A DNA stretch of 64,000 nucleotides, taken from positions 1 to 64,000 of IMG/VR virus record IMGVR_UViG_2802429331_000003. One strand, given 5' to 3'. The notes under the pieces are model-generated. The model was not told the DNA's origin. It was given only the letters and a program-made list of their open reading frames with translations, and made no database searches. This stretch comes from a virus. Taxonomy: Duplodnaviria > Heunggongvirae > Uroviricota > Caudoviricetes. Position numbers and translations under genes: made by a program. Numbering within the stretch: the stretch's first letter is position 1; each line of letters begins with the position of its first letter. This document shows, one piece after another, positions 1-64,000 of the stretch.

Positions 1-1326
1 GTGGCGAAAACCAAGACTGCTCGCGTTCCCAACGGCGCTCCGAGCTGCAAGTGGCGCGAGAGGAAGGGCGTCTATGAGGCGTCGCAGGCGAACCCGAACC
101 GCGCCCGCGACGGCGTCCGTCGCCTCTACGCCTACAGCTCCACCTACGACGACGCGCTCGAGAAGCTCCGTGTCATGGTCGAACGCGCCCGCGCAGGCAT
201 GCCGGCCGTCACCGGCACCCAGACGGTCGCCGCCTGGATGGACCACTGGCTGGAGAACATCGCCAAGCGGAACCTGACGCCCAAGACCTACCGCGGGCAC
301 AAGTCGATCATCGACACCCACGTGAAGCCGCTCATCGGCCACATCAAGCTCCGTCACCTCACCCCCGACGATCTGAACGACATGTACGACAAGATCATTG
401 TGAGGATCCGCGAGGACAGCAATGGGCGCTACGACGGGATCGGCTCGGCCCGACTAGCTCACCGCATCGTGCACACCGCGCTGCGGGCCGCGTATCGCCG
501 TGATGAGGTGGCGCGCAACGTTGCTGAGCACGCGGAGCCGCCGTCCTCGAACAAAGAGTCGCGGCGTGCGATGACCGCCGACCAGGCCAAGCACCTGCTG
601 CGCGTGGCGTACCAAAATGAGCACCCCTACACCAGCGCGCTGGCCGTCCTGCTCTTCACCGGGGTCCGTCTGGGCGAGGTGCTCGGGCTGACATGGGATC
701 GTGTCTTCCTTCCCGAGTCCGCGGACGGCACAGGCGGATTCATCGATGTGACCTGGCAGCTCCAGTCGCACACCAAGAGTCACGGATGCGGCAACCAGCA
801 CGCGGACAAGAGCTGGCCGTGTGGCCGCAAGCGGGGCTCGGCCTGCCCGTTGGGCTTCTTCGACTTCCCTCTGGACTACGAGCACAAGCACCTATGCGAC
901 AGCCTGCACCTGACCCGCCCGAAGTCCGGCGCTTCGATTCGAAAGCTTCCCGTCACGCCGCAGCTCGCGGCGTTCCTGATGCTCCAGGCACAGAAGACGC
1001 GCAACCGCGTGGATAACGAGCACAACCTGGTGTTCACCGATCCGCGCTACCCGATCGCGCGACCGCTTCCTCCGCGCGCCGGGTGGGTGATGTTCAAGGA
1101 GTGCGCGGTCGCGGCCGGTCTCCCGGAGGACTTGGTGGTGCACGAGACGCGGCACACGACTGTGACGCTGCTCCATGAGGCAGGCGTCGACGCCGAGGTA
1201 ATCCAGATGATCGTCGGGCACGCCAGCATCGCGACCACCAGGATCTACACCCACATCGGTCAGAACGTCGCCGCAGCAGCGCTACGCAATCTGGACAACT
1301 TCCTCGGGATCGACATGGCTGCCTAA
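1..1326 (+). CDS. int: Tyrosine integrase (phage-type site-specific recombinase). The 5' end may be cut by the window edge.
   Basis: C-terminal catalytic region HETRHTTVTLLHEAGVDAEVIQMIVGHASIATTRIYTHI (H-x-x-R, H, Y nucleophile); box I Arg in TGVRLGEVLGL; N-terminal SAM-like core-binding domain. Confidence 0.88.
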   Translation: MAKTKTARVPNGAPSCKWRERKGVYEASQANPNRARDGVRRLYAYSSTYDDALEKLRVMVERARAGMPAVTGTQTVAAWMDHWLENIAKRNLTPKTYRGHKSIIDTHVKPLIGHIKLRHLTPDDLNDMYDKIIVRIREDSNGRYDGIGSARLAHRIVHTALRAAYRRDEVARNVAEHAEPPSSNKESRRAMTADQAKHLLRVAYQNEHPYTSALAVLLFTGVRLGEVLGLTWDRVFLPESADGTGGFIDVTWQLQSHTKSHGCGNQHADKSWPCGRKRGSACPLGFFDFPLDYEHKHLCDSLHLTRPKSGASIRKLPVTPQLAAFLMLQAQKTRNRVDNEHNLVFTDPRYPIARPLPPRAGWVMFKECAVAAGLPEDLVVHETRHTTVTLLHEAGVDAEVIQMIVGHASIATTRIYTHIGQNVAAAALRNLDNFLGIDMAA

Positions 1327-1332
1327 AGCAAA

Positions 1333-1372
1333 ACCCCCGCAGCTATTTTCACCGGGCTGCGGGGGTCACCAC
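1333..1372. terminator. GC-rich 10-bp stem hairpin (cccccgcagc/gctgcggggg) just 3' of int; bidirectional-terminator shape with A-run upstream and T-run on the opposite strand.
   Basis: Seen directly: aaaacccccgcagctattttcaccgggctgcgggggtc. A second related hairpin sits at about 1452-1490 sharing the 10-mer acccccgcag. Confidence 0.55.
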
Positions 1373-1519
1373 CCCAGGGGAGATGGGAGATCCCCCTGAG
1401 AACGCAAATCCTACCCGGCCCGCTCCCGCCGGCCGAAACCACCTGAAATGCACGAACCCCCGCAGAGTCGCCACTCCGCGGGGGTTCTCAAAACACCAAG
1501 TAGAGGTTGGTGCACGTCA

Positions 1520-2077
1520 ATGCTAGCCAAGATCCGCGACGTCCGAATCCGCCCGGTCCATGCTTCCGCAGCCATCTCGGTCGTGGTGGCCTGGAAGGCG
1601 TTCGAGATGTCGTACGCCGCATTGTGCGGCTTGGCGGTGAACAACAAGGTCGATCCTGATCTCGCGTCGAACCTGCCGATTGCTCTCGAAGGTCTAACGA
1701 TCGGCGCCATCATCGCGACCGCCCATTTCAAGACCAAGAGCCTGGCATGGTGGTACTCGATCGGCGTCTTCCTCATGGCGTCGATCGCGTCGATTGTTGG
1801 GAACGTCCAGTACGCCAAGGAAATCGGCGGGGGCACGGTAGCCCAGGTCCTCCATGGCGGCATGCCCGTCATCCTGATGCTCGCTGTCCACCTCACCCTG
1901 ATGCTGCGCGAGGAGAAGCAGTCCACGGTCGCCACAGTAGAAGCCGCACAGCCGGTCATGGACACGGTGAACGCGCCGGCTGCGGACCTGGCACCGGAGT
2001 TCTGGACTCGCACCGCGCCCGACGGCACCACCGAGGCAGCACACATCGACTCCGTCGAGGCCGCCCCCGCCGCTTGA
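1520..2077 (+). CDS. Small polytopic membrane protein next to int; possible immunity or superinfection-exclusion function.
   Basis: Internal ATG at 1520 of ORF 1448..2077. Several hydrophobic segments (AISVVVAWKAF, LTIGAIIATAHF, WWYSIGVFLMASIASIVG, GGMPVILMLAVHLTLML). Confidence 0.5.
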   Translation: MLAKIRDVRIRPVHASAAISVVVAWKAFEMSYAALCGLAVNNKVDPDLASNLPIALEGLTIGAIIATAHFKTKSLAWWYSIGVFLMASIASIVGNVQYAKEIGGGTVAQVLHGGMPVILMLAVHLTLMLREEKQSTVATVEAAQPVMDTVNAPAADLAPEFWTRTAPDGTTEAAHIDSVEAAPAA

Positions 2078-2414
2078 CTGCGCCCGGCCGGGCACACAGA
2101 CACTTCGCGCACACCGGTGGCCGTACGCGCCATCCCGGTGCGGCGCGGTGTGGCTGTGCGTCCGGTCGGCATCGGTTCCCAGGGCCAGCTGGCCGCCTTG
2201 CCGGCTGGCCGCAACCCCACCCAGAAGTCCGTCTCCCGCCAGCGCCACCACGACCAGGACCCCCGGCCGCCGCCGCATGGGTAGCCGACATGCCACAGCA
2301 CACATGAACGGACTCATCCACGGAGAGCGCCGTCGACCAAACGCGCCCAGATCGGATTCGGCGCACCGCAATCCACATGAAAGGCTCCACACCGAACACG
2401 AGGATGGAATAGGC

Positions 2415-2756
2415 ATGATCTTCGACAAGACCGACGGCACCCGGACGATGATCCGCGAGTACCTCAGCCTTCACAGGGACGACAGCTTGGCGGATCTGCG
2501 CGTCACTGCCGCCCTGGCCATTGTCGACCAGGCAGACGAACTGCGCCTCACCCGCGCCGAACTGGCCACCGTGCTCGGCCTCAACGGCACCACGAACCTG
2601 TCCCATCTAATGATGGGTCGCCTGAATAAGTACAGCGTCGAGTGGCTTCTGCGCGCCGCCCAGGCCGTCGGGATGACGATCGAATTCGCCCTCGCTGCGG
2701 ACCCGAGCAAGACCGAGAAGCTTCGACAGTGGCGGGTTGCGCAGCTCGAGGAGTAG
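2415..2756 (+). CDS. XRE/Cro-C1-type helix-turn-helix transcriptional regulator (113 aa).
   Basis: ATG at 2415 preceded by aggatggaataggc. HTH segment LTRAELATVLGLNGTTNLSHLMMGR is typical of the XRE family. Lies between int and the divergent leftward operon. Confidence 0.65.
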   Translation: MIFDKTDGTRTMIREYLSLHRDDSLADLRVTAALAIVDQADELRLTRAELATVLGLNGTTNLSHLMMGRLNKYSVEWLLRAAQAVGMTIEFALAADPSKTEKLRQWRVAQLEE

Positions 2757-2791
2757 CCGACAGCACGGCCGGGCGAGTCGCAAACCGCCCA

Positions 2792-3316
2792 CTAACCGCC
2801 ATCCGGAGCCGCCCCCTGCTCCCACACGTTGCGCCGATCACCCAGCGACAGTGCTTCTTCCGGACCGATTCCGCTGCGGACCACGTGTCCGACAAGCACG
2901 CCTTGAGTGACCCGAACCAGGGCCTTCCACTCCTGATCGCGCTCGGGGTCTGTCACGAGGGCGAGGATTTTGGTGAGCGCCGTAGGATGCGGGAGCACTT
3001 CCCAACGCTCAGGAGTCAAAGCGATCGAACGCAGTTCGTCCGTGAGCGGGTCGAGGGACAGTTCATCGGACACACGAGTGAACCCGACCTCATCCACCGT
3101 CACCGATTCGCCGGGACGGGTTATCGAGCGAACCGCAGCCAAGGTCTGTGTCGCTTGCCAAATCCCATACGCCAGCAGCTCGCTCACCGTTTCGGCGTCG
3201 ATGGATCGCTCATGTGCTCGTTTCCACCAGCCCGGGTTCTCCGGAATCAGCCACTGCACTAGACCTTCGGCGTGGCGAATACTTCTGTCCCACAGCGCGG
3301 TTGCCTCGTCGCCCAT
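2792..3316 (-). CDS. Hypothetical protein (174 aa).
   Basis: Clean ORF with protein-like composition. No recognisable motif. Confidence 0.5.
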   Translation of the reverse strand: MGDEATALWDRSIRHAEGLVQWLIPENPGWWKRAHERSIDAETVSELLAYGIWQATQTLAAVRSITRPGESVTVDEVGFTRVSDELSLDPLTDELRSIALTPERWEVLPHPTALTKILALVTDPERDQEWKALVRVTQGVLVGHVVRSGIGPEEALSLGDRRNVWEQGAAPDGG

Positions 3317-3356
3317 ACGAGAACGCTAACGGTCCGAAAGTCGATTTGCTTGTCCT

Positions 3357-4058
3357 TCATTCGTTCTCCGGGTACGCACCGTGAGGAAGTTCGGCGCGGT
3401 CGAGAAATGCCCAGCCCTCGTCGGTGACATCGAATCCGCCGTAGCAGCCGCAGGTGCACCCTTCGAGCCAGCCGCGGTCGATGAGGCGTTGAGCCTTGGC
3501 GCGGACGAGCTTGCTGGGCATGTCCGGCTGTTCATGGTTGCCTGGGCCGCGTTCGATTCGGTAGCCGCGCATTTCGAGGATGGCGCATAGGTCAGTGAGC
3601 AGAGCCCAGCGGCCTTGGCACCAGTCGATGGCGTAGGTGACGGCGTCGAGGAACTCGCGGTCTGGGATGTCGCGGGCGTGCCGGACCGGGATGCCGCCCG
3701 CGGCGTGCTTGAAGGCGGAGATCACCGCGGTGGCGGGTACGTCGATGGCGATGTCCCAGATGGTCGGCGGTGCGGCCGTGGTGTGGTCGTCCCACGGTTG
3801 GCCGCGCCATGTGTCGATGCGAATCGGGTTGTGATGGGTGGAGTAATCACACACGGTGAACTCGCCTGGGATAGCGGGGAGTAGGTGGTCGCGCACGAGC
3901 TGGCGGAGGACGGCGTGATCATCGACGTGGTCCCACGCGTCGATGTAGTAGCCGAGCTCCTCGATGCTCCACAGCCATTCGGTGATCAACTCGCCGTCGC
4001 GGAACCCGTGCTTGGAGAACAGCCCCTCCGCGTGCAGATGCAGGTCAGGCAGGCTCAT
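3357..4058 (-). CDS. Hypothetical protein (about 233 aa) with C-terminal Cys cluster (CTCGCYGG).
   Basis: Internal start MSLPDLHLH of ORF 3357..4127; the upstream extension is Arg/Ser-rich junk. Confidence 0.5.
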   Translation of the reverse strand: MSLPDLHLHAEGLFSKHGFRDGELITEWLWSIEELGYYIDAWDHVDDHAVLRQLVRDHLLPAIPGEFTVCDYSTHHNPIRIDTWRGQPWDDHTTAAPPTIWDIAIDVPATAVISAFKHAAGGIPVRHARDIPDREFLDAVTYAIDWCQGRWALLTDLCAILEMRGYRIERGPGNHEQPDMPSKLVRAKAQRLIDRGWLEGCTCGCYGGFDVTDEGWAFLDRAELPHGAYPENE

Positions 4059-4377
4059 TGGGTTCCGGTTGAGTGACCGCGGCAAGTCCGTAGTTCGCCC
4101 CGCGCTTGACGACCTGCCAGCGGCCATGGATCTGACCTCGGTCGATGGTCCGGCTGGTCAACAGTTCCAGCATGTCGGTCGCGAACATCTCCCACTGGCG
4201 ACCGGTCGAGTCGTCGGTGAACAGGTACTTGATCGACGACCGGCCGCGGGTGAGGTCGAAGACTCTCAGAGTGGCGGTGAACGGGGTGTTCTCGCGCCAT
4301 TCGATGTCGCGGTCCCAGGCGGAGACGTAGGCGCGCATGTTGCCGTCCGCGGCAACGGGATAGGTGACGAGTGGCAT
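4045..4377 (-). CDS. Hypothetical protein (about 110 aa).
   Basis: Internal start MPLVTYPVAADG of ORF 4045..4470. Confidence 0.45.
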   Translation of the reverse strand: MPLVTYPVAADGNMRAYVSAWDRDIEWRENTPFTATLRVFDLTRGRSSIKYLFTDDSTGRQWEMFATDMLELLTSRTIDRGQIHGRWQVVKRGANYGLAAVTQPEPNEPA

Positions 4378-4378
4378 C

Positions 4379-4537
4379 TCAGTGCTCCTGCGAGGCGCGG
4401 GCGGCGGCCACGATGTCGTCGAGCGACACCGACCCCTCGGCGATGGCGCAGGCCATCGCGAGGGCGGCATCGGCGTCGCCGGCCTGGATCTTCTTCACGG
4501 CCTCGACCAACTCGGCGCGTGTAGTGGCGTCTTTCAT
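4379..4537 (-). CDS. Small protein (52 aa), translationally coupled (ATGA overlap) to the SPFH gene.
   Basis: MKDATTRAELVEAVKKIQAGDADAALAMACAIAEG; start overlaps the stop of the upstream SPFH gene. Confidence 0.4.
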   Translation of the reverse strand: MKDATTRAELVEAVKKIQAGDADAALAMACAIAEGSVSLDDIVAAARASQEH

Positions 4538-5433
4538 CGCACGGGTACGGTGTTGGCCAGCCCGGTGCCGGGCCAGCACTGGAATCCGGCTGGGAGTGCC
4601 TTGCCGGAGGACACGAGGTCCAGGCATTTGGCGACTAGGACGTTGGGGTCGCGCGAGACCGAGTCCGACAGCACGCGGTTGGCCTGGGCCTGCGCAGCCG
4701 CAGTGCGCTGGGATTCCTCGGCGATGCGGGTGGAGGCGATCTGAGCCTGGTAGGCGTTGATCTTGTCCTGGGTGACCTGGTCGAAGTGGACCAGGCTGAT
4801 GATCACGCCCTGGACGTCGATCCATTTGCCGATCTTGGCCTTGAGCTTGTCGGTGACCTGGCCGGAGAGCTGGTCGAGCTTGGGGGCGTCGGCGGCCTCG
4901 GCCGAGAGCGGGTTGTAGCTGGCGAACACTCCGTTGATGACGGCGTTGAGTTCGCGGGTGACCAGCGAGTTCTTGATGTTTTCGTCGGACTGGTAGTCGC
5001 GGTACAGCTCGTCGGCTGCGGTCTGCACGATCCGGTACCTGACCGTGTTATCCACACAGGCTGTGGAATTGTTGGCAAGTCGGACCGCGGTGCCGCCGTC
5101 GCATTTGCCGTCGGCGAATCCGCCTGTCTGCGAGTCGGTTCGGATGGTGCCCGACAGTTCGATGACCTTCTGCCAGGGAGCGACAGGGTGGATGCCGTTC
5201 GACAAGGTGCCGGTGGGCTTGCCGAACGACGTGGTGATGCCGACGTTGCGGGTGGACACGATCGTGAACGACGACAGGGCAAATAGCAGCACGGCGATGG
5301 CGCCGGAGATGGCGGCGGTCAGGGTGCCGCCGTTGGCGAGGCCCTGGCCGGTAGCCCGCAGGTACACACCCACGAACACTGAGAGTGTAGCGACGACCGC
5401 GATGAAGCACGCGAGGGAGAAGAGGAAAGGCAC
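4534..5433 (-). CDS. SPFH/band-7 (prohibitin/stomatin/HflC-like) membrane protein.
   Basis: N-terminal TM segment (FLFSLACFIAVVATLSVFVGVYL, AISGAIAVLLFALSSFTIV), then SPFH-like core and a coiled-coil Ala/Gln-rich C-terminus (KINAYQAQIASTRIAEESQRTAAAQAQANRVL). Confidence 0.6.
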   Translation of the reverse strand: MPFLFSLACFIAVVATLSVFVGVYLRATGQGLANGGTLTAAISGAIAVLLFALSSFTIVSTRNVGITTSFGKPTGTLSNGIHPVAPWQKVIELSGTIRTDSQTGGFADGKCDGGTAVRLANNSTACVDNTVRYRIVQTAADELYRDYQSDENIKNSLVTRELNAVINGVFASYNPLSAEAADAPKLDQLSGQVTDKLKAKIGKWIDVQGVIISLVHFDQVTQDKINAYQAQIASTRIAEESQRTAAAQAQANRVLSDSVSRDPNVLVAKCLDLVSSGKALPAGFQCWPGTGLANTVPVR

Positions 5434-5504
5434 GTAATCGCTTTCGGGGATCAGGGCCGATTATCCGGAGGGTTCCGGATAATCGGCGTGGGTCGAGCGA
5501 TGGT

Positions 5505-5927
5505 TCAGGCAGAGGGGCGCAGGTAGTGCACGACCAGGCCGCGCAGGGCCTTGATCTCGCGCTTGTTGGCCTCGAGCTCACCGGTGAGCTCCTTGTTCAC
5601 CTGCATGAGGACGGCGACATCCTCGAGGTGAGCAATGGTCTGGCCCGACGCCGGCACCGGGGTGGGGTCCGAAGCGATCGGCGCCGCGACGGCGGCGCGG
5701 GTCTTGGTGGAGGCGGTGACGGTCTTGCGCTTGCCGCGGTGCGACTTGAAGATTCCGGCTTCGCGAGCCCAGGCGTGCAGGGTCGATACGGCTGGTCCGT
5801 TCTCGAATTCCTCGGCGACGATGACGCATGCGTCGGACTGCTTCATGCCCGCCTGGCGGGCCTGTTCGAGCAGTTCCAGGGCCGTGGACTTGGTCTGGAT
5901 TGTGTACGGCGAGGGGAAAGTGCCCAT
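5505..5927 (-). CDS. Hypothetical protein (140 aa), possible DNA-binding.
   Basis: Clean ORF with basic C-terminal half. Confidence 0.45.
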   Translation of the reverse strand: MGTFPSPYTIQTKSTALELLEQARQAGMKQSDACVIVAEEFENGPAVSTLHAWAREAGIFKSHRGKRKTVTASTKTRAAVAAPIASDPTPVPASGQTIAHLEDVAVLMQVNKELTGELEANKREIKALRGLVVHYLRPSA

Positions 5928-5962
5928 GGTTGTGCTCCAGTTCGTTTGGTGGGGTGGGTGTT

Positions 5963-6208
5963 TCAGGCGGCAGCGCGGTGAATGCGCTTTTCGAAGGATT
6001 TGACGTTGAGACCGAAGTAGGCGGCCAGGCGCTCTGTGTCGGTCACCCGGAATGAGCGGATGTGGGCGTACTCGTCCTCGAACACGCCCGCCGTGGCGCC
6101 GTTGGTCACTGGCGGCCCCGAACCTCGGTGACGCCGTGCAGCGATCTCACCGAAAGTGAGGTCTTCTTCGACTTCCCATGGCCCACTGGGCTTTTGGGAC
6201 TCGAGCAT
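5963..6208 (-). CDS. Small hypothetical protein (81 aa).
   Basis: Internal start MLESQKPSGPWEVEEDL; TAATG overlap with the upstream gene. Confidence 0.4.
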   Translation of the reverse strand: MLESQKPSGPWEVEEDLTFGEIAARRHRGSGPPVTNGATAGVFEDEYAHIRSFRVTDTERLAAYFGLNVKSFEKRIHRAAA

Positions 6209-6711
6209 TAGCCGAGGTATTCGCGGAAGGGACCGAACTGTTCGGTGGGGCCGAAGACGTAGGTTCCCCAGTTGCCGCCGGTGCCCAGGCCCCATTTGCC
6301 GTTGCGGTTCTCCCAGCGGTCGCCTTCTTGGTCGACGACGATGACGTTGGCCGGTATGTCTGCGAGGTTTTCCCAGGTGCGCGGCTTGGTGGCCGGTTTG
6401 GTCCAGCCAGCCTTCACGAGCGCTTCGGCGAGCGGCGCAGAGCGGCGCACATGGTTGCGGCGGTCGGTGTCGGTCAGGTCCGCCCACTTGCGGGGCAGGC
6501 CGAGGTCCCACGGGCGAGCGTGCAGGTGCGGCGCTGCTTCGTAAATGGCTTTGGCGAAAGCGAATTCGCGCCCTTCCTCAGCGGTTGCCTGGGACAGGTC
6601 AGCTTTGGCCGTGGCGAGGTAGTCCTTCAGCACGCTGGTGTGGTCGTTGTCAGCGTGGGTTTCTAGCCAGCGGATGACGGTTTCGAGTTCCTTGGCGGTG
6701 GGCGTACTCAT
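6208..6711 (-). CDS. Hypothetical protein (167 aa).
   Basis: Clean ORF MSTPTAKELETVIRWLETHADN... Confidence 0.5.
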   Translation of the reverse strand: MSTPTAKELETVIRWLETHADNDHTSVLKDYLATAKADLSQATAEEGREFAFAKAIYEAAPHLHARPWDLGLPRKWADLTDTDRRNHVRRSAPLAEALVKAGWTKPATKPRTWENLADIPANVIVVDQEGDRWENRNGKWGLGTGGNWGTYVFGPTEQFGPFREYLG

Positions 6712-6747
6712 TCGGATGGTCCTTCGGTGGCGGGGATGTGGTGAGGC

Positions 6748-7542
6748 TCAGGCGGCTTGGGTGCTGCTGGGCTGCCAGATTTCGCGGGCGGATGGCCCGA
6801 AGACGTTGGGGGCCTGGTCGCGTAGCTCGCGGCCGATCCATGCGGCGATGCGGCGCATTTCCTTATCGACACCGTCGGCATCGCGCTGGATGAGGAAGTC
6901 GATCCAGGCCCGGTAGTTGCCGGTGACAACGATGCGGGTTTCGGCGTTGCCGGGCAGGTGGGCGCGTGCGGCTTCGCGGGCTTCCTTGTGGCTCGCGCCG
7001 CGGCCTCGGTAGATGTCGACCCACTTGTGGTACTTCGACAGAGCTGCGCGGGCGCTCTGTTCGAGGTCGTGGATGGCCTCGGGGTCGTTCTCGTACAGCG
7101 GCGGGATGACGAAGTTGATCTCATCGGCGTCGACGTAGCGCTGGGAGAGTTCCGAACGCGGGATGTGGCGGTGGCGGATCAGTTCGTGGGTCAGCGAGCG
7201 GGAGACGCCGGTGATATAGAAGGTGGCGTTTGCGTGCTCAAGGACGCTCCAATGCTTCTGGCGCAGAATATTTTTCAGGTATCCGCGGGTGGTAGCGGTC
7301 TCGGGGTTCGGGCGCTCCCAGGACTGGTAGCAGGTGCGTCCAGCGAACACCGCCAGCTCTTCGCCGTCGTCGAGGGAGTCCTCTCCGAGGCTGTAGTCCG
7401 GGGTATCCGGGAGCCACAGGCTGGTGGTGGCGATCAGGGCTACATGGGGCTGCACGAACAAACTCACGGCCAGAACCCTATATCCCATGGAACGCTTGGA
7501 ACGGATGGCTTTACACCCTGAAGACGTGTCTATGTGTTGCAA
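6748..7542 (-). CDS. thyX: Flavin-dependent thymidylate synthase ThyX. The true start may be the internal MGYRVL at about 7488.
   Basis: ThyX signature RHRHIPRSELSQRY (RHR-x7-S-x-R) and surrounding HWSVLEHANATFYITGVSRSLTHELIRHR. Confidence 0.8.
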   Translation of the reverse strand: MQHIDTSSGCKAIRSKRSMGYRVLAVSLFVQPHVALIATTSLWLPDTPDYSLGEDSLDDGEELAVFAGRTCYQSWERPNPETATTRGYLKNILRQKHWSVLEHANATFYITGVSRSLTHELIRHRHIPRSELSQRYVDADEINFVIPPLYENDPEAIHDLEQSARAALSKYHKWVDIYRGRGASHKEAREAARAHLPGNAETRIVVTGNYRAWIDFLIQRDADGVDKEMRRIAAWIGRELRDQAPNVFGPSAREIWQPSSTQAA

Positions 7543-7548
7543 TGCAGA

Positions 7549-7580
7549 AGACGCCCGGCCACGTATATGGCCGGGCGTCT
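7549..7580. terminator. Perfect 12-bp stem hairpin between the minor-tail gene and thyX.
   Basis: agacgcccggcc acgtatat ggccgggcgtct. Confidence 0.5.
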
Positions 7581-7604
7581 ATCAATGGAACGCTGAGTGG
7601 GAAG

Positions 7605-8447
7605 CTAGATGTCCTTGAAGCTGAAGTCGTCCAAGTCTGGCGAGAGCTGATCGTCAGACCAGTTGTTCGATGCCGACACCACCAAGCCGCCGTATCGCTG
7701 CGATGGTGACGGGGTGGCGACGTTTTCGATGTCGGTCCAGGCGACAACCACCTTTGGTGAGGAGTCTGGGTTGCGGATGAGCTGGTAGACGTTGCCCGAT
7801 ACCCGAAACTCAGCGATATCGCCGGATTTGAAATTCGATGTGACTCCGCCTTTTTGGAGCTTCTGTTGGCCCGCGGTCACCGTGAAGATGCCCGACTTCT
7901 CCGCGTCCGTGCAGATCTTGGCAATGACGAGTTCTCGCAGCGTTGTGTTGGCTCGGACCACCAGGCCGGCCGCGATATCGGTGGGGGCTCCAGCGAGCGT
8001 GGCGCGGACGAAGTGGTCGTCAGTGCTTACCGCGGTGGCGGTATAGACGACGACCTGCTCAGACGCATTGCTTATGCCTCCGGGTGGCGCGCCGGCACGC
8101 AGACGGTTTGAAGCCAGGATTGGGCTGCCACTGGTCCCGAACGCCTTGGCAGTCCAGTTGCCGCCCAAGCTTGCGCGGTTGAAGTCGTCGCGGATTTCGG
8201 TTGCAGACGACCACAGCAGATCTGCGCCGATGCTGACCTTTTGGATGGCAGCTGATCCGATGGAAACCTTGGTGATGGCCGAAGATTCCGTGGAGACGGG
8301 CATCGCGTCGATCCTTGAGGTTGAGGAGTTCGGGTCTCGGTCAGGTGCGCCGCTTCGTACCTTCGGGTAAGAACGCGCGTACGTAGGAGTTAGGGCTCGC
8401 CGCCGCGGCGGGGCCGGAGTTGAACATCGAATTACCCTGCGCTTCAA
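7605..8447 (-). CDS. Minor tail protein (280 aa).
   Basis: Position in the tail-fiber region; beta-rich Ser/Thr/Ala composition typical of actinophage minor tail proteins. Confidence 0.55.
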   Translation of the reverse strand: MKRRVIRCSTPAPPRRRALTPTYARSYPKVRSGAPDRDPNSSTSRIDAMPVSTESSAITKVSIGSAAIQKVSIGADLLWSSATEIRDDFNRASLGGNWTAKAFGTSGSPILASNRLRAGAPPGGISNASEQVVVYTATAVSTDDHFVRATLAGAPTDIAAGLVVRANTTLRELVIAKICTDAEKSGIFTVTAGQQKLQKGGVTSNFKSGDIAEFRVSGNVYQLIRNPDSSPKVVVAWTDIENVATPSPSQRYGGLVVSASNNWSDDQLSPDLDDFSFKDI

Positions 8448-8882
8448 CGCCTATCAAGCTGCCCGTTTTGACGTCGACGTCGGTGGCGGTGACCGATGCG
8501 GTAGCGCTGCCGAAGGTGGGGACGGTGAACTTGGAACCTGTGGCGATGGTCTTGCCGTCGAGGGTTAGCCGCATGGTGATGTCGAAGGTGTACGAACTCG
8601 CTGGGCCCCACACGATCGACGCCGTGATGGTGACGCCCTTGCCGGCAGCCGGGATGACGAGTTTGTTGGTCGCCACCGCGGAGCCGGGGTATTTCGTGTC
8701 CGCCTTCCAGCCCTGAACCGGCGCGTATGACGTACCCGAGGATGCGCTGGAGCCGAGGACCGCTCCGGCTGGGACGAACTGGACTGCGGTCCACAGCTGT
8801 GTAGCTCCGAGGCTTACTGTCTGAATATCGTTGTTGCCAACTGCAATTTTGGCGATCTCGACCGCCGCGAGGCTCGTCGGCA

Positions 8883-10661
8883 TCAGGCAGTCCGTAGGTA
8901 GATGGTGTTGGTGTCCTTGGTAGGGATTGCGTTGAACTGGGCCTCGGTGCCCACCCACAGCGATAGTGTTCTTGGCCCCGCAGCGTCTTGCCCGGACAGG
9001 TACCCCGGGGCGAGCTTGGACAGCGCGATGGCTGCACCAGGGGCGATCTTGGCGTTGGTGACGCTGCCGTCGGTCGGTACTCGTTGATCGGAGAGGCGTG
9101 GGTCGTCGCCCGCAGCGGCGGTGGCGGAGGTGGTCCCCAGGGTGAGGCTCGATGTGCCAGCGCCGAGGGTGGAACGAGCAGAGGCGGCAGTTGCGGCGGT
9201 CAGCACCGCACGACCGATATTGGTGGCGTCGACGATGTCGGCGGAGCCGGTCGTCACGGCGCCGGTCCGGCCGTTGACGCTCGACACTGGCGAGGCCGGA
9301 TAGGTGCGCTCTCGCCAGCTGGTGAGCTGACTGGCCGGTTCGGCGATCAACTGCCAGTCGGTGCCTTTGTCCGTGCGGGTGCACCAATCGCCACGCTGCC
9401 CAGACAGCGCCAGCATTGCGGCCTGGTTCGCGACGGCTCCGAGGAAGTCGGTCATAGCCACCGCGGGGATGAGCGCCTCGGGCAGCTTGCCGGTGCCGTC
9501 GACCTGCACCGCGGAGTCCGCGCGGGCCAATGAGGACTGCACAGCCGAATCCAGTTCCGTACGTGGGATGCCCGCACCTGGCTTCTGATAGGCGGTCGCG
9601 GCCCGCTCCAGGCCGGCCTGCACCGCGGTGTCGAGATGGGCTTTCGGGATGCCAGCGGAAGGCTTTACGTACTTGCTGTCCAGCGCGGCGACATCGGCCT
9701 TGGTATTCCAGCCGACCACCACGGGATGTTCGAAGGTGCCGCCCAACTCGCCTGGGTTGGCCCCGGGAAGCATGATGCCGCCCTTGATTGTCTTGTCGGC
9801 GTTCGGGATTCCGGATCCGACGGTTTCGCTGGCGTGCTCTGCCCAGTACTTCGCGGTGGCGGCGTGGTCGCCTGCTTTGGTCTTGGAGTCCGCGGCGGCG
9901 CTGGCATCCGCGCGGGTGGTGTCACGTGCGGCTTGTGCTTCCGAGCGCGCGGCGCTTGCGGAGTTCGCCGATGCGGTCGCGTCGTCGGCGGCAGTGCGTG
10001 CGGCGGCGCGGGAGGCATCGGCGGCGCTGGCTGAGCCTGCTGCGGCATTGGCGGAGTCAGCGGCGTTGCGCGCCGAGCTGGCTGCCGCAGTTGCTGACGA
10101 TGCAGCCTGGTCGCGTGCGGTCACGGCGGTGGCCGATGCGGTGCTTGCGGACTTCGCCGAAGCGTCGGCGGCCTTGGCGGAGGTGTCGGACGCTGCGGCG
10201 GCGTTGGCGGCAACCCCGGCGTTGATCAGCGATTCGTCGGCCTTGCGGGTGGCGGTCGCTGCGGCGTCGGTGGCGACGGTCAGTGCCGGGACCGGCACGT
10301 CGACGGCGGTGGGTGCGGTCGACATGTTGAACCGCAATCCGGTTGAGGTGGCCGCAATTGCGTCGATACCGCGACCGGGGTCTCCCTTGTCGCCGCGTAG
10401 CGGTGAGCCTTTGCCTTTGGCGGGCCAGGCTGCTCCGTTCCAGAAGTAGACCAGATTGTCTTCCAGCACGAGGTAGCAGCGGCCGTTGTCGTCGGGGCCG
10501 AGGCCGGTGGGTAGCTCGGTGTAGAGGTTCTTGACGCCGTTGAGGTCGATGCCGTGACCGTCGCGGCCGGCGACAGGGACCAGCACGCCCCCGGTGGGCA
10601 GGGTCGGTGCGGCGCCAAGAGTTGGGATGTTCGGCGGTACGCCGATGATGACGTCAGTCAT
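8883..10661 (-). CDS. Minor tail protein with collagen-like GDKGDPG motif and long Ala-rich repeat region (592 aa).
   Basis: GDKGDPGRG near the N-terminus; Ala/Ser/Asp low-complexity stretch; C-terminal globular domain. Confidence 0.6.
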   Translation of the reverse strand: MTDVIIGVPPNIPTLGAAPTLPTGGVLVPVAGRDGHGIDLNGVKNLYTELPTGLGPDDNGRCYLVLEDNLVYFWNGAAWPAKGKGSPLRGDKGDPGRGIDAIAATSTGLRFNMSTAPTAVDVPVPALTVATDAAATATRKADESLINAGVAANAAAASDTSAKAADASAKSASTASATAVTARDQAASSATAAASSARNAADSANAAAGSASAADASRAAARTAADDATASANSASAARSEAQAARDTTRADASAAADSKTKAGDHAATAKYWAEHASETVGSGIPNADKTIKGGIMLPGANPGELGGTFEHPVVVGWNTKADVAALDSKYVKPSAGIPKAHLDTAVQAGLERAATAYQKPGAGIPRTELDSAVQSSLARADSAVQVDGTGKLPEALIPAVAMTDFLGAVANQAAMLALSGQRGDWCTRTDKGTDWQLIAEPASQLTSWRERTYPASPVSSVNGRTGAVTTGSADIVDATNIGRAVLTAATAASARSTLGAGTSSLTLGTTSATAAAGDDPRLSDQRVPTDGSVTNAKIAPGAAIALSKLAPGYLSGQDAAGPRTLSLWVGTEAQFNAIPTKDTNTIYLRTA

Positions 10662-10667
10662 TGGGTT

Positions 10668-11006
10668 TCACTTCCACGCCTTGACCTGCCCGGCCGCCAG
10701 GTTGTCAGGTTCGGCGGCAGCGTTGGCTTTGAACATCAGATAGACCGGGGAGCGGTCCGGGATCGCCGCGGCCACAGCCTGTTTCACGGTCAGCGTGGCG
10801 AGGTCTTCCTGAATGGTGAACGGCCACCGCACGGGTGAGGCACCGGAGCCGACAAGCAGGTACAGCTCGCAGCCGGGAGGGTAATTGCCTGCGGCCCACC
10901 GGAATTGCCATACGAGCCCGGAGTATTTCTTGATGTGTACGACGAGTTTCGGTACGCCGAGACCGATTTCCCACTTGTCAGCCACGGGTCCTCCAGTCGG
11001 GGTCAT
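10668..11006 (-). CDS. Hypothetical protein (112 aa).
   Basis: Clean ORF. Confidence 0.4.
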   Translation of the reverse strand: MTPTGGPVADKWEIGLGVPKLVVHIKKYSGLVWQFRWAAGNYPPGCELYLLVGSGASPVRWPFTIQEDLATLTVKQAVAAAIPDRSPVYLMFKANAAAEPDNLAAGQVKAWK

Positions 11007-11361
11007 CGGCAGTGAGCGCGTCGTGCAGCTCGTCCATGAAGCAGCCGGTTTGGCCGGGGGTGCACATCATCAGATAGAGGTCGCCGTATTTGTCGATGCG
11101 TTCGAGCGCCTCCATATCGCGGCCGATGTGGCGGGTGAAGGCGATGGTGGCGGCGTTGGTCGCGGCCTCGGTGGGTGCGCCCTGGGGGTCATAGTCGGGG
11201 TCGTCGGACTTGATCGCCGCATACAGGCCGGGTACGGCGTAGTTGTGGATGTACTTGCGCGCCGATTCGAGGTCGTGGAATCCGATGTAGCGGCGCGAAC
11301 CGAATCCGTCGAGCGCGTTGGCGACGAAGAATTCCTTGATGTGCTTGAGCTTGTCGGTCAT
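10978..11361 (-). CDS. Hypothetical protein (127 aa).
   Basis: Clean ORF MTDKLKHIKEFFVANALDG... Confidence 0.45.
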   Translation of the reverse strand: MTDKLKHIKEFFVANALDGFGSRRYIGFHDLESARKYIHNYAVPGLYAAIKSDDPDYDPQGAPTEAATNAATIAFTRHIGRDMEALERIDKYGDLYLMMCTPGQTGCFMDELHDALTADDPDWRTRG

Positions 11362-11364
11362 GGC

Positions 11365-12201
11365 CTATCGCAGTACGTAGAAGGGGACTTTCGTCGATTC
11401 GTTGTAGTTGAGCGCCTTCTCCTCGATCGAGGCCGCCATGCCGCCGCCGCAGTAGCAGTACTGGGCGCGCGGGAACGCTTGACCAGCTGCGGGGTTGATC
11501 TTGTTCATCGTGATGCACAGGAAGGATGAACATGTCTGCCCGATGCCGGTGAGCTGCAACGTGGCGACCGCGAACACGTCGCCCTGCTTGGCGGTGATCG
11601 CGGTGCCCAGGTTGAATCGGTACTCGGTGTTGGTGGCGCCGAAGCTTCCGCGCATGTCTACTGCGGCCGAGATGGGATTGAGCAGTGTCAGATTCCCGGT
11701 TTTTGTGTCGACCGAATAGACGCCGATGTAGAAGCCGTTGATGCCGAACGCGGTGATCGAGCCGCCGGTGATGAACCCGACTTCCTTGTAGGTCCGATCC
11801 CGTTGCGCCTGTATGTATCCGATTTCGAGGCTGTTGAATCCGTGACCGGCGGGCTGGTAGTCGGGGACCTGTCGTAGCGAGTGGGAGTGGCTGCCGCTAT
11901 TTCCGCCGCCGGTGGAGGTCGACGATGCAGCACCGAAGGTGAGTTGGGAGCGCGGGAAGGTGGTGTCTTCGTTGACACCTAGTGACTGCCACATGGGCGA
12001 GTTGATCGGCACTTGCGACAGTGAGGGCTTGTCCGACAGCGGGTCGTCGACGTTCTGCTTCATGGCGCTGCGTGCGTCGGCGTAGGACTTCTTCACACCG
12101 CCGGTCATGAACGCGGTGGCTTTGTCTTTGTCGATGTCGAAGCCGTATTTGGTGCCGAACCGGAATGCACCGTCGGGCGGATTGCCGATAGGGAAGCTCA
12201 C
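11365..12201 (-). CDS. Gly-rich minor tail / tail-fiber-like protein (about 278 aa).
   Basis: GTG start preceded by GAGGGA RBS (rev-comp of 12199-12215); GTGA overlap with the upstream gene stop. The longer 447-aa ORF extension is Arg-rich junk. Confidence 0.55.
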   Translation of the reverse strand: MSFPIGNPPDGAFRFGTKYGFDIDKDKATAFMTGGVKKSYADARSAMKQNVDDPLSDKPSLSQVPINSPMWQSLGVNEDTTFPRSQLTFGAASSTSTGGGNSGSHSHSLRQVPDYQPAGHGFNSLEIGYIQAQRDRTYKEVGFITGGSITAFGINGFYIGVYSVDTKTGNLTLLNPISAAVDMRGSFGATNTEYRFNLGTAITAKQGDVFAVATLQLTGIGQTCSSFLCITMNKINPAAGQAFPRAQYCYCGGGMAASIEEKALNYNESTKVPFYVLR

Positions 12202-12611
12202 GGGGTGATCCCTCGCTTCTCGGCGTATTCGGCGAGCGCGGAACGCAATTCGGCGATCTCGACGCGGCTGGCAGTGAGTTCGGCCTTGGTGTCGGCAAGC
12301 TCGGTGCGTAGCTCTGCGATCTGGGATTGATAGCGGGCGGCGTCTTCGCGGGCCTGGGCCAGCACGCTGTCGAGTTGTGCGGCGACGCCGGAGAGCTGGA
12401 GCGATAGCAGCTCGACACGTTGATCGTTGAGGATGGCGGCAGCGGCCTCGATGCGGGCCTGGCGTTGAATGCGCCGCACCCGCGCCCCGGCCACGAATTC
12501 GATGACCGGGCGCAGGATCTCGCGGACCTTCGGCACGGCCGCCGCCGCGATCGTGAGGACCGCAACGGCGACCGACGCCCACACCACCCAGGGGTGACCG
12601 TCTACCGGCAT
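12198..12611 (-). CDS. Membrane-anchored coiled-coil protein (137 aa) in the lysis cassette; holin-accessory or spanin-like candidate.
   Basis: N-terminal TM segment WVVWASVAVAVLTIAAAAV followed by a heptad-rich Ala/Leu/Gln region. Confidence 0.45.
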   Translation of the reverse strand: MPVDGHPWVVWASVAVAVLTIAAAAVPKVREILRPVIEFVAGARVRRIQRQARIEAAAAILNDQRVELLSLQLSGVAAQLDSVLAQAREDAARYQSQIAELRTELADTKAELTASRVEIAELRSALAEYAEKRGITP

Positions 12612-12614
12612 CAG

Positions 12615-12824
12615 TTACCGAACCTTGTCCGCCAGCTGGTCGCCAGCGACGTTGGTCAGCAGCGAGATCAGCGCGGCCAGGCCGGCGGCGCTGACGCTGG
12701 CAGTCCAATCGGCGTCGAGCACGCCGGTGAACACCACCAGCGAACCGGCCAGCGACTGCGCGAACGTCTTCACCGCCCGCTTGCCGACGTCGAGCAGACC
12801 GTCACGGGTAAATACATCAGCCAT
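12615..12824 (-). CDS. Holin-like small membrane protein (69 aa).
   Basis: Two short hydrophobic segments; sits immediately downstream of the endolysin on the same strand. Confidence 0.45.
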   Translation of the reverse strand: MADVFTRDGLLDVGKRAVKTFAQSLAGSLVVFTGVLDADWTASVSAAGLAALISLLTNVAGDQLADKVR

Positions 12825-12847
12825 ATTCAGTTGTCCTTACTGGTGTT

Positions 12848-14230
12848 TCAGTTGGTCGGAACCCGATTGGGGCACTCGGTGACCGCGCAGGTACGCGCGC
12901 ACTCGGGCGGGGACAGCTCGGCGAGCTTGTCAACCACGGTCTTGTTGCCCAGCTGCGGCCAGCCACCGTACTGTCCGGCGTCGCGCTGGCCTGCGCCACA
13001 CAGCTGTTCACGAACGTCCTTGACGTCGTTGACGACGGGGCCGACGTAGGTGGCCAGGCATTCGTAGATCAGGGCCTTGAGTGCTTCTGGGGAGTAAGGC
13101 AAGTCATCCTCCTGTGTGCTGAATAGCGCTTCTAGTCCCGCGCGGGTGCCACGGAACGCATTGACGTCGAGTACGTATCCGGCGACCTGCCCCTTTTCGG
13201 AGAACTGGTAGACCGCTACGACGTTGCCGCCGTAGCCGCTCCAGCCGGGGTGGTCCTCGCCGGGGTAGAGCTCACTGGCGTAGCCGGTGCCGTCGACGTA
13301 GTGCGAGGACATCAGCGGCGGCAGACCGGACAGGTCCGGGCGCCCGATGTGGCCGTGCCAGAACCAGCGCGGCAGGTAAATCAGGATCACGCGGTAGCCG
13401 CGGGCGGTGAACTCGTCGACCACCGCGCGGGTGAGTTCGACTCCCCCGGAGCCGACTTCGACGTCGAGCATCACCGGAATGGCGCGGTCCGGCTCGGTAG
13501 CGGCGTAGTTGTCGACCTGCTCACGCGCCGAGATGCCTTCGCGGACATAGTGATAGGCCGCGAACAGCAGGCCGTTGGCCCGTGCTCCATCGCGCTGAGC
13601 GACGTATTCGGGGTTGACGTAGTCGCTGCCCTCGGTCGCCTTGGCGATGACGTAGGCGAAACCCTCGGCCTTCACTCGGGCCATGTCGAGGCCGCGCTGA
13701 TAGGACGCGATGTCGATGCCGAAATGTGTCTGCACGCGATCTCCAACCTGGGGTTGTTCTGGCTCCGGGCTGCCGGGCTCGGTGGCACCCAAGAGCCACG
13801 GCTGCGGGTCGATCTGGGAGCCGGCCGCCCATACGGTGGGATGCACCTCGAAATGCAAGTGGGGGCCGGTGGATTGGCCGTTGGAGCCGACGTAGCCGAT
13901 CAGCTGCCCTGCTTCGACCCGGTCACCGCGGCTCAGCCCGGTCGCGCCGGCGTCCCACATGTGGCCGTAGACCGTGGTACCGCCCCCGGATTCGGCTGGG
14001 TGGTCGATCACGATCCACTGGCCGAACCCGGACGCGGCGCCAATGTAGGCGACGGTGCCGGATTGGGCGGCGTAGAACGGAGTGCCGTCATTCGCGGCGA
14101 AGTCCAGGCCGAGATGGCTGGTGCCCCAGCGTGGCCCGAATCCGGACGCGATCGAGTAGGTCCCCTGCTTGAGGGGCATGCAGCGAACCAACGAGGAAAC
14201 TCCCACCAGGGCAGACGCAGCCGCGCGCAT
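12848..14230 (-). CDS. lysA: Endolysin (Lysin A): M23 peptidase + GH25 muramidase + C-terminal cell-wall-binding region.
   Basis: M23-like HLGLDFAANDGTPFYAAQSGTVAYIG...GHMWD; GH25-like GIDIASYQRGLDMARVKAEGFAYVIAKATEGSDYVNPEY. Confidence 0.8.
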   Translation of the reverse strand: MRAAASALVGVSSLVRCMPLKQGTYSIASGFGPRWGTSHLGLDFAANDGTPFYAAQSGTVAYIGAASGFGQWIVIDHPAESGGGTTVYGHMWDAGATGLSRGDRVEAGQLIGYVGSNGQSTGPHLHFEVHPTVWAAGSQIDPQPWLLGATEPGSPEPEQPQVGDRVQTHFGIDIASYQRGLDMARVKAEGFAYVIAKATEGSDYVNPEYVAQRDGARANGLLFAAYHYVREGISAREQVDNYAATEPDRAIPVMLDVEVGSGGVELTRAVVDEFTARGYRVILIYLPRWFWHGHIGRPDLSGLPPLMSSHYVDGTGYASELYPGEDHPGWSGYGGNVVAVYQFSEKGQVAGYVLDVNAFRGTRAGLEALFSTQEDDLPYSPEALKALIYECLATYVGPVVNDVKDVREQLCGAGQRDAGQYGGWPQLGNKTVVDKLAELSPPECARTCAVTECPNRVPTN

Positions 14231-14338
14231 CTGCGCGACGCGTGTCGAATCAGGAAACCCGCGCCCCCAACGCCGGTAGTCCTGATTGTCACCCGCCCTG
14301 CTCGGCCACGGTAGATGTTTGATCTCCGCCTGCGGGCC

Positions 14339-14779
14339 TTACAGCTCTTCGGCGAAGTTGGTGGGCTCTTCTGGCTCGGGTAGGTAGCCGCCGGCCTTGA
14401 ACAGATCGAGCATGGCCGAGCGTTCCTGCACGGTCATGGCGTCCGGGCTGGGAAGCACGATCAGCTCTGGATCGGGGGTGTCCATAGGTACCCACTGGGT
14501 GGCGGGGTTCCACACATTGACCGGTCCACGCATGGGCCGTTGCAGCTTCTTGGTCTGCTTGGGCAGATCGTTGATGTCGATCTTGCCGTTGGCGTCAGCC
14601 AACCGTGCCAGCCATGGCGCCCACACGTAGCCGATCTCGACGAGATGCTTGGAGATGATCGCCGCCCAGGCCGGCGGGATACCGACGCCGCCGGGACCGA
14701 GGCCGGGCACGTTGATCAGGGCCGCGGCGAAGTGCTGCTCGGGGTCGTTGAAGTCGACGGTGTCGAAGGTCGAGTACAC
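14339..14779 (-). CDS. Minor tail protein (146 aa).
   Basis: Clean ORF between tail and lysis genes. Confidence 0.45.
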   Translation of the reverse strand: MYSTFDTVDFNDPEQHFAAALINVPGLGPGGVGIPPAWAAIISKHLVEIGYVWAPWLARLADANGKIDINDLPKQTKKLQRPMRGPVNVWNPATQWVPMDTPDPELIVLPSPDAMTVQERSAMLDLFKAGGYLPEPEEPTNFAEEL

Positions 14780-14807
14780 GAAAGTTGATTCCTTAATTCA
14801 GTTTTCA

Positions 14808-16448
14808 TCACAGCACGCCGAGATCCTGGATGAGGGAGATGATTTCGCGCAGCTGCTCCCACGCCTTGACAGCGGGGTCTTGGATCTCGCGCTGACCGAT
14901 GGTGATCTTCCAGCTGGGTGCCCGCTCGCGGTCCCAAGCCAATTCGATCTGCGATACCCGGTCGACGAACACTCTACCGGGGGGCATACCGCGGATCGTG
15001 GAGCCGATGCGGTCGCCCAGGTAGAAGTGACCGTAGCCGGGAGCGCCGATGAGGAAGGGAGCGCCGTCGGCGACGACCAGCTCGTGGCTGGTGGTTTCGC
15101 GGGTGCTCCACTGCCCCGAGCGCATTGCCAGCAACCAGCCGAGACTGTAGGCGCGATCAGCTCCTTCCTGAAACTTTTCATGGTAGAAGTGGTAGCCTAA
15201 TTTCCTTGCGCGGCTTTGGAATCGCCACTTGCCGAACGCGGCCAGCACGTCCGTGTACAGCGGCGCCAGCAGCCGGTCCAAAGCCCCACCAACCGGCGGG
15301 ATTACGACCGCAGCAGCAATCAGGTCACCTACGGTCTGGATCGCCGCTCCGATGACCTCGTTCACGCCCGGGGCGCTGTGGCCGCCCGCGATGACGCCGA
15401 CGTCGGTGGCGGGCCGAAATGTGAAGTCCGCGGTCTGGATTCCGGTGTGCGGGGAGTCTCGGTAGATGACCCAGGGGGCTTGGGCGAGGGTGCCGCGCCA
15501 TTCGGGGTCGTAGTACTCCGGCGGGATATTCGGGTCGGCGACGATGTCGATGCCCTTGTCCAGGCCGTCCTTGTCGATACCGAGCACGCCGTGGATCAGG
15601 CCGCCGAACAGGTCACCGAAGAACGACGTCGACTTGTAGGCGGAGCTCTTGTCTTCGAGGTCGATCACCAAGCAGCCCGGACGCAGCACCGCGCCCGGCC
15701 ACGGCGGTGGATCACCGGGCAGGTATCGGCGGAACGTCCAGGTCAGCTGGGCGTCGGCGACGATCTTCTTGCTGGCGTCGTGCACGGTCTTCATGCGCGC
15801 GATCACCAGCGCCGGCATCGAGGTGTCCAGGCCGATCGGGTCGGGTTTGACGACCATGGTCCACTGCGACTGATCGAAGTGCCCATAGGTAGCTGGGTCG
15901 AGCGGATCGTCGGGCAGGAACGTCCAGGCCCGCGTTTGCAAGCGCCAAATATTAAAGAAGAGAAGAAGTTTCAGAGCCCAGCGGGAGGGACCGAACAGGA
16001 AGAACCAGCGCGGGAACTGAAATTCGGGGGGCAAGAACGGGTTTGGGTAGCAGACGATGTGTTTGAGCTCTTCGTAGTCGTGCTTGAAGGCCATCGCCAG
16101 TGACCGTGTGCCGTCGTCAGCCACCCGGACCGAGAACGATTCCATGCGCCCTGACCAGCGGATTCCGTCTTTGTCGACGGTCAGGTGGATGTTGGAGGTG
16201 TCGCGGCCGTCGACGTTGACGACCCACTCGGCCAGCCAGTAGTCCATGGGTAGCTCGAGGTGTGCCATGCCCGTGTCGTTGTTGACCTCGGTGATGGCCG
16301 CAGACAGGATCCGAGTCACCTTGCCGCGCAGGTTGTAGTCGCCGTCCCACAGCCGCACCAGCGGCGGCGCGAGACGGCGGCGGCGCTCGTCCTGTTTCTG
16401 CGCAACGAAATTCGCGTACTCGAGTTCGAAATCGAATGCGGGCGCGCT
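14808..16448 (-). CDS. Minor tail protein (about 546 aa; Tal/baseplate-like).
   Basis: Real start MSAPAFDFELEYANFV overlaps the stop of the upstream gene (ATGA). The ORF-track 695-aa version carries an Arg-rich spurious N-terminal extension. Confidence 0.6.
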   Translation of the reverse strand, partial: SAPAFDFELEYANFVAQKQDERRRRLAPPLVRLWDGDYNLRGKVTRILSAAITEVNNDTGMAHLELPMDYWLAEWVVNVDGRDTSNIHLTVDKDGIRWSGRMESFSVRVADDGTRSLAMAFKHDYEELKHIVCYPNPFLPPEFQFPRWFFLFGPSRWALKLLLFFNIWRLQTRAWTFLPDDPLDPATYGHFDQSQWTMVVKPDPIGLDTSMPALVIARMKTVHDASKKIVADAQLTWTFRRYLPGDPPPWPGAVLRPGCLVIDLEDKSSAYKSTSFFGDLFGGLIHGVLGIDKDGLDKGIDIVADPNIPPEYYDPEWRGTLAQAPWVIYRDSPHTGIQTADFTFRPATDVGVIAGGHSAPGVNEVIGAAIQTVGDLIAAAVVIPPVGGALDRLLAPLYTDVLAAFGKWRFQSRARKLGYHFYHEKFQEGADRAYSLGWLLAMRSGQWSTRETTSHELVVADGAPFLIGAPGYGHFYLGDRIGSTIRGMPPGRVFVDRVSQIELAWDRERAPSWKITIGQREIQDPAVKAWEQLREIISLIQDLGVL

Positions 16449-17338
16449 CATTCCAGGCCCCACGGGCGCGACCAGTTGCGCTTGACCCGCACCTGCACCG
16501 ACGCACCCGGGCTGGCTTCCTCCACCGACACCGGCAACTGAATTGCCTTGGTGTAGGGCGGGATCGCGTAGTTGTAGGTCACGCCGTTCATCAGCGACCA
16601 CACCTGCGACCCGGCCGGATCGCGCAACATGTCCTCGAACGGATCGGTGTTGATCCAGAACGTCTGACCCGGCTTCTGCTTGGGCATCCTGATCCGCCGG
16701 GCGGCGTCGGCCTCGGCGCGTCCAAAGCTGTTGTCTCCGAACGAGTAGTCCGGGATGGTCCAGCGGGCGCCGCCTTGGAGGATCCACTCCAGCCACACCG
16801 GCTGATCGGTGGGGTTGTCGATGGTGACGAACCCGGACCCCGATGTACCCGAGGCCAGCACCCAGGTGTCGGTGTAGGGCTGTTCCTCGTACCACCAGGG
16901 ATCGCCGGCGCAGACGGTCATCACGACCTTGCCCGAGCGGATCAGGTTCGGGTCCTTCTCCGGCTTGAAGCTCGGCTGTTCGAGCAGCCGCACGTTCAGG
17001 TAGCGCCGGCCGGAGTCAGGGGTGGTGATCCACAGTTTGGAGTCGCGATCGTAGGCCCAGTTCTTGCGCCATTCCGAGTCGTTGATCTGCCACGAGCCGG
17101 TGTCGATGTCGTCGATCCAGACGCCGAACACGATGTCGCGCTTGAGGTATCGGTGCCCGGCGTAGCTGCCGCCGATCTGATGGGCGTGTTCGGTCCAGAT
17201 GGTTTTGACCGGGGCATCCCAGATACCGTCGACGTCGGTACCCAGGATCACGCCCTGCTCGCCCATGCCGGGGCCGGACAAGGTGAACCAGCTGCCCATG
17301 CAGCCTTCCACCTCGACCAGCGTTCGGTTGTCTTCCAC
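16448..17338 (-). CDS. Distal tail protein (Dit-like), 296 aa.
   Basis: Sits immediately downstream of the tape measure gene; size and position typical for siphovirus Dit. Confidence 0.55.
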   Translation of the reverse strand: MEDNRTLVEVEGCMGSWFTLSGPGMGEQGVILGTDVDGIWDAPVKTIWTEHAHQIGGSYAGHRYLKRDIVFGVWIDDIDTGSWQINDSEWRKNWAYDRDSKLWITTPDSGRRYLNVRLLEQPSFKPEKDPNLIRSGKVVMTVCAGDPWWYEEQPYTDTWVLASGTSGSGFVTIDNPTDQPVWLEWILQGGARWTIPDYSFGDNSFGRAEADAARRIRMPKQKPGQTFWINTDPFEDMLRDPAGSQVWSLMNGVTYNYAIPPYTKAIQLPVSVEEASPGASVQVRVKRNWSRPWGLE

Positions 17339-17389
17339 AGCGGGTTGCCGCCTATTCAGTTGTCGTATTCAGTTGTGTGCGTTGCGGTT

Positions 17390-20300
17390 TCAGCGGGTCA
17401 TGAACCCCGCGGCCTTCTGCTGCTGACGCAACGCGTTCTTGCGGAGCGCCTCGTCGATGTTGGTGACGTGGTAGTGGATGTGCTCCTCCACGACCTTCTG
17501 GGCGTTCTGCACCGCGGTCTGGGCATTTGCGCTCGCCTGCTGCGCGGCGGTGGTGATCGCTGCGCCCGGATTCGCCAGCGCCGCACGGGCGTCCTTGTAT
17601 CCGGGCACCCGGTTGCCCAGCTCGTAGTTGATGACCTGGTTGAGCTGGTTGTCGGAGTCGGTGGCCGCGGAGTACGCCTGCGAGAGGAATCCGGAGCCGC
17701 TGATGCCCAGGTCGCTGGTGAACTGGTCCCAGATCGCCTTGGTCGCAGAGCTTCCGGCCTTGCTCCAGATCGCCTGGTAGTGCGCCGGGTCGCGGGTGGT
17801 CTCGGCCGCCTTCTGGTACGCCTCGGCGGCCAGCTGATCCGCGGACTTTGCCGGGGCTTCCGTCGTGGCCGGGGTGTCCGTGGCCGGCTGCTCGGTGTTC
17901 CCGTTCTCGTCGGTCGTGGTGCCGTCGGCGTTGAGCACCGGGGTGGTCGCGTTCGGATCCGGGTTCTCGGGCTGGATATCGCCGTTGCTGTCACCGGTCG
18001 GTGTTTCGCCGTTCTCCAGCTCGCCGGTGACCAGGCCCTGATCGGCGTCCACTGTCGCGGGAGTTCCTGCGCCGGTACCGGTCTCGTTCGCCTTGCCCGA
18101 CGCGCCGCTGCCGCCGTTGCTGGCGCTCGCACCGCTGGTGTCCTTGGACTGGCTCGGATCGGTTTGCTTCGGCTTGCCCTGCTGCTTGGTGATCAGCTTG
18201 GCCGACTTCTTCAGGGCCTTCGCCGCGGCCCCGATGACCTTGGACAGCATCTCCACGAACGAGGCCGGACCGGTGGGCGTTGTGTAGCCCTCAAGCCCTG
18301 TGACCGAGCCCGCCAGCGCATTCAGCTGGCTGACCATGGTCTGCCATTGGTCGTTGGTGAACACGGGCTCAGGCTTGCCGGACATGTTCCAGCCCCAACC
18401 CATGTGCGGCAACCAGCCACCTTGGTCGTAGCCGTGACCCTGGCCCCACTGCGCGCCGAGGTCGTCGCCGTAGCGGGCACGGTAGTAGCGCAGCGCGGCG
18501 CTGATGTTCGCGTCCGGGTTCGTTCGGTCGTTCGGCAGTGACGGATTGCGGTATGCGGCAAAGGTTCCCGGGATCAGCTGAAGCAGGCCGACGCCTTCGT
18601 TTCCACCAGAGTTGACGTCCTTGATCTGCTGGATGATGTTCGGGTTGCCGCTGGACTCGGACTGGATCTGGGCCAGGGTGAGGCGGATGTTCCGCTCATC
18701 GGCGGTGAAGCCTTCGCGCTCGAGCGCTGCGATAACGTTGGGCCGCCACTGTTCTACGCCGGCGCTGATGTCGAACGGGGTGACTCCGGCATCCTGCGAT
18801 TTGCCGACCGCAGAAGAGACGGCGTCCATGACGGTCGAGAACGCAGCTCCAGCGATCTGCTCGATGCCCGAGTTGCCCAGTTTGGGCATCTGCGCTTTGA
18901 CCTTCTCCATGGGCTGGAGCAGCAGCTCCTGAATCTTGCCCGTCGCCGCGGTGAGCGCGGACCCGTCGCCAGTAGGCATGACCGAGCCCGACACATCGCC
19001 TAGGGCCTTCTCCAACGCCCAGTGCACGTGGGAAACGTGCTGAGCCATCGTGTCGGCGCCGAACCTGGCCATGCCGTCACCGACATCAGTGAAGTCGTCG
19101 ATGTTGTGGTTGAACGGCGAGTGGATCAGCTCGCGGGTGCTGGTCAAGAAGTTGGAGGCGATCCACGCCGCCAGCTTTTGCATGGCCGGGGTGTCGGTGG
19201 TGCCGTCGCTGAAGTCGCCGGCCTGCCCGGTCGAATGAAATGAACCGGGCTCGTTGCGGTAGCCCGAGGTGAGCTGCATCCCGGGAAACCGTTCCTTGAT
19301 GGCCGATTCCATCGAGCCGACGATGCCGCCGGTGGCGAACGCACCACCGAACGTGGTCCCCGCCATCTGAGCCTGGACTGCGGGCACGCCGCCAGCGCGG
19401 GCCGCGGCGTTCATGCCGTGGATCCAGTCCGACCCGACCGCCCGGGTGAACTCGGGGCGCATGATCGCCTCACCACCGCCGACAGCGATGGTGGTGGTGT
19501 CCCGGTTCGGGGTGTAGCCGGGGATGATGCCGCCGGTCCAGTAGCCGCCGCTGATCCCCGTCAGCTCTGCGTCCCACTGCGGCAGCGATGGCAGGACCGT
19601 GCGCACCGAATTCCAGGCGTTCTTCAGCGCGACGAACGCGGTGGTAATGATCCAGCTGATCGGATCTGCCACTGCCTTTTTCACCCCGGCGAATGAGGTG
19701 GTGATGTTGGTCGGCGCGGAGGAGAACTTGGTCTCCATGTCGCCGACGGCCTTGGTCAGGGTCGGCAGGATGGTGTCGGTCAGATTTTTGACGTGGCCGT
19801 CGATTCCGGTGACCAGGCCCTGCCACGCTTTGAGTGCTCCGGTCTCGCCGAGATGTTCGGTGAACTTGGTTTGCAGCGTCGCGATTGCGCCGCTGAGATC
19901 GTCGACTTTCGGCTTGGCGTTCTCGGTTGCGGTCTTGGTGTCGTCGAGTCCCTTTGCGACCTTGCCCATTTCGGTGGCGACGTCGCCGAACGAGGTCTTG
20001 AGCTTGTTGACCACGTCGAGCAGCTCGTTGTACGCCTTGGTGGTCGGCGCCAGATCGGGCTGCTGCTGTGCGGCGGGCTGGCTGGCCTTGGGGTCGACCG
20101 CGGGGGCAGGCTGCCCGGTCTTGGGATCGACTGCCGGGGCGACCTGACCATTCGCGGGCTGCTGCTGACCGTTCGGGACGGTGCCGACCGCCGGGGCGGC
20201 CACGGCGGGCAGGCCCCCGGGCACGCCCAGCGGGTTGTTCTGTGCTGCGGCATTACCTGCCTTGGCGGTCAACAGGTTTCGCAGTGACGCGTCATCGAGG

Positions 20301-23300
20301 CCGTATGCGGCCAGCAGCGCATTGAGCTGCGTTTCGTCTGTGATGCCGGTCTTCGCGCCGATTTGCGCCTGGTAGCCAGCGAGCAGGGTCCGCGTCTTGG
20401 CCTCGGCGGTATTGATGGCGGCTTCGACGTTGCGGGTCGGGTCGGCGTTGAGGGCCTGCACGATCTCGCTGGAGGCCATCGTGTCCAGGCCGGTCTGCGC
20501 GGCTTGGATCGCTTCGAGAAGGGCGCGACCGTTCGCCGACTCCTCGTTGACGAGGTTGCCGCCGGTGTAGGAAGCGCCACCCGAGTCCTCGAACTGGAGG
20601 CCCTTGAGGTTGTCGAGCGCGGCGAACGCGCCGGCGCGGCTGTTCTGAAAGATGTTGGTGTTGCCGCGCTGTTTGGCCAGTTCGCCAGCGAGTTTCGCGA
20701 CCGCGTCGGAGGCTTCGAGGTTGCCGTCGCGCAGCTTGTCGATGGTGTCCTTGAGGCGGCTGGCCGCGGACTGGTTGTCCAGGAACTCCTTTCGGAGCTT
20801 GGAGAGCCGGTCGGTCGCGTTCTTGACCGCCTGGTCGGTGTCACCGTCGTGTTTGAGGCCCGCGACGAACTCGTTGAACCTCGATTGGGTACCGAGGATC
20901 GCGTCGTTGATCTCGGTGTCGCTGTAGTCGTCGAGGACGCCCTTGATGTCCTCGTTTTCCTTCGCGGACTTGTTGCGGTCCCGGTAGAACTGCTGGCGCT
21001 TCTGGTAGTCCTCCTGCTTCTCGATCCAGTGCGAGGGGCGCAGGTTGTCCCAGAACTGGTCGCTGTTGCTGTACTTGCCCTTGATCTGGTCGTCGATCTC
21101 GGCGCGGAAATCCTTGACCGCGCCGAGCTGGGTGCCGCGGACGCCGTCGTCGACGAGTCCATCGGAGTTGTTCAGGGCGCTCTTGATGTCGGTGGCGTAG
21201 GTCTTGCGGAACTCGGCGTGGTCCTTGATGGACTGCTTGAAGTCCGCTTCCTTTTGGTTCAGCTCGTCGAGCTTGCCCGTGAAGTAGGAGAACCCGGCCG
21301 CCGCGGCGGTGAACGCCAAAGTCCATGGGCCACCGAGGGTTTCAACCACACCGGAAAGCCCGGACCTCACCGAGGACAGCGCAGATGCGGCCCGGCCGGG
21401 CAGTGCATCGAAGCTGCGGCCAACGGTATCGCGCATGGCGGTGGCGCGGGTGAGGACGCCACGCTGGAAGGTGTCGTAGCCGTTGGTGGTGCGGTCGAAC
21501 GAATTCTGCGCCGCGGTGTGGCTTTCACTCCAAACGCGCTTGAAGTCGCTCAGCAGCCCCGAAAGGCCGCTCCTGGCGCTGCGGGCGGCGTTCGTGGCAG
21601 CGTTTGCGGTGTCGCGCGCCGCGCTGCCCATCGCGCTACCGAGGGATGCGCCCTCGCGGCGGCCGGTCGCAGCAGTCTCGGCAGCCTGACGGCGGCCCGT
21701 CCGCGAGGCAGCGTCGGCCTGATTCTGCACGGCCTTGCTGGACCGCTTGCCCTGGCTTTCGGCAGCCTGACTGGCACCCTCGGCTTGTTTACGGGTTGCC
21801 TCGGATGCGGCTGCCGCCTGCTGGTTGATCGCCTGGGATGCGGTGCTGGCCTGCCGGGAAACAGACTCGGATGCGGTCTTGGCGGCACCGCTGGTGCTGT
21901 CCAGATCAGCCTTCGCCTGTGCCGCAGCGGGATTGGGTTGTGCGGTGCCAGTTCCACCCCGAGGGGTCTGTCCATCGGTTCCCTGGACGCCGGTAACGAT
22001 GTCGCTGGTGTCGAACTCATCGGCCCGGCCGGCGGCGGAGTCGGTCGGTATGAAGGTGACCGGCTCGAACTTCTTGGGCAGCTGGCCGCGGCGGACCGCG
22101 CGACCCCGGCGACGCCGTTGCGCCTGCTGGGTCTGGCTGGGTCCGCTCTTGCGGGGGGTGCGGGGTGTCCGCTTCTTGCGGTCGTTCTGGTCGGCAGTTG
22201 GCGACGAGGCGCTGTCGTCTCCACCATCGGCTGCACCGCCAGCACTACCGGCCTCCGCGGAGGTCTTCTTCTTGTCGTCGCTGTCTTCGGCTTCGGATTC
22301 GAGAGCGAGGTCCAGGACGGAACCGGGCTCGCCGCCGGCGCCCTCGGCGTCGTCCTTGTTCTTCTTGCCCTTCTTCTTTTTCTTCTTCTTGCCGTCGCGC
22401 GAGCCGTCGGCGTCGGCGTCGGCCGCGGGCAGGCCGTTAACTCGCTGGGAGGAGTCCTCGGTGGTCTTGACGAATCCGACGATGGTGCGGCCGAGGTTCT
22501 GGAAGACGCCGGTCAAGGTGCGCAGCGCGAAGAACCCGACCAGCACGGTCAGCAGGGCGTTGAGGCCATCGCCGAGCCCGGTCACGCTCATGACGGCGGT
22601 GGCGAGAGTCGCGAAGGCGTTCGCGACGTCGGCCAGGACCTTCAGCGTCTGGCCGCCCATGGTCTGAATGGCGTCGCCGAACAGCGCGTTGAACAGCCCT
22701 GCGATGCCGCCGACGAGCCGCCGGATATCGGCGAGGATCTCCGAGACACGCCCGAAGACGGACTGGATCTTCGCCGCGCCCTCAGCGGATTTGGTCCATT
22801 CTTCGAATCGGGCAGTCGATTGGACAAGGCTGCCCATCATGGAGTCGCCCTCGCCGCGCAGTGCCGCGAAGAATCCGCGCACGCCGCCGAAGGTGTTGCC
22901 GACGACCTGGCCGAGCTGCTGCATCTTCTCGATGCCCTGGTTGATCGAGTAGTTCAGCTCGCCGGTCTGGCGCTTGAGGTCGATCTTTTCTGACCAGCGC
23001 GTAGCCACGGTGTTGATGGCCTGGCCCAGGCTCGGCAGGACTGCGGAACCCGCGGTGGTGAGGTCGACGAAGATCTTCGTCAGCGGGGTGGCGGCGCTGC
23101 TGAGACCGCGGAACATGCCGGAGGTGTTCGACAGGAAGGTGTTGAAGTCGTTGATCGACTTCGGCTCGCTGAATACCTTCAGCGAGTTCTTGATTCCGCC
23201 GTTGATCTCGGAGTTGATCGCGGCCAGGCCCAGACTCAGGGTCGGCAGCTGCTTGCGCGAAACGTCGGCGATGGCCTTGCCGAGGCCGTTGGTCAGCGCG

Positions 23301-25948
23301 TCCTGCGAGGTCTTGCGTAGCTGGGTCCACTCCGGGCCGAGCGCGCGGATCTGGTCGACGAGGTCTTTCGCGTTGGGCGAGAGCTTCTTGTAGACCTTCT
23401 CGAATTGCTCGCCGAGCCCGGAGTTGCCGAGCTTCTCGAGGATTCGTTTCTGGTCGTCGAGAGCGTTCTGGTAGTTGCGGGCGGCCCGTTCGGCGCGCTT
23501 GTTGGCGTCCTCGTTGGCTTGGGCGACCGACTCGGCCACGTCCTTGAGCCGCTGCTGAGACTCAACCAGCGAGCCATTCGCGTCAACCAGTGCCTTCCGA
23601 GCGGCGATAACGTCTTCGTCGCCCTCGATGCCGTCCTTGTTGGCCTTGGCGGCGGCGTCGACTTCCTTCTTGTTGTTCTTCTGGACTTCTTCGAGGTTGA
23701 AGCTGGCCTGCTCGGCGTCGATCTGCGCCTGGGCGATGTCGATCCAACTGGCGTTCGGATCGGCGGCGGTCTTGATGACGTTCTGGCCGGCCTTGAGCGC
23801 GGACAGGGCGGCGCTGCGTTCGTCGAGGGAGTTGTCGCGCAGTGCGTCATTGAGGTCGCGGATCTTTTCCGCCGCGTTCTCTCGCGCCTTATTCAGGTTC
23901 TCCTGCGCGGTCTTCGTGCGGTCTAGTGCTGACTGCACCGACTTCTCGGCCGAAGCGATCTGGCGCGCGCCGGAAACTGCTGTGCGGTCGGCGTTTTCGC
24001 GTGCGTCCGCGAGCGAGTCATAGGTGTCGGCCACCTTTTCGGCGGCGTCCTGCTGCTTGTTGGCGACATCAGCGGCCGATTCGCCCGCGTCCTTGGCGGC
24101 CTTGAACGCGCCGATGATGCCACTGCCGCCGACGGCCAACGCGGCGATACCGGCACCGGCGGCGGTGATGATGGCGGGCAGCGTGGCCAGTGCGGAGGCG
24201 GCCTGCGCGGCGGAGGAGATCAGGGGCAGCAGGTTGACTGCGCCCATGGCAGCCAGCGCCGCAGCGGAAGTGGTGGCGATCTGGCCGATCGACGACAGGT
24301 AGCGACCTGCGTAGATGAGTTTGCTGTTGAGCTCTTCGAGCCAATTGCCGGTACCGGCGTCGAGGCGTTCGGTGAGCCGCAGAAATGGGTTGGACCGTTC
24401 GCGGCGGTCGAGTCCGCCGCTGGCTTCGCTGTATCGGGTCCGGGCGACAGCAGTACGGGAGACGTTGCGTTTGAGGCTGGTGTCGGCCTTGTCGCGGTCG
24501 AGGATGGCCGCCTTCAGCTCGCGTTCAGCGGCAGTGCGGCGTGTGATCGAGGAGGTGGCGTCGTTGTCGACTTGGTATTTGGTCAGGGATGCGGCTGCGA
24601 CGCGCTCATTGGCGGTCTTGACGCGGTCTTCGAGCAGTTTGGCTTCCTGCTCAAGGACATCGAGGTCGGCGGCGGCCTGTTTGGCGCGGTTGATGGCGTA
24701 GTAGTCAGCGCCGCTGAGCCGTCGGTTCTTGCCGTTGCTCTTGGTGCGCAGCGCGTTCTCGCGTTGGGAGATCTTGCGCAGGTTCTCGTTGGGGTCACCG
24801 TCGGCGGGAACGAGACCCATCTGCGCGCGCATGGCGGCTTCGGTGTCGCGGCGGGCTTTCGCCATCGCCTTCTTGTCGATGTCCTTGGTGGACACCGACT
24901 GTCGGAACTGGTCGCGCAGTTTGTCGGCGTCCTTGCGGGCCTGTACGAGCGCGGCTTGGGTTTCGGTGGCGCGCTTGCGCGAGGCCGCAGCAGCGTCGCT
25001 TGTGCGGTCGAATGCGGCCTGCGCCTTGGAGAGCTTGGCGCTGTCGCCCTTGACCTCAGCTTCTGCCAGGCCGCGGATCGTCTGGCGGACTGCGTGATCG
25101 GCCTTCTTGACCGACGTCCACGCAACGGCGGCTTCGCGGACGAGTTTGTCTTGCGTGCGGGCAGCTTTGGACCATGCCTTGGCGCGGCGCTCGGTGGTTT
25201 CGGTCAGCTTGCCGGCACCGGCGATCTCGTCTTCGACCTTGGCCTCGTAGCCGCGCAGCGCCTTGGCGGCGCGCTTGCCGGCGGGCTTAAGCGCCTCGCG
25301 AAGCTCCTTCTCCCTGCCCGCGACCTTTTCGGCGAAGTCGTTCGCTTCGCGGGTGCGGGTGGTCTTCTTCTTCTGGGCCCGGACGTCTTCGTCGGCGTAG
25401 CGTTCCTGGCGCGCTGCACGCGAGTCAGCGCGCCGAGCTGCACGTGCGGCGGCCCGGCGGGCCTGGTCGTTGCGATCCTCTTGGGCCTTGATCTGTTCAC
25501 GACCGGTCGCGCGGTTCTTCGCGGCGTTGGTGGTGTTGGCCGCCTTGCCCTGCTTGATCTTCAGGTCGTCGGCGAGGATCCTCTGGACATTGAGGCCCTT
25601 GCCCGTCGTTTTGCGGACCTCGTCCTTGAATGCCTTGGACCACGCCTTGGCGAAAGTGCGGCCGAATAGGTCACCTTCGGTGGAAGCGTCGCGGCGGATA
25701 CGCGAGAGCTCGTCGCCGAGATGCTTTTCGCGTTCTCGGCTGGACCTGGCGTGGTCGGCGTCGCTGCGAGCCTTTCCCGCAATGTCGCCCTCGCGGTCGG
25801 CCTGCTTCCGGGCGGCGGCCTCGCGGTCGCGGTTGTTCTTGCCTTCGTTGGCGACCGGGGTGTTCTTGACACCGCGCTCCACGTCCTTGAGGAAGTCGGT
25901 CATGTCTGCGCCGACAGCGATCTTTACGTGACCAGCGATCAGAGACAT
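17390..25948 (-). CDS. Tape measure protein, 2852 aa, with embedded lytic transglycosylase (SLT-like) and M15-like zinc-peptidase motifs.
   Basis: Ala/Glu/Lys/Arg coiled-coil N-terminal half; Gly/Ala hydrophobic repeats; poly-Lys tract GKKKKKKKGKKNKDD; SLT-like LTLAQIQSESSGNPNIIQQI...GVGLLQLIPGTFAAYR; M15-like SGYRNEPGSFHSTGQAGDFS...HSPFNH. Located between the chaperone genes and Dit. Confidence 0.85.
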   Translation of the reverse strand: MSLIAGHVKIAVGADMTDFLKDVERGVKNTPVANEGKNNRDREAAARKQADREGDIAGKARSDADHARSSREREKHLGDELSRIRRDASTEGDLFGRTFAKAWSKAFKDEVRKTTGKGLNVQRILADDLKIKQGKAANTTNAAKNRATGREQIKAQEDRNDQARRAAARAARRADSRAARQERYADEDVRAQKKKTTRTREANDFAEKVAGREKELREALKPAGKRAAKALRGYEAKVEDEIAGAGKLTETTERRAKAWSKAARTQDKLVREAAVAWTSVKKADHAVRQTIRGLAEAEVKGDSAKLSKAQAAFDRTSDAAAASRKRATETQAALVQARKDADKLRDQFRQSVSTKDIDKKAMAKARRDTEAAMRAQMGLVPADGDPNENLRKISQRENALRTKSNGKNRRLSGADYYAINRAKQAAADLDVLEQEAKLLEDRVKTANERVAAASLTKYQVDNDATSSITRRTAAERELKAAILDRDKADTSLKRNVSRTAVARTRYSEASGGLDRRERSNPFLRLTERLDAGTGNWLEELNSKLIYAGRYLSSIGQIATTSAAALAAMGAVNLLPLISSAAQAASALATLPAIITAAGAGIAALAVGGSGIIGAFKAAKDAGESAADVANKQQDAAEKVADTYDSLADARENADRTAVSGARQIASAEKSVQSALDRTKTAQENLNKARENAAEKIRDLNDALRDNSLDERSAALSALKAGQNVIKTAADPNASWIDIAQAQIDAEQASFNLEEVQKNNKKEVDAAAKANKDGIEGDEDVIAARKALVDANGSLVESQQRLKDVAESVAQANEDANKRAERAARNYQNALDDQKRILEKLGNSGLGEQFEKVYKKLSPNAKDLVDQIRALGPEWTQLRKTSQDALTNGLGKAIADVSRKQLPTLSLGLAAINSEINGGIKNSLKVFSEPKSINDFNTFLSNTSGMFRGLSSAATPLTKIFVDLTTAGSAVLPSLGQAINTVATRWSEKIDLKRQTGELNYSINQGIEKMQQLGQVVGNTFGGVRGFFAALRGEGDSMMGSLVQSTARFEEWTKSAEGAAKIQSVFGRVSEILADIRRLVGGIAGLFNALFGDAIQTMGGQTLKVLADVANAFATLATAVMSVTGLGDGLNALLTVLVGFFALRTLTGVFQNLGRTIVGFVKTTEDSSQRVNGLPAADADADGSRDGKKKKKKKGKKNKDDAEGAGGEPGSVLDLALESEAEDSDDKKKTSAEAGSAGGAADGGDDSASSPTADQNDRKKRTPRTPRKSGPSQTQQAQRRRRGRAVRRGQLPKKFEPVTFIPTDSAAGRADEFDTSDIVTGVQGTDGQTPRGGTGTAQPNPAAAQAKADLDSTSGAAKTASESVSRQASTASQAINQQAAAASEATRKQAEGASQAAESQGKRSSKAVQNQADAASRTGRRQAAETAATGRREGASLGSAMGSAARDTANAATNAARSARSGLSGLLSDFKRVWSESHTAAQNSFDRTTNGYDTFQRGVLTRATAMRDTVGRSFDALPGRAASALSSVRSGLSGVVETLGGPWTLAFTAAAAGFSYFTGKLDELNQKEADFKQSIKDHAEFRKTYATDIKSALNNSDGLVDDGVRGTQLGAVKDFRAEIDDQIKGKYSNSDQFWDNLRPSHWIEKQEDYQKRQQFYRDRNKSAKENEDIKGVLDDYSDTEINDAILGTQSRFNEFVAGLKHDGDTDQAVKNATDRLSKLRKEFLDNQSAASRLKDTIDKLRDGNLEASDAVAKLAGELAKQRGNTNIFQNSRAGAFAALDNLKGLQFEDSGGASYTGGNLVNEESANGRALLEAIQAAQTGLDTMASSEIVQALNADPTRNVEAAINTAEAKTRTLLAGYQAQIGAKTGITDETQLNALLAAYGLDDASLRNLLTAKAGNAAAQNNPLGVPGGLPAVAAPAVGTVPNGQQQPANGQVAPAVDPKTGQPAPAVDPKASQPAAQQQPDLAPTTKAYNELLDVVNKLKTSFGDVATEMGKVAKGLDDTKTATENAKPKVDDLSGAIATLQTKFTEHLGETGALKAWQGLVTGIDGHVKNLTDTILPTLTKAVGDMETKFSSAPTNITTSFAGVKKAVADPISWIITTAFVALKNAWNSVRTVLPSLPQWDAELTGISGGYWTGGIIPGYTPNRDTTTIAVGGGEAIMRPEFTRAVGSDWIHGMNAAARAGGVPAVQAQMAGTTFGGAFATGGIVGSMESAIKERFPGMQLTSGYRNEPGSFHSTGQAGDFSDGTTDTPAMQKLAAWIASNFLTSTRELIHSPFNHNIDDFTDVGDGMARFGADTMAQHVSHVHWALEKALGDVSGSVMPTGDGSALTAATGKIQELLLQPMEKVKAQMPKLGNSGIEQIAGAAFSTVMDAVSSAVGKSQDAGVTPFDISAGVEQWRPNVIAALEREGFTADERNIRLTLAQIQSESSGNPNIIQQIKDVNSGGNEGVGLLQLIPGTFAAYRNPSLPNDRTNPDANISAALRYYRARYGDDLGAQWGQGHGYDQGGWLPHMGWGWNMSGKPEPVFTNDQWQTMVSQLNALAGSVTGLEGYTTPTGPASFVEMLSKVIGAAAKALKKSAKLITKQQGKPKQTDPSQSKDTSGASASNGGSGASGKANETGTGAGTPATVDADQGLVTGELENGETPTGDSNGDIQPENPDPNATTPVLNADGTTTDENGNTEQPATDTPATTEAPAKSADQLAAEAYQKAAETTRDPAHYQAIWSKAGSSATKAIWDQFTSDLGISGSGFLSQAYSAATDSDNQLNQVINYELGNRVPGYKDARAALANPGAAITTAAQQASANAQTAVQNAQKVVEEHIHYHVTNIDEALRKNALRQQQKAAGFMTR

Positions 25949-25979
25949 GTCGAACCCTTTGTGGCAGTGGGAGATTGGG

Positions 25980-26845
25980 TCAGAACCCGAACGCGGCCTC
26001 GGCAGCCTTCGCGCGTTCGCGTTCGCGGCGGGAGTGGATGACGTCGACTGCGGAGACCGGGCGTGGCATCGGCTCGGGCCGCGGCGGGGTCTTGCCCGGC
26101 GGCAGGTTGACCGCGATGAGAGTGGTGTTGAGGTTCTGCAACAGATCCGCGATCGTCAGCAGAAGGTGAGCGTTGAGGTCGTAGCCAGCCGAGGACCGCA
26201 TGACCGGGTCGGCGTCTTCGGATGTGGCCCCGGCCTGTTGGGCTTCGTTGGCTTCCTCGAGACGGACCAGGTGCTCAGCCAGGTCCATGTCCATCGCCTG
26301 GGAGGCGCGGTAGCGAGAGCCATCGGGGAGCTGCCGCAGGAAACGGGAGAGTTTGGCCCACGGCAGCTCACCGCGAAAGAAGTCGAGCAGGTCAACGCCC
26401 CAGTAGGCGTGCAGATCCCACTCGATGGCCTCGTAGTGCTTCTCGATGAGCGCTACGAGGCCGAGTCGCCCCCCGGGAATTCCTCGGCACCGCCATCGGC
26501 GCCCTTGTTGAAATGCCGGTTGATGTCCTCGATCAGCGCGAGGGTGACATCGAGGGGCTGGTCGCGCAGCGCGTCCCAGACCTTGGCGAAGGCGGCCTCA
26601 CCGACGAGCGCGGCCAGCATCTCCGGCAGGTCATCGGGTTCGACGCTGCCGGCCTCGTCAGACAGGCGAGCCAGCATCAGCTGCCGCTCCAGGCCGGTCG
26701 GCGGGGTGATCAGCACCGGCGGGTCGTAGGCGTCGAACACGTACGGCTCGAACTGCTTACGGTCCTTGGTGGCCTCGCGGACCAGGCGAGCCCAGTTCGA
26801 CTCGGACGATGCGGACGACTTCTTCTGGGCCTTGGTGGCAGCCAT
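25980..26845 (-). CDS. Tail assembly chaperone -1 frameshift fusion (G-T-like).
   Basis: Downstream ORF 25980..26294 is in the -1 frame relative to 26453..26845 (end-coordinate mod 3 goes 1 to 2 on the minus strand). A G6 run (ccc ggg ggg cga) lies at the end of the upstream ORF. Confidence 0.5.
26453..26845 (-). CDS. Tail assembly chaperone (G-like), 130 aa.
   Basis: Sits between the major tail and tape measure genes; ends just downstream of the slippery CCCGGGGGGC. Confidence 0.6.
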   Translation of the reverse strand: MAATKAQKKSSASSESNWARLVREATKDRKQFEPYVFDAYDPPVLITPPTGLERQLMLARLSDEAGSVEPDDLPEMLAALVGEAAFAKVWDALRDQPLDVTLALIEDINRHFNKGADGGAEEFPGGDSAS

Positions 26846-26903
26846 GGTTTGAGCGGCTCCTGTATTCAGTTATGTATTTAGTTGTGGATTGCCTTGAGCC
26901 CGT

Positions 26904-27179
26904 TTACTTTCCGGCGGCAGGCCGGACAGTGTTGGGCTTGGGCTTGCGGTCGCTGGAATCGGTCTCGACATCTGCGACCGGCGCGACAGCGCTGTTACCA
27001 ATCTTGGCGACATATCCGGCGCACGCCAGATCATTGACCGAGGTCGGAGTGTGGGCGGTCACCTCGATACCGTCGGGGTGAACCATGACAACGGGAGTGA
27101 AAGCGCTCATGAGAAGCGGAAACCTTTCGTACGTAAAGGATTTGGGGGTGATTGACATACGCCCCACCTGGAGCCGCAC
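26904..27179 (-). CDS. Small hypothetical protein between major tail protein and chaperone.
   Basis: ORF with probable internal start MSITPKSF. Confidence 0.35.
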   Translation of the reverse strand: MRLQVGRMSITPKSFTYERFPLLMSAFTPVVMVHPDGIEVTAHTPTSVNDLACAGYVAKIGNSAVAPVADVETDSSDRKPKPNTVRPAAGK

Positions 27180-27217
27180 ACAAACGCGTGTGCGGCTCCG
27201 GGCAGGGCGGGGGCGGA

Positions 27218-27931
27218 TTACGCCGCGGCGGTGAAGCCCGCCTTACCCGCCAGGGCCTTCCAGCCGGGGCCGGCCAGGACGGTCTTGATGGCGTAGCCGG
27301 TGGACTCGTCGAGCTTGGCCGAGGCGGTGAAGCCGTAGGAGATCACCTCGTCCTGCTTCCAGGACTGCTCGTTCACTTCGGTGATGGTCATCTTGGGCAC
27401 CACCTTGATCACGTAGGTGGTAGTCGGGCCGGCACCGTCGACGCCGATGAAGATGCCGCGGTGGTAGGTGATCGAGGGCGCGGTCGGGTCCGCGAATTCG
27501 GTCTCACCGGTGATCGGGTTGTACTTCACGTTCGACAGGTCCCGGTTGTGGAACAGCTGAAGGTTGTGTCGGTGGGTTTCCTGGCCGGTCCAGGCGATCT
27601 TGGTGGTTCGCTTGGTGACGTCGGTTCGCGCGGACTCGAGCAGACCCCACGCCTCTACTTCGGAGGTCTCGGTCTCCGGGGTGAAGGTGGGCGCGCCTTC
27701 CTTGGAGACGTGCCCCAGCGAGGTGAAGCCCGCGGACTTCAGGTCCAGCAGGTCCGCGGTGGCGCCCGTGGTGAATGCGGCCGGGACATCCACCGACATG
27801 GGCGCGACGAACACCGCACCGGAGAGCGGCTTGAGCAGCAGCGACTGCTTCAGATCGCGCATTACGTTGAGATCCGGCATCCCGGCCTCCCTATTCAGTT
27901 GTGTATTCAGTTGTGGGGGTGGAACTTTCAA
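27218..27931 (-). CDS. Major tail protein (237 aa).
   Basis: Position upstream of chaperone/TMP; size and beta-rich composition. Confidence 0.6.
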   Translation of the reverse strand: MKVPPPQLNTQLNREAGMPDLNVMRDLKQSLLLKPLSGAVFVAPMSVDVPAAFTTGATADLLDLKSAGFTSLGHVSKEGAPTFTPETETSEVEAWGLLESARTDVTKRTTKIAWTGQETHRHNLQLFHNRDLSNVKYNPITGETEFADPTAPSITYHRGIFIGVDGAGPTTTYVIKVVPKMTITEVNEQSWKQDEVISYGFTASAKLDESTGYAIKTVLAGPGWKALAGKAGFTAAA

Positions 27932-28299
27932 GCCGCCTGCGAGCGCGACTCGAGGTACTCAGCGGCGCGGTGCAGCGTCGCCGGGTCATCTTTGAGCAGG
28001 CCCAGCCCGGTGTTGCAGCCGTGGCAGAGAAGGCCCCTGACCTGTCCGGTGCCGCCGTGCTGGTGGTCGACCACGAGTGCGGCGTCGTCGGTTTCGCAGA
28101 TCGCGCACACGCCGCCTTGGTCGTCGAGCAGCTGCATGTACCGGTCGCGGTTGATGCCGTAGCGGCCCCGCAGCTTTCGGTCGGCGGCGCAATCGCGGCA
28201 TTGGCGCTCGATGCCGAGGCGTTTGCTGGGGTTGCGATGGAAGTGACCGGTCGGCTTGTTTTTCAGGCAGCCGGAGCAGGTTTGAAATTGTGGGGTCAT
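27928..28299 (-). CDS. Recombination endonuclease VII-like (T4 EndoVII-family, HNH-related) small nuclease, 123 aa.
   Basis: Cys-rich zinc-binding N-terminus CSGCLKNKPTGHFH...CRDC and GGVCAICETDDAALVVDHQHGGTGQVRGLLCHGCNTGLGLL (H-N-H/EndoVII core). Confidence 0.7.
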   Translation of the reverse strand: MTPQFQTCSGCLKNKPTGHFHRNPSKRLGIERQCRDCAADRKLRGRYGINRDRYMQLLDDQGGVCAICETDDAALVVDHQHGGTGQVRGLLCHGCNTGLGLLKDDPATLHRAAEYLESRSQAA

Positions 28300-28302
28300 C
28301 GC

Positions 28303-28692
28303 CTACTGCGCTCGGAAGCTGATCCAGTAGCTGGATTCCACGAACCGGTTGTCGCCAGCGAGGTCTGGTTCCTGGGTGTTGCCGACTTCCTCGCGGGTGT
28401 TGTCGATGAGGAATCCGCCGGCAAGGGACCGGGCGGCGCCCAGGATGCGGCAGCGCACCTTGGCGGCGGTGGCCCATGCCTTGGGGCGGGTGGCGTCGAC
28501 GACCACCACCGACATCAGGGCCCGGTCGGTGATGCCGTCGTCGCAGCCACCGCCGACGCGATTGATGGCGATGATGGTGCCAAGCTTCGCCCATTCCGCA
28601 GGATCCGGGAGCGCGGTGCAGGTCCAGCCCAGATCGTCGAGCAAGGCCATGGTGACCAGCTCGGCATCGGGGAAGTCGAGTGGTTCGCTCAT
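28303..28692 (-). CDS. Tail terminator/completion-like protein (129 aa).
   Basis: Position between head-tail joining genes and major tail protein. Confidence 0.45.
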   Translation of the reverse strand: MSEPLDFPDAELVTMALLDDLGWTCTALPDPAEWAKLGTIIAINRVGGGCDDGITDRALMSVVVVDATRPKAWATAAKVRCRILGAARSLAGGFLIDNTREEVGNTQEPDLAGDNRFVESSYWISFRAQ

Positions 28693-29135
28693 TTGCGGCC
28701 GCCGTAGAGCCGTTCGAGGTCAGCGACGATCGAGCGCACTCGCCTGTTGTCGCCGCCCATGGTGTGGCGGGCGTAGCGGCTGTTGCGTGGTGGGTACTGG
28801 CCGGGCTTGACCCGTTCACGGACCGCCGGGCGGCGGAAGGTCTTCGCCAGATTCCAGCGACCGAACTCGACTGCTGCGGCGTAGTCGGTGTCGGCAGTCA
28901 ACTCCGCCACGCGGCGCGGGCGCAGCGAGCCGGCGTTCTTGCGCATCTCGAGCGAGATGGTGGTGGAGTTGGCCAATTGGCCTGTCCGCCAGCGAGTGCG
29001 GGACCGCCACATCTGTCGGCCTTCGCGGGCGATGCCCTGGAGGATGCCGCCCATGACCGGACCGTTCACGACGGCCTCGACCGCGGGGTTGACCGGTGGC
29101 TTGGATTGTTCGCCGTACCAGGTGAGTTCACCCAT
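28689..29135 (-). CDS. HK97 gp10-like head-tail joining protein (about 148 aa).
   Basis: Internal start MGELTWYGEQSKPP; position. Confidence 0.45.
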   Translation of the reverse strand: MGELTWYGEQSKPPVNPAVEAVVNGPVMGGILQGIAREGRQMWRSRTRWRTGQLANSTTISLEMRKNAGSLRPRRVAELTADTDYAAAVEFGRWNLAKTFRRPAVRERVKPGQYPPRNSRYARHTMGGDNRRVRSIVADLERLYGGRK

Positions 29136-29163
29136 TCGGCTGTAGCGAGGCACTGTGTTGTCT

Positions 29164-29526
29164 CTATCCTTCGATCCGCCGCAGCCGCACCACGACGCCC
29201 GGGGTCCATCCGGTGACCGGATGCTTGGGGCGCTGGGGGCGGCCGACCACGTGGTACTGGTCACCGTCGGGGAGTTCGATCAGGTCGTTGGCCAGCACAT
29301 CGGCGCCGACCGGGCAGTAGAGGGTCACGTCGTAGCGCGCCAGCTCACGATCGGCGGTCGGTGCGCCGTTGGCGTTGGGTTCATCCTGGGAGCCGTACTC
29401 GATCACCGTTTCGGGAATCGTGTGGTGCTCCACGTAGGAGGTGTCGCCGAACCGGTCGCGGGCCGGGCGACGCCACACGATCACGGTGTCGCCGTGCAGG
29501 TTTGGCAGCAGCATCACGCCGACCAC
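29164..29526 (-). CDS. Head-tail adaptor (120 aa).
   Basis: Position and size. Confidence 0.45.
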   Translation of the reverse strand: MVGVMLLPNLHGDTVIVWRRPARDRFGDTSYVEHHTIPETVIEYGSQDEPNANGAPTADRELARYDVTLYCPVGADVLANDLIELPDGDQYHVVGRPQRPKHPVTGWTPGVVVRLRRIEG

Positions 29527-29897
29527 CTCACCGGCGCGATTCCGAGGACTCCGAACCGCTTCTTTCGGGCGCGCAGCGGCTTGAGTTCCTCTGCGGTGAA
29601 ATGCAATTCACCCGAGGCAACGTTGTCGTGCAGCCGGGTGGTTGACCCGCCGACGGCCTGATAGGCGACGCCGGCGGGGTTTCGCACCACCCGCAGCACG
29701 GCCGCGCAGACGGCACGACGCGCGTTGTAGCGCACCAGCTCCGGCAGCGCGGCGGGGTTGCTGGCCAGCCGCGGCACCAGCGACATCAGCATCGCTTCGG
29801 CCTCGAGGATCTTGGTCTCCGCGAAGACCAGCTGCCGTTCGGTCAGCTGACCCTCGTAGGAGGCGATCAGATCGGTTCGGCCAGCAAAGACACCCAT
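29514..29897 (-). CDS. Head-tail connector protein (about 127 aa).
   Basis: Internal start MGVFAGRTDLIASYEGQL; position downstream of the capsid gene. Confidence 0.45.
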   Translation of the reverse strand: MGVFAGRTDLIASYEGQLTERQLVFAETKILEAEAMLMSLVPRLASNPAALPELVRYNARRAVCAAVLRVVRNPAGVAYQAVGGSTTRLHDNVASGELHFTAEELKPLRARKKRFGVLGIAPVRWSA

Positions 29898-29902
29898 CGC
29901 GG

Positions 29903-30148
29903 TTATGCCCCCTCGGCGGGCTTGCGGGTACGCCGCTTGGGCGCGACCGGCTCGGCCTCGGGCTCGGACTCGCCACTGGTAGCGCCGTCTCCGGCCCCCG
30001 CTTCGACAGCGGGGGCCGGGACGGTGTCCCAGGCGGCGGGGTTGGTGATCTGGCGGGCCGCCCACTCCGGCACTTCATCGGCCGGGCCGAACCAGCGCGC
30101 CGCGCCGTGTTCGTCGTAGGCGGCCACCCACGAAATCAGCTTCGCCAC
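29903..30148 (-). CDS. Small acidic protein (81 aa) downstream of the capsid gene.
   Basis: Clean ORF. Confidence 0.4.
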   Translation of the reverse strand: MAKLISWVAAYDEHGAARWFGPADEVPEWAARQITNPAAWDTVPAPAVEAGAGDGATSGESEPEAEPVAPKRRTRKPAEGA

Positions 30149-30161
30149 AACAACACCCGGC

Positions 30162-31199
30162 CTAGTAGACGGTTGCGACGAACAGGCTCTTCGGATCCTC
30201 GAGGACCGGAAGAGTCAACGCGTCGACCACGGTGGTCTCCTTGAACGGAGGACCACTCTTGACGACCACGCCGGTGATGCCCGGAGCGTCCTCGAAGGTC
30301 ATGTCCGACTGCGCGGCATTGACCAGCTCGAGCGCGGTGGCGGTGACGCCCCATTTCACCCCGCCCAGGCGACCGGCCGGCGGCACGAAAATCACCTTGT
30401 TCTCGGGGATTACACGCTTGTCGACTCCGTCGACGCGGATCACCGTGTCGTAGACCTCGGCGATCGGCGGCAGGTTGTAATCCTCCAGCACGTTGTTGAC
30501 CACCGAACGGGACACAATCTGCGGCGAACCGGCGATCGAGGCCGCGTAGGTGCGGAACTCAGCGTTGCGCTGGAGCAGCGAGGCGGTCTTGCGGGAGATG
30601 ATCATGCCTGCCGGGGCGAAACCGTTGTCGGCGATGTACTTCTCGGTCCAGGTCGCCAGATCCGAAACGATCTGGGCTGCGGCGGTGTCGGTCCATACCT
30701 TGCCCGCGGTGACGAAGTGATCACCGGGGACCTCGAAGTCGGCCTTCAGGTACAGGCCGTTCTCGCCGGCCAGGTCGATCTTGCCGGTGTGCAGCAACTC
30801 GCCGCGCGCGACCTCGATGCGATTGCGGATCGCGCGAACCGCCAGCTCGATGTCGTTGTAGATCGCCGAGGTGATCGCCGAGAGCGAGCCACCCTTCTGC
30901 CGAGCACGCTCGAGCTGGAGCCGCTCGAGCTCGCCCTTCATGCCCTGCACCGAGATCGGAAGCAGGTCGACTTCCTTGGTCTCGAAGAAGTCCCGCTCGA
31001 GCTGCGGGATGTTGCCGTCGAACGACCTGAAGCTGGCAGTCCGATTCACCCGGGTCGTGTTGACCAGCTTGATCGTCTGCTCCTGTACCAGCTGGTCAGG
31101 CAGGAACGCGGCCAGCTTGTGGTCGGATGGCAGCGGAATTTCGCGCGCGAAGACGGTCGCCGAATCGGGATGGACCGGCGCGTCGAAGACTAGAGCCAT
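30162..31199 (-). CDS. Major capsid protein (HK97-fold), 345 aa.
   Basis: Position after the scaffold gene; size; protein-like composition. Confidence 0.7.
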   Translation of the reverse strand: MALVFDAPVHPDSATVFAREIPLPSDHKLAAFLPDQLVQEQTIKLVNTTRVNRTASFRSFDGNIPQLERDFFETKEVDLLPISVQGMKGELERLQLERARQKGGSLSAITSAIYNDIELAVRAIRNRIEVARGELLHTGKIDLAGENGLYLKADFEVPGDHFVTAGKVWTDTAAAQIVSDLATWTEKYIADNGFAPAGMIISRKTASLLQRNAEFRTYAASIAGSPQIVSRSVVNNVLEDYNLPPIAEVYDTVIRVDGVDKRVIPENKVIFVPPAGRLGGVKWGVTATALELVNAAQSDMTFEDAPGITGVVVKSGPPFKETTVVDALTLPVLEDPKSLFVATVY

Positions 31200-31248
31200 G
31201 GGATGGCCTCCGTATTAAGTTGTGTATTCAGTTGTGAGAGACCAGGTT

Positions 31249-31644
31249 TCAGAAGAACTTGAACCAAGCGGCCAGCAGACTCTTGGCCTGCGCATCCAGG
31301 CCATTACCGGCAGGCAGCTTGTTCTCCTTGATCGCGCCGGGGCCGAACCACAGCGGGGCGGCCTCATCCGGACCTGTGGGAGCGAAGGCGTCCCACAGGA
31401 ATCCGGCCGGGGTCTCGCGGCCATCGGCGGCGGTCTTGTCGTAGGGGCCGTACTTGCCGGTCGCGGTGATCTTGCCGAGCACGATGCCCGAGGGCAGATA
31501 GCCTTCCGGCATCTGAACCGAGGTGAACTTGCTCATGTCGAGAGTGACCGAGGCACGGCCCGCCTGCGCGGAGATGTCGGCGTAGACGAACGCCCGCGAA
31601 TCACCCCGGAACGTACCGGTCTTGCGTGTAGCGATGTTGCTCAT
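31249..31644 (-). CDS. Head-associated hypothetical protein (about 131 aa) between scaffold and capsid.
   Basis: Internal start MSNIATRKTGTF; the upstream extension in the ORF track is Pro/Ser/Arg junk overlapping the scaffold gene. Confidence 0.5.
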   Translation of the reverse strand: MSNIATRKTGTFRGDSRAFVYADISAQAGRASVTLDMSKFTSVQMPEGYLPSGIVLGKITATGKYGPYDKTAADGRETPAGFLWDAFAPTGPDEAAPLWFGPGAIKENKLPAGNGLDAQAKSLLAAWFKFF

Positions 31645-31663
31645 GAATGGCTCCAGAGATGGG

Positions 31664-32359
31664 TTAGGCGGCCGGGGAGAATCCGCGCCGCTTCGCTTCG
31701 GCCAGGCCGTCAGCGCGGGTGCTCTTCTGGGAGGTCGCCCCCGGGCTGCCCTGTCCGAAATTCGGGTAGGTGCTCGCAGCGGCGGAGGAGGGCGGTTCCT
31801 CGCCGTACATGGCCTTGAGGTGCGCGACGACCTTCTCGCCGTCGATCGAGCCGTCCTCGGCGCTGAACGCGGTGATGTTGACCGTGGAGACGAAACCGTC
31901 GAGCTTGGCGCCCTTGATGACCGTGGATGCATAGCCGCGCAGCTGGGCCTCGTGCAGCATCGGCATCAGCTGATCGCGTGCCTCGCTGCGGCCGGCCTCC
32001 CGCGCGGATTCGATTGCGTCCTGCTGGGCGCGTTCGGTTTCCGACAGCTGTGCGTCGCGCAGCTCCTGAAGTTCGTTGCGCAGCGCGTCGGCTTCCTCGG
32101 CACTCAGGCCACCGGCCTTGGCGCGCGACCGGGATTCGTGCATGCGGGCCTTGGCCTTCCAATAGGCGGCCTGCTGCTCGACGGTCATTTCCGTCAGCGG
32201 CGTGTTGTCGGGGTAGCCGTGCTTGTTCACGGCCTGCTCCTCGCCGACACCATCGGATTCGCCTGCCTCCGGTGCAGTTTCGACCGTCTCGATGTCGTCG
32301 GGAGTGACGTCGTCGGGAGCGGAGGAGGCAAGGGTGTCGGCGCGCTGCTGCTTGCTCAT
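31664..32359 (-). CDS. Scaffolding protein (231 aa).
   Basis: Glu/Ala/Gln-rich coiled-coil; lies between the MuF-like gene and capsid. Confidence 0.65.
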   Translation of the reverse strand: MSKQQRADTLASSAPDDVTPDDIETVETAPEAGESDGVGEEQAVNKHGYPDNTPLTEMTVEQQAAYWKAKARMHESRSRAKAGGLSAEEADALRNELQELRDAQLSETERAQQDAIESAREAGRSEARDQLMPMLHEAQLRGYASTVIKGAKLDGFVSTVNITAFSAEDGSIDGEKVVAHLKAMYGEEPPSSAAASTYPNFGQGSPGATSQKSTRADGLAEAKRRGFSPAA

Positions 32360-32460
32360 ATTCAGTTGTGATCCCTTGTCGGGTAAATGGTTTGGTGGTG
32401 GGCAAGGGCTCCTTGGCGGAACCCGGCCCGGTTCTCGTCCACCCCAGGAGGTGGGAAGTT

Positions 32461-33510
32461 CTAGAGCGCGAGGAGCTGTTCGAACGCGTACACCTGCGAC
32501 TGCTGCCAGCGCAGACGCGGATCGTCGTCCGGCACGCCCTGGGAACGCGTCTTGGCCAACTCCTTACGCATCAGCGGCAACTGGCGTCGCGCGACCTCGG
32601 TGAAGTCGGCATCCAGGTCCACCACCGCGGGCACTTCCGGATCCCGGAAACGCGGCACAGGCTCACCGCGGCGTTTGGGCACCAGCAGCGCCTGAAGCTC
32701 GCCATGCTCGTCGACGCCGTACTTGGTGCGGTGCAACAGCTTTGCGCCGGTGCCACCCGCATCGTCATACAGTCTGGTCAGGTCCTCGCGGTTGAGTCGA
32801 AGTCCTGGATCCGCGTCTTCCTTGACCGGCATGACCGTGCAGTTGCAGCCCGTGTGCATGGGCTTGAGCTCGTCGGTCTTGTAGATCCGGTCGCTGGCCG
32901 CCACGCACAATCCGCACACACCGGTGCGGGAGCGTTCGGGCCGGATGACTCGCCGGTATCCGATCACGTCGAGATCCACGACACCGGCTTGGCCGATGAT
33001 CTGCATCTCCGCCTCCCTCTCAGCGAGGGCGACGTTCGTGGCTAGCTCCATTTTCACACGGTTCGCCGCAGCGTCCAGAGCATCACTGGAATCACGTCCA
33101 CCAGCGACTTCATGCCGATACCGGCGTGCAGGGCGGTTGAACGGCTCGGCGGCAGGCAACCGCTCGGACGCCCCAGCCCGGGTGCGGACCGTCTTCGGTT
33201 TCGCGTACCGGTAGGGGCGCGTCGTCGAGTACATCCGCACCTCGTCGGGCACCTCGGGTACGAAATCGCCGAGGTCGGTGTCGATCTCGGCGAGATAGCG
33301 GCGTTGAGCTGCCGCGACCATGGTCACGGCCTTGCGCTGGGCGGCGATCGAGATATCCGCTGCGGCTTGAGAGAAGTCCTCCACCGCGGCCCCGTCGAAC
33401 GGGTCGGTCATCCGCCACAGCGCCTGCACACGGTCCTGGGCATCGAGCAGAAGCAGACGCCGCCGCTGCGAATGCGACAGCAGGATCCGCAGCAACAGCT
33501 CCGACCCCAT
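32461..33510 (-). CDS. Head morphogenesis / capsid maturation protein (MuF / SPP1 gp7-like), about 349 aa.
   Basis: Internal start MGSELLLRIL overlaps the portal stop (ATGA); downstream of portal. Confidence 0.55.
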   Translation of the reverse strand: MGSELLLRILLSHSQRRRLLLLDAQDRVQALWRMTDPFDGAAVEDFSQAAADISIAAQRKAVTMVAAAQRRYLAEIDTDLGDFVPEVPDEVRMYSTTRPYRYAKPKTVRTRAGASERLPAAEPFNRPARRYRHEVAGGRDSSDALDAAANRVKMELATNVALAEREAEMQIIGQAGVVDLDVIGYRRVIRPERSRTGVCGLCVAASDRIYKTDELKPMHTGCNCTVMPVKEDADPGLRLNREDLTRLYDDAGGTGAKLLHRTKYGVDEHGELQALLVPKRRGEPVPRFRDPEVPAVVDLDADFTEVARRQLPLMRKELAKTRSQGVPDDDPRLRWQQSQVYAFEQLLAL

Positions 33511-35036
33511 TAGGCGGCCACCGCCAGCTCGTCGCCGCCCGCGTCCGTACCCGGCTCGGCGGGAGCGCTTTGCGCGGCAGCCGGATTCGCGGCCGGCACC
33601 GCACCACCGGAAGTGGTGTCCATGGCCATGGATTCCTCCATCAGCTCTGTCTCGTTGAGCTTGGCGACCAGCGGATCCATCTCCATCAGCTCCACCACCT
33701 GCCGCTTGCGCGATAGCACGCCGCGGGTCTTCTGTACCGCGTCCGCGCGCACTGCCAGCGGCGTGCGTTCGGTGCTGCCCCACTGAAGGCGCACGTTCAC
33801 CGCGCGGGCGGCCTGCCCGGACAGCGCGAACACCATCTGCCACAACAGCATCCACTGCGGCTCCTGGCGCGCCTGGCGGTCGTTGATCTTGTCGGTCAGG
33901 CCCTCGCGAAGCATCGAGGCGCCCTCGGCGGTCTGGTTGTTGCCGTCCGGAGCGAGCATGTGCATGGGGATACGGGTGGATACACCGAATTCCTTGACAT
34001 CGTCACGCTCGGCCAGCAGCAGTGGCGTCAAATCCGTTGCGCCGCTTTCCCAGAACTCCACACCCTCGGGCACGATCCACAGGGTGCCCGGGTCGGCCTG
34101 GAAGATGTCCTCGAGTTTGGCGTCGCCGAGGGAGCGGATCAGCGAGTTCTCGTCGTCGCTGAAGTCCTCGCCGCCGTCCAAGTCCCCCTTGATGGCCCGC
34201 TGCTTGAAGCTTTGGTACCAGGTGATGATCTTCCTGTGCAGGATGCCGTCGGCGATCCGGTCGAGGGTATCGAGGTGGGGTTCGAATTCCCCCAGTCCCA
34301 TCTTGTTCTCGAAGCGGACGACGGGGATCCCACCGAACTCTTCGAGGCCGGCCATTGCTGCGACTTCGCCCTTGGACCACTGGTCGAGGATGAACTTGGT
34401 GCCGAACTGGCCTTCCTCGCGGATGAACTCGATCCGCTGGCCAGGCAGAAACAGCAAGGCTTTCTGGCAGTTGGCGATTCGGTCCCGGTACACCTTCACG
34501 AAGGCGATCAGCTGCCGTGGAATGAGCGGATTTGGCTCGCCCACACAGAATCTGGGGTTCTCCGCCAGCAGCATCGGCACGCTGCCTGTGGGTGCGCCCG
34601 GTAGCGGCGGCACGATCGTCACGTACGACTCGCCGAGGGTGTACAGCCAGGTCTGCATGTCCCGCTGCAACGCAGCGAAACCCGACACCTCCTGGACCTT
34701 GCGTGCGATGTCGTCGCCGTCGAGATCCTTGTCGGCCTCGGTGTAGACGCCCTTGAGCACGCTGCGGTCGCACATGGAGTCGATGGCCATGATGGCGTAG
34801 TTCGGGCGCGACTTGCGCAGCAGCTCCCTGAAGGTTTCTCGGTACTTCTCGTTGATGAACGGCAGCGGGCCGTCCCCGATGTAGTAGCTCCACAGCAGGT
34901 CCAGGCGCTCTCGCCTGGTCTTGGGGGTGTTGGTGGAGGTGACGCGCGGCTCCCATTCGAGCTTCTCGTCGAACCGCTTCATGAGGTATTCGAACCACCA
35001 CTCCGGCGGCTGCGTCTTCTGCTGCTGCTGAGCCAT
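33510..35036 (-). CDS. Portal protein (508 aa).
   Basis: Sits immediately downstream of the large terminase; size. Confidence 0.75.
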   Translation of the reverse strand: MAQQQQKTQPPEWWFEYLMKRFDEKLEWEPRVTSTNTPKTRRERLDLLWSYYIGDGPLPFINEKYRETFRELLRKSRPNYAIMAIDSMCDRSVLKGVYTEADKDLDGDDIARKVQEVSGFAALQRDMQTWLYTLGESYVTIVPPLPGAPTGSVPMLLAENPRFCVGEPNPLIPRQLIAFVKVYRDRIANCQKALLFLPGQRIEFIREEGQFGTKFILDQWSKGEVAAMAGLEEFGGIPVVRFENKMGLGEFEPHLDTLDRIADGILHRKIITWYQSFKQRAIKGDLDGGEDFSDDENSLIRSLGDAKLEDIFQADPGTLWIVPEGVEFWESGATDLTPLLLAERDDVKEFGVSTRIPMHMLAPDGNNQTAEGASMLREGLTDKINDRQARQEPQWMLLWQMVFALSGQAARAVNVRLQWGSTERTPLAVRADAVQKTRGVLSRKRQVVELMEMDPLVAKLNETELMEESMAMDTTSGGAVPAANPAAAQSAPAEPGTDAGGDELAVAA

Positions 35037-35055
35037 ATTCAGTTAGGTCCTTCAG

Positions 35056-36759
35056 TCATCGCACGCGCACGGCGATCCGGCGGCGCTTCTTCTTTCCGAT
35101 TCCCTTGGCCACCGCATCCAGCCGGGCCTGCCACGCCAGCACCGCGGCAACAGCGCCGTCGATCTTGTTCGGCGAGTCCGGGTTCTCCTTGCGGATCTGA
35201 ATGCCCTTCGGCGTCTCCGCGCGCCGGGCATTGAGCACGTGCGCCCGCAGCGTGAGATTGCCGTCGTGGCACAGCTTCCGGTCGAGGATCGCCTCCACGA
35301 ATTCCCGCAGCGCCTCAACGGTTTTGAATGCGCGGCTGCCGGTCATCCACCATTCGATGGGATGGCTCGCCGAGGACTTCACCAGCAAGTGAGGACCATA
35401 CTTGGCCTCCCATGCAGCGACGTTCGCCTCCCACCGGGCCGGGTCGGCGTAGAACGCCACCACCTTGTAGGTCTTGAAGGTCTCGAGCAGCGCGGCCTCG
35501 ATCTCGTGCTCGGGGACTTCCCATCCGTCGGTGAACGCGCCTGGGGGCTGTTCCCAAATCTTGATCGGCACGACCAGGCCGTCGTGGACCCGGCACGCCA
35601 CGAGAGCGGTGGCATCGGTGACGCCGCGGCGGCGGCGCCGGGAACCGTCGAATCCGAGGGTGATCACATCGCCAGCGGCGAGAGGCTCGACCGGCATGTT
35701 GTCCGGGCCGACCGCGTCCCATTCGTAGGCGACAACCCATGCGTTCTCCGCGGAGGTCGGCGAGTTGAACCAGTAGCGGAAGCTGCTGATTACGTCGTTT
35801 CGCGGGTCGGCAATCGCCTCCACCAGGCCGTCGACGTCGTTCCACGCCGCGCAGTCGCCGTAAGAGTCCAGCAGCGCCTTGCGCACCAGCTCTTCGTCGT
35901 CGAGCTCCTCGGGGGTAATCGCTCCGTATCGGTGGTCGAACAGCTGGCGGGGATGGGATTTGAGCTTCCCTGCGAGGGTGTCCTGGATCAGCTTGTAGGT
36001 CTGCTCGGCGATAGAGTCCTCGCCCGGCGCGTACATCGTGGTCGTCTCGACCGCGAAAGTCTGCGCGGACCGTCGACGCTTACGCAGATTTCGAGTCAGC
36101 GTTTTGTACGTCTGCCGTAGCTCAGGCTTGTTGTAGAGGTGCGTCTCGTCGAACAGGGTCAGCGTGTCCTTGCCGCCATCCTTGGACGCCGCCGAGCTGG
36201 TCGACGGAATGATCTCTCCGCCACCGGGAATCAGGATGCGGGTCAGGCCGGCGTCGTCCCGGCGCGGCAGAGCACGGCGCAGTGGCCCCTCGGTCAGGTT
36301 CAGGTGGACGGTGTCGTAGACGAGCCCCGCCTGCCCCTCTTCTGTTGCAACGCAACGGATATAGGGGTTCTTGAGCCGCTTGCCCATGGGTTCACCGGGC
36401 GCGTACGTGTACGTGAAATCCCCGCCCCAGTCGTCGCGGAACACCTCGCCACCGCGTGCCCACCCGGCGAATCGGCAAGGGCCGATGGCTTCGAAAAGCG
36501 CGATGAGAGCAGCGACTTCGGACTTTGCGCACCCTTTTGGGCGGCTGAGGAAGACGTGGTCGTAGATCCGGCGGCCGTCGCGATCGAGGGCGTAGGTGTC
36601 GACGACGAAGCGGACGTACTCATCGACGATCGGCGCGACGGATTCACCGCCGACGTCGCCGGGGCCATGGACGGCGTAGTGCTCGAGCCAGGCGACTGCA
36701 AGCCAACCGAGGGAGCGTTCGCGGTCGTGGTCGGGGTGGGTGACGATGTCGTGCGGCAC
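35056..36759 (-). CDS. terL: Terminase large subunit (567 aa).
   Basis: N-terminal ATPase and C-terminal nuclease organisation; position after small terminase and HNH. Confidence 0.8.
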   Translation of the reverse strand: MPHDIVTHPDHDRERSLGWLAVAWLEHYAVHGPGDVGGESVAPIVDEYVRFVVDTYALDRDGRRIYDHVFLSRPKGCAKSEVAALIALFEAIGPCRFAGWARGGEVFRDDWGGDFTYTYAPGEPMGKRLKNPYIRCVATEEGQAGLVYDTVHLNLTEGPLRRALPRRDDAGLTRILIPGGGEIIPSTSSAASKDGGKDTLTLFDETHLYNKPELRQTYKTLTRNLRKRRRSAQTFAVETTTMYAPGEDSIAEQTYKLIQDTLAGKLKSHPRQLFDHRYGAITPEELDDEELVRKALLDSYGDCAAWNDVDGLVEAIADPRNDVISSFRYWFNSPTSAENAWVVAYEWDAVGPDNMPVEPLAAGDVITLGFDGSRRRRRGVTDATALVACRVHDGLVVPIKIWEQPPGAFTDGWEVPEHEIEAALLETFKTYKVVAFYADPARWEANVAAWEAKYGPHLLVKSSASHPIEWWMTGSRAFKTVEALREFVEAILDRKLCHDGNLTLRAHVLNARRAETPKGIQIRKENPDSPNKIDGAVAAVLAWQARLDAVAKGIGKKKRRRIAVRVR

Positions 36760-36765
36760 CCGGGC

Positions 36766-37236
36766 TCACGCGCCCTTCAGCAGCCGTGCCCGTCGCTCCT
36801 CGGCGAAGCTGACCACCTGCTTCCCGGCAGTCGGCGCATCCTCGTCTTCCTCGTCGATGACCGGCTTGATTCGAACCCGCGCCCGCGCGAGGTCATCCTC
36901 TGTAAGACGAAGTGCCGCACCGAGAGTCGAGGTGACGGCCTTATAGTTTTCGCTCCCGGGTCGCGAGAGATAGCGTTCGATCAGCGGAAGCGTCACCCAC
37001 AGCTGGAACCAGGTGCCGGCGCCATACAGGCGGGCCTGCGGCAGCGCCGCGAGGTGCTCGTAGATCGCACGCCCGGTCGGCCCCACGGTGATCCACTCAG
37101 GGATCTCGGGGATCTCGCCGTCGTGCGGGGTCGGGTCGATCTCGGTCCAGCCGTCACCGGTGACGAACGGATCGGCGTTGCGCCGCAGCCTCTCGTCCGG
37201 GTTCTTCGGCGGTGGACCGCTTCTGCGTCCAGCCAT
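36766..37236 (-). CDS. terS: Terminase small subunit, P27 family (about 156 aa).
   Basis: Start MAGRRSGPPPKNPDERLRRN characteristic of P27-family small terminases; classic HNH / P27 / TerL module. Confidence 0.65.
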   Translation of the reverse strand: MAGRRSGPPPKNPDERLRRNADPFVTGDGWTEIDPTPHDGEIPEIPEWITVGPTGRAIYEHLAALPQARLYGAGTWFQLWVTLPLIERYLSRPGSENYKAVTSTLGAALRLTEDDLARARVRIKPVIDEEDEDAPTAGKQVVSFAEERRARLLKGA

Positions 37237-37403
37237 ATTGAGTTGTGCTCCCGTGTCGGGGTAGAGCCGCTCCCCACCGCGGGCAGCCACCATGGCGGCG
37301 CCACCTGCGATACGGCGGTACGGATTCGCGCGTTGGTTTCACCCGCTTCACACACGCGAGCTGGCAGACGCGCCCCTGCCAAGCTGTGGATTCGGGGAAA
37401 GAG

Positions 37404-37477
37404 CCAGGGCGACAGGACTTGAACCTGCACGGGGCGGCTTTGGAGACCGCTGCTCTACCGAATTGAGCTACGCCCCA
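37404..37477 (-). tRNA. tRNA-Trp (anticodon CCA), phage-encoded, between HNH and terS.
   Basis: Manual fold of the minus-strand sequence TGGGGCG TA GCTC AATTCGGTA GAGC A GCGGT CTCCAAA GCCGC CCCGT GCAGG TTCAAGT CCTGT CGCCCTG G. U8, G18G19, U33, A37 and T54-T55-C56 all present. Acceptor stem has two G-U pairs. No encoded CCA. Coordinates may be off by 1-2 nt. Confidence 0.65.
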
Positions 37478-37521
37478 CTACCTCTCCCACGGTATGGGGA
37501 CCATGGGAGAGCGCAAGATGA

Positions 37522-37827
37522 TCAGCAGTACCCCGGGTGCTTACGCAGGGAATCCGGATGCCGTGCGGCGAGCCTGGATGCCGCGCGCGCCTCGGCGGAT
37601 TCGCGCGCGGTCTTGACCCGATGGCATGGAGCGCACACCGCTTGGAGGTTGTCGATTTCATCGGAGCCATGCCGGGCGAAGTTCACGATGTGGTCGACTT
37701 CGGTGGCACGGCCGACGCACACAGGGAAGCGGAGCTGACATTGAAATTCGTCGCGCTCCAATACATCCGGCCGATTTCGCCGGTACTCCGCACCTACCTC
37801 GCGGGTGCCCCCGGAACCCCAAGCCAC
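37522..37827 (-). CDS. HNH endonuclease (101 aa) upstream of the terminase genes.
   Basis: CQLRFPVCVGRATEVDHIVNFARHGSDEIDNLQAVCAPCHRVKTARE (Cys4 + H-N-H). Confidence 0.8.
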   Translation of the reverse strand: MAWGSGGTREVGAEYRRNRPDVLERDEFQCQLRFPVCVGRATEVDHIVNFARHGSDEIDNLQAVCAPCHRVKTARESAEARAASRLAARHPDSLRKHPGYC

Positions 37828-37904
37828 AACACCACCGCCTGAATCATCTATTTGGCATTGTCCCAGCGGCTCGCACGGTTTCCAGATGATATGACTCGCC
37901 GTGG

Positions 37905-38426
37905 GTGCGGCCTTTAGGATTTGGTCTCCAAGATCAAGAGCTGAACCGAAAGAAGAATGTGAAGCGCATCCCGGCCATCGTGGGCACCGTCCTCGCCGCT
38001 ACCGCCATCGCCAGCACGACCGCCGGCTGCGGCAGCGACCACACCACCCCCGCCGCAGCGACCACGACCGCGACGACGACCGCGCCGGCCGAGTACACCT
38101 GGAACACCTTCCGGACCGCCTACGACCACTTCCTCACCGCGGACTGCAAAGCCAAGCAAGGCGACGAATTCGCGAGCTGCGCGAACTGGCAGGCCCAGCA
38201 GGTCAACACCATGCTCGCCGACGTCAAGCAGCTGCCCGCCAACAAGACCCGGACCGACGCCGAGCAGGCCATGACCAACTTCCTCGGCATCCACACCAGC
38301 ATGACCAACACCGGGTGCCTCGTCATTGGCGGAATGGACTCGATCGGAGCGTGCAGCATCTCCAGGTTGGGCAGCGACGCCGCCGCGAACGGCCTACAGA
38401 CGTTCATCCGAATGGGCGCGGCCTGA
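37905..38426 (+). CDS. Secreted protein / putative lipoprotein. The start may be the internal VKRIPAIVG.
   Basis: Signal-like IPAIVGTVLAATAIASTTAGC with Cys in lipobox-like context; divergent from the late operon. Confidence 0.5.
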   Translation: MRPLGFGLQDQELNRKKNVKRIPAIVGTVLAATAIASTTAGCGSDHTTPAAATTTATTTAPAEYTWNTFRTAYDHFLTADCKAKQGDEFASCANWQAQQVNTMLADVKQLPANKTRTDAEQAMTNFLGIHTSMTNTGCLVIGGMDSIGACSISRLGSDAAANGLQTFIRMGAA

Positions 38427-39409
38427 CGCCGGAAACCACGGGAATCCGCCGAAGTGAAATCATCTCATAGCGAATCAGATGAAATGATCCCACTTTCCCC
38501 GAATCACATCGAAAGATGCTGAAGCAGCGGGCAATTCACTCCTCAATGAAACCCCACATCAGCGCCACAAGCAAACCGCCGCGGTCGACGCATAGCACCC
38601 GCGGAACATTGCAGGCGCGGGGCATTCGGATGTCGGCACCGAGCGCTCACCCAACCAGCGACGCCACCGATTCGATCGCGGCCGGCCGCGGATACAGAAA
38701 GGCCCCAGCGGATCCACCGAACCGCCAGGGCCTTTCTGCGTCCCAAACACCGAAGGAGAAGCGCCCCGGCTGGTCGTAGCAGCCGCCCGACCGGGGAAGC
38801 GCGCCCGAGCCGAAGCTCCAGCCGCGACACCAACCTTACGAGCCACCCGCAGCGACACCCCCCGGGTTTACACCCCGCCCGCCCGGCTTGATTGATTGGT
38901 TGCACCTATCGCCCCCTGGCCAGTTTCTACGTTCCAGGCAGACCTTGGTGTTTGGAACGCAGTACGGTCTTCACCCCCGAGTCTGACGCTCGGCAGCTTG
39001 AATCAGCCCCGCACCTTCCCATCCGGGAATCGCCTGGGACCGAGCGTTCGGGAGGTTGCGGGCAGAGTAACCCCGTAACTGCAAGGGTTACGGGATGCCT
39101 AACGCGGGTTCGCCCGGTCGGTCGGAACGGTGTGGCCTGGTTAAGCAACGGGCTCGCGGGAATTACTCGGAGCCCCAGGACTGGGAGCTATCCCAGGCGG
39201 TCAGCTGCGGCTACCACGCCGCGCCCGCTCGAGTCTGCCTTTACCGGGTGGACCTGCCTGGATCGAAATAGGTGCAGAGTCCCCGTTTAACGGCTCCGCA
39301 ACGCTGGTGAGGCGTCCCACCCGTTTGGATCCCTACGGGCGCAGAGGGGCGCGCCATAGACCGTGGCGCGCCAACAACCGTACCATGCATTCCATGGAAC
39401 GCGGATAGG

Positions 39410-39991
39410 ATGGAACGCTTGCTGGAGTCGAGCTGGTCAAATGGGAATCGGGCTACACTGTCGGGCGTGCCCTCCAGCCTGGAACTCCGCGAGCAGCTCA
39501 TCGGCGCTATCGCTGATGTCATCGCCGAACGCGGTGAGCAGTACCAGGACATCGCTCTCCAGGTCGGCATCGACAAGGGGGACGTCAGCCGTCTTGCAAA
39601 CCGGCTCATCGAGGATTTCTCCGCAGAGCGACTCGTGAACTACTGCCACCTATTCGGGCTGAAGCTTCGGATGCGCGTTGACGGGCGGAACGACAGATCG
39701 AAGGTGTCGGGGCCGTCGACGCGATTGAGCACAAAGGCAATCCCAGAGACCGACTACACCGAGGCCGGGCGGTTGATCCGCCAGTTGGGCAACACCATCG
39801 CCGACGAGATCGAAACGTCGCCCCTCAAGCAATCTGACTTCGCCATCCAGAAGGGGCTGCCGCGGTCGACGATCTCCACCCTGAAGAATCGGCGCCTGGA
39901 TCGCTTCAAGCTGGACACTCTGATCGACTACGCCCCAAGGTTCGGCCTCCAGGTCGACATCACCGCATCGCCTGCCGCCCGCTCCGCTTGA
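39410..39991 (+). CDS. Transcriptional regulator with two tandem XRE-type HTH modules (193 aa).
   Basis: Two internal repeats, each HTH-like followed by a conserved F/L-x-Y-x4-G-L-x-V motif (ERLVNYCHLFGLKLRMRVD / KLDTLIDYAPRFGLQVDI). Confidence 0.6.
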   Translation: MERLLESSWSNGNRATLSGVPSSLELREQLIGAIADVIAERGEQYQDIALQVGIDKGDVSRLANRLIEDFSAERLVNYCHLFGLKLRMRVDGRNDRSKVSGPSTRLSTKAIPETDYTEAGRLIRQLGNTIADEIETSPLKQSDFAIQKGLPRSTISTLKNRRLDRFKLDTLIDYAPRFGLQVDITASPAARSA

Positions 39992-40381
39992 GCCCCACGC
40001 CAGCGCGAGGATCGACCAGCTATTCTCGAATGCATGTTCGATAAACTCGCGGTCGGCGACAGCGTTGCCTGGTGGGCGGACAGCCACGGTCGCGGTGTCG
40101 AAGCCCACGATCCCAAGGCGGTTCTCCGCTCGGGACGGGTGGTCAGCGTGCACCATCATCCGACCGAACCCAATCGAGTGGTTGCATGCCTGGTGGAATG
40201 CCGCGCCCCGGCCGCAGGCGTCTATATCGCGACAATTCGGCCCGACCAGGGCCATCAACCCACGGTGCTGACCCGTGCGGATGACCATTAGCGGCGACCC
40301 GGCTGCGTAGTCCGGCTCGTTCACAGACCAGATTTCGCGTCGCGCAGGCTTGCCCCGACTCTCCGCGATACGGTCGAGGGT

Positions 40382-40918
40382 GTGAGGCGCACCCAGTGGA
40401 AGATCCATGGCGAAAACCTGGTGGACGAGAACCGGCATATCCGACTGACGACCGTCGATGTTGAGCTTCCCGATGGAGTGCGGTTCACCCAGTACGTCGC
40501 GCGGATGCCGCGCTGCGCAATGACGTTGGTGCTCAATGACAATCGCGAGGCGCTGCTGATGTACCGGCACCGGTTCATCATCGACCAGTGGGTGTGGGAG
40601 TTGCCGGGCGGATATGTCGACGGCGCCGAGGATGTAGCCGCGGCAGCAGCCCGCGAAGTCGAGGAAGAGACAGGCTGGCGCCCGAGGTCGATGGAACACT
40701 TGGTGACCTACCAGCCCTCAATCGGCAGTCTCGACCAGCCCCAGGAGATCTACCTCGCACGCGGTGCCGATCCAACTGGCAGCGAACCGGATATCAATGA
40801 GGCGGAGGAACTCGGCTGGTTCCCCCTCAGCGAGGCCGCGAAGATGATCGAGCGCGGCGAAATTGTCGGCGCCGCTACCGTAGTCGCGGTGTACCGGGCT
40901 CTCACTCTCGACGTTTAG
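40382..40918 (+). CDS. NUDIX hydrolase (178 aa).
   Basis: Nudix box GGYVDGAEDVAAAAAREVEEETGW (G-x5-E-x7-REVxEExG). Confidence 0.75.
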   Translation: MRRTQWKIHGENLVDENRHIRLTTVDVELPDGVRFTQYVARMPRCAMTLVLNDNREALLMYRHRFIIDQWVWELPGGYVDGAEDVAAAAAREVEEETGWRPRSMEHLVTYQPSIGSLDQPQEIYLARGADPTGSEPDINEAEELGWFPLSEAAKMIERGEIVGAATVVAVYRALTLDV

Positions 40919-42320
40919 TCAGCTCAAGGACCTGGTTCCGGAAGTCGTCCACGTCCGGGAGCTGAGTGTACGGACTCAAGCGGGTCCTCAGTTCCCGCAG
41001 GTAGGCATAGCTGCGGCGTGAAGCCAAACCAGTGGCGATGTCGAGTGCTTGCCGTCCGACTCGCACAGCTTCGTGTGGATCGGCCTCTACGCGTGCGGAG
41101 GCCAGCAGGGCGAGGTTGAAGGCTCGACCTCGGAGGTAGCCGTCCGACATATCGAGCGATTGCTCGGCGAAATGCGCTGTGCGGGCATCGTCGCCCAAGT
41201 CGCGGAAGCAGTGAGCGACCTTCGCGGACATGTACGCCCCGTCGAAATAGCTCAGCCAGGCCGGTCGATCAGAGGCCACGTCCTTGGAAAAGGCGCGCTC
41301 TGCGGCATTGATGGATTTGGCGCACATCGAGTCATCCGTCCGGGCGGCATGACCATGCGCCTCGACCATGTGGCATTCGGACTCCAGCGCCGCCAACCCC
41401 GCGCTGCGCGCGGCGATCTGTGCTGCACGGGCCAGGTCGACTGCATCGCCTGGGCGACCGACGTACGTGGCCTGGTGACTCATGGCGGCGAGGATTTCGG
41501 CTCCGAGTCCTGCGTCCCCGGCTGCTCGTGCAAGACGCAGCGCCTGGATTAGGTATCGCTGCGCAAGCCCATGTTCTTCTTGGTCATATGCTGCCCAGCC
41601 GGCCAGCTTCGTTAACTCGGCTGTGGTCGCGAAGAGTTGGCGGCCGATCGGCTCGGCGTAATTTCCGCGCAGAAGCGGGGCTACCGATCCGTGGAGGTAC
41701 TGGACGATTGTCGCCCGTACTCGTCCGCCGCCAGCCTTGTTGTCCAGTTCGCGAAATGCAGCGGTCATCATGCGTATCGAGTCGATGTCGCTCTGACCCA
41801 CTCGACGCACGCCCATGGATACCGGATGTTCCGGGCCAGGCAGCGTCAGCCATCGCATTGATGCCGCGGGGTACACCGCCACCGCGTACGAGGCTCCGAT
41901 CAGGAACCTTCTGCGCTCCACATCACTCCTCCACAGCGCCGTCACCGACGCTGTTGCTTCGACCAAGCTCAGTGAGAATTCCAGTCCCAGGTCCGCTGGT
42001 TCCTGGTCGCCGGCCATTCCACACTCAAGCGGGGTTATCCGGCGTCCGAGCGCTTCGGTCATCACCTCCGCAATCAGCACCGGTCCAGGGGGATAAGGCT
42101 TTTCACCGTCGAGCCACCGCCCGACCGATCGGTAGTCGTAGGCCAGCTCCACTCCAACAGCGGAAGCCCGGTCGACCACCATTCGCGCGAGCGCTCCACG
42201 ACTGATCCCGGACTCACACAGCAAGTCGTTTAGCTCGACGTTGGGTTGCTTGGGTGGGCGTCCCATAGCGGGAGTGTTGCACGGGCTACACGATCGCGCC
42301 ATCTCTAGTTCGTATCCCAC
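40902..42320 (-). CDS. Actinobacterial XRE-HTH + TPR-like regulator (472 aa), paralog 1.
   Basis: N-terminal HTH (LNDLLCESGISRGALARMV) and long alpha-helical repeat C-terminus; paralogous to 42639..43994. Confidence 0.6.
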   Translation of the reverse strand: MGYELEMARSCSPCNTPAMGRPPKQPNVELNDLLCESGISRGALARMVVDRASAVGVELAYDYRSVGRWLDGEKPYPPGPVLIAEVMTEALGRRITPLECGMAGDQEPADLGLEFSLSLVEATASVTALWRSDVERRRFLIGASYAVAVYPAASMRWLTLPGPEHPVSMGVRRVGQSDIDSIRMMTAAFRELDNKAGGGRVRATIVQYLHGSVAPLLRGNYAEPIGRQLFATTAELTKLAGWAAYDQEEHGLAQRYLIQALRLARAAGDAGLGAEILAAMSHQATYVGRPGDAVDLARAAQIAARSAGLAALESECHMVEAHGHAARTDDSMCAKSINAAERAFSKDVASDRPAWLSYFDGAYMSAKVAHCFRDLGDDARTAHFAEQSLDMSDGYLRGRAFNLALLASARVEADPHEAVRVGRQALDIATGLASRRSYAYLRELRTRLSPYTQLPDVDDFRNQVLELTKRRE

Positions 42321-42638
42321 GCCCCCTCCTCACACCCCCACCCCCAACACGCACAACTACCCCCGCCCCACCCGTTACGGCGACGGGCCCGTTGCGCGTC
42401 TCCTATAGCGCATGGACGTGGCGCAGATCCTTCGTGAAGCCATAACGCAGATGTCCCAACGGCTTCAGCAACGCGCTGTCGACTCACAACCGGATTCGGA
42501 GCAGGAAATGACGATGAATGTGACCGGGCCCCCGGGGAAGCGCCGCGTGAGTGACGTTCCGCCGGAAGGCAAGCCAGACAAAGGGGGACCAGGCTCGGGA
42601 CGGATGCAGTGAACGGAAGCCCCGCCCGCCGGAGTCCC

Positions 42639-43994
42639 TTACGCCGCGAGCAGAACCCGCGTCCGCTCGTTGAACTCCGCCACCAGCGGGTGTGCGCCGA
42701 ACGAGTTCATCTTCTGCTGCACATCACGGACGGCCTCAATCGACCTCGAGGACTTGACCTTCCGGGAAAGATCGAGGGTCTGCACGCCGGCGGCGTACGC
42801 GGCCTCAAGGTCGCGCTTCTGGATCTGAGCGACTGCCAATGCAGCGTGCGACAGGGCGCCGCGACGCGCCCGGTTCTGGTTTCGGGCGTAGCTGATCGAC
42901 CTTTGGGCGTGTGGCTCAGCGTGATCCGGCAAACCGAGGTCGCGGAACGCATTGGCCCACTCGCCGCAGATGTACGCCTGGTCGATGAATCGAGCCCATT
43001 CCGGTTCCTGTTCCGGATTTACGGAAGAGAAGGCGCGTTCGGCCTCGTTGACCGCATGGCTGGTGCCGGACTTGTCGCCCAAGGTTGCGAGTGCTCGCGC
43101 TTCCAGCGTCCACAGATCTGCCAGACATGCAGGGGAATTCGCTCGCGCGAGACCTTGCCGACCGGCTTGGGCGAGGCGGCGGCCTTCTTCGGGGTGGCCC
43201 AGCAGCGTTGCCTGGTCCGCCATACCCGCAAGCACATGAGCGCCAAGGGCGGGATCGCGCGATTCCTCGGCGAATCGAAGGGCTTGGATCAGGTACCGCT
43301 GCGCGGTCCCGTGTTCCCCGTTGTCGAATGCCATCCAGCCGAGCAAGTATGTCTGCTCGGCTGCTGCGCCACACAGCGCACGGCGGGTCTCTTCGGTGTG
43401 TGTCCGCCCGAGAAGGGGATACACATGCTCGTTCATGTATGCGGCCAGGACCAGCCGACCGGAGCCGCCGCCCTGGAAGATGTCCATCTCCTGGAAGGTG
43501 CTGAACATGTTCTTCACCGCGGTGACGTCTTCGAGTCGCACTTTCTGACGCTCGTCAGGCAGCTGGTCGAGGGTGTTGAGCAGCCAATCGCGCGAGGGCT
43601 CGACAACAGCCGCCAAGGCGAAGGGTGCGGCAGTGAGGAATTTGCGGCGGTCCACGTCGGCCCTTCCCAGGTCGGTTACTGCTTCGATCGTTCGTGTCAA
43701 CGATGGGCTGTAGGTAAGGGCTCGGTCAACCGCATACGGATCGGCGAAGCCGAGATCGGCCACGGTCACCCGGTAGCCAAACCGGGACGAGAACAAATCC
43801 GCAAGGATCGCCGGCACCGGCGGCCGAGGCTGTTCCCCATCCTCCACCCAACGGCGGACGCTCGAGGTGTCCGGCCGAATCTGCGGCTCACCCCATTCGA
43901 TCGCGAGGGCACGCACCTTGCGCGCGAACTCGCCACGGCTCCAGCCCGAGCGAGCCAGCCAGTCCGAAAGCTTCACATTCGGAGCCTTCATCAC
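42639..43994 (-). CDS. Actinobacterial XRE-HTH + TPR-like regulator (451 aa), paralog 2.
   Basis: N-terminal HTH (LSDWLARSGWSRGEFARKV); same architecture as 40902..42320. Confidence 0.6.
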   Translation of the reverse strand: MMKAPNVKLSDWLARSGWSRGEFARKVRALAIEWGEPQIRPDTSSVRRWVEDGEQPRPPVPAILADLFSSRFGYRVTVADLGFADPYAVDRALTYSPSLTRTIEAVTDLGRADVDRRKFLTAAPFALAAVVEPSRDWLLNTLDQLPDERQKVRLEDVTAVKNMFSTFQEMDIFQGGGSGRLVLAAYMNEHVYPLLGRTHTEETRRALCGAAAEQTYLLGWMAFDNGEHGTAQRYLIQALRFAEESRDPALGAHVLAGMADQATLLGHPEEGRRLAQAGRQGLARANSPACLADLWTLEARALATLGDKSGTSHAVNEAERAFSSVNPEQEPEWARFIDQAYICGEWANAFRDLGLPDHAEPHAQRSISYARNQNRARRGALSHAALAVAQIQKRDLEAAYAAGVQTLDLSRKVKSSRSIEAVRDVQQKMNSFGAHPLVAEFNERTRVLLAA

Positions 43995-44140
43995 ACCACC
44001 TGTTCAGATCTCGCGGCCGGCAGATTCAACACCTCTTCAACACCCCCAAAGAACTTACTCGTCGCAGGTCACACCTTCCACACTCAAATAATCCTGGCTG
44101 GGGGTAGGCAGGCCGCCCAGCCCGCACAAGAGGGGCAACA

Positions 44141-44488
44141 ATGAGGGACACACCAACCGCTGTGGGGTATCTCCGCACCGACATCAGCGGACAACACCAG
44201 CAATGGGATGAAACCCGAATGCGTAACCGCGCAGCGCGTTTGGGCTACAAGCTCGCCAAGACTGTGGCGTTCAGCAACCGCCAGGACCAGCCGATCGAGA
44301 AGCTCGTGGAGACGGTTCGCAAGGTTGGGGCGGAAGCGGTATTCGTCCCCGGGCCACAACATTTCGAAGGTCAGCGGATTCCCGTCGAGATCGTGCAGAT
44401 CGCCGATGTGGTCACCGTCGACCCGGAAGGCACCTACGCGCGCAGGGCAACCGGCGACGTGCCCGACCTGAACGAGACGCAGCGATGA
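44141..44488 (+). CDS. Degenerate serine-recombinase (resolvase) N-domain-like protein lacking the catalytic Ser, paralog 1 (115 aa).
   Basis: AVGYLRTDISGQHQQ...RAARLGYKLAKTV resembles the resolvase opening GYxRVSTxxQ...G.......D but has D-I-S-G where R-V-S-T is expected. 4-nt overlap with the next gene. Confidence 0.4.
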   Translation: MRDTPTAVGYLRTDISGQHQQWDETRMRNRAARLGYKLAKTVAFSNRQDQPIEKLVETVRKVGAEAVFVPGPQHFEGQRIPVEIVQIADVVTVDPEGTYARRATGDVPDLNETQR

Positions 44489-45087
44489 CGGCTACCGGGC
44501 CGAAACCGCGGAGGCCCAAGGCAGTTGGCTACATCCGCGGCGATGTGGCCGGTCACCACCTGGACAGGCATGCCAACGAGATCGCGCTTCTGGCGCGACG
44601 AATGGGCTATCAGCTGATCTACATCGTGCGGCTGTGGCCGCAGTCGGTGCCGGAGCCGCTTCGACACGTACTCGGTATCGCCGCGGGATTGGATGCCGCC
44701 GCGGTGATCGTTCCCGACCTGGAACATGTCGACAACCAGCCGGGCCTTGTCTGCGACCTGTGCGACCTGATCACCGTGTTCCCCGAAGAAACCTGGGCAC
44801 GCGCGCTGCCTCTCCACAGCGACCCGTGCGAAGAGATGACGGTGAAGGACGCTCACCGAACTATGCAGGTACACATCACCTGCCGAGCCATGCATTGCTC
44901 GCGGAAAGCCGCCGCGCTGAAGACGCTCGTCGGTGCAGGGAGGGTCAAGCCGGCGACCCTCAGTCCACGGCAACGAGCGGCGGACCGCGGCCTCAAGTTC
45001 GAAGTCGCCGACACCGAACCCGACCTATCCCCCGGCGCCGACCTACAGACCTTGCTCGACGTCCTCGACGGGCTCCGGCGAGTGTGA
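44485..45087 (+). CDS. Degenerate resolvase N-domain-like protein, paralog 2 (200 aa).
   Basis: AVGYIRGDVAGHHLDRHANEIALLARRMGYQLIYIVR...AVIVPDLEHVDNQ; the catalytic Ser is absent. Confidence 0.4.
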   Translation: MTATGPKPRRPKAVGYIRGDVAGHHLDRHANEIALLARRMGYQLIYIVRLWPQSVPEPLRHVLGIAAGLDAAAVIVPDLEHVDNQPGLVCDLCDLITVFPEETWARALPLHSDPCEEMTVKDAHRTMQVHITCRAMHCSRKAAALKTLVGAGRVKPATLSPRQRAADRGLKFEVADTEPDLSPGADLQTLLDVLDGLRRV

Positions 45088-45111
45088 AATCCAACGAATA
45101 GAGGCAAGAAG

Positions 45112-46191
45112 ATGATCACGCGAACACTGGGAAGCTCCGGGATCGAGGTTTCCGGACTTGGAATCGGCTGCTGGGCGATCGGCGGGCCGGACACCAACTT
45201 GGGCCTGCCGATGGGCTGGGGACCAGTTGACGAGTCGGCTGCCATCGCTGGGCTTGAGCGTGCGTGGGAATCTGGCGTCACCCTTTTCGACACCGCGGAC
45301 GTTTACGGACACGGCCGCTCGGAACGCCTTCTCGGGCAGCTGGTCCCGCTGGTGCAGCGCGAGCGCATCCAGCTGGTGTCGAAAGTCGGCTACTTCGCCG
45401 GAACCGCGGCCCACGGCTACGACCCTGGCCACATGCGCCGCCAACTCGAACAAACCCTGGACAACCTGAACACCGACTGGCTGGACGTGTACTTCTTCCA
45501 CCACAGCGAATTCGGCCCCGATGACGAGCGCTTGGAGCTGGCCATCGAAATGATGAACAACTTCCGCACGGAGGGCCTGATCCGCGCGATCGGGATGCGA
45601 GGGCCGCACCGCTACGCACCCGACAGGCTGTCGACCGGGCCGAAAGCCAACAAAGAAGCCCGATTCCGGGAGCTGTTCGACCGCATCCGACCCCAGGTCC
45701 TCGCAGTTCGTGACAACCTGCTGACACCCCAGACCCGATCAAACAGCATCTTCACTTTCGCTGAGGACCACGGCTGCGGCGTCCTGATCAACAAGCCGCT
45801 ATCGCAGGGCCTGCTGACAGGCGCGTACACCACAGCCGAGCCCCGTACATTCGGGCCGCAGGATCACCGTGCCCGCAAACGCTGGTTCACCGGCGACGCG
45901 GTGCGGGTGATCGAGGCCGGCCTGGACCAGGTGCGCGCGCTCGTCGGCCCCGAGTCGAACGATCTCGTCCGGATAGCTCTCTGGTCCTGCCTGATGCGCT
46001 CGGACAACGCGGCGGTACTCGTCGGTTTCAGCGATCCGCAGCAAGTACAGGCCAATATTGATTGCTTGGGAGAACGGCCCGGCGACGAGATCCTCGAGCA
46101 GGTTCGCGCGATCATGGCCGACGTCCAAAAGCAGCTCGACGCCGACGGCGAGGTATTCGTGGACGAGGTATCAACAGGAGAGCAGCAATGA
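45112..46191 (+). CDS. Aldo/keto reductase family oxidoreductase (359 aa).
   Basis: AKR N-terminus LGSSGIEVSGLGIGCWAIGG and overall TIM-barrel AKR pattern. Confidence 0.75.
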   Translation: MITRTLGSSGIEVSGLGIGCWAIGGPDTNLGLPMGWGPVDESAAIAGLERAWESGVTLFDTADVYGHGRSERLLGQLVPLVQRERIQLVSKVGYFAGTAAHGYDPGHMRRQLEQTLDNLNTDWLDVYFFHHSEFGPDDERLELAIEMMNNFRTEGLIRAIGMRGPHRYAPDRLSTGPKANKEARFRELFDRIRPQVLAVRDNLLTPQTRSNSIFTFAEDHGCGVLINKPLSQGLLTGAYTTAEPRTFGPQDHRARKRWFTGDAVRVIEAGLDQVRALVGPESNDLVRIALWSCLMRSDNAAVLVGFSDPQQVQANIDCLGERPGDEILEQVRAIMADVQKQLDADGEVFVDEVSTGEQQ

Positions 46192-46970
46192 CGATCAGCA
46201 GCGAATCCGAGATCCGCTTGATGACGCTGAACGTCCAGCGCGCCAGCGAGGTCCGCGCACACCACCAGGTGGCGTGGCTTTCCGAGTACGCGGCCGACGT
46301 CGTGGTCCTCACCGAGGTGTCCGCCGGGCGCGCTGGAGATGTCACTGCCCGCCTGCTCGAGGAAGCGGGCTACAGCGTGCATCTGTCGAAGCCGGGAGAC
46401 GACAACTACCGGGTGCTACTGGCCGCGCGCGGAGTGGTCGAACCGATCGAGGCCGCAATCACAGTGATGCCCAACCGATTCGTGTTCGCTGGCATCAAGC
46501 CGTCCACGGGGTCCTGCTTCTCCGTCGCAGGACTGTATGTCCCTTCACGCGGGCCGAAGGAAGCACGAAACGTCGCAAAACGGGCATTCCAGGAGGCGGT
46601 TGCCGCGACCCTTCCGCAACTAGCCGAGCAGGTTGAGGTCGGCCCCTGTGTCATCACCGGCGACCTCAATGTGGTCGAGCCAGGGCACACACCGCACTAC
46701 AAAGTGTTCGGCACGTGGGAATACGACTTCTACCGATCCTTCGCCGCCAATGGCTTCACCGATGCGTTCCGGCTCCGCCACCCGGACCTGGTCGACCATT
46801 CATGGTTTGGCCGGCCGGCTAAGAACGGCAGCCGCAATGGATATCGGTTCGACCACACCTTCATCAGCACCGAGCATCGCGACCTCGTCTCCGACTGCTA
46901 TTACGAGCACCAGCCACGGCTTGACGGCATCAGCGACCACGCCGCGATGATCCTGACCCTGCGTATGTAA
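46188..46970 (+). CDS. Endonuclease/exonuclease/phosphatase (EEP) family protein (260 aa); ATGA-coupled to the AKR gene.
   Basis: EEP signatures LTEVSAGRAGD, ITGDLNVVEPGH, SDHAAMILTL. Confidence 0.65.
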   Translation: MTISSESEIRLMTLNVQRASEVRAHHQVAWLSEYAADVVVLTEVSAGRAGDVTARLLEEAGYSVHLSKPGDDNYRVLLAARGVVEPIEAAITVMPNRFVFAGIKPSTGSCFSVAGLYVPSRGPKEARNVAKRAFQEAVAATLPQLAEQVEVGPCVITGDLNVVEPGHTPHYKVFGTWEYDFYRSFAANGFTDAFRLRHPDLVDHSWFGRPAKNGSRNGYRFDHTFISTEHRDLVSDCYYEHQPRLDGISDHAAMILTLRM

Positions 46971-47069
46971 CCCATTCCCTACCAACACCCTTCAGCGCCC
47001 GACCCCAGATCGGCTCGCGCTGCGGCCCAGTGCTGCCGAAAACCGGTCGGACACCCCGCCCAGAACGGC

Positions 47070-49211
47070 ATGCCCATGCATCACACCGACCCCGTCACCT
47101 ACCGCATCCTCCGTGCGGTCGCTCTCGCCAACGGTGACACCACTACGACCGCAAAGCTTCTCACAGACCTCCACCTCACCGAGCCCAACCGGCTGCGAGA
47201 CATGCTCGCGACCACGATGCCCGCACGCGTCGTCGTCACCGGCACGCTCGACCGCCGCCTCCTCCTGGTCGAACATGAAGACCACGCCACCTGGACAATC
47301 GCCGAACTGTCCGGTCAGCCGCTTTCCGACCGCGACTGGCCCACCTGGGCGCGTGACGGAATCGTGTTCGAGGAAGGCGACTCCTGGATCAGCAACGCGA
47401 ATCTGAACGAAGCAGCGGAACACCGATTCGCTCGCCCTGCCGTGCTACTGACGGCTCTCTACCATCCGGAGTACTTCCCGCTGCCCCGGTTTCCCTTGGC
47501 CATCAGCGATCTCGCCCGCGCGGCCCGCGCCACCCTCACAGGCCACACCACGTTGATGGACATGCAGCTGGGCGTCACCCTCGACGACATCATCGAGGCG
47601 GTCCATACGCGCAGACCCGACATCCTCGGCATCTCAGCGACATTCGGCCAACATGACCTCCTCGTGAATCTGCTCGAGGACATCGAGTCACTTCACGATC
47701 GGCCGCTGGTCATCGCCGGAGGCAGCCTCACGGCCCGCAACGAACACCTCCTGCTGGAACGCTGGCCGTGGTTGCTGATCGCCCGCGGCGCCGGCGAACC
47801 CACGATCGCCGACACGCTCGCATTCTGGAATCGTGACATCGGCTTCAGCGAGATCCGCGGCATCGGCTACGTCGGCGCCGCACGTGGAGAAGGAACTCTG
47901 GCCATCGGCCGCTACCGCAAATCCGCGACCGTCCCCAACCGGACCAGCACCGACATCTTCCCCGAACTCGACCTTCTGGCACCGACTTTCGAAAACCTGG
48001 GCGTCGCGCAACTCGAGTCCTCCCGCGGCTGCACCAACTACTGCTCCTTCTGCCCCCGCGGCCACAAAGGAAAGTGGTCCGGCGTCCCACCGGAGCAACT
48101 GCCAATGATCGTGTCGGCCATGGGCGATGTATTCGACCGATATCCCCAAATCGCGAGGACGCTCTATCTGGTCGATGAAGAATTCGTTGGCCGCGGCCCG
48201 GACGCTGTCGATCGCGCCCTCAACGTCGCCGAGGTCCTCCACCAGCAACGCTTCGCCTGGGAAACCTCCTGCCGAGTCGACCAGGTCGTGCGCACCGATA
48301 CCGACCGGGCCTGGCATCTCGAACGCGCGCAAATGTGGAGATCGTTGTGCGAGAAGGGACTTCGGCGCTGCTTGTTCGGCGTCGAATCGGGCGTGACGTC
48401 GATCCTCACCAGGTTCAACAAGGAGACCACCGGTGAGCAGAATGCCCTGGCGATCAGAACCCTGTCCGCGCTCGGCGTGCCGACCAGATTCACTTACATC
48501 ACCTTCGACCACCTCATGACCGAAGCCGAACTGCGAAGCACCTACCACTTTCAATCCCGCACTGACCTCATCCTGAAGCCACTGCCCCACATGCCGATCG
48601 AGGACATCATCGACGGCGTCCGAGACGAATCCTTCGTCGCCGAGCACACCACCGGCCGACCCTTCTACACCGGCATCTCCTACATGCTCGTCTCGATGGA
48701 ATGCCTAATCGGCGCCGCGTACACCAAACAGGTCCAGGCCGCCGGACTCGCCGGCGCGGCCCGACCGTCGATGGGACGCCTCGACGCCCAATTCGCGGAT
48801 CGCCGAATCGGCGTCCTGTCCCAGCACGCACAGCTCTGGGTCGACCGGCATTTCGCCCTCGACTACACCCTCAAGTCGCTGGAAAAGATCCTCGACGGCC
48901 ACCCTCGCGCTGCGGCAAGAGGAGCACGAGGAGTCATCAAAGACGCGGCATTCGAACTCTTCAGCGACATGCTCGACACTCTCGACGTGTGGTCGCCGGA
49001 CAGCACCGACCTCGACGGATTGGCAACCATCCTCACCAAAATGATGGACGCACGCTTGGAACCACTGGCCGAACGTATGACGAAAACCGTTGCCGGCCTG
49101 CGACAGATCCTGCCTCCCGATGACCGGCAACTCCTCGACGTCGAGTTCGACCGATGGACCGACCGCAGCGGATGGGAACTGATCAACGCAGCCGATCCAT
49201 GCGGAACCTAG
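47070..49211 (+). CDS. B12-binding-domain radical SAM enzyme (class B rSAM), 713 aa, with an extra N-terminal domain of about 130 aa and a long C-terminal extension.
   Basis: Radical SAM cluster motif SSRGCTNYCSFCPRG (CxxxCxxC); upstream cobalamin-binding-like Rossmann segment DILGISATFGQHDLLVNLLEDIESLHDRPLVIAGGSLT. Confidence 0.75.
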   Translation: MPMHHTDPVTYRILRAVALANGDTTTTAKLLTDLHLTEPNRLRDMLATTMPARVVVTGTLDRRLLLVEHEDHATWTIAELSGQPLSDRDWPTWARDGIVFEEGDSWISNANLNEAAEHRFARPAVLLTALYHPEYFPLPRFPLAISDLARAARATLTGHTTLMDMQLGVTLDDIIEAVHTRRPDILGISATFGQHDLLVNLLEDIESLHDRPLVIAGGSLTARNEHLLLERWPWLLIARGAGEPTIADTLAFWNRDIGFSEIRGIGYVGAARGEGTLAIGRYRKSATVPNRTSTDIFPELDLLAPTFENLGVAQLESSRGCTNYCSFCPRGHKGKWSGVPPEQLPMIVSAMGDVFDRYPQIARTLYLVDEEFVGRGPDAVDRALNVAEVLHQQRFAWETSCRVDQVVRTDTDRAWHLERAQMWRSLCEKGLRRCLFGVESGVTSILTRFNKETTGEQNALAIRTLSALGVPTRFTYITFDHLMTEAELRSTYHFQSRTDLILKPLPHMPIEDIIDGVRDESFVAEHTTGRPFYTGISYMLVSMECLIGAAYTKQVQAAGLAGAARPSMGRLDAQFADRRIGVLSQHAQLWVDRHFALDYTLKSLEKILDGHPRAAARGARGVIKDAAFELFSDMLDTLDVWSPDSTDLDGLATILTKMMDARLEPLAERMTKTVAGLRQILPPDDRQLLDVEFDRWTDRSGWELINAADPCGT

Positions 49212-49816
49212 CTGGCGGCCTCGGGAATCGGTACCCAGTTGAACTCAGGGCAGAACCGCGCATAGGTGGTGAGCTTCCAGGCCGCGTACTCCTCCAACCG
49301 GCCCGTATCCCGAAGCAGATGCTTCACCCAGGTGTGCGCGATCCGCTCAGGGTCGGTCATGGTCGCCTCGATGTCGTCGAGCATCCGGCATGCAACCGCG
49401 AAGTCCTCCTCGGTCTGCACGCTCAGGTCGACCTCGACCTCATCGACGGAAAACACGTACACCAACCGGGTCGTCGAGGTGCTGGTGAAACGCTCACCCT
49501 TGAACTTCGCGTGCCGGTCGATGACGGAGCGCAGCTGCTCGCGCTCGTCGACCGGCCAGCCGATAGCAAGATCGAGGTCGCTGGTCTCGAGATTGCAGCG
49601 CAGTCCGAACGATCCGACATCGCGGGGCTCGCGGCCGGTCCATTCTCGGATGAGGTCTGACGCCTTCGTTCGGGTGGCGAGCAATCGCGCGTCATGGGCG
49701 CGGCGCGCCTGCCAGAATGCCTGTGCCCGAGCCCATTCCGCGGCCGGAAAGTCGTTTGGTTCGGCCCAACCCGAGGCCACGATCGCATCCAGGTCGAACA
49801 CCTTCGCGTCTGTCAC
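49208..49816 (-). CDS. Minimal nucleotidyltransferase (Pol-beta superfamily) with helical C-terminal domain, 202 aa; convergent and stop-overlapping with the rSAM gene.
   Basis: NTase motif VGSFGLRCNLETSDLDLAI (G-S-x9-13-D-x-D) and third acidic strand RLVYVFSVDEVEVDLSV. Confidence 0.65.
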   Translation of the reverse strand: MTDAKVFDLDAIVASGWAEPNDFPAAEWARAQAFWQARRAHDARLLATRTKASDLIREWTGREPRDVGSFGLRCNLETSDLDLAIGWPVDEREQLRSVIDRHAKFKGERFTSTSTTRLVYVFSVDEVEVDLSVQTEEDFAVACRMLDDIEATMTDPERIAHTWVKHLLRDTGRLEEYAAWKLTTYARFCPEFNWVPIPEAAS

Positions 49817-49900
49817 AGGGGCAGGCTACCGTCACAACGTCGCAGATCACCGTGTTACACGAAACTGACTCGCCCAAATGAAACCTTGAAGGGATCCTTG

Positions 49901-50362
49901 GTGCCGTACCTCAACCACGTTGACGTTCACCTCCTGCTCGTGCGCGATGACCAGATCTTCCTGGCTCGCCGAGCCAACACGGGGTACGCCGATGGGCTAT
50001 GGAATCTCCCCTCCGGAAAGCTCGACCCGGGTGAGGATCTCATCGCCGCAGTCATGCGCGAGGCGAATGAAGAGGTCGGGTTGGAGCTGGAGCGCCCCGC
50101 GATGCAGCTGGCGACCGTCGTTCACAAGCATGCGCCGGACGGTCCTGCGCGGGTCGGGACGTTCTTCCTCGCGACACGCTGGGTCGGCGAGCCCCGCAAT
50201 GCAGAGCCGCACAAGTGCAGTGAGATCGCATGGTTCCCCATCGACGAATTGCCTGACGATGTTGTGCCCTACAGCAGGGCAGGGATCGAGCAGTGGCGCC
50301 GTGGTGAATCGTTTGGCCTGCTCGACTGGCCGCACCATCGACTCGCAACCGGTGCCGCATGA
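49901..50362 (+). CDS. NUDIX hydrolase (about 153 aa).
   Basis: GTG start after GAAGGGA; Nudix box GKLDPGEDLIAAVMREANEEVG. Confidence 0.75.
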   Translation: MPYLNHVDVHLLLVRDDQIFLARRANTGYADGLWNLPSGKLDPGEDLIAAVMREANEEVGLELERPAMQLATVVHKHAPDGPARVGTFFLATRWVGEPRNAEPHKCSEIAWFPIDELPDDVVPYSRAGIEQWRRGESFGLLDWPHHRLATGAA

Positions 50363-50898
50363 TGTGGACGATTCGCAGAGCGGAGTCCGGCGACGGTCTT
50401 CGGCTCCGCTCGCTTCGACTCCAGGCACTAACCGACGCGCCGGAAGCCTTCCTCGAGACTTACGACCAGGCGGTGGCCCTCGAACCTGGAGAGTGGGAAT
50501 CGCGCATAGAACGGTCACGGCAGCCAGGGCACCAACTCCTGGTCGTGGGTGAGGCCGGCGGAATCTGGTTGGGTATGGCAGGGGCTTTCGTGGATTGCGA
50601 TCGCGACTCTGCGGATCTGACGATTCCGGTTGGTCCGCAAGATCGTTGGGCGATGCTCTGGGGCATGTATGCGGTCCCAACAGTTCGCGGCCAGGGCCTC
50701 GCCGCTGAATTGTGCACTGAAGCGCGCAAGTGGGCGGCCATCGAAGCGCGTGTGAGCTGGCTGGGTCTGGACGTACGGGATTCAAACGCTCGCGCGATCC
50801 GGTTCTACCGGCGCGAGGGATTCGAAGTCGTGGCCCGCCGCGAGCACCGCGAGTTGGGTGTGACATCACTGGTGATGGTGCAACCGGTTGCTATCTGA
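50359..50898 (+). CDS. GNAT family N-acetyltransferase (179 aa); its last about 6 codons lie in the palindromic repeat junction.
   Basis: GNAT motif A-like VPTVRGQGLAAELCTEARKWAAIEARVSWLGLDVRDSNARAIRFYRREGFE; 4-nt overlap with the NUDIX gene. Confidence 0.7.
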   Translation: MMWTIRRAESGDGLRLRSLRLQALTDAPEAFLETYDQAVALEPGEWESRIERSRQPGHQLLVVGEAGGIWLGMAGAFVDCDRDSADLTIPVGPQDRWAMLWGMYAVPTVRGQGLAAELCTEARKWAAIEARVSWLGLDVRDSNARAIRFYRREGFEVVARREHRELGVTSLVMVQPVAI

Positions 50899-51459
50899 CT
50901 TGCGCCATGTCGGCCACCGGCCTACGGGAAGCGCGTGAACGATGCCGAGCCACTCGCAGTGCCGACAGCTCGGCATCTTCATGTCACAGTGACGTTTCCA
51001 TCGAGACCCTAGGCCAGGCTCGAATGCCCGCCGCTGGAGCCGAATCCGCCGGTTCCACGTTCGGCTTCCTCCAGCTGCTCGACACATTCGAAGTCGACCA
51101 GCTCGATGCGCTGAACGATTAGCTGCGCGATGCGGTCGCCGCGGCGGATCTCGATCGGGGTGCGCGGATCCAGGTTGATCAGGCAGACCTTGACCTCGCC
51201 GCGGTAGCCGGCGTCGATGGTGCCGGGCGCATTAACGATCGACAGGCCGGCTTTGGCGGCGAGGCCCGATCGCGGATGGATGAGCCCGACCGTTCCGATT
51301 GGGAGTTCCAGCGCGATGCCAGTGCCGACGAGCACCCGCTCCCCCGGCCCGATGACCTCGTCGTTAGTCGTGCGCAGATCCACGCCGGCATCGCCTTCGT
51401 AGATGCGGACGAGGTCGAACCAGGTGGGGTCTGATTTCCGGTATCGAATGGGTTCGCGG
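50892..51459. repeat. Copy A of an approximately 570-bp unit (dut + 3' flank), reference orientation.
   Basis: Identical ORF strings recur on opposite strands in the ORF track (e.g. 51217..51402 + equals 51520..51705 -). Flanked on the left by the 12-bp palindrome gcaaccggttgc. Confidence 0.8.
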
Positions 51460-51464
51460 GTCAC
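51009..51464 (-). CDS. dut: dUTP diphosphatase (dUTPase), 151 aa; the only full-length copy.
   Basis: dUTPase motifs [52 protein letters not shown]. Confidence 0.85.
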
Positions 51465-52036
51465 GCGAACCCATTCGATACCGGAAATCAGACCCCACCT
51501 GGTTCGACCTCGTCCGCATCTACGAAGGCGATGCCGGCGTGGATCTGCGCACGACTAACGACGAGGTCATCGGGCCGGGGGAGCGGGTGCTCGTCGGCAC
51601 TGGCATCGCGCTGGAACTCCCAATCGGAACGGTCGGGCTCATCCATCCGCGATCGGGCCTCGCCGCCAAAGCCGGCCTGTCGATCGTTAATGCGCCCGGC
51701 ACCATCGACGCCGGCTACCGCGGCGAGGTCAAGGTCTGCCTGATCAACCTGGATCCGCGCACCCCGATCGAGATCCGCCGCGGCGACCGCATCGCGCAGC
51801 TAATCGTTCAGCGCATCGAGCTGGTCGACTTCGAATGTGTCGAGCAGCTGGAGGAAGCCGAACGTGGAACCGGCGGATTCGGCTCCAGCGGCGGGCATTC
51901 GAGCCTGGCCTAGGGTCTCGATGGAAACGTCACTGTGACATGAAGATGCCGAGCTGTCGGCACTGCGAGTGGCTCGGCATCGTTCACGCGCTTCCCGTAG
52001 GCCGGTGGCCGACATGGCGCAAGTCAGATAGCAACC
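51465..52036. repeat. Copy B, inverted relative to A; dut copy lacks the native start codon.
   Basis: Mirror image of A around centre about 51462 (ttcgcg ggtca cgcgaa). ORF 51539..51913 + encodes a dUTPase identical to A from Met28. Confidence 0.8.
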
Positions 52037-52405
52037 GGTTGCTATCTGACTTGCGCCATGTCGGCCACCGGCCTACGGGAAGCGCGTGAACGATGCCGAG
52101 CCACTCGCAGTGCCGACAGCTCGGCATCTTCATGTCACAGTGACGTTTCCATCGAGACCCTAGGCCAGGCTCGAATGCCCGCCGCTGGAGCCGAATCCGC
52201 CGGTTCCACGTTCGGCTTCCTCCAGCTGCTCGACACATTCGAAGTCGACCAGCTCGATGCGCTGAACGATTAGCTGCGCGATGCGGTCGCCGCGGCGGAT
52301 CTCGATCGGGGTGCGCGGATCCAGGTTGATCAGGCAGACCTTGACCTCGCCGCGGTAGCCGGCGTCGATGGTGCCGGGCGCATTAACGATCGACAGGCCG
52401 GCTTT
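52037..52405. repeat. Copy C, same orientation as A, truncated at about 52405 (dut 3' portion only).
   Basis: Perfect spacer-less palindrome centred at about 52036 (agatagc aaccggtt gctatct). ORF 52160..52438 encodes the dut C-terminus. Confidence 0.8.
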
Positions 52406-52811
52406 GGCGGCGCGGCCCGGGGCCCACCGGTACGCCATGGCGCGGCACAGGAACGAATCGGAGCACCCGCCGCGCCGAGGGCGCGCCAGCGTCAGCGACT
52501 CGCGAGCCGTTGGCGCGCGCCATCCGTGCCGTGTTCGCGCCGAATGGTCGCCGCGCGACGTTCTTGCAGGTCAGAGCCCTTTTTCTTCTTTACGTGAGAC
52601 TTAGGCCAGACTTACTTAGTCTCACCTAAATCATCTCGAATACCCCCTCTGACCTGGCATTTCACCGCAGGACTTGACATGTCGCCGCACTACCATCTAG
52701 CTTCGTTTCTCGTCACCGACCAACGGCGACAGCGACGGACCGGCCAGCCACCACGGCGGGCCGCGACAACAGCCCGGACTCACCGGCCGGGCGAACGATG
52801 GGAGACCCGAA

Positions 52812-53525
52812 ATGACCAGCGCCACAACGGAAGCCGCCACGGCCACCACACCCGAATCCTTGGATGAGCCGCTACTCATCGGAGAATGCGAGATCGAGCC
52901 CGGCGTCCGATTCCGCAAGGTGACCAAGGGCGGCAAGCACATTGGCAACGTGATGGCGTTAGGCGATGAATGGCTCGGTATGCCAGTCCGACAGGGCACC
53001 GAACCGATCTACGCCGCAACGCTGAAAGACGTTGTGCTGGCACTGGAAACGACCGCCAAGGGTCGGCGTAGCGAGCGCACCCCCGCCGCCCCCAAGGATC
53101 CAAAGGTTGCCGCATTGAAGGCGCTTACACTGGCGGCTCGGTACAGCGACCGGGCGGCGGGCGATGTCAAGAAGATTGAGCGTCGGTGGGACCGCTTCCG
53201 TAGCACGGCCGAATACCGCAATGCATCCGACAAGGTGCAGGCCGCGAAGGACGCGCTGACCAAGGGTGCACAGACTCTCGCCAAGCAGGACCGGCTGGAC
53301 GTGGCAGAGATCGAATTCACCCGGCTCACCAAGATTGATGAGGCGTGGGCGGAAGCTGTCGAACGGTTCGAACAGCGTGCCGCTACCGCTAAGGCGCAGC
53401 TTGCCCAAGCGCACGCATTTGCCCAGGAACCCGACCAGGGCGCGACTCAGGCGGAAGCGGACGCCGCTGTGAGCGAAGCGCGTAAGCCACGTCAGCCGCG
53501 TAAGCCCAAGGCTGCGGCCAAGTAG
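52812..53525 (+). CDS. Hypothetical early protein (237 aa); Lys/Ala-rich C-terminus.
   Basis: Clean ORF with RBS; first gene of the rightward block. Confidence 0.5.
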   Translation: MTSATTEAATATTPESLDEPLLIGECEIEPGVRFRKVTKGGKHIGNVMALGDEWLGMPVRQGTEPIYAATLKDVVLALETTAKGRRSERTPAAPKDPKVAALKALTLAARYSDRAAGDVKKIERRWDRFRSTAEYRNASDKVQAAKDALTKGAQTLAKQDRLDVAEIEFTRLTKIDEAWAEAVERFEQRAATAKAQLAQAHAFAQEPDQGATQAEADAAVSEARKPRQPRKPKAAAK

Positions 53526-53689
53526 CGACGGCCGATTCTGTACGGCAGCAATCCGGCGATAAGCCGGATTGCTGACCGGGCAGAGTTTCCGTAGCGGAAT
53601 CTCTAGGGGACACCATGTTTGAGCCCCGGCGACAGTTCTCACGATGGACGGCTAGCAGCGGACTATGGCGCTGAGCGGGGTAGGCCCTC

Positions 53690-53800
53690 GCAAATCTTCG
53701 CCCTTCGGGGCAAAACGTCACCTTTCGAGGTGAATTCCTTTGCCCCGCTTGGGGCGCAATCCCTCGCCCCTCGGGGCAAACCCAAATCCGGTGCGCAACT
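53690..53800. repeat. Three tandem GC hairpin repeats (gccc(c)-loop-gggc followed by aaa).
   Basis: cgcccttcggggcaaaac / ttgccccgcttggggcgcaa / cgcccctcggggcaaaccc. Confidence 0.55.
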
Positions 53801-54186
53801 GAACGTTGCGGCCAGCCCTGGAGCCCTGGGTGTTTCGCGGAACCAGACAGTCGGCGCATGCGCCGGGCAGTGGAAGCGAACGGGCTGTGTCGTTTGAAAA
53901 CTCAATAGTGGGCCATTGGTGGCACCGATAACCATCCGGTGCGGCAGAGAGTGCGTGAGATTCCGTTTCGACGTTTCAAATGCACGGAACGTGTCGCCCG
54001 GTGTCACCACCGAAATTGTTGCCCTGCTCGGGGATTCGTCTCCGGGCAGGTCTGAGAGTGCACCGCGCAATCGGTGCATTGTCAGACCTGTGTCAGCAGG
54101 TCTTCGGCCAGTCCTGGCCGCCATGGTCGGCGCGATTCACCGCGCGCTGGCCATGCGTATCCACCGTGAATGATGGGAGATCCCAA

Positions 54187-54657
54187 ATGGTTTCGCTGTA
54201 CAAGTGGACGCCGCAGCAGTACGAGCGCGCAGAGCAGTTCTTCGATGTGTTCGACGGTGTGTTCCGGCCGTCGGCGGGGCGTGCGGTCCCGTCCGGTGTC
54301 GAGGTCGTGACGGTTGACCGGGACTACACGGTGACGGCCGCGCAAATCTCGCCGGATGGCGTGGCGCGGTACTTCCGTGATGGCGTGCAGATTCCGCACG
54401 TCGATCCTGTCCTGCCGTCCGCGATGACGCGCACGGCCGAGCGGTACGCGGCAGTGTTGCCGGAGGTACACCATGCGGTATTCGAGCAGGTTTACGGGTT
54501 GACCCCGGCGCGGGCCGCTGAGGCACTGTTGGTGCACGCGTCGGGTATGCCGCTGTGCCTTGAGACGTGGCTGTATGCGGCGCGGATTGATGCTCGGCTG
54601 CGTGCTGCGCTGGCCGGTGCCGAGCACATCGTGCGTCTGCCGATGTTCGTGGTTTAG
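54187..54657 (+). CDS. Hypothetical protein (156 aa).
   Basis: Internal ATG after gggagatcccaa of ORF 53980..54657. Confidence 0.45.
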   Translation: MVSLYKWTPQQYERAEQFFDVFDGVFRPSAGRAVPSGVEVVTVDRDYTVTAAQISPDGVARYFRDGVQIPHVDPVLPSAMTRTAERYAAVLPEVHHAVFEQVYGLTPARAAEALLVHASGMPLCLETWLYAARIDARLRAALAGAEHIVRLPMFVV

Positions 54658-56157
54658 CTCGCCAATCGCTGTGGCCGCCATCCATTCCGGGTGGCGGCCT
54701 TTCCTATGCCCAAGGAGGGCTGATGCTTTCGCTCGACAAACCCACCCGCACCCTGGCCGCGCCGCGAGATGCGCTGGCGGCCTATCAGGTTGAGGCCCGC
54801 CTGCGCGCCCCGGGCCTGGCCGTCCCGATCGTGTCCGGCTTGCTGGCCAACAACGCAAATGCGCTGGCGTTCGCCATCGAGTACCGGCGCTGAACGGGTG
54901 AGCGGAGCTACCGGCCCGCCCGGTAGTTCCCCCGACTCTTCAGCCACTCATTCGTAATTCGTTTCATCGGGAGGAAGTCATGGAAGTGGAGTTGGAATGG
55001 CGTGTCATTTCGAAATGGATGGACGTCGCCATCCAGGCCGCCGAGACGGAGGGATGGCACGTCTGGCAGGGGCCTGATGCCAGCTGGCGGTTTCGGCGTG
55101 AGGGCGTCTATGAGCAGTTTCCGGCGACGCCGGAGACGATGGACCAGCTCAAGTACTTCCTGTTCAAGGTGCAGCGGGTGCTTGGGGTTGATTTGCAGAA
55201 GGGTATGGCGTGAGGCAGTCTGGAATCTTCGGATCATCCCCGGTGTTTTTGCCCGGGGATATCTCTTCGGCGGACGTGGGAGGTTGGATCATGCCGGGCT
55301 GGTCACTCGAGGTGCAGGCCGATACGGGAGCGTTGACCGAGCAGCAGCAGTCACGGCTGATGCACGGGTTCGGTCGCTGGGTGATGTTGTCCCACAACAC
55401 CGCAACTGGCCGCACATCGTTCGGTGTGCCAGTGGAGGATGCGCCGCTGCGGGAGGCGATCACCGAGACTCTCGATACCGCTGAGAACGTGCTGCGGTCG
55501 GTGCTGGCGGACGCGCGCCTGGTGGGTGTGCAGGTCATCTCCGCAGAGGATCGCGACGCCGAGCTGGCTGCCGCCGGAATCTTCATCGACTAACGACAAA
55601 CCAAATCTCCAGGGCCCCGGGCGATCTGCTCGGGGCCTTTTTCGTGCCCGGAAACGGGCGGACAGGCTGGAAGAACATGACGTACACGGTCGAAATGTGG
55701 GGCGCGTATGGCGGCCACTTGGAGTCGGGTCTCAAGGGTAGCGAACGCATGTGCGGCCAGCTGGTCGAGCAGGTGATGAATGATCTGCTGCGCGACGGGT
55801 GGGCCATGGAGGTCATAACGAGCGACATCCTTGGCGGTCTCGCAACGGCTTTCACAATGCGCCACCCGGTTACCGGCCAGGAGATCGGCGGCTTGCGCAC
55901 CGTGGCGGTGGCCCGATGAAAAAAGCCACACCCAAGCGTATGCCTGTCGTCGGTGACGTCTACCGCGACAAGCGGGAGGACAACTTCCGCACCCTGCGAG
56001 TCGTCAAGGACCTCGGCGATGGCCGTTTCGAGTGCCTGGTCATCGAACAGACCTACCGAGGCATAACCAAGTACCCGAACCGCACCACGACGCCGAGCGT
56101 CAAGCACCTCACGACCATGTTTGTCCTGATCAGCGAAGGCAAGGAGGCGACGGTCTG

Positions 56158-56721
56158 ATGCCGGTGTACGTGTGGCTGCGGCCGGAGTTTGAGGGCCGCG
56201 AATCCGAGCTGATGTTGCTGGCTGATGTGGCCAAGGAGTTGGGGGTGAGCCCGCAGGCGGTGACGAACTGGCGTCGGCGGCATCCTCGGCAGTTCCCGCC
56301 CACGGTTGCGATGGTGGGCCGCCTGGTCTACGTGGCACGGGCCGAGGTGATCGACTTCGCGGCCAGCCGAGGACTGCCGCAGCCCGACGTCGTCCCACCG
56401 CAGAATCCTTCGACGGTTTGGCATCGGCCTGAGTTCATGGATCGGCCGCACCTACTGGTGAACTTGGCGGAGGTCGCCGCGCAGTTCGGTGTCTCTCGCC
56501 AGGCGGTGTCGTGGTGGCGCCAGCGCGGTGACGACTTCCCCGCGGCGGTGTTCGAGAGCGCGCGGCAGGTGCTGGTTGTCCGCACTGAAATCGAAGACTG
56601 GGTTCGGGCGCGCAACCTGGCCCGCGCCGAGCGCGCTCACGCACGACGAGTGCAGGCCAGTCGTGAGCGTGCACGTCGGCGACTCAGTGACGCCGTGCTC
56701 ACGCCCGGCACCGCCGCCTGA
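56158..56721 (+). CDS. Tandem excisionase/MerR-like winged-HTH DNA-binding protein (187 aa).
   Basis: Two repeats: LLADVAKELGVSPQAVTNWRRRHPRQFPP...YVARAEVIDFAASR and LVNLAEVAAQFGVSRQAVSWWRQRGDDFPAAV...VVRTEIEDWVRAR. Confidence 0.55.
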   Translation: MPVYVWLRPEFEGRESELMLLADVAKELGVSPQAVTNWRRRHPRQFPPTVAMVGRLVYVARAEVIDFAASRGLPQPDVVPPQNPSTVWHRPEFMDRPHLLVNLAEVAAQFGVSRQAVSWWRQRGDDFPAAVFESARQVLVVRTEIEDWVRARNLARAERAHARRVQASRERARRRLSDAVLTPGTAA

Positions 56722-57283
56722 AAGTCCCAACAGATTCAGGCCCCCGACGCGGGTGCCGTCGGGGGCTTTCTCACGCCCTTCACCGGGGCGCATCAACCAT
56801 CCAGGGAGACAACCGAAATGAAGACGATGACCGCGTTCGCCGCCGGTGCGCAGCGAACGCGCGCCGAGGTGGCGCTGTTCGAAGAATGCGGCCTGCCGAT
56901 CTCGCCATCGGTCGCGCGAGCCATAGCTCAGCACTGGGCAACCGCGTCCTCAGATCTGCTGCCCATGGCCATGGGCATGCCGTTCGAGCCGGAATCGGCA
57001 CTCGCCGACGTCGAAGCACGCATGAATCTGTCGGGTTACCGGGCTGGTGAACTGTCCGCTCTGGCGGCGTGGCTGCGGAGCAAGGTCCGGGTTGCCGGTG
57101 GCGCGAAGCGTGAGGCACTGGCTGCGAAGACCGTTGGGTGCGCCGCCGGCCTCGACCTGTTCAGCGTCCGGGATGAGGTCATCTCCATGAGGTAGGTATC
57201 GGATTTGAAGTTCGCCCCCATTCGTGGGGGTGTTTTTGAACCCCGATCTTTACACCGTAAAAGAACGAGCAGAAAGATATTCG

Positions 57284-58111
57284 ATGAAGGTTCTCGAACT
57301 GCTGGATTCCGACCAGATCCACGAAGCTCGGCAGTGGATCTACGACCACACCGAGCATGTCGGCTGGGATTGGACCGGCACCGAAGTCACCACCTACTTG
57401 GATGAGAACTACCGAGGTGGGACGAATGCCTTCGACGCCTCGGTCCGGGGGCAAATGGCACGGGCCTACGGAAAGGACTGGCACAGCGGGTGCGACCACT
57501 TCGCCACCTTCTACAAGGCGTCCTGGCGCTCAAATGGCAAAGACCTGCTGCTGATCAATGCCACCCGCTCCAAGGACTGCTATGGCTACGACGACGCCAT
57601 CGGCATCGCGAACACCCGCGTCCTGCACCGGCAGTGGGGAACTGCCGCAGGGCTTTCCGACGGTCCGTACGCCGATTGCGATTACCTCGCACTGGATCTC
57701 GATTCACTGGCGCCCGAAGACCTGACCGATGTCCTCGACTCCCTTGAGGGCTACCCGTGCCTCGACGAGGAGGAATGGTCAGCCGTCGAACAGGAGCAGA
57801 TCCAGGAGCACTGGGACGACTACGGCCGCTGGGATCTGCACAAGGCGGTCCGCGAAGCCATCGGAGCGTGGGAACTCACCGAGGCCGGCGAGGCACTCAT
57901 CGACGAACTCGCCTGGGGCGGATACATCGACTACGGCCACGGCGGCGGCTACCCCAACATGATCGACCCGTCAGCCTGCGACTTCGGCGAGAAGGTCATC
58001 CCCGAATGGATCGCCACCCGCCTGGGCACAGTCGTCACCCTTGCCCGCTGGCGCGGCGACGAGCTGGTGCTGGATCTCCGCCACCGCAACCTCATCGCTG
58101 AATCCGCGTGA
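57284..58111 (+). CDS. Hypothetical protein (275 aa), acidic, Trp-rich.
   Basis: Internal start MKVLELLDSDQIHE. Confidence 0.45.
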   Translation: MKVLELLDSDQIHEARQWIYDHTEHVGWDWTGTEVTTYLDENYRGGTNAFDASVRGQMARAYGKDWHSGCDHFATFYKASWRSNGKDLLLINATRSKDCYGYDDAIGIANTRVLHRQWGTAAGLSDGPYADCDYLALDLDSLAPEDLTDVLDSLEGYPCLDEEEWSAVEQEQIQEHWDDYGRWDLHKAVREAIGAWELTEAGEALIDELAWGGYIDYGHGGGYPNMIDPSACDFGEKVIPEWIATRLGTVVTLARWRGDELVLDLRHRNLIAESA

Positions 58112-58464
58112 TGCCCGACGACAGCTGGATCGAGGAGCTGCGGGCCGCGATCGAATCCGAGAATCCCGGCGTCTCGCTGTGGATTCACGCAGCCGACACC
58201 TACCTGATCCCGGCCCGCCTCATCGTCCCTGAAGGCGAACGCAACCGCGGAATCGGCACCGCGATCATGCACCGCATCCTGGCCGAGGCTGACCGACGGG
58301 GCGTGCCGACCGCGCTGACCCCCAGCAACGCATACGGCGGGGCGGTGACGCGGCTTCGCCCCTTCTACCGCCGATTCGGATTCGTCCCCAACCGTGGCCG
58401 GGCGCGCGACTTCGCCACCGCTGAGGCGATGGTCCGCGCCCCCAAACCCGAAGGAATCAAATGA
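58108..58464 (+). CDS. Small GNAT-like acetyltransferase (118 aa).
   Basis: RNRGIGTAIMHRILAEADRRGVPTALTPSNAYGGAVTRLRPFYRRFGF (GNAT motif A and B-like). Confidence 0.5.
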   Translation: MMPDDSWIEELRAAIESENPGVSLWIHAADTYLIPARLIVPEGERNRGIGTAIMHRILAEADRRGVPTALTPSNAYGGAVTRLRPFYRRFGFVPNRGRARDFATAEAMVRAPKPEGIK

Positions 58465-59676
58465 CACCCATCGAACGCCTGGACCTGGGCGTCATCGACG
58501 GATTCCGGATTCACGCCCGGATGTACGGCGACGAGGACGAGAGCCCCGAGCGCAAGTACGACCCGATCCTGTGCGACCCCGAGCTGATGGCGGGCTGGTG
58601 CGCCGACGAGTGGTGCTTCGTCGGCGTACAGGTGACCGCAAGCCGCGCCGGTGTGGAGCTGGGCGAGGCGTCGGTGTGGAGCCTCGAATACGGCTGGTAC
58701 AACGGCCGATACCACAATCCGCTCACCGATTCCCCAGCCACGCATGAGGACTGGGTGTACGGGAACGGTCCGAGCCTCATTCATCAGGCCATCGCGGATG
58801 CATTCGAAACCATGGCTGCGATCCGAAAGCCTGCGCGTCTTCAGGGGGTGTAAATGCCTCCCTTCATGTCCATGTCTGCTGGTTATTCTCGCTCGGCAAC
58901 GTAGAGCGAAATGCCTTACCGGCAACAACATTTACAAGAAACAAAATGAAAGAAACACCACGAATGCGGACGATCTACACCTACGACTATCTCGCCTACG
59001 TGCTACAGACCGGCAACTTCCGCAAGGGCTGGAACGGCGAAGTCCCCTCCATTTACGAATGCGTCGAGAACTTCCAGCACGAACCCGTCTTCGTCTAACC
59101 GCCAGCAGCTGAGGAGAAGCCGATGACCACCACTCACGACGACGTCACCTACGCCGACCGCGTCGAAGCCGCGCACCTCGGTCAGGTAGCAATCCTGGCC
59201 AGCGCCAGCGCAGGCGGCCACCAGCGCGCGATCGAAGAACTCGACAACACCGACGAGTTCCAAACTCTCGCATCGGATGTCATCGCCAACGTCCTAATGA
59301 CCGCATACTCCCGCGGCGAGGACACTGACGCCATCCTCGCGCACGCCCTCTACCACTTCCAAGGCGAGAGGCTCCCCGAGGCGGTCGAGAACGTCGCCAT
59401 CGAGGCACGCGACGAAGGCGAGTTCGACATCTGCGACTGCGGCTGCGGATTCGTGGCCGAGGAAACCTACATCACCAACGTCAACGGCGGCCTAGACATC
59501 CTCGTCTCGAAGATCGGCGGCGGGATCACCGGTCAGGCGTACCACGGCGAATGGACCTATCACGTCACCCGATGGGGCAAGCCGCTCACCCGCCCGAGCA
59601 AGTTCACCAGCCGGGCTCCGATGACCCACCGCGACGTCGCATACGCCGTCGCCGAGTACTTCACGGAAGGCTGACC

Positions 59677-60258
59677 ATGGACTACGGCGACACCTTCCAC
59701 ATGCGAGCCCACCGGATCGCCGGTTACCTCGGCGACGAATGGTTCGGTGCACCAGGCAACCTCATCGACGGCAGCGACGCCCGCATCACCCGGGATGACG
59801 GTGCGCAGATGTGGACTCGTCTGATCCAGCGTGGCGCGGGCCGAAACCGGCAGACCCGCATTCTGATCTCTCCGACATTCGGAGACAGCGCGCATTTCGT
59901 TCCCAACCTCGACGCCGGCCGTACCGAAATCACTATCGGCACAGCCCGGTCCGACGAGCAGATCGCCCGCGACATCCGCAAACGCTTCCTGCCTGCCTAC
60001 CTCCAGTCCTACGAGGCGGCGCACGCCAAGCAGCTCGCTTGGGAGCTGGAGCTAGCGAACCGGCAGGAGTTTGCCCAACGGCTCGGCGCGATCATCGACG
60101 CCCACAAACCAGGCCACACCAGCTACTGGCTCTTCGGTGAGACACCGCACCGAGGCCAGTTCCGTATCAACGGCGCCACGGTCGAAATGCAGTTCGAGCT
60201 TCCCCACGACGAAGCCGAGCACCTGCTGCGTTTCGCGGCCGACCTCACCACCGCCTAA
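59677..60258 (+). CDS. Hypothetical protein (193 aa).
   Basis: Internal ATG of ORF 59551..60258. Confidence 0.4.
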   Translation: MDYGDTFHMRAHRIAGYLGDEWFGAPGNLIDGSDARITRDDGAQMWTRLIQRGAGRNRQTRILISPTFGDSAHFVPNLDAGRTEITIGTARSDEQIARDIRKRFLPAYLQSYEAAHAKQLAWELELANRQEFAQRLGAIIDAHKPGHTSYWLFGETPHRGQFRINGATVEMQFELPHDEAEHLLRFAADLTTA

Positions 60259-62460
60259 ACCACCGCCCCAGGGAGAAGTCATGAGCAGCAACGTAATCGA
60301 ACACAATCGTCAGGCCGCCGCGCGAGCACTGACCACCATCAATGGTCATCGCTGGACCGTCTTCGCGCCGATCCGCAATCCGATCGTCGAGGACGCGGGC
60401 GAACTGCGCGAGTACATGGAGGACCTCGTCCGCGACGTCCTCCACCTCGCCCGCCTCAACGACATTCCGTTCCTGGACGTCGTGCAGGATGCCACCGAGA
60501 GCCACGACCAGGACTGGGCCGCCGAGATTAACGAAGCCACGGAGGCCGTGCGGTGGCAGATCTGAAGCTGTTCACCATCAACGTTTCCGGTGCCGAACGG
60601 CACGACGGCGAGAAGCCATACACGTACGCAATGAGGGCAGAGTCGATGAAGACCGCCAAACGGCTGGCCTGGCTGTACCACCTCTGGCTAAACGAATCCG
60701 AGGAAGGCACGGTCGCAGCCGACGGCACCGTCCCCGGTGCGCCGGAGGCGGAGAACCGCCTCACCCGCAGCGACTCTCACGCCGACGTCGTGGTCATCGA
60801 CTGCGAAGAGTTCCCTTGCCATGAGGGAGCGCCATTCGAATGTGGCGATCCCGCCCATTACGAGTGGGGCGCGAAGTCGGACGGTAGCTGCCGGTGCGAC
60901 TACTACTGGTTCCGGCTTTCTCCTGGCCGCACGAAATGGCCCGTACATCCCCTGAAGAACGAGGCGCGGCTCCGCGAACTCGGTTACAAGATCCAGCGCA
61001 AGACCCCCGAGGAGACCACGTGGTGACGACCAAGACCATGCAGGTAACCGTGAAGGCCACCGCCGAGATCGAGGAGATCTGGACCGTGAAGGTCCCGGCG
61101 GACTGGGATGGGGATCCCGAGGAACTGCTCGAACTCCTCGGCAAAGGCAAGAACTTCGAGTTCATTTCCGACCGGGTTGTTGGCGACGAACGGAATCGCG
61201 AAGTCATTGGTATCGAGGCGATCTCGACGGAGGCGGAGGAGTGAGCGCCACCCGCCGCAGGCGCGAGCAGCTGATGGATTTCGTTGTCCTGCACGGCTCC
61301 GACCTACTCTCCGCACTGGATCGCCTCGCCGACTACTACGACGAGGAAGCCCACATCAACGGCCCCCTCGATGACTGCGACGACAACTGCGCCCAGTGCG
61401 ACGACGTCATCCAAGCCGACTCGTTCCGACAGGTCCGAGCCGAGCTGAAGCAGCTCCTCGACCGCGTGTAGCGGTCACCCCAATCAATCCACCCGCCAGG
61501 CCGCGAGCTTCATGCTCGCGGCCTGCTCAAACATGGGAAAAGCCAAGTGACACAACGCAATGACATCGTGCCCATCGGATCGGCCTCCCGCGCCGTGTGG
61601 GACGAAGCAGACGAACTCATGGTCCGCGCGTGGGTAGTGGAGTTCGAGCAGGGCCGGAACGAGCCCGAATGGTGCCATGACTGCGGCGCTCTCGATGGCG
61701 ATCTGCTCGAGTATGCCGACGGCATAGTCCACCGATTCGCCGGAGTTGGCCTGGCGGGCAACCTGATCCTCGCTCCGTGCGTAGACAGCGTGCCTGTGGA
61801 CGGCACATTCGAGCTGATCGGAAACGGCCAACTCGTCTACGTGGGTAGGGCATACGACGGTGACGCCGCGGTGACGCTCGAACCCGTCGATGCAGGCCAG
61901 CATTCGCTGGCTGCTGCGTGGGCGCACCATCACGACGACGAGTCGGCACCGAGGGTGATGTTCACGATGCCCGTTCGCCGATGGAAAGTGAGCGTGCCAG
62001 CACCGACAGCTTTCGACCTGTTCGATTACAGCGGCTGGTGAGGCGCGAATGACCTTCTTCAACGACGGCAGCCCGGTGCACAACTACGACCCGTTCTACG
62101 ACCTGCGCGGGACCAACACCGTGCAGGTCACGGTTCACCATCCGCTCCGGCCGCACATCACCCCGGCGCTGTCGGACGTATTGGACTGGGTGGACCTCCG
62201 CGAGACCGAGGACATAGATGTCCTGGCCATGGACGCGGTCTGCACGCTGTGCAGCACGGTGGTCTACCAGCACGAGGACGGCGACAGCCTCGGCACCCTG
62301 GCCCGGCACGCCCTGGACCACATGCACACCTGCTCAGGCTGGGACGCCCACTCCAAGTGGCCGCGCCCGTCCGACGACAACGTCATCGCCTGACCCTTCG
62401 CTTTCACCTGGCGGATACCGGCCGCCAATTCCTCACCACCCAAACACCAAGGGAGAAACC

Positions 62461-63561
62461 ATGTCTCGCGAAACCATGGAATGGCTGAACACCAACATCT
62501 TGGTCGGAATGACCGAGAAGCGCGGAAACGCCTGGCACTACAAGGCGACCATGCAGGGCGAGGAGCCCAATCACTACCCCGGCTTCATCCCGGTGGACGA
62601 CATCATCCGTCGCCTGTTCAACTTCGAAGCCAAGTCCGGCGTCAGCGCGTTCGCCGAACCGAGCACGCTCACCGGCGAGTGGAACTGGATCGGCCCGGAC
62701 GGGCAGCCGTACATGATCCACCTGACCCAGACCGGTCGCCAGACGATCTACCACTCCGAAACCAAGTACGACTTCGGTGTTTTCAAGGCAGGCTACGAGC
62801 CGCATCAGTACCAGGAATGGCTTCTGGCCAAGGTCGCGCAGCTCATCACCGCAGACGGCCTCGCAGCCAGTACCGACTCGCTTGGCGTCACGTCGGCCGG
62901 CCTGCTGCGTGAGTCAGCGCAGGCGTGGGTGCAGATCGAACGCCCGGACACGGTGAAGACCGCTGAAGGCGTGGACTTCCGGCCGAACCTACTCGCCTGG
63001 ACCTCCCACGACGGCTCCCTAGCCACCCAGTATTCGGCGACACACACGCTGGTGGTGTGCGACAACACCCGGTTCGCCGCCGAGGCCGAAGCGCGGGCAT
63101 CGGGGCTGCGGTTCAAGACCAAGCACTCGAAGAACTCGAAGCTGAAGATCACCGAGGCCCGCGATGCGTTGAAGCTGATCATCGACAGCGCCGACGACTT
63201 CGCCGACGAGATCCGTGAGCTGTGCAGGATCTCGGTCAGCACCCGCCAGTTCAACGACTTCCTGGGCGAGTGGGCTCCGATGCCCGAGAAGGAAGGCGCA
63301 GCCAAGACCCGCGTGGTCAACAAGCGCGAGAAGTTGACCGACCTGTACCGGCACGACAACCGCGTGGAGCCCTGGGCGGGAACGGCTTTCGGTGTGTTGC
63401 AGGCAGTCAACACCTACAACCACCACTTCGCGTCCATCGGCAACAGCAAGGTCTCGCGCGCCGACCGGAACATGGCCAACGCCATCGAGGGCGACACCGC
63501 CAAGAAGGACGAAATCGCCCGCAAGGACCTCATGCGCGTCCTCGAACTTCAGCCGGCCTGA
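62461..63561 (+). CDS. DUF932-like phage/plasmid-associated protein (366 aa).
   Basis: Size and composition match the DUF932 family (TIGR03299-like) that is common in actinophage and ICE early regions. Call is from memory of the family, not a search. Confidence 0.45.
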   Translation: MSRETMEWLNTNILVGMTEKRGNAWHYKATMQGEEPNHYPGFIPVDDIIRRLFNFEAKSGVSAFAEPSTLTGEWNWIGPDGQPYMIHLTQTGRQTIYHSETKYDFGVFKAGYEPHQYQEWLLAKVAQLITADGLAASTDSLGVTSAGLLRESAQAWVQIERPDTVKTAEGVDFRPNLLAWTSHDGSLATQYSATHTLVVCDNTRFAAEAEARASGLRFKTKHSKNSKLKITEARDALKLIIDSADDFADEIRELCRISVSTRQFNDFLGEWAPMPEKEGAAKTRVVNKREKLTDLYRHDNRVEPWAGTAFGVLQAVNTYNHHFASIGNSKVSRADRNMANAIEGDTAKKDEIARKDLMRVLELQPA

Positions 63562-64000
63562 CCACCCCAACAACGCAGGAGGAGCCCCATGCCCAAGCAG
63601 TTCATCGAATACACCTGGACCCGAACTTCAACCGAGCAGTTCACCTACAAGCAGCCGCTGGAAGAGTTCATCGACCAGTACAAGGAAGAGCTGGGCGGCG
63701 ACGACCCGGAAGCGCTGAGTCCCAACGAGATCGCCGAAATCCTCTCGGACAACCTCAGTGACCTCGAAGAGGACTCCTACCTCGTCGAGCGCGATAGCGA
63801 CGTCGATTTCGTGTCGCACAAGTTCCTCTAACGCGCCCGCCGTTTGAGTCGGGCACGCATCGCCACCGCGGTGCGTGCCCGGTCCTGACCACTGGCGCGC
63901 TCGTCCGAGCACCCATCGAAACCCATTCCCCACCAAGGAGGTACAGCCATGTCCGCAGCCGCCACCCCAGTCGAGGAAGTTGTCATCCGTTGGTCGACCA

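Follow-up and report, generated by a model that had tools for sequence, protein, structure and literature searches.

A giant tape measure protein encoded by a prophage of Nocardia terpenica, with a predicted pair of an Mt3-type peptidase and an SLT lytic transglycosylase

Pb2 of phage T5 and CwlP of Bacillus SPbeta, which are tape measure or tape measure-like proteins, determine length and carry muralytic domains as well. In Pb2 there are, in addition, segments that insert into the membrane, while CwlP contains an SLT domain next to a LAS-type (M23) peptidase. Both differ from the Nocardia protein described here in the peptidase family and in the host. Giant siphovirus tape measure proteins (TMPs) of 3321–3327 aa, longer than the 2852-aa Nocardia protein, are known from Hotorobo, Monty, Woes and Poland, which are lytic Gordonia phages and not prophages. 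Hotorobo and Poland contain an Mt3-like domain, and in Poland an SLT domain then follows at about the same spacing. Their identity to the Nocardia TMP is only 32–34% over the peptidase and 47% over the SLT region. Among isolated phages, the C-terminal lytic module is matched most closely in ChewyVIII (Rhodococcus, 1614 aa) and CL31 (Corynebacterium, 2276 aa). Here the two domains have the same order and are 77% and 58% identical, respectively, in the SLT region and 42% in the peptidase, whereas both proteins are far shorter and the rest of each is weakly similar or unrelated. The connection of TMP gene length to tail length is documented for Hotorobo and Monty, which have a gene of 9984 bp and tails of ~540 nm (PMC4982279). 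Tails of ~540 nm were also measured for Woes; Katyusha has a 9084-bp gene and 500-nm tails, and the tail of P74-26 is ~1 µm long.

A LAS-type zinc peptidase motif inside a TMP is also present in gp17 of mycobacteriophage TM4, where it is called motif 3 (Mt3). This region has peptidoglycan-hydrolysing activity, and its deletion led to shorter tails and a lower plating on stationary-phase cells (PMC1796659). TM4 gp17 has 1229 aa and no SLT domain was found in it with Pfam, in contrast to the Nocardia TMP. The comparator of the peptidase domain with a solved structure is the C-terminal MT3 domain of Streptococcus pneumoniae VldE (Spr1875; PDB 9FLH–9FLN), which is ~20% identical and belongs to a cellular, LysM-anchored septal hydrolase and not to a virion protein. 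VldE is an L,D-endopeptidase that cuts the L-Ala-D-iGln bond and has an M15-like active site of H301, D308 and H375 with R294 and H373 (PMC11667670).

The analysed window, a stretch of 64,000 nucleotides, contains an ORF on the minus strand that starts with ATG and encodes 2852 aa with zero internal stops (Table 1), and the single unbroken 8.56-kb reading frame of the initial annotation was confirmed. The NCBI label of the protein (WP_156674640.1) is merely 'transglycosylase SLT domain-containing protein'. A PHROG search matched 11 families with a tape measure or tail protein annotation, the best being phrog_7025 with an E-value of 2.9e-193 and a profile length of 2880, and in the PDB gp16 of 8zdo, a phage tape measure protein of known structure, was matched at E 1.4e-24. 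Together with the gene order, these matches solidly identify the sequence as a siphovirus tail tape measure protein. A 2837-aa version, KZM72200.1, takes the start at M16. M1 is favoured as the true start, because the N-terminal 20 residues are identical in a homologue that is 61% identical overall. Long ORFs on the plus strand within the gene, e.g. at 20363–22993 (876 aa), were regarded as shadow ORFs of a gene with high GC3. With a probability of about 0.85, we read the protein as the TMP of a siphovirus-type prophage in the Nocardia terpenica chromosome, which would set the tail length and open the peptidoglycan with its C-terminal peptidase and SLT domains.

Table 1. Positions of the tail genes in the window and of the segments of the tape measure protein
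Feature	Position	Strand	Basis
Major tail protein	27218..27931	-	phrog_476, E 3e-60; Pfam Phage_TTP_17 on record
Tail assembly chaperone G	26453..26845	-	phrog_11681, E 3.8e-22
T part of the G-T chaperone	25980..26477	-	-1 frameshift at CCCGGGGGGC; phrog_2624 positions 171-257
Tape measure protein gene	17390..25948	-	2852-aa ORF, PHROG, PDB, GC3, two assemblies
Ala/Gly-rich hydrophobic segment, aa 559-615, membrane-insertion candidate	24104..24274	-	Kyte-Doolittle 19-aa windows >1.5
Second hydrophobic segment, aa 1104-1150	22499..22639	-	Kyte-Doolittle windows, maximum 1.91
Charged low-complexity insert, aa ~1151-1450	21599..22498	-	Composition; holds poly-Lys and Arg-rich tracts
33-nt tandem repeat, 2.1 copies, Pro/Ala/Gln linker	20072..20140	-	Tandem Repeats Finder; APAVDPK(T/A)(G/S)QP twice
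Conserved motif GGIIPGYTPxRD...GGGEAIMRPEFTRAVG, aa 2137-2175, before the lytic module	19424..19540	-	Identity 0.61-0.62 among Nocardia homologues
Mt3-type (VldE-like) LAS zinc peptidase domain, aa 2207-2312	19013..19330	-	
SLT lytic transglycosylase domain, aa 2422-2510	18419..18685	-	Pfam PF01464, E 5.9e-8
Conserved extreme C-terminus, aa 2801-2852, ...VVEEHIHYHVTNIDEALRKNA...	17393..17548	-	Identity 0.59 among homologues
Minor tail protein, Dit position	16448..17338	-	phrog_106, E 5.4e-93; phrog_33 (Dit) weak, E 8.9e-4
Tal-like minor tail protein (Sipho_Gp37), 547 aa	14808..16451	-	phrog_110, E 5.4e-181; PF14594 on record

The tail genes follow the order major tail protein, G, G-T with a slippery site, TMP, Dit-like and Tal-like. 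The slippery run CCCGGGGGGC at 26477–26468 holds the heptamers CCCGGGG and GGGGGGC in register, and the T frame, which is the −1 frame of G, is open from 26597. The canonical position first proposed for the TMP gene, between the G/G-T chaperones and Dit, was confirmed; the gene next to it downstream encodes a minor tail protein of phrog_106, for which the Dit match is weak.

The closest isolated phage has only 53% capsid identity, which leaves no characterised close relative whose properties could be carried over. Among 50,697 phage records, megablast with the TMP gene found nothing closely related (coverage ≤3%), and pattern scans of the genome and viral contigs for relatives of the C-terminal 501 aa were negative. 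Within Nocardia, a TMP homologue of 2823 aa (P0166) is colinear and 61% identical across one 2882-column alignment, and colinear homologues of 2498–2664 aa are present in four more species or strains. The capsid and terminase are >90% identical in prophages of Nocardia NPDC004722, NPDC127526 and CA-128927, which indicates recent mobility. This bears on whether the prophage is cryptic or defective, in which case the TMP gene would never build a tail and its tail length and ejection role would be moot. Such a state would fit with the integrase and attachment sites, none of which were identified, with the apparently cellular genes in the right half of the window (aldo-keto reductase, B12/radical SAM) and with the distance of all isolated phages. 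We consider it unlikely, since every structural gene inspected is intact, with a canonical gene order and the programmed frameshift site in place, since the capsid and terminase are shared with the three other strains and since the catalytic residues of the TMP are conserved.

For a TMP that functions in tail assembly, a tail of ~430 nm is predicted at 0.15 nm per residue and of ~465–470 nm when scaled on the Gordonia phages, both figures being rough because the 0.15 nm per residue may not hold for globular and disordered segments. The tail would be long, in line with the ~400 nm or more expected initially, but its placement at the extreme upper end for siphoviruses was overstated, as the tails of Hotorobo, Monty, Katyusha and P74-26 are longer.

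The enzymatic module is the best conserved part of the protein in the alignment of the Nocardia homologues, with identities of 0.55–0.74 in the catalytic-domain blocks (aa 2201–2300 and 2401–2550) compared to 0.03–0.25 in the N-terminal and central regions. The first hydrophobic segment is also among the best conserved blocks (0.62 at aa 551–600 and 0.45 at aa 601–650). The GGIIPGYTPxRD motif in front of the lytic module occurs as well in proteins with different following domains, such as NlpC/P60 in P0006. The extreme C-terminus is near-identical in P0172 and may be the end that docks at the tail tip. In the N-terminal 540 aa, which are rich in Ala, Arg, Lys, Asp and Glu and 36–42% charged, there are no sequence repeats. 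Tandem Repeats Finder found only three short repeats in the whole gene (33 nt x2.1, 12 nt x2.9 and 12 nt x2.7), and the very long coiled-coil repeats that had been described for the protein were rejected as true tandem repeats.

The charged insert is mostly missing from five of the six Nocardia homologues, with a gap fraction of 0.58–0.90 in the alignment of the seven Nocardia TMPs, and is shortened in the 61%-identical one. The excess length over the related prophage TMPs of 2498–2664 aa comes mainly from these ~300 aa. The poly-Lys tract noted initially was found in the insert as GKKKKKKKGKKNKDD at aa 1186–1200 (22349–22393), coded by an AAG run, together with acidic and poly-Arg tracts. The cassette lies directly after the second hydrophobic segment. 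Most likely it acts as a length spacer. It is rather doubtful that this cassette of poly-Lys, acidic and poly-Arg tracts is more than a passive spacer and serves as a slippage-prone tuner of tail length or as a polyelectrolyte. As a tuner, it would have expanded recently and would make sister prophages, with TMPs of 2498 to 2852 aa, differ in tail length. As a polyelectrolyte, it might bind the leading DNA end or aid the ejected TMP through the mycolic-acid envelope. If either version is true, the prophages of this Nocardia lineage would be a natural series for the contribution of disordered inserts to the ruler.

The peptidase domain contains SGYRNEPGSFHSTGQAGDFS at aa 2228–2247 and HVSHVHWA at aa 2304–2311. 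H2238, D2245 and H2309 are predicted as zinc ligands and H2307 as the catalytic residue, with R2231 and H2304 as further predicted residues. The spacing R2231-x6-H2238-x6-D2245 and H2304-x2-H2307-x-H2309 matches R294/H301/D308 and H370/H373/H375 of VldE, and the domain has the LAS fold with the H-x6-D...H zinc site and the transition-state Arg. A confident model superposed on VldE at 2.5 Å over 96 residues, which assigns the domain to the same fold as VldE MT3. A profile of 15 sequences of the domain matched 9flh at E 4.9e-7; it took this profile to reveal the relation to VldE, and phmmer of the domain against the PDB found nothing. The profile also aligned with TM4 aa 760–888 with the R, H-x6-D and HxH in register, a weak match of 12.8 bits (single-sequence E-value 4.2e-6). 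In an exhaustive HMMER profile search, at least 4787 clusters (50% identity) contained the domain, most of them with proteins of tape-measure size. Word-indexed searches returned 8 and 15 matches, and the size of the family was visible only by the exhaustive search.

Pfam is without a model for this Mt3 peptidase domain, and neither Pfam nor NCBIfam gave a peptidase family for the complete TMP or for the isolated region. The isolated domain had no Pfam match at E<=10, and Peptidase_M15 was also absent at E<=1 from the 15 homologues and from the complete TMP. The M15-like character proposed initially holds for the fold and the active site, but the Pfam match predicted with it is absent. The lack of a matching Pfam model, the ~20% identity to the solved enzyme and a His at the column (y/W) of the functionally important W853 of TM4 could mean that SGYR...H...D...HxH is a degenerate, non-catalytic remnant that serves as a structural spacer in the ruler and leaves SLT as the sole lytic activity. 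This is improbable, as none of the six metal-binding or catalytic positions varies across the 15 phage sequences and the seven Nocardia homologues, the domain is among the best conserved blocks (identity 0.55–0.69) and its confident model superposes on VldE. For an active peptidase, the bond specificity may differ from that of VldE because of the low identity, and the four-zinc reservoir state of VldE may not apply, since its acidic D372 is replaced by Ser.

The SLT domain scored 32.7 bits against PF01464, above the curated cut-off of 21.3, as had been expected from its motif, and 38 bits were obtained with P0166. Phmmer of the SLT region against the PDB found nothing. QSESSGNP at aa 2429–2436 contains the candidate catalytic residue E2431, which is invariant among the seven Nocardia homologues, and the GLxQ motif follows downstream as GLLQLIPGTF (GLLQLIPGTFAAY at aa 2454–2466). 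By eye, the E-S/T and GL.Q motifs were present in six phage TMPs (ChewyVIII, CL31, Poland, Braxoaddie, Sadboi and Lumos), and the PSonyx locus stops short of the SLT motif. Two cell-wall-enzyme domains are thus predicted within the TMP as proposed, SLT by Pfam and the M15-like peptidase by its modelled fold and active site, in the reverse of the order first listed, with the peptidase motif N-terminal to the SLT motif. The order Mt3-like followed by SLT was found in 7 of the 14 phage loci inspected, including the 3321-aa TMP of Poland.

The unusual length of the TMP and the location of the lytic domains in its last quarter, like a separate lysin gene, might suggest that an error in sequencing or assembly has fused the TMP gene with a lysin gene downstream of it, but this artefact, raised as a caution in the initial annotation, can be dismissed as highly improbable, since a 100% identical 2852-aa protein is recorded from two independent N. 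terpenica assemblies (WP_156674640.1/NQE86656.1), the 2823-aa homologue is colinear, the four further homologues keep the same order, GC3 is 0.69–0.95 in all 100-codon blocks, no in-frame start with a Shine-Dalgarno-like sequence lies within the ORF, and the seven isolated-phage loci with both domains hold them in one frame, in one annotated TMP gene.

From established tape-measure biology, and provided that the prophage is expressed, we infer the following role for the TMP. Its copies would fill the tail tube at assembly, held by G and G-T, and set the tail length, with the ~300-aa charged cassette as a length spacer and the conserved C-terminus located at the tail tip. At infection, the TMP would leave ahead of the DNA, and the C-terminal module would then open the peptidoglycan locally by two chemistries, the Mt3/VldE-type zinc peptidase cleaving stem peptides and the SLT lytic transglycosylase cleaving glycan strands. 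The two hydrophobic segments are candidates for membrane insertion and might form a DNA conduit.

Neither the length of the TMP nor its paired lysins are new, since the order Mt3-like followed by SLT occurs in half of the inspected loci, including Poland, a relative of the 540-nm-tailed phages; the class is known in Gordonia, Rhodococcus and Mycobacterium phages. Apart from its unusual length, the Nocardia TMP is an ordinary member of this class and raises no new question. The main value of the analysis is annotation, as the 2024 structure of VldE lets such TMP-embedded domains be named LAS/clan MD L,D-endopeptidase-like. It also adds a lineage of temperate Nocardia phages with predicted tails of ~400–470 nm and a predicted virion-borne pair of a peptidase and a transglycosylase, consistent with existing knowledge of the phages of mycolic-acid bacteria.

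The tape measure gene of this Nocardia terpenica prophage is, as claimed in the initial annotation, a single unbroken ORF; it starts with ATG and encodes a tape measure protein (TMP) of 2852 residues. Eleven PHROG families labelled tape measure or tail protein matched the TMP (best E 2.9e-193, profile length 2880), and the solved phage tape measure protein 8zdo gp16 matched residues 752-1068 (E 1.4e-24). A fusion with a downstream gene, created by a sequencing error, was ruled out as far as sequence can show, because the GC3 stayed at 0.69-0.95 across all 100-codon blocks, no internal in-frame start with a Shine-Dalgarno-like sequence was found inside the ORF, a second, independent N. terpenica assembly encodes the identical protein (cluster look-up), and homologues of 2498-2664 residues from Nocardia sp. 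CA-128927, Nocardia sp. FBN12, N. fluminea and N. pseudobrasiliensis are colinear with it. An exact look-up located the TMP in NCBI assembly GCA_001625105.1, on a scaffold of 4.64 Mb. The 2823-residue homologue of Nocardia sp. NPDC127526 could be aligned with the TMP from end to end (61% identity), and since the first 20 residues are common to both proteins, M1 is favoured over M16 as the start.

The gene was found after the tail assembly chaperones G/G-T as expected, but the Dit proposed to follow it was matched only weakly. A slippery sequence CCCGGGG/GGGGGGC (26477-26468) lies in register for the -1 shift from G to T, and the terminase, portal and capsid genes are located farther upstream of the tail genes. 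The nearest isolated-phage match of the capsid was 53% identical (Arthrobacter phages), and no near DNA match to the tape measure gene was found among 50,697 phage records. Judged by sequence comparison, the prophage has no close relative in culture; prophages in three other Nocardia strains have a capsid and terminase that are >90% identical.

Tail genes in minus-strand order, followed by neighbouring features
Feature	Position	Strand	Remark
Major tail protein	27218-27931	-	first in order
Chaperone G	26453-26845	-	after major tail protein
T part of G-T	open from 26597	-	-1 frame of G
Tape measure gene	17390..25948	-	after T part, before phrog_106 gene
Minor tail protein	16448-17338	-	phrog_106; weak Dit match
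Tal-like gene	14808-16451	-	Sipho_Gp37
Antisense ORF	16436-18541	+	701 aa, opposite tape measure gene
Antisense ORF	20363-22993	+	876 aa, opposite tape measure gene
Minor tail gene	14339-14779		upstream of lysis genes
M23-peptidase endolysin homologue	12848-14230	-	460 aa; phrog_3084, E 1.1e-147
Small protein	12615-12824	-	69 aa, TM-like segment
Small protein	12198-12611	-	137 aa, N-terminal TM and helical tail
Minor tail genes	~11365-12190, 8883-10661		downstream of lysis genes
ThyX thymidylate synthase	6748-7542	-	past tail-fibre genes
SPFH/Band_7 protein	4534-5433	-	past tail-fibre genes
tRNA-Trp	37403-37477	-	just past small ORF 36766-37293, upstream of terminase gene 35056-36759

The antisense ORFs were read as shadow ORFs of the kind that high-GC3 genes typically show. 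The endolysin homologue, labelled 'peptidoglycan DD-metalloendopeptidase family protein' at NCBI, and the two small genes after it form an apparent lysis cassette (12198-14230) flanked by annotated minor tail genes. The SPFH/Band_7 and ThyX genes are probably prophage accessory genes. The tRNA-Trp may belong to the phage, or it may mark the site of integration and hence where the prophage ends; to its right lie aldo-keto reductase and B12/radical-SAM protein genes, cellular in appearance.

The peptidase motif was tested against the Pfam peptidase models, a Peptidase_M15 match having been predicted. No such model matched the whole TMP, nor the excised domain at E<=10, nor any of 15 phage homologues at E<=1, and a single-sequence PDB search with the domain gave no match. 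A profile from the alignment of the 15 phage sequences matched PDB 9FLH-9FLN (E 4.9e-7). These are structures of the 'MT3' domain at the C-terminus of VldE from pneumococcus, a domain that takes its name from motif 3 (Mt3) of the TM4 tape measure protein and is described as an L,D-endopeptidase of clan MD that has the LAS fold and an active site like that of M15 (PMC11667670). The VldE zinc ligands H301, D308 and H375 and its active-site residues R294 and H373 (PMC11667670) correspond, with identical spacing, to H2238, D2245, H2309, R2231 and H2307 of the TMP, and H370 has its counterpart in H2304. Of the nine invariant columns in the 15-sequence alignment, six are R, H-x6-D and H-x2-H-x-H, the residues of catalysis and metal binding. 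Pfam has no model for Mt3 of TM4; our profile aligned to residues 760-888 of TM4 gp17, the published Mt3 region, with the catalytic and metal residues in register. The peptidase domain, with SGYRNEPGSFHSTGQAGDFS at residues 2228-2247 and HVSHVHWA at 2304-2311, is nevertheless real. Because of the correspondence to VldE and TM4 Mt3, the term 'M15-like' is right for fold and predicted mechanism, but the family is Mt3/VldE-type LAS and not Pfam M15.

The SLT domain was borne out by PF01464 on residues 2422-2510 (E 5.9e-8, 32.7 bits versus a cut-off of 21.3). Its motifs are QSESSGNP (2429-2436) and GLLQLIPGTFAAY (2454-2466), the candidate catalytic residue E2431 is unchanged in seven Nocardia homologues, and visual inspection of six related tape measure sequences from phages showed the E-S/T and GL.Q motifs. 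All motifs quoted in the initial annotation were found, with their order reversed: the peptidase motif is N-terminal to the SLT motif. In the alignment of seven Nocardia TMPs, identity was highest (0.55-0.74) in the blocks with the two catalytic domains, residues 2201-2300 and 2401-2550, and reached 0.62 in the hydrophobic block 551-600. Hydrophobic segments lie at 559-615 and 1104-1150; such segments are usual in tape measure proteins. Directly after the second one, a poly-Lys, acidic and poly-Arg low-complexity stretch (about 1151-1450) had a gap fraction of 0.58-0.90 and an identity of 0.03-0.15, and was shorter even in the 61%-identical homologue. Most of what makes the TMP longer than its Nocardia homologues is located in this stretch. 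Its poly-Lys tract GKKKKKKKGKKNKDD (1186-1200), encoded by an AAG run, is not unusual, since a recent survey reports that 95.5% of tape measure proteins contain homorepeats (PMC13585406). Ala, Arg, Lys, Asp and Glu are abundant in the N-terminal 540 residues, and the proposed coiled-coil repeats are not literal repeats, as Tandem Repeats Finder detected three short arrays only. The motif GGIIPGYTPxRD...GGGEAIMRPEFTRAVG (residues 2137-2175; 19424-19540 (-)) also occurs in metagenomic proteins, where domains of other kinds follow it (NlpC/P60 in P0006, for example), which suggests a conserved linker ahead of an exchangeable lytic domain.

The peptidase domain (tblastn, residues 2207-2317) was present in 135 phage records with Gordonia, Mycobacterium, Rhodococcus and Corynebacterium hosts, and all but one of the matches listed lay inside an annotated tape measure gene. 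The best phage match (51% identity) was in the 139-kb Rhodococcus phage Finch (NC_054724.1, 41336-43939), in an 867-residue 'virion structural protein' and not an annotated tape measure protein. When the domain profile was used in an exhaustive HMMER search, at least 4787 clusters (50% identity) matched at E<=1e-3, of which 2952 reached E<=1e-10; among the 146 best new representatives, the median length was 1253 and the maximum 2823 residues. An Mt3-like domain followed by SLT was found in 7 of 14 phage loci inspected (ChewyVIII, CL31, Poland, Braxoaddie, Sadboi, Lumos and PSonyx), so the dual-lysin module is a recurrent trait of the tape measures of phages that infect mycolic-acid actinobacteria. 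The SLT region of ChewyVIII is 77% identical to that of the TMP. In Rem711, SLT lies ahead of the Mt3-like domain. The tape-measure-sized metagenomic protein P0039 (ENA, 2676 residues) has a clear Mt3-like domain at 1532-1655 (E 2.3e-30) and may carry several LAS-type domains, since two further, divergent partial matches near residues 2074 and 2585 both end in HQDHVH.

The predicted tail is 428 nm long at 0.15 nm per residue, or 463-471 nm at 0.162-0.165 nm per residue, scaled on Hotorobo and Katyusha. The initial annotation was right in calling it long, but 'extreme upper end' overstated the case. Hotorobo and Monty have 9984-bp tape measure genes and tails of ~540 nm (PMC4982279), and the gene measures 9084 bp in Katyusha, whose tails are 500 nm, and 9141 bp in GMA7 (PMC4919401); the gene of Gordonia phage Poland has 9966 bp (3321 aa), and the P74-26 tail is described as nearly 1 um (PMC10034513). 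The predicted tail is long, yet no record, and such a length has precedent among tape measure proteins of this architecture.

From what is established about tape measures, and from the experiments cited, the TMP held by G/G-T would be expected to template a tail tube about 430-470 nm long, with its conserved C-terminus docked at the tail tip. At ejection the Mt3-type peptidase and SLT would locally open stem peptides and glycan strands, while the hydrophobic segments would enter the membrane. TM4 is a precedent for such a muralytic role: its Mt3 has peptidoglycan-hydrolysing activity, and its deletion led to shorter tails and halved plating on stationary-phase cells (PMC1796659). Taken together, the initial observation was confirmed and its interpretation supported, with two corrections, in the peptidase family and in the length claim. 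The main practical gain is a better annotation of a protein that is labelled only as SLT-containing in public records.

What the first reader, a model, noticed from the sequence alone, without database searches (positions are those of the whole stretch)
44141..50898. Uncharacterised operon: two degenerate resolvase-like proteins + aldo-keto reductase + EEP phosphodiesterase + B12-dependent radical SAM enzyme, with convergent minimal nucleotidyltransferase, NUDIX and GNAT
Seen in sequence: five + strand genes with 4-nt overlaps or gaps under 100 nt (44141-49211) form one apparent transcription unit.
- The 713-aa protein carries a CxxxCxxC radical SAM motif after a cobalamin-binding-like domain, plus extra N- and C-terminal domains.
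- Its stop codon overlaps the stop of a convergent 202-aa Pol-beta-type nucleotidyltransferase (GS...DxD).
- A NUDIX-GNAT pair follows, 4-nt coupled.

This gene set sits inside a phage/prophage accessory region, next to dut and opposite two HTH+TPR regulators. It does not match any named phage module or defence system I know. Class-B rSAM enzymes are normally C-methyltransferases of natural products, not phage genes.

Hypotheses: a nucleotide or nucleobase modification pathway (possibly DNA hypermodification or an altered nucleotide signal), or a novel anti-phage / counter-defence cassette in which NTase plus NUDIX make and destroy a nucleotide messenger.
Basis: partly seen in the sequence, partly recalled or inferred. 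Interest (0 to 1): 0.78.

Follow-up and report, generated by a model that had tools for sequence, protein, structure and literature searches.

The report
Prophage-borne oxetanocin-type nucleoside biosynthesis cassette
A Nocardia prophage carries a small gene set built around a relative of OxsB, the vitamin-B12/radical-SAM enzyme that makes the antiviral nucleoside oxetanocin, so the phage may make a DNA-replication poison, which has not been reported for a phage.

Summary
In detail: every gene, overlap and motif is at the stated coordinates, inside an integrated Bantamvirus-like prophage of Nocardia terpenica.

The decisive new fact is that the 713-aa "class-B rSAM" is not a methyltransferase-type enzyme. 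It is a full-length, four-domain homologue of OxsB (PDB 5UL2; profile E = 7e-110; 31% identity, 50% similarity). OxsB ring-contracts dAMP/dADP/dATP during oxetanocin-A biosynthesis.

In 80 actinobacterial species:
- the rSAM sits beside the aldo-keto reductase in 75 loci;
- it sits beside at least one nucleotide phosphohydrolase (EEP, CYTH or NUDIX) in 76 loci;
- AKR, EEP, rSAM and the small nucleotidyltransferase stay linked through at least four different gene orders.

Best reading: the cassette makes an oxetanocin-type nucleoside or nucleotide analogue. The AKR would be the dedicated aldehyde reductase that the known pathway lacks, and EEP/NUDIX would replace OxsA. NsdA-family regulators plus two Nocardia-specific, catalytically dead resolvase-fold proteins would control it.

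The product and its biological role (defence, host takeover or antibiotic) are inferred, not shown. No OxsB-like gene was found in 50,697 phage records or in IMG/VR. This is a new variant of a known kind.

The parts
40382..40918 (+). Upstream NUDIX hydrolase (178 aa). Its 3' end overlaps the convergent NsdA-family gene.
   Evidence: PF00293, E = 8e-18. A 54%-identical homologue, together with an NsdA-type gene, lies directly upstream of rSAM-AKR-CYTH in Streptomyces sp. ID05-26A, locus L064.
40902..42320 (-). NsdA-family HTH + TPR regulator 2 (472 aa).
   Evidence: NCBIfam NF053720, E = 7.8e-126, 421 bits against a cut-off of 75.
42639..43994 (-). NsdA-family HTH + TPR regulator 1 (451 aa), divergent from the cassette.
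   Evidence: NF053720, E = 2e-130, 436 bits. An NsdA/TPR-type regulator lies within 7 kb of the rSAM in 33 of 80 loci.
43995..44140 (.). 146-nt divergent intergenic region, the presumed promoter/operator. It holds an imperfect palindrome at 44008-44025 and an AGAGGGG Shine-Dalgarno-like site before the p115 start.
   Evidence: Sequence and repeat scan. No sigma-70 consensus was found. A regulatory role is inferred.
44141..44488 (+). p115, a single-domain paralogue of the p200 N-terminal domain. It has a resolvase-like fold, lacks the nucleophile, and is a presumed regulatory accessory.
   Evidence: 32% identical to the p200 N-domain. No Pfam, NCBIfam or PADLOC hit. The same NsdA(-)/p115/p200 arrangement heads a different operon in L088.
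44485..45087 (+). p200: a resolvase-fold N-domain plus a Cys-containing helical C-domain. The family is restricted to Nocardia.
45112..46191 (+). Aldo-keto reductase (359 aa), the candidate dedicated reductase for the oxetane aldehyde.
   Evidence: PF00248, E = 3e-33. The closest solved structures are IolS/AKR11A, GSP69 and perakine reductase. D60, Y65, K91 and H130 are at least 95% conserved across 60 orthologues. It lies beside the rSAM in 75 of 80 loci.
46188..46970 (+). EEP-fold protein of the ExoIII/APE1 family (260 aa). It is either a phosphatase/phosphodiesterase for the nucleotide product or a 3'-end-cleaning nuclease.
   Evidence: PF03372, E = 1e-7. TIGR00633 (xth) scores 65 bits, below its cut-off of 99. 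The family profile matches B. subtilis ExoA (5cfe) at E = 2e-19. Catalytic N15, E43, D159, N161, D222, D250 and H251 are invariant. It is present in 39 of 80 loci.
47070..49211 (+). OxsB-family cobalamin-dependent radical SAM enzyme (713 aa; alternative start at 47076 gives 711 aa).
   Evidence: Profile against PDB: OxsB 5UL2, E = 7e-110, residues 51-707 aligned to 47-740. BLASTP: 31% identity, 50% positives, E = 6e-89. Cofactor residues are conserved (with PMC9204698).
49208..49816 (-). Small Pol-beta-fold nucleotidyltransferase (202 aa), convergent with the rSAM and sharing the CTAG stop. Its role is unknown; self-protection or tailoring is suggested.
49901..50362 (+). MutT-like NUDIX hydrolase (153 aa), a candidate (d)NTP-analogue pyrophosphatase.
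   Evidence: PF00293, E = 1.4e-20. MutT-type NCBIfam matches fall below their cut-offs. It hits the PADLOC candidate family PDC-S07. Homologues 44-48% identical follow rSAM-AKR in Salinispora, Micromonospora and Actinoallomurus.
50359..50898 (+). GNAT acetyltransferase (179 aa), translationally coupled to the NUDIX. It is not co-conserved with the cassette.
   Evidence: PF00583, E = 1.4e-11. tblastn finds it only in the identical Logan contig L081. An unrelated GNAT lies near the cassette in Nocardia sp. A7.
51009..51464 (-). dUTPase. This is phage context, not part of the conserved cassette.
   Evidence: PF00692 in the gene calls. It was found in none of the 80 species loci.

Best explanation
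The cassette is a phage-carried copy of a widespread actinobacterial gene set that makes an oxetanocin-type (ring-contracted) nucleoside or nucleotide analogue.

Proposed steps:
1. The OxsB-family enzyme uses SAM, a [4Fe-4S] cluster and cobalamin to rearrange the sugar of a 2'-deoxynucleotide (dAMP, dADP or dATP by analogy) into an oxetane aldehyde. This is inferred from homology.
2. The adjacent aldo-keto reductase reduces that aldehyde to the hydroxymethyl group. It would be the dedicated version of the unidentified cellular dehydrogenase that oxetanocin-A biosynthesis needs. This is inferred from 75/80 co-occurrence and an intact catalytic tetrad.
3. The ExoIII-like EEP protein and the MutT-like NUDIX take the place of the HD phosphohydrolase OxsA. 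They would strip phosphates from the toxic triphosphate. The EEP might instead trim analogue-blocked 3' DNA ends. This is inferred.
4. The convergent small nucleotidyltransferase is an obligate partner in this sub-architecture. It probably tailors or neutralises the product. Its role is unknown.

Expression is probably set by the two divergent NsdA-family HTH-TPR regulators, together with the p115/p200 pair of dead resolvase-fold proteins. That pair forms a regulatory module that also heads other operons in Nocardia.

For the prophage, the product would be a replication inhibitor. It could act against competing phages or bacteria, or against the host during lytic growth.
For: Homology of the rSAM:
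- It aligns with OxsB over all four domains (E = 7e-110, 31% identity and 50% positives). The proven isofunctional AlsB is 44% similar to OxsB (PMC13331322).
- The OxsB residues that hold SAM and cobalamin (PMC9204698) are invariant in the family: R330/H332/K333, the D369-E370-E371 stretch aligned to OxsB's GGE-motif Glu363, E439, K451, E544, and the GG and GE motifs.

Known gap in the reference pathway:
- Oxetanocin-A biosynthesis needs an aldehyde reductase that is not encoded in its cluster (PMC7074753, PMC9204698, PMC13331322).
- Here an AKR with its tetrad intact sits next to the rSAM in 75 of 80 species.

Partner genes:
- 76 of 80 loci carry at least one nucleotide phosphohydrolase: CYTH in 32, EEP in 39, NUDIX in 23. 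Other partners are a P-loop kinase and a DegT aminotransferase.
- AKR, EEP, rSAM and NTase remain linked in four gene orders.
- A proteobacterial plasmid carries an OxsB-like gene, a second rSAM and a NUDIX, resembling the albucidin layout.

Regulators:
- NsdA/TPR-type regulators lie within 7 kb in 33 of 80 loci.
- The NsdA(-)/p115/p200 module recurs in front of a different nucleotide-type operon.
Against: - Identity to OxsB is only 31%. The profile search finds 267 family clusters (50%-identity representatives, including fragments) at E <= 1e-30, of which only two members are characterised. Chemistry may therefore differ across the family.
- The Fe-S motif is the canonical CX3CX2C, not OxsB's CX4CX2C.
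- OxsB Asn186, the residue nearest the cobalt, is Thr191 here.
- There is no HD-domain OxsA, which OxsB needs nearby, and no AlsA-type second rSAM.
- No exporter is conserved with the cassette, so a secreted antibiotic is not obvious.
- No substrate, product or expression data exist.
- The roles of the NTase, GNAT and p115/p200 are guesses.
Confidence: 0.52

Rival explanations
1. The core chemistry is the same as in the best explanation, but the purpose is intracellular antiviral or anti-replication defence. In this reading the prophage, and the chromosomal copies, make an oxetane nucleotide that poisons DNA polymerases of superinfecting phages. This would resemble the way prokaryotic viperins make chain terminators. 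NUDIX, the ExoIII-like EEP and the NTase would protect the producer.
For: - The cassette is carried on a prophage.
- No exporter is conserved with it.
- Oxetanocin-A is described as an antiviral agent (PMC9204698, PMC13331322).
- Some loci sit next to defence genes: type II R-M in L094, a restriction endonuclease in L095, a TIR-AAA protein in L098, and Cas and DruE genes among the flanks.
- The NUDIX hits the PADLOC candidate family PDC-S07.
Against: - No core protein matches PADLOC.
- The flanks of the 80 loci are dominated by WhiJ-type XRE/DUF5753 regulators, anti-sigma-like kinases, sigma factors and methyltransferases, not by defence genes. The mad2/mad3 hits probably reflect those same regulator families; this was not checked member by member. 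Clear defence hits number about 6 of 149.
- There is no phage-sensing component and no experimental data.
Confidence: 0.2
2. The rSAM family performs a different radical reaction, such as methylation or another rearrangement, possibly on a nucleotide-derived signal or cofactor. In this reading the cluster is an actinobacterial regulatory or metabolic module tied to NsdA/WhiJ-type developmental control, and the phage carries it as an auxiliary or lysogenic-conversion gene set.
For: - Identity to OxsB is 31%, with a different Cys spacing and the Asn186-to-Thr change.
- OxsB itself can methylate dAMP in vitro (PMC9204698).
- Developmental-type regulators are strongly enriched around the loci.
- The accessory enzymes vary between lineages (CYTH, or DegT plus formyltransferase plus kinase), which implies different end products.
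Against: - The two characterised family members catalyse the same ring contraction despite only 44% similarity to each other (PMC13331322).
- The near-universal AKR fits an aldehyde product.
- The partner enzymes (CYTH, NUDIX, EEP, P-loop kinase, NTase) belong to families that mostly act on nucleotides or other phosphorylated substrates.
Confidence: 0.18
3. Either the cassette hypermodifies phage DNA, or the NTase and NUDIX make and destroy a nucleotide second messenger in a new defence or counter-defence system.
For: - The cassette sits on a prophage next to dut.
- NUDIX genes flank the cassette.
Against: - The sampled homologous loci are chromosomal or plasmid-borne with no identified phage genes, and no other phage copy was found.
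- OxsB-type enzymes act on free nucleotides (PMC9204698).
- The NTase co-varies with AKR-EEP-rSAM rather than with NUDIX, and is absent from most rSAM loci.
- At 202 aa, the NTase's closest structural matches are GrpB-type domains, not cGAS/DncV-like cyclases.
- No effector gene is present.
Confidence: 0.06

Closest known systems
OxsB and the oxetanocin-A pathway (Bacillus megaterium plasmid genes oxsA and oxsB; PDB 5UL2-5UL4)
   Same: - The same four-domain cobalamin-dependent radical SAM architecture, with conserved SAM and cobalamin contact residues (PMC9204698).
- The pathway logic of ring contraction, then aldehyde reduction, then dephosphorylation maps onto rSAM, AKR and EEP/NUDIX.
   Different: - 31% identity.
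- CX3CX2C instead of CX4CX2C, and Thr in place of Asn186.
- No HD-domain OxsA.
- A dedicated AKR is encoded, which is absent from the oxs cluster (PMC7074753).
- An extra NTase is present.
- NsdA-type regulation.
- Actinobacterial, and here phage-borne.
AlsB/AlbB and the albucidin cluster (Streptomyces albus subsp. chlorinus; albA-albB-albC)
   Same: - An actinobacterial OxsB homologue that needs no OxsA.
- It shows that about 44% similarity to OxsB is compatible with the same ring-contraction chemistry (PMC13331322, PMC7074753).
   Different: - Albucidin needs a second rSAM (AlsA) that removes the aldehyde carbon, and the cluster has an RNR-like albC. Neither is present here.
- Here an AKR is the constant partner, which predicts that the hydroxymethyl group is kept (oxetanocin-like rather than albucidin-like).
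- The AlsB sequence itself could not be retrieved for a direct comparison.
Prokaryotic viperins (pVips). This comparison rests on my own knowledge.
   Same: A radical SAM enzyme converts a normal nucleotide into a polymerase-poisoning analogue. This would be a functional analogy if the product acts inside the cell.
   Different: - A different rSAM class: not B12-dependent, acting on ribonucleotides, producing a ddhNTP.
- pVips are single-gene defence systems.
- No homology to them was shown here.
Nucleoside-antibiotic clusters with NUDIX and N-acetyltransferase self-protection, such as puromycin Pur7/Pac. This comparison rests on my own knowledge and was not tested.
   Same: The combination of a nucleotide-modifying enzyme, NUDIX pyrophosphatase, aminotransferase, kinase and GNAT seen across the OxsB-like loci resembles their logic.
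   Different: - No sequence relationship was tested.
- The GNAT here is not co-conserved with the cassette.
Bantamvirus-type actinophages (Gordonia phages DatBoi, Bantam and Daredevil)
   Same: - The terminase is 65% identical, and the structural genes match the same PHROG functional families; gene order was not compared directly.
- A cargo region with nucleotide-metabolism genes and a tRNA lies next to the terminase.
   Different: - Their cargo is thymidylate synthase, DHFR, PRPP and nicotinate transferases.
- None carries an OxsB-like gene.
- This element is integrated and has an integrase and excisionase.

Membership tests
OxsB/AlsB-type cobalamin-dependent radical SAM ring-contraction enzymes | Four-domain architecture: N-terminal domain I, Rossmann cobalamin-binding domain, radical SAM barrel, C-terminal helix bundle. 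| tested here: met
   The family profile aligns residues 51-707 to OxsB 47-740 in one stretch, E = 7e-110. The architecture is described in PMC9204698.
OxsB/AlsB-type cobalamin-dependent radical SAM ring-contraction enzymes | Residues that position SAM and link it to cobalamin: OxsB Arg323, His325, Lys326, Glu363, Glu436, Lys448 and Glu545. | tested here: met
   The aligned residues R330, H332, K333, E370/E371, E439, K451 and E544 are invariant in 18 family members (residue list from PMC9204698).
OxsB/AlsB-type cobalamin-dependent radical SAM ring-contraction enzymes | OxsB-specific CX4CX2C cluster motif. | tested here: not met
   The family has the canonical C321-x3-C325-x2-C328, and OxsB shows a one-residue insertion in the alignment. 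Whether AlsB shares the CX4 spacing could not be checked.
OxsB/AlsB-type cobalamin-dependent radical SAM ring-contraction enzymes | Base-off/His-off cobalamin motifs: Gly-x-Ser-x-Asn186, GG and GE. | tested here: inconclusive
   G187-x-S189-x-T191 has Thr in place of Asn and is invariant. GG (G217, G218) and GE (G242, E243) are present.
OxsB/AlsB-type cobalamin-dependent radical SAM ring-contraction enzymes | Turns 2'-deoxyadenosine phosphates into an oxetane aldehyde or [2.1.0] bicyclic product. | not testable with these tools
   This needs in vitro reconstitution or metabolite analysis.
Oxetanocin-A gene cluster (oxsA/oxsB) | An HD-domain phosphohydrolase OxsA encoded beside the rSAM. | tested here: not met
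   No HD domain was found in any of the genes scanned across 40382-50898. EEP, NUDIX or CYTH occupy that role in 76 of 80 loci.
Albucidin gene cluster (albA/alsA, albB/alsB, albC) | A second, biotin-synthase-like radical SAM enzyme and an RNR-like gene in the operon. | tested here: not met
   The island has only one rSAM. No such neighbour family appears among the 80 loci. An rSAM-rSAM-NUDIX layout exists on an Agrobacterium plasmid.
Known anti-phage defence systems (PADLOC-DB v2) | HMM matches to the defining proteins of a system. | tested here: not met
   There were no matches for the rSAM, AKR, EEP, NTase, GNAT, p115, p200 or the regulators. Only the NUDIX hits the candidate family PDC-S07.
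Serine recombinase / resolvase (p115, p200) | Catalytic-domain fold. | tested here: met
Serine recombinase / resolvase (p115, p200) | A nucleophilic Ser in the R-x-S motif, and a match to the resolvase sequence family. | tested here: not met
   The family consensus is V-R-T-D-x-S-G, with Asp two residues after the invariant Arg. There is no Pfam or NCBIfam hit.
ExoIII/APE1 branch of the EEP superfamily (EEP gene) | Sequence-profile similarity and the catalytic Asn/Glu/Asp/Asn/Asp/Asp-His set. | tested here: met
   The profile matches 5cfe at E = 2e-19 and 3g91 at 1e-18. N15, E43, D159, N161, D222, D250 and H251 are invariant. It is not an Xth equivalog: 65 bits against a cut-off of 99.
NsdA-family TPR-like regulators | Score above the curated NCBIfam NF053720 cut-off over the full length. 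| tested here: met
   436 and 421 bits against a cut-off of 75, covering model positions 2-432. Scores are below the cut-offs for the NsdA and NsdB equivalogs themselves.
Pol-beta-fold nucleotidyltransferase superfamily (202-aa protein) | The G-S...D-x-D motif plus a third carboxylate, and the NTase fold. | tested here: met

The most novel reading that the evidence does not exclude
A temperate actinophage carries a regulated pathway that turns a normal deoxynucleotide into an oxetane nucleotide inside the lysogen. The product would work as a chemical superinfection-exclusion or replication-poisoning weapon. The ExoIII-like nuclease, NUDIX and small NTase would form the producer's immunity kit. 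The homologous chromosomal cassettes, found in about 190 of roughly 185,000 sampled species genomes, would then be an unrecognised family of small-molecule antiviral systems. It would be B12-dependent and mechanistically parallel to viperins.
Probability: 0.2. Interest if true: 0.85.

Novelty: new variant of a known kind. Interest (0 to 1): 0.66.

Why it matters
Only two oxetane nucleosides, oxetanocin-A and albucidin, and two OxsB-type enzymes are known (PMC13331322). The reductase step of oxetanocin-A biosynthesis has never been assigned to a gene.

This locus matters for three reasons:
- It points to a large uncharacterised branch of the family: 192 matches in 185,579 species genomes, and 267 family clusters (50%-identity representatives, including fragments).
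- That branch has a dedicated AKR and several interchangeable phosphohydrolases. This offers testable candidates for the missing steps and for new antiviral or herbicidal nucleoside scaffolds, including amino and formylamino variants.
- It would be the first such pathway found on a phage. That raises the question of whether phages or lysogens use nucleoside antimetabolites against competitors.

Tried and rejected
- Megablast of the cassette against 50,697 phage records found nothing.
- tblastn of the rSAM against the phage records gave only a 22%-coverage hit of doubtful relevance in a gut phage contig.
- An IMG/VR pattern scan with the family alignment confirmed no relative.
- PADLOC found no system.
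- An Rfam scan of 37000-53500 for a cobalamin or SAM riboswitch found none. The only hits were a tRNA and spurious miRNA matches caused by the dut palindrome.
- Promoter and terminator consensus scans gave fewer hits than shuffled sequence.
- A defence-island test on 149 flanking proteins from the 80 loci was inconclusive. The flanks are mostly WhiJ-type regulators, and the mad2/mad3 hits probably come from those same families.
- An early idea that the rSAM N-terminal domain is a RiPP-recognition element was dropped once it aligned with OxsB domain I.
- The primary OxsB and AlsB papers (PMC5398914, PMC12379298, PMC9561071) are not in the held library. Pathway facts therefore come from PMC7074753, PMC9204698 and PMC13331322.
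- The AlsB sequence could not be obtained, so its position relative to this clade is unknown.
- GC content does not separate the cassette (63.8%) from the rest of the prophage (63.6-65.6%). Chromosomal Nocardia homologues of the rSAM gene have 66-69% GC. This suggests long residence in the phage but is not decisive.

Full report
**1. Observation**

- The plus-strand unit is p115 (44141-44488), p200 (44485-45087), AKR (45112-46191), EEP (46188-46970) and the 713-aa radical SAM protein (47070-49211).
- These genes are joined by 4-nt overlaps or by gaps of 24 and 99 nt.
- The rSAM stop codon and the stop of the convergent 202-aa gene (49208-49816, minus strand) share the palindrome CTAG at 49208-49211.
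- NUDIX (49901-50362) and GNAT (50359-50898) overlap by 4 nt. dut follows at 51009-51464 on the minus strand.
- The two HTH+TPR proteins are NsdA-family regulators: NF053720, 436 and 421 bits against a cut-off of 75.

**2. Context**

The window is an integrated prophage.

- An integrase and an excisionase lie at 1-2077, and a thymidylate synthase at 6748-7542.
- Endolysin, minor tail protein, a 2852-aa tape measure, major head protein, portal and terminase occupy 12.8-36.8 kb on the minus strand.
- A tRNA-Trp lies at 37403-37477.
- The terminase is 65% identical to those of Bantamvirus Gordonia phages. In those phages the stretch between the genome end and the terminase carries other nucleotide-metabolism cargo and a tRNA.
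- The NTase protein is 100% identical to a Nocardia terpenica protein.
- Window 39208-59816 is 100% identical to GCA_001625105.1, scaffold KV411304.1 (4.64 Mb).
- The same cassette appears in three other N. terpenica-type assemblies.
- The island at 37.5-52.5 kb has the same GC content as the rest of the prophage (63.8% against 63.6-65.6%). Chromosomal Nocardia homologues of the rSAM gene have 66-69% GC.

**3. Identity of the rSAM**

Pfam sees only weak B12-binding and Radical_SAM signals. A search of solved structures, however, gives one strong hit: OxsB.

- The family profile scores E = 7e-110 and aligns residues 51-707 to OxsB 47-740.
- The single sequence scores E = 5e-78.
- BLASTP gives 31% identity and 50% positives over 583 residues.

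OxsB is the cobalamin-dependent radical SAM enzyme that contracts the deoxyribose ring of dAMP, dADP or dATP to the oxetane ring of oxetanocin-A. It is a non-methylase with a unique N-terminal domain and a C-terminal helix bundle (PMC9204698).

Conserved features:
- The OxsB residues that contact SAM and cobalamin (Arg323, His325, Lys326, Glu363, Glu436, Lys448, Glu545) align with invariant R330, H332, K333, E370/E371, E439, K451 and E544.
- The GG and GE motifs are also invariant.

Differences:
- The Cys motif is CX3CX2C rather than CX4CX2C.
- Thr191 stands where OxsB has Asn186.

The only other characterised relative is AlsB. It is 44% similar to OxsB yet makes the same intermediate and is interchangeable with it (PMC13331322).

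**4. Conservation and partners**

The protein has 725 homologues among the candidates scored. The 119 best apart from the identical copy are 59-77% identical and nearly all close to full length, and all that carry a name come from Actinomycetota. 192 matches were found in 185,579 species genomes.

In the 80 loci kept:
- An AKR orthologue with its D/Y/K/H tetrad intact lies within 7 kb in 75 loci.
- At least one nucleotide phosphohydrolase lies within 7 kb in 76 loci: CYTH in 32, the ExoIII-like EEP in 39, NUDIX in 23.

The recurring architectures are:
- rSAM-AKR-CYTH, about 32 loci.
- AKR-EEP-rSAM with a convergent NTase, about 22 loci. This is the form in the window.
- A larger set with EEP, NUDIX, a P-loop kinase and a DegT aminotransferase, about 17 loci. 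A formyltransferase joins this set on a Nocardia plasmid.
- rSAM-AKR-NUDIX, 4 loci.

AKR, EEP, rSAM and NTase stay together in four different gene orders, seen in Nocardia, Streptomyces, Actinosynnema and Frankia. That is a classical sign of functional coupling.

A 43%-identical homologue on an Agrobacterium plasmid sits beside a second rSAM and a NUDIX, which resembles the albucidin layout.

A full-library profile search finds 267 family clusters (50%-identity representatives, including fragments) at E <= 1e-30.

**5. The other proteins**

*EEP.* The family profile matches ExoIII/APE1-type nucleases at E = 2e-19, and all catalytic residues are invariant. It scores below the Xth equivalog cut-off.

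The genomic contexts of p200 point to regulation rather than catalysis:
- The NsdA(-)/p115/p200 arrangement precedes a different nucleotide-type operon in Nocardia sp. NPDC088792.
- Lone p200 homologues sit divergent from XRE(DUF5753)/DUF397 pairs.
- N. otitidiscaviarum has an NsdA-like gene and one p200-like gene directly before AKR-EEP-rSAM.

*Regulators and peripheral genes.*
- NsdA/TPR-type regulators lie within 7 kb of the rSAM in 33 of 80 loci.
- The upstream NUDIX/NsdA pair of the window recurs in Streptomyces locus L064.
- GNAT and dut are not co-conserved with the cassette.

**6. Most likely mechanism**

Shown:
- Homology to OxsB.
- Conservation of the cofactor sites.
- Tight genomic coupling to an AKR and to nucleotide phosphohydrolases.

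Inferred:
1. The rSAM ring-contracts a 2'-deoxynucleotide to an oxetane aldehyde.
2. The AKR reduces that aldehyde. This step is attributed to an unidentified cellular dehydrogenase in oxetanocin-A biosynthesis (PMC7074753, PMC9204698, PMC13331322).
3. EEP and NUDIX replace OxsA in removing phosphates. The EEP might instead clean analogue-blocked 3' DNA ends.
4. The NTase tailors or neutralises the product.
5. The NsdA regulators with p115/p200 control the operon.

The constant AKR and the absence of an AlsA-type enzyme predict an oxetanocin-like product that keeps its hydroxymethyl group, rather than an albucidin-like one. I put about 0.5 on this core reading.

**7. Biological role**

This is open.

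- No exporter is conserved with the cassette. That fits an intracellular nucleotide poison and the defence or superinfection-exclusion reading.
- A few loci neighbour R-M, TIR, Cas or Druantia-type (DruE) genes.
- The flanks are nevertheless dominated by WhiJ-type regulators, anti-sigma-like kinases, sigma factors and methyltransferases.
- No core protein is in PADLOC.

**8. Novelty**

- Literature searches for OxsB or oxetanocin together with phage, aldo-keto reductase or genome context found nothing relevant.
- No OxsB-like gene is present in 50,697 phage records or in IMG/VR.
- Homologues do occur on five large plasmids.

The finding is therefore a new variant of a known kind. It is an OxsB-type pathway with a new gene architecture, it is widespread in actinomycetes, and here it is carried by a prophage.

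Noticed in passing
window 50880-52419: Two perfect (100%) palindromes duplicate parts of dut. The first has arms at 50880-51458 and 51464-52042 with a 5-nt spacer. The second has arms at 51654-52039 and 52034-52419. One independent assembly (L085) joins 51471 directly to 52463, and another contig (L086) ends exactly at 51471. This is probably a fold-back assembly artefact of GCA_001625105.1. It also produces spurious miRNA hits in Rfam.
   Followed up: partly
L088/L089 8001-16690 (Nocardia sp. NPDC088792): The same NsdA(-)/p115-like/p200-like module heads a different nucleotide-type operon. That operon encodes an NAD-epimerase, an APH-like kinase, two DCD (dCTP deaminase/dUTPase-fold) proteins, a PPDK_N protein, an AAA_18 kinase, an AKR and an NTP_transf_5 protein. 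The albucidin BAC also has a thymidylate kinase, a pyruvate phosphate dikinase and an essential unknown 'gene 12' upstream of albA-C (PMC7074753).
   Followed up: no
L095 6569-10439 (Agrobacterium pusense plasmid NZ_CP123353.1): A 43%-identical OxsB-like gene is followed by a second radical SAM gene and a NUDIX, an albucidin-like layout in a proteobacterium. A GalE, an MFS transporter and a restriction endonuclease lie nearby.
   Followed up: no
L096 (Nocardia sp. NBC_01327 plasmid NZ_CP108384.1) and about 17 chromosomal loci such as L078 and L079: A larger variant cluster combines the rSAM with a P-loop kinase, a DegT aminotransferase, an unknown 232-aa protein, EEP, NUDIX and AKR. The plasmid copy also has a formyltransferase. 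This suggests amino or formylamino derivatives of the same scaffold.
   Followed up: partly
window 1-2077, 6748-7542 and 37403-37477: A tyrosine integrase (cut by the window start) and an excisionase mark the prophage's left border. The prophage also carries a thymidylate synthase, and a tRNA-Trp(CCA) just upstream of the terminase end of the late operon.
   Followed up: partly
L098 11053-13615 (Frankia sp. R82) and L094 2301-4744 (N. otitidiscaviarum): A TIR-AAA protein plus a NUDIX, and a BsuBI/PstI-type R-M pair, lie within a few kb of the cassette in these two genomes. These are isolated cases of a defence neighbourhood.
   Followed up: partly
window 40902-40918: The upstream NUDIX gene (40382-40918, plus strand) and the second NsdA-family gene (40902-42320, minus strand) overlap convergently by 17 nt. 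A homologous NUDIX + NsdA pair precedes rSAM-AKR-CYTH in Streptomyces locus L064.
   Followed up: partly

Follow-up and report, generated by a model that had tools for sequence, protein, structure and literature searches.

Inverted triplications similar to the one analysed here are seen in human DUP-TRP/INV-DUP (FoSTeS-MMBIR) events, which likewise combine short interrupted inverted repeats at the boundaries, serial microhomology template switches and point changes near the joints. The closest bacterial system is the tandem-inversion duplication (TID) of Salmonella described by Kugelberg, Roth and co-workers, in which a segment is present three times and is inverted in its middle copy; its inversion joints lie at pre-existing short palindromes or quasi-palindromes at which the nascent strand snaps back, and its unit needs no replication origin (PMC4689423). 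Interstitial inverted triplications formed by ODIRA in yeast are bounded by short interrupted inverted repeats and show serial microhomology template switches with point changes near the joints; both the Kugelberg TID model and ODIRA need pre-existing short inverted repeats to yield inverted triplications (PMC4689423). Technical look-alikes are also known. Fold-back or inverted-repeat chimeric reads can form while libraries are prepared or long reads are sequenced (PMC10908179, PMC12870357). Such reads, like bad gap closures, have joints at native inverted repeats or palindromes, appear in one dataset only and involve a hard-to-sequence tract. A dUTPase (dut) locus in a Nocardia prophage resembles each of these systems in the features just named.

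The window (the whole 64,000-nt stretch analysed) is 100% identical to scaffold KV411304.1 of Nocardia terpenica IFM 0406 (GCA_001625105.1), where it lies inside a large prophage that a portal-protein search places near Gordonia phages (about 49% identity). Repeat search with subsequent extension revealed two 579-nt arms (50880-51458 and 51464-52042) that are 100% complementary and separated by the 5 nt GGTCA. A second palindrome without a spacer, centred at 52036/52037, is exact over 51661-52412 and reaches 51654-52419 if one mismatch is allowed. The perfect palindromes measure 1.16 kb and 0.76 kb, and perfect inverted repeats of 579 and 376 nt cannot have arisen by chance; the repeat search detected no further long inverted repeat in the 64-kb window beyond the dut locus. 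Three 100% identical copies of one unit make up the structure, the central one inverted. Copy A (50880-51458, minus strand, 579 nt) is followed by copy B (51464-52042, plus strand), its exact reverse complement, and by copy C (52031-52412, minus strand), which holds the 3′ part of dut and repeats the first 382 of the 579 nt of A in direct orientation (50880-51261 equals 52031-52412 exactly). The preliminary description of this locus had recognized the (-,+,-) topology, the A|B palindrome with its 5-nt spacer, the spacer-less B|C palindrome and the duplicate ORFs on opposite strands, which are present in the ORF listing. All of these were confirmed, and the end of copy C, previously put at about 52405, lies exactly at 52412.

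The copied gene encodes a trimeric dUTP diphosphatase, as had been assigned earlier: the ORF of copy A (51009-51464, 151 aa) matches Pfam PF00692 with an E value of 1.6e-30 over profile positions 8-129 of 129. Neighbouring genes encode a NUDIX protein, a GNAT acetyltransferase (50359-50898, plus strand; PF00583, E 1.4e-11) and a 237-aa protein without a family match (52812-53525, plus strand), the last being the first gene of a rightward early-type operon and the right anchor common to all datasets. A terminator-like stem-loop found by repeat search between the convergent GNAT and dut genes (50941-50977; DNA fold -15 kcal/mol, z -4.0) has been copied along into B (51945-51981) and C (52092-52128). 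The 579-nt dut segment shows no sign of a replication origin, a requirement of ODIRA only. Copies B and C encode N-terminally truncated versions of the copy A sequence. The ORF of B lacks the GTG start and has 124 aa counted from an internal GTG, or 146 aa from an ATT start in the GenBank version (KZM72232 / WP_067592642); that of C has 92-96 aa with foreign N-terminal residues fused on (the 96-aa product is KZM72233). Copy A alone keeps the GTG start, as first described, and the native upstream region is absent from all three copies.

These features argue against a selected gene amplification that raises dUTPase dosage for phage or host, as the word "amplicon" might have implied. Although three dut-derived ORFs are annotated, the start codon survives only in copy A, deletion has removed the 159 nt natively upstream, A and B stand head-to-head without intergenic DNA, C is a 3′ fragment, and one copy suffices in the sister strain; we consider selection for dosage extremely improbable. 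Equally hard to credit is a programmed DNA element, whether an invertible switch, a pair of transposon ends, or a phage palindrome serving as hairpin telomere or replication origin. Such elements do carry long inverted repeats, but the identical prophage lacks the structure in three datasets, the junctions are microhomologies within a coding gene, and none of the adjoining genes checked encodes an invertase, transposase or protelomerase. In addition, the arms are 100% identical and therefore show no evolutionary age.

A single dut copy occupies the same position in three other datasets of the species, none of them from IFM 0406 itself: SRR11861893 (L002, a PacBio run of IFM 0706T, used here as the single-copy parent), BAGI01003838 (L008, the older NBRC 100888 assembly) and SRR11352997 (L003 and L007). 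In GenBank, the three gene products of the IFM 0706T locus have consecutive accessions (NQE86621-23). Window positions 32382-61280 are otherwise 100% identical to the sister datasets (about 28 kb compared). The preliminary description had suggested a comparison with related phage genomes; the informative comparators were these sister datasets of the same prophage, whereas the phage collection, searched at the DNA level for distant matches, contributed generic dut homologues only and no useful comparator. Exact-pattern scans of viral and genome contig collections with a 39-mer containing the palindrome p1 (see below) gave no match, so the prophage sequence is evidently missing from the genome that represents the species. 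The exact GNAT protein is present in four contigs, the junction-specific proteins were found in the NCBI record only, and further window proteins that were looked up matched only already known samples. Since only one assembly is triplicated while three others hold one copy, the triplication has no functional role and reflects either an error of assembly or an accident of replication in the very recent past. The two explanations offered at the outset, fold-back replication or recombination at short palindromes and an assembly or chimeric-read artefact, both remain live.

The parental order is GNAT, p1, one dut, the hairpin h2, 159 nt with a strong G-quadruplex tract, a hairpin-rich 68 nt and the early operon. 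Relative to this parent, 219 nt are replaced by 998 nt in the window. Copy A is 100% collinear with L002 5353-5931 and retains the parental position and orientation. The single-copy parent (L002, L003 and L008) is identical through window 51471, so that the change to the 3′ end of the GNAT gene suspected earlier did not materialize. The 159 nt of L002 5945-6103 are missing, with 0 of 140 20-mers found in the window in either orientation, and the adjacent 68 nt (L002 6104-6171) are inverted at 52408-52475 (minus strand), as seen by blastn and explicit alignment. Triplication had been correctly proposed, but the event is more complex, with two further junctions, the 68-nt inversion and the 159-nt loss. 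A TID-type pure gain with intact flanks does not account for this; the outcome calls for additional switches or for a second event.

Four strand switches can be placed. The first, J1, is the hairpin h2 at 51451-51471 (GGTTCGCG-GGTCA-CGCGAACC; 8-bp stem, 5-nt loop), where A turns to its mirror B. It is intact in the parent (L002 5924-5944; DNA fold -10.5 kcal/mol, z -2.5), and the annotated dut GTG start straddles its stem/loop boundary. J2 (52031-52042) is the spacer-less centre of the second palindrome, where the last 12 bp of B are also the first 12 bp of C. This joining sequence is p1, a native perfect palindrome (GCAACCGGTTGC) that also forms the left edge of A (50880-50891) inside the last GNAT codons, as previously noted, and exists in the parent at L002 5353-5364. 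Both inversion joints therefore lie on inverted repeats older than the rearrangement, in agreement with the initial view that the junctions fall on short native palindromes. At J3 (52408-52412), a 5-nt microhomology (CGGCG, from the alignment) links copy C to the inverted segment. J4 (52470-52475) is CCGCGC, one arm of the native 6-bp inverted repeat GCGCGG...CCGCGC (L002 6104-6109 / 6164-6169), and 100% parental collinearity is back from window 52470, corresponding to L002 6164, onward. The inverted 68 nt contain two substitutions, 52417 A>C and 52421 T>G, which are mirror-symmetric within the small palindrome GGCAC-G-GTGCC. Under either reading, the joints were made by strand switches, one after another, at short inverted repeats native to the locus.

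The lost parental segment carries the only canonical G-quadruplex (G4) motif of the region, and the 64-kb window has none. In SRR11352997, a dataset other than the IFM 0406 assembly, one contig stops 18 nt short of the G tract (L002 6023) and the next begins 13 nt beyond it (L002 6084). Both fold-backs point at this tract, one from each side. The parental intergenic region gave no promoter or terminator consensus matches, a result that is uninformative for an actinobacterium.

One reading is that IFM 0406 DNA does carry the structure. The prophage would then have undergone a complex rearrangement, very recent and confined to this strain, in one replication or repair episode with four template or strand switches. 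A fork or break would stall at the G-quadruplex tract; the nascent strand would snap back at h2 and copy dut backwards to p1, switch a second time there and copy 382 nt forward, jump by the 5-nt microhomology to the opposite strand past the G tract, and return at the 6-bp inverted repeat. The product would be a symmetric TID (an inverted triplication) with the G4 segment deleted and no function. Expression of dut would probably be lost, because the gene no longer has its native upstream region and A faces B head-to-head. Several observations fit this route: J1 and J2 fall exactly on short inverted repeats already in the parent, J3 and J4 have 5-6 nt of microhomology, and a G4 tract between hairpins is a plausible in vivo fork barrier. 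The 52417 substitution agrees with the copy A continuation GGCCCG, as expected from an imperfectly matched primer end; the second substitution has no template in this in-cell model. The remainder of the assembly is free of errors against the sister datasets over about 28 kb. Moreover, the described pipeline requires reads across each junction and long reads that back the order and the length, and it would rebuild a true structure naturally, with contigs broken at the edges of the repeats and rc(A) joined to A through the 12-nt p1. We give this reading a substantial chance, though one short of even.

Most TIDs described so far have been remodelled, and bacteria generally tolerate long perfect palindromes poorly and do not maintain them stably, as work on SbcCD in E. 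coli indicates. Against a real rearrangement, both palindromic centres are fully intact, and palindromes of 1.16 and 0.76 kb are of a length that is poorly tolerated. Compared with TID, the unit is just 0.58 kb, the third copy is truncated, both palindromic joints are perfect and unremodelled, and two strand switches, the 68-nt inversion and the 159-nt loss are added; no selection is evident, and the locus is known from assembled sequence alone. ODIRA differs in that it requires an origin in the unit and loses no flanking DNA, and ODIRA and DUP-TRP/INV-DUP events are eukaryotic and span kilobases to megabases.

On balance, we lean slightly towards the triplication being absent from the true IFM 0406 genome and having been generated during sequencing and assembly, a judgement drawn from sequence comparison. 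The structure is private to one assembly and absent from independent data of the same sequence, and the rearrangement lies where the short-read contigs of SRR11352997 break, the replaced segment containing the G4 tract with fold-backs facing it on both sides. IFM 0406 was assembled from CLC contigs of Nextera 2x250 reads with SSPACE-LongRead and then GapFiller (PMC5159576), PacBio reads serving to scaffold the Illumina contigs and k-mer extension to close the gaps. Reading through the G tract would have failed, and the only molecules or paths to continue from either side would be snap-back products made by a polymerase at whichever inverted repeat was nearest, h2 to the left and GCGCGG/CCGCGC to the right; the mirrored extensions would be merged where at least 10 nt are common, at the 12-nt p1. 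GapFiller joins two extensions at a minimum overlap of 10 nt (PMC3446322), which the 12-nt palindromic overlap at J2 satisfies. That J2 was the first palindrome of at least 10 nt met by the gap filler was considered and rejected: the 10-nt CGCCGCGGCG (L002 5610-5619) lies inside copy C. In the Illumina lagging-phase error, a base equals the preceding base after GGC in an inverted repeat (PMC3141275). Both substitutions (A>C and T>G) repeat the base in front of them, come right after GGC and sit in an inverted repeat; fitting this signature, they suggest a consensus from few poor Illumina reads. We infer that, in this case, strand switching happened in vitro or in silico, not in the cell.

Other evidence weighs against a workflow origin. 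GapFiller applies a majority vote (r = 0.7) and closes a gap only when the insert differs by no more than 50 nt from the size estimated with long reads (PMC3446322), whereas here 998 nt stand for 219 nt. Fold-back chimeras are normally rare reads and not a 1-kb consensus, and these documented rules should reject them. Normal reads should dominate at h2 and at L002 6164, and the well-covered parental stubs (L002 5945-6023 and 6084-6163) would be expected in the assembly, yet are absent. SSPACE-LongRead positions repeat copies by individual long reads, so the order A, rc(A), A would have to be present in the PacBio reads as well. Nothing points to a systematic fault: the window contains 33 other palindromes of at least 12 bp without such a structure, and a C-rich tract at 42349-42354, a second contig break site in SRR11352997, is correctly assembled in IFM 0406. 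No step-by-step route from the parental genome through the published pipeline to the triplication could be constructed, which we count against an artefact.

Under either reading, the triplication is a mutational or technical by-product and no new genetic system. Were it an artefact, the public assembly of IFM 0406 would give a false picture of the prophage dut locus, would hide a 159-nt intergenic G-quadruplex segment adjoining the early-operon control region, and would have placed two spurious "dUTP diphosphatase" proteins in databases, KZM72232 / WP_067592642 (146 aa) and KZM72233 (96 aa), with UniRef entries; it would also warn that hairpin-flanked G-rich tracts can lead pipelines of contig building, scaffolding and gap filling to assemble false fold-backs. 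If the triplication is real, which we judge somewhat less likely than not, the locus would be a natural, unremodelled symmetric TID in an actinobacterial prophage, with intact 1.16- and 0.76-kb palindromes, formed in one episode of four switches triggered by a hairpin-flanked G4 tract, and two near-clonal strains would give parent and product to the base. It would then offer a rare base-resolution view of the proposed unstable inversion-duplication intermediate with parent and product sequences known, and would mean that a Nocardia chromosome can hold kilobase perfect palindromes, at least transiently.

A repeat search with extension resolved the dut (dUTPase) locus into an inverted triplication. 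Copy A spans 50880-51458, and its dut ORF (51009-51464, minus strand) encodes 151 aa (Pfam PF00692, E 1.6e-30). Copy B (51464-52042), separated from copy A by a 5-nt spacer, GGTCA (51459-51463), reproduces it exactly as a reverse complement. Copy C (52031-52412), whose start falls within the final 12 nt of B, is a direct exact repeat of A over 382 nt. The B/C centre is a perfect 12-bp palindrome, GCAACCGGTTGC, and the same 12-mer opens copy A within the final codons of the GNAT acetyltransferase gene (50359-50898). These limits confirm, sharpen and extend the (-,+,-) layout of the preliminary description; its truncation of copy C is borne out, with 52412, the last base of the exact match, replacing ~52405. 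The 64-kb window contains no other long inverted repeat and no N characters.

An exact match to the GNAT protein led to Nocardia terpenica IFM 0406 (GCA_001625105.1), whose scaffold KV411304.1 is 100% identical to the window over 20.5 kb, and the dut locus sits within a large siphovirus-type prophage. An integrase gene occupies 1-1326, the late genes run on the minus strand from HNH/terminase at ~37.7 kb down to lysis and tail genes, including a very long tape measure protein (17390-25948, minus, 2852 aa), and a rightward early-type operon starts at 52812. The portal protein shares ~49% identity with its counterparts in Gordonia phages, DatBoi and Bantam among them. The late and early operons are separated by an unusually large metabolic cargo block (~38-52 kb; 38000-52400), which encodes two SP15_N proteins, an aldo-keto reductase, a B12-binding radical-SAM protein (713 aa), an Exo_endo_phos protein, two NUDIX hydrolases, GNAT and dut. 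Near 7.4 kb (6748-7542) lies a gene for a ThyX-type thymidylate synthase (PF02511). At the head of the late operon, a tRNA-Trp (CCA) gene (37403-37477, minus) is flanked by HNH endonuclease (~37522-37722) and small terminase (36766-37293) genes. A 12-nt motif, TATTCAGTTGTG (at most one mismatch), occurs 11 times in 12824-37247 against 0.07 expected by chance, for example at 17353-17377, 26863-26886, 27892-27915, 31213-31236, 32359-32370 and 37236-37247. All 11 copies, mostly tandem doublets, are on the plus strand of the late-gene region, where genes are on the minus strand. The coding-strand form, CACAACTGAATA, is found in the short intervals that immediately precede late genes, in one case 14-37 nt ahead of where the major head protein gene starts (31199); it resembles the 'start-associated sequences' known from some mycobacteriophage clusters.

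Look-ups of the same proteins identified a single-copy form in other datasets: L002, a contig of SRR11861893, which is a PacBio Sequel run of type strain IFM 0706T (PMC7441235); BAGI01003838 (L008) of the older NBRC 100888 (= IFM 0706T) assembly; and two contigs of SRR11352997 (L003 and L007). The gene order in L002, L008 and L003/L007 is GNAT, a single dut and the 237-aa gene (52812-53525, plus strand) that begins the early operon, and the IFM 0706T GenBank annotation lists the three products under consecutive accessions, NQE86621-23. Over 32382-51471 and 52470-61280 the window and these contigs match at 100%, so the triplicated locus is the sole difference in ~28 kb. The single-copy form has unique sequence that is absent from the window, which makes it the parent. 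The triplication, lacking in the identical prophage elsewhere, is not a conserved element.

The window is collinear with the parent through 51471. Hairpin h2 (51451-51471; GGTTCGCG-GGTCA-CGCGAACC; DNA fold -10.5 kcal/mol) is therefore native, and the 3' end of GNAT, which the preliminary description had considered changed, is untouched. Beyond it, 998 nt (51472-52469) stand in place of 219 nt (L002 5945-6163), a net gain of 779 nt, through four strand switches. J1 passes from A to its reverse complement at h2, and J2 (52031-52042) returns to A at palindrome p1, whose native site is 50880-50891. J3, at the 5-nt microhomology CGGCG (52408-52412), joins copy C to parental 6104-6171 in inverted form (window 52408-52475). 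J4, at CCGCGC (52470-52475), which is half of a native 6-bp inverted repeat (GCGCGG...CCGCGC), restores the parental sequence in forward orientation from 6164. The inverted 68-nt segment differs from the parent by two substitutions, 52417 A>C and 52421 T>G, which mirror each other within a small palindrome, GGCAC-G-GTGCC. Parental L002 5945-6103 (159 nt) is lost, with 0 of its 140 20-mers present in the window in any orientation. On sequence grounds, this pattern is well accounted for by serial template (strand) switching, with short inverted repeats and microhomologies that already existed serving as the switch points. It matches both the tandem-inversion-duplication (TID) model of Kugelberg and co-workers and ODIRA inverted triplications (both summarised in PMC4689423), from which it differs by two added switches deleting the G4 segment.

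The lost 159 nt hold GGGGCGGGGAGGGGGGTCCGGG, the sole canonical G-quadruplex (G4) motif of L002; a scan of both strands of the 64-kb window found none. This strong G4 tract (L002 6042-6063, plus strand) has the dut start hairpin on one side and, on the other, a palindrome-rich stretch of CGCCATGGCG, GGCAC-C-GTGCC and GGCGCGCC. The SRR11352997 contigs stop at L002 6023 and resume at 6084, exactly either side of it. J1 is the snap-back expected of a plus strand halting ~98 nt left of the tract, and J4 that of a minus strand halting ~34 nt right of it. DNA synthesis that nears the G4 tract from either side and turns back at the closest inverted repeat thus accounts for both outer junctions, no matter which polymerase was at work. 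The other SRR11352997 contig break (window 42349-42354) lies next to a C-rich tract, containing several runs of C5, in the intergenic gap 42267-42638. Two paralogous minus-strand genes with SP15_N domains (40902-42266 and 42639-43991) border this gap; IFM 0406 and the IFM 0706T PacBio-run contig agree 100% across the site. The parental dut/237-aa intergenic region (L002 5945-6171) precedes the divergent early operon and may serve to control it; most of the region is missing from the window, and it is invisible in the IFM 0406 assembly.

The event may have been cellular or a product of the workflow; we lean towards an artefact of sequencing or assembly. Bacteria tolerate kilobase-scale perfect palindromes poorly, the triplication is private to the IFM 0406 draft, and it stands exactly in place of the tract at which the contigs of another dataset break, all of which we counted for an artefact. 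We counted likewise the 12-nt palindromic overlap at J2, longer than GapFiller's 10-nt merge threshold (PMC3446322), and the changes at 52417 and 52421, each of which repeats the base before it and follows GGC within an inverted repeat, the signature of Illumina lagging-phase error (PMC3141275). The draft combined Nextera 2x250 CLC contigs, SSPACE-LongRead scaffolding with 40x PacBio CLR and GapFiller 1.10 (PMC5159576). That the rearrangement is real and confined to IFM 0406 is a substantial possibility, somewhat short of even, and several points count for it. GapFiller extends by 70% majority and closes a gap only within 50 nt of the long-read estimate (PMC3446322), and SSPACE-LongRead positions repeat copies from individual long reads; a parental genome should therefore have yielded kept, well-covered stubs and an open gap, not +779 nt. 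No concrete route to the artefact could be constructed; a true triplication would be rebuilt naturally by the described pipeline. Assembly was also correct at 33 other palindromes of at least 12 bp and at the second SRR11352997 contig break, and the first substitution matches the way copy A itself continues, as expected of an imperfectly matched primer end. Against a real event, unremodelled long palindromes are far rarer than artefacts.

Either way, the feature is of a known kind, a TID-like fold-back rearrangement or a fold-back misassembly, and is without function. Selected amplification was rejected: no GTG start is left in B, C amounts to a 3' fragment, and the native upstream region is gone from all copies. 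The preliminary description was right in its topology and its two alternatives, and its 'amplicon', like its GNAT change, is unsupported. Two GenBank/UniRef proteins exist only through the triplicated locus: a 146-aa 'dUTP diphosphatase' (51473-51913, plus strand, annotated with an ATT start; KZM72232.1 / WP_067592642.1 / A0A164LBR9) and a 96-aa dUTPase fragment (52160-52450, minus strand; KZM72233.1 / A0A164LBT0). In practical terms, the locus is suspect, and two of the dUTPase entries that public databases list are spurious.
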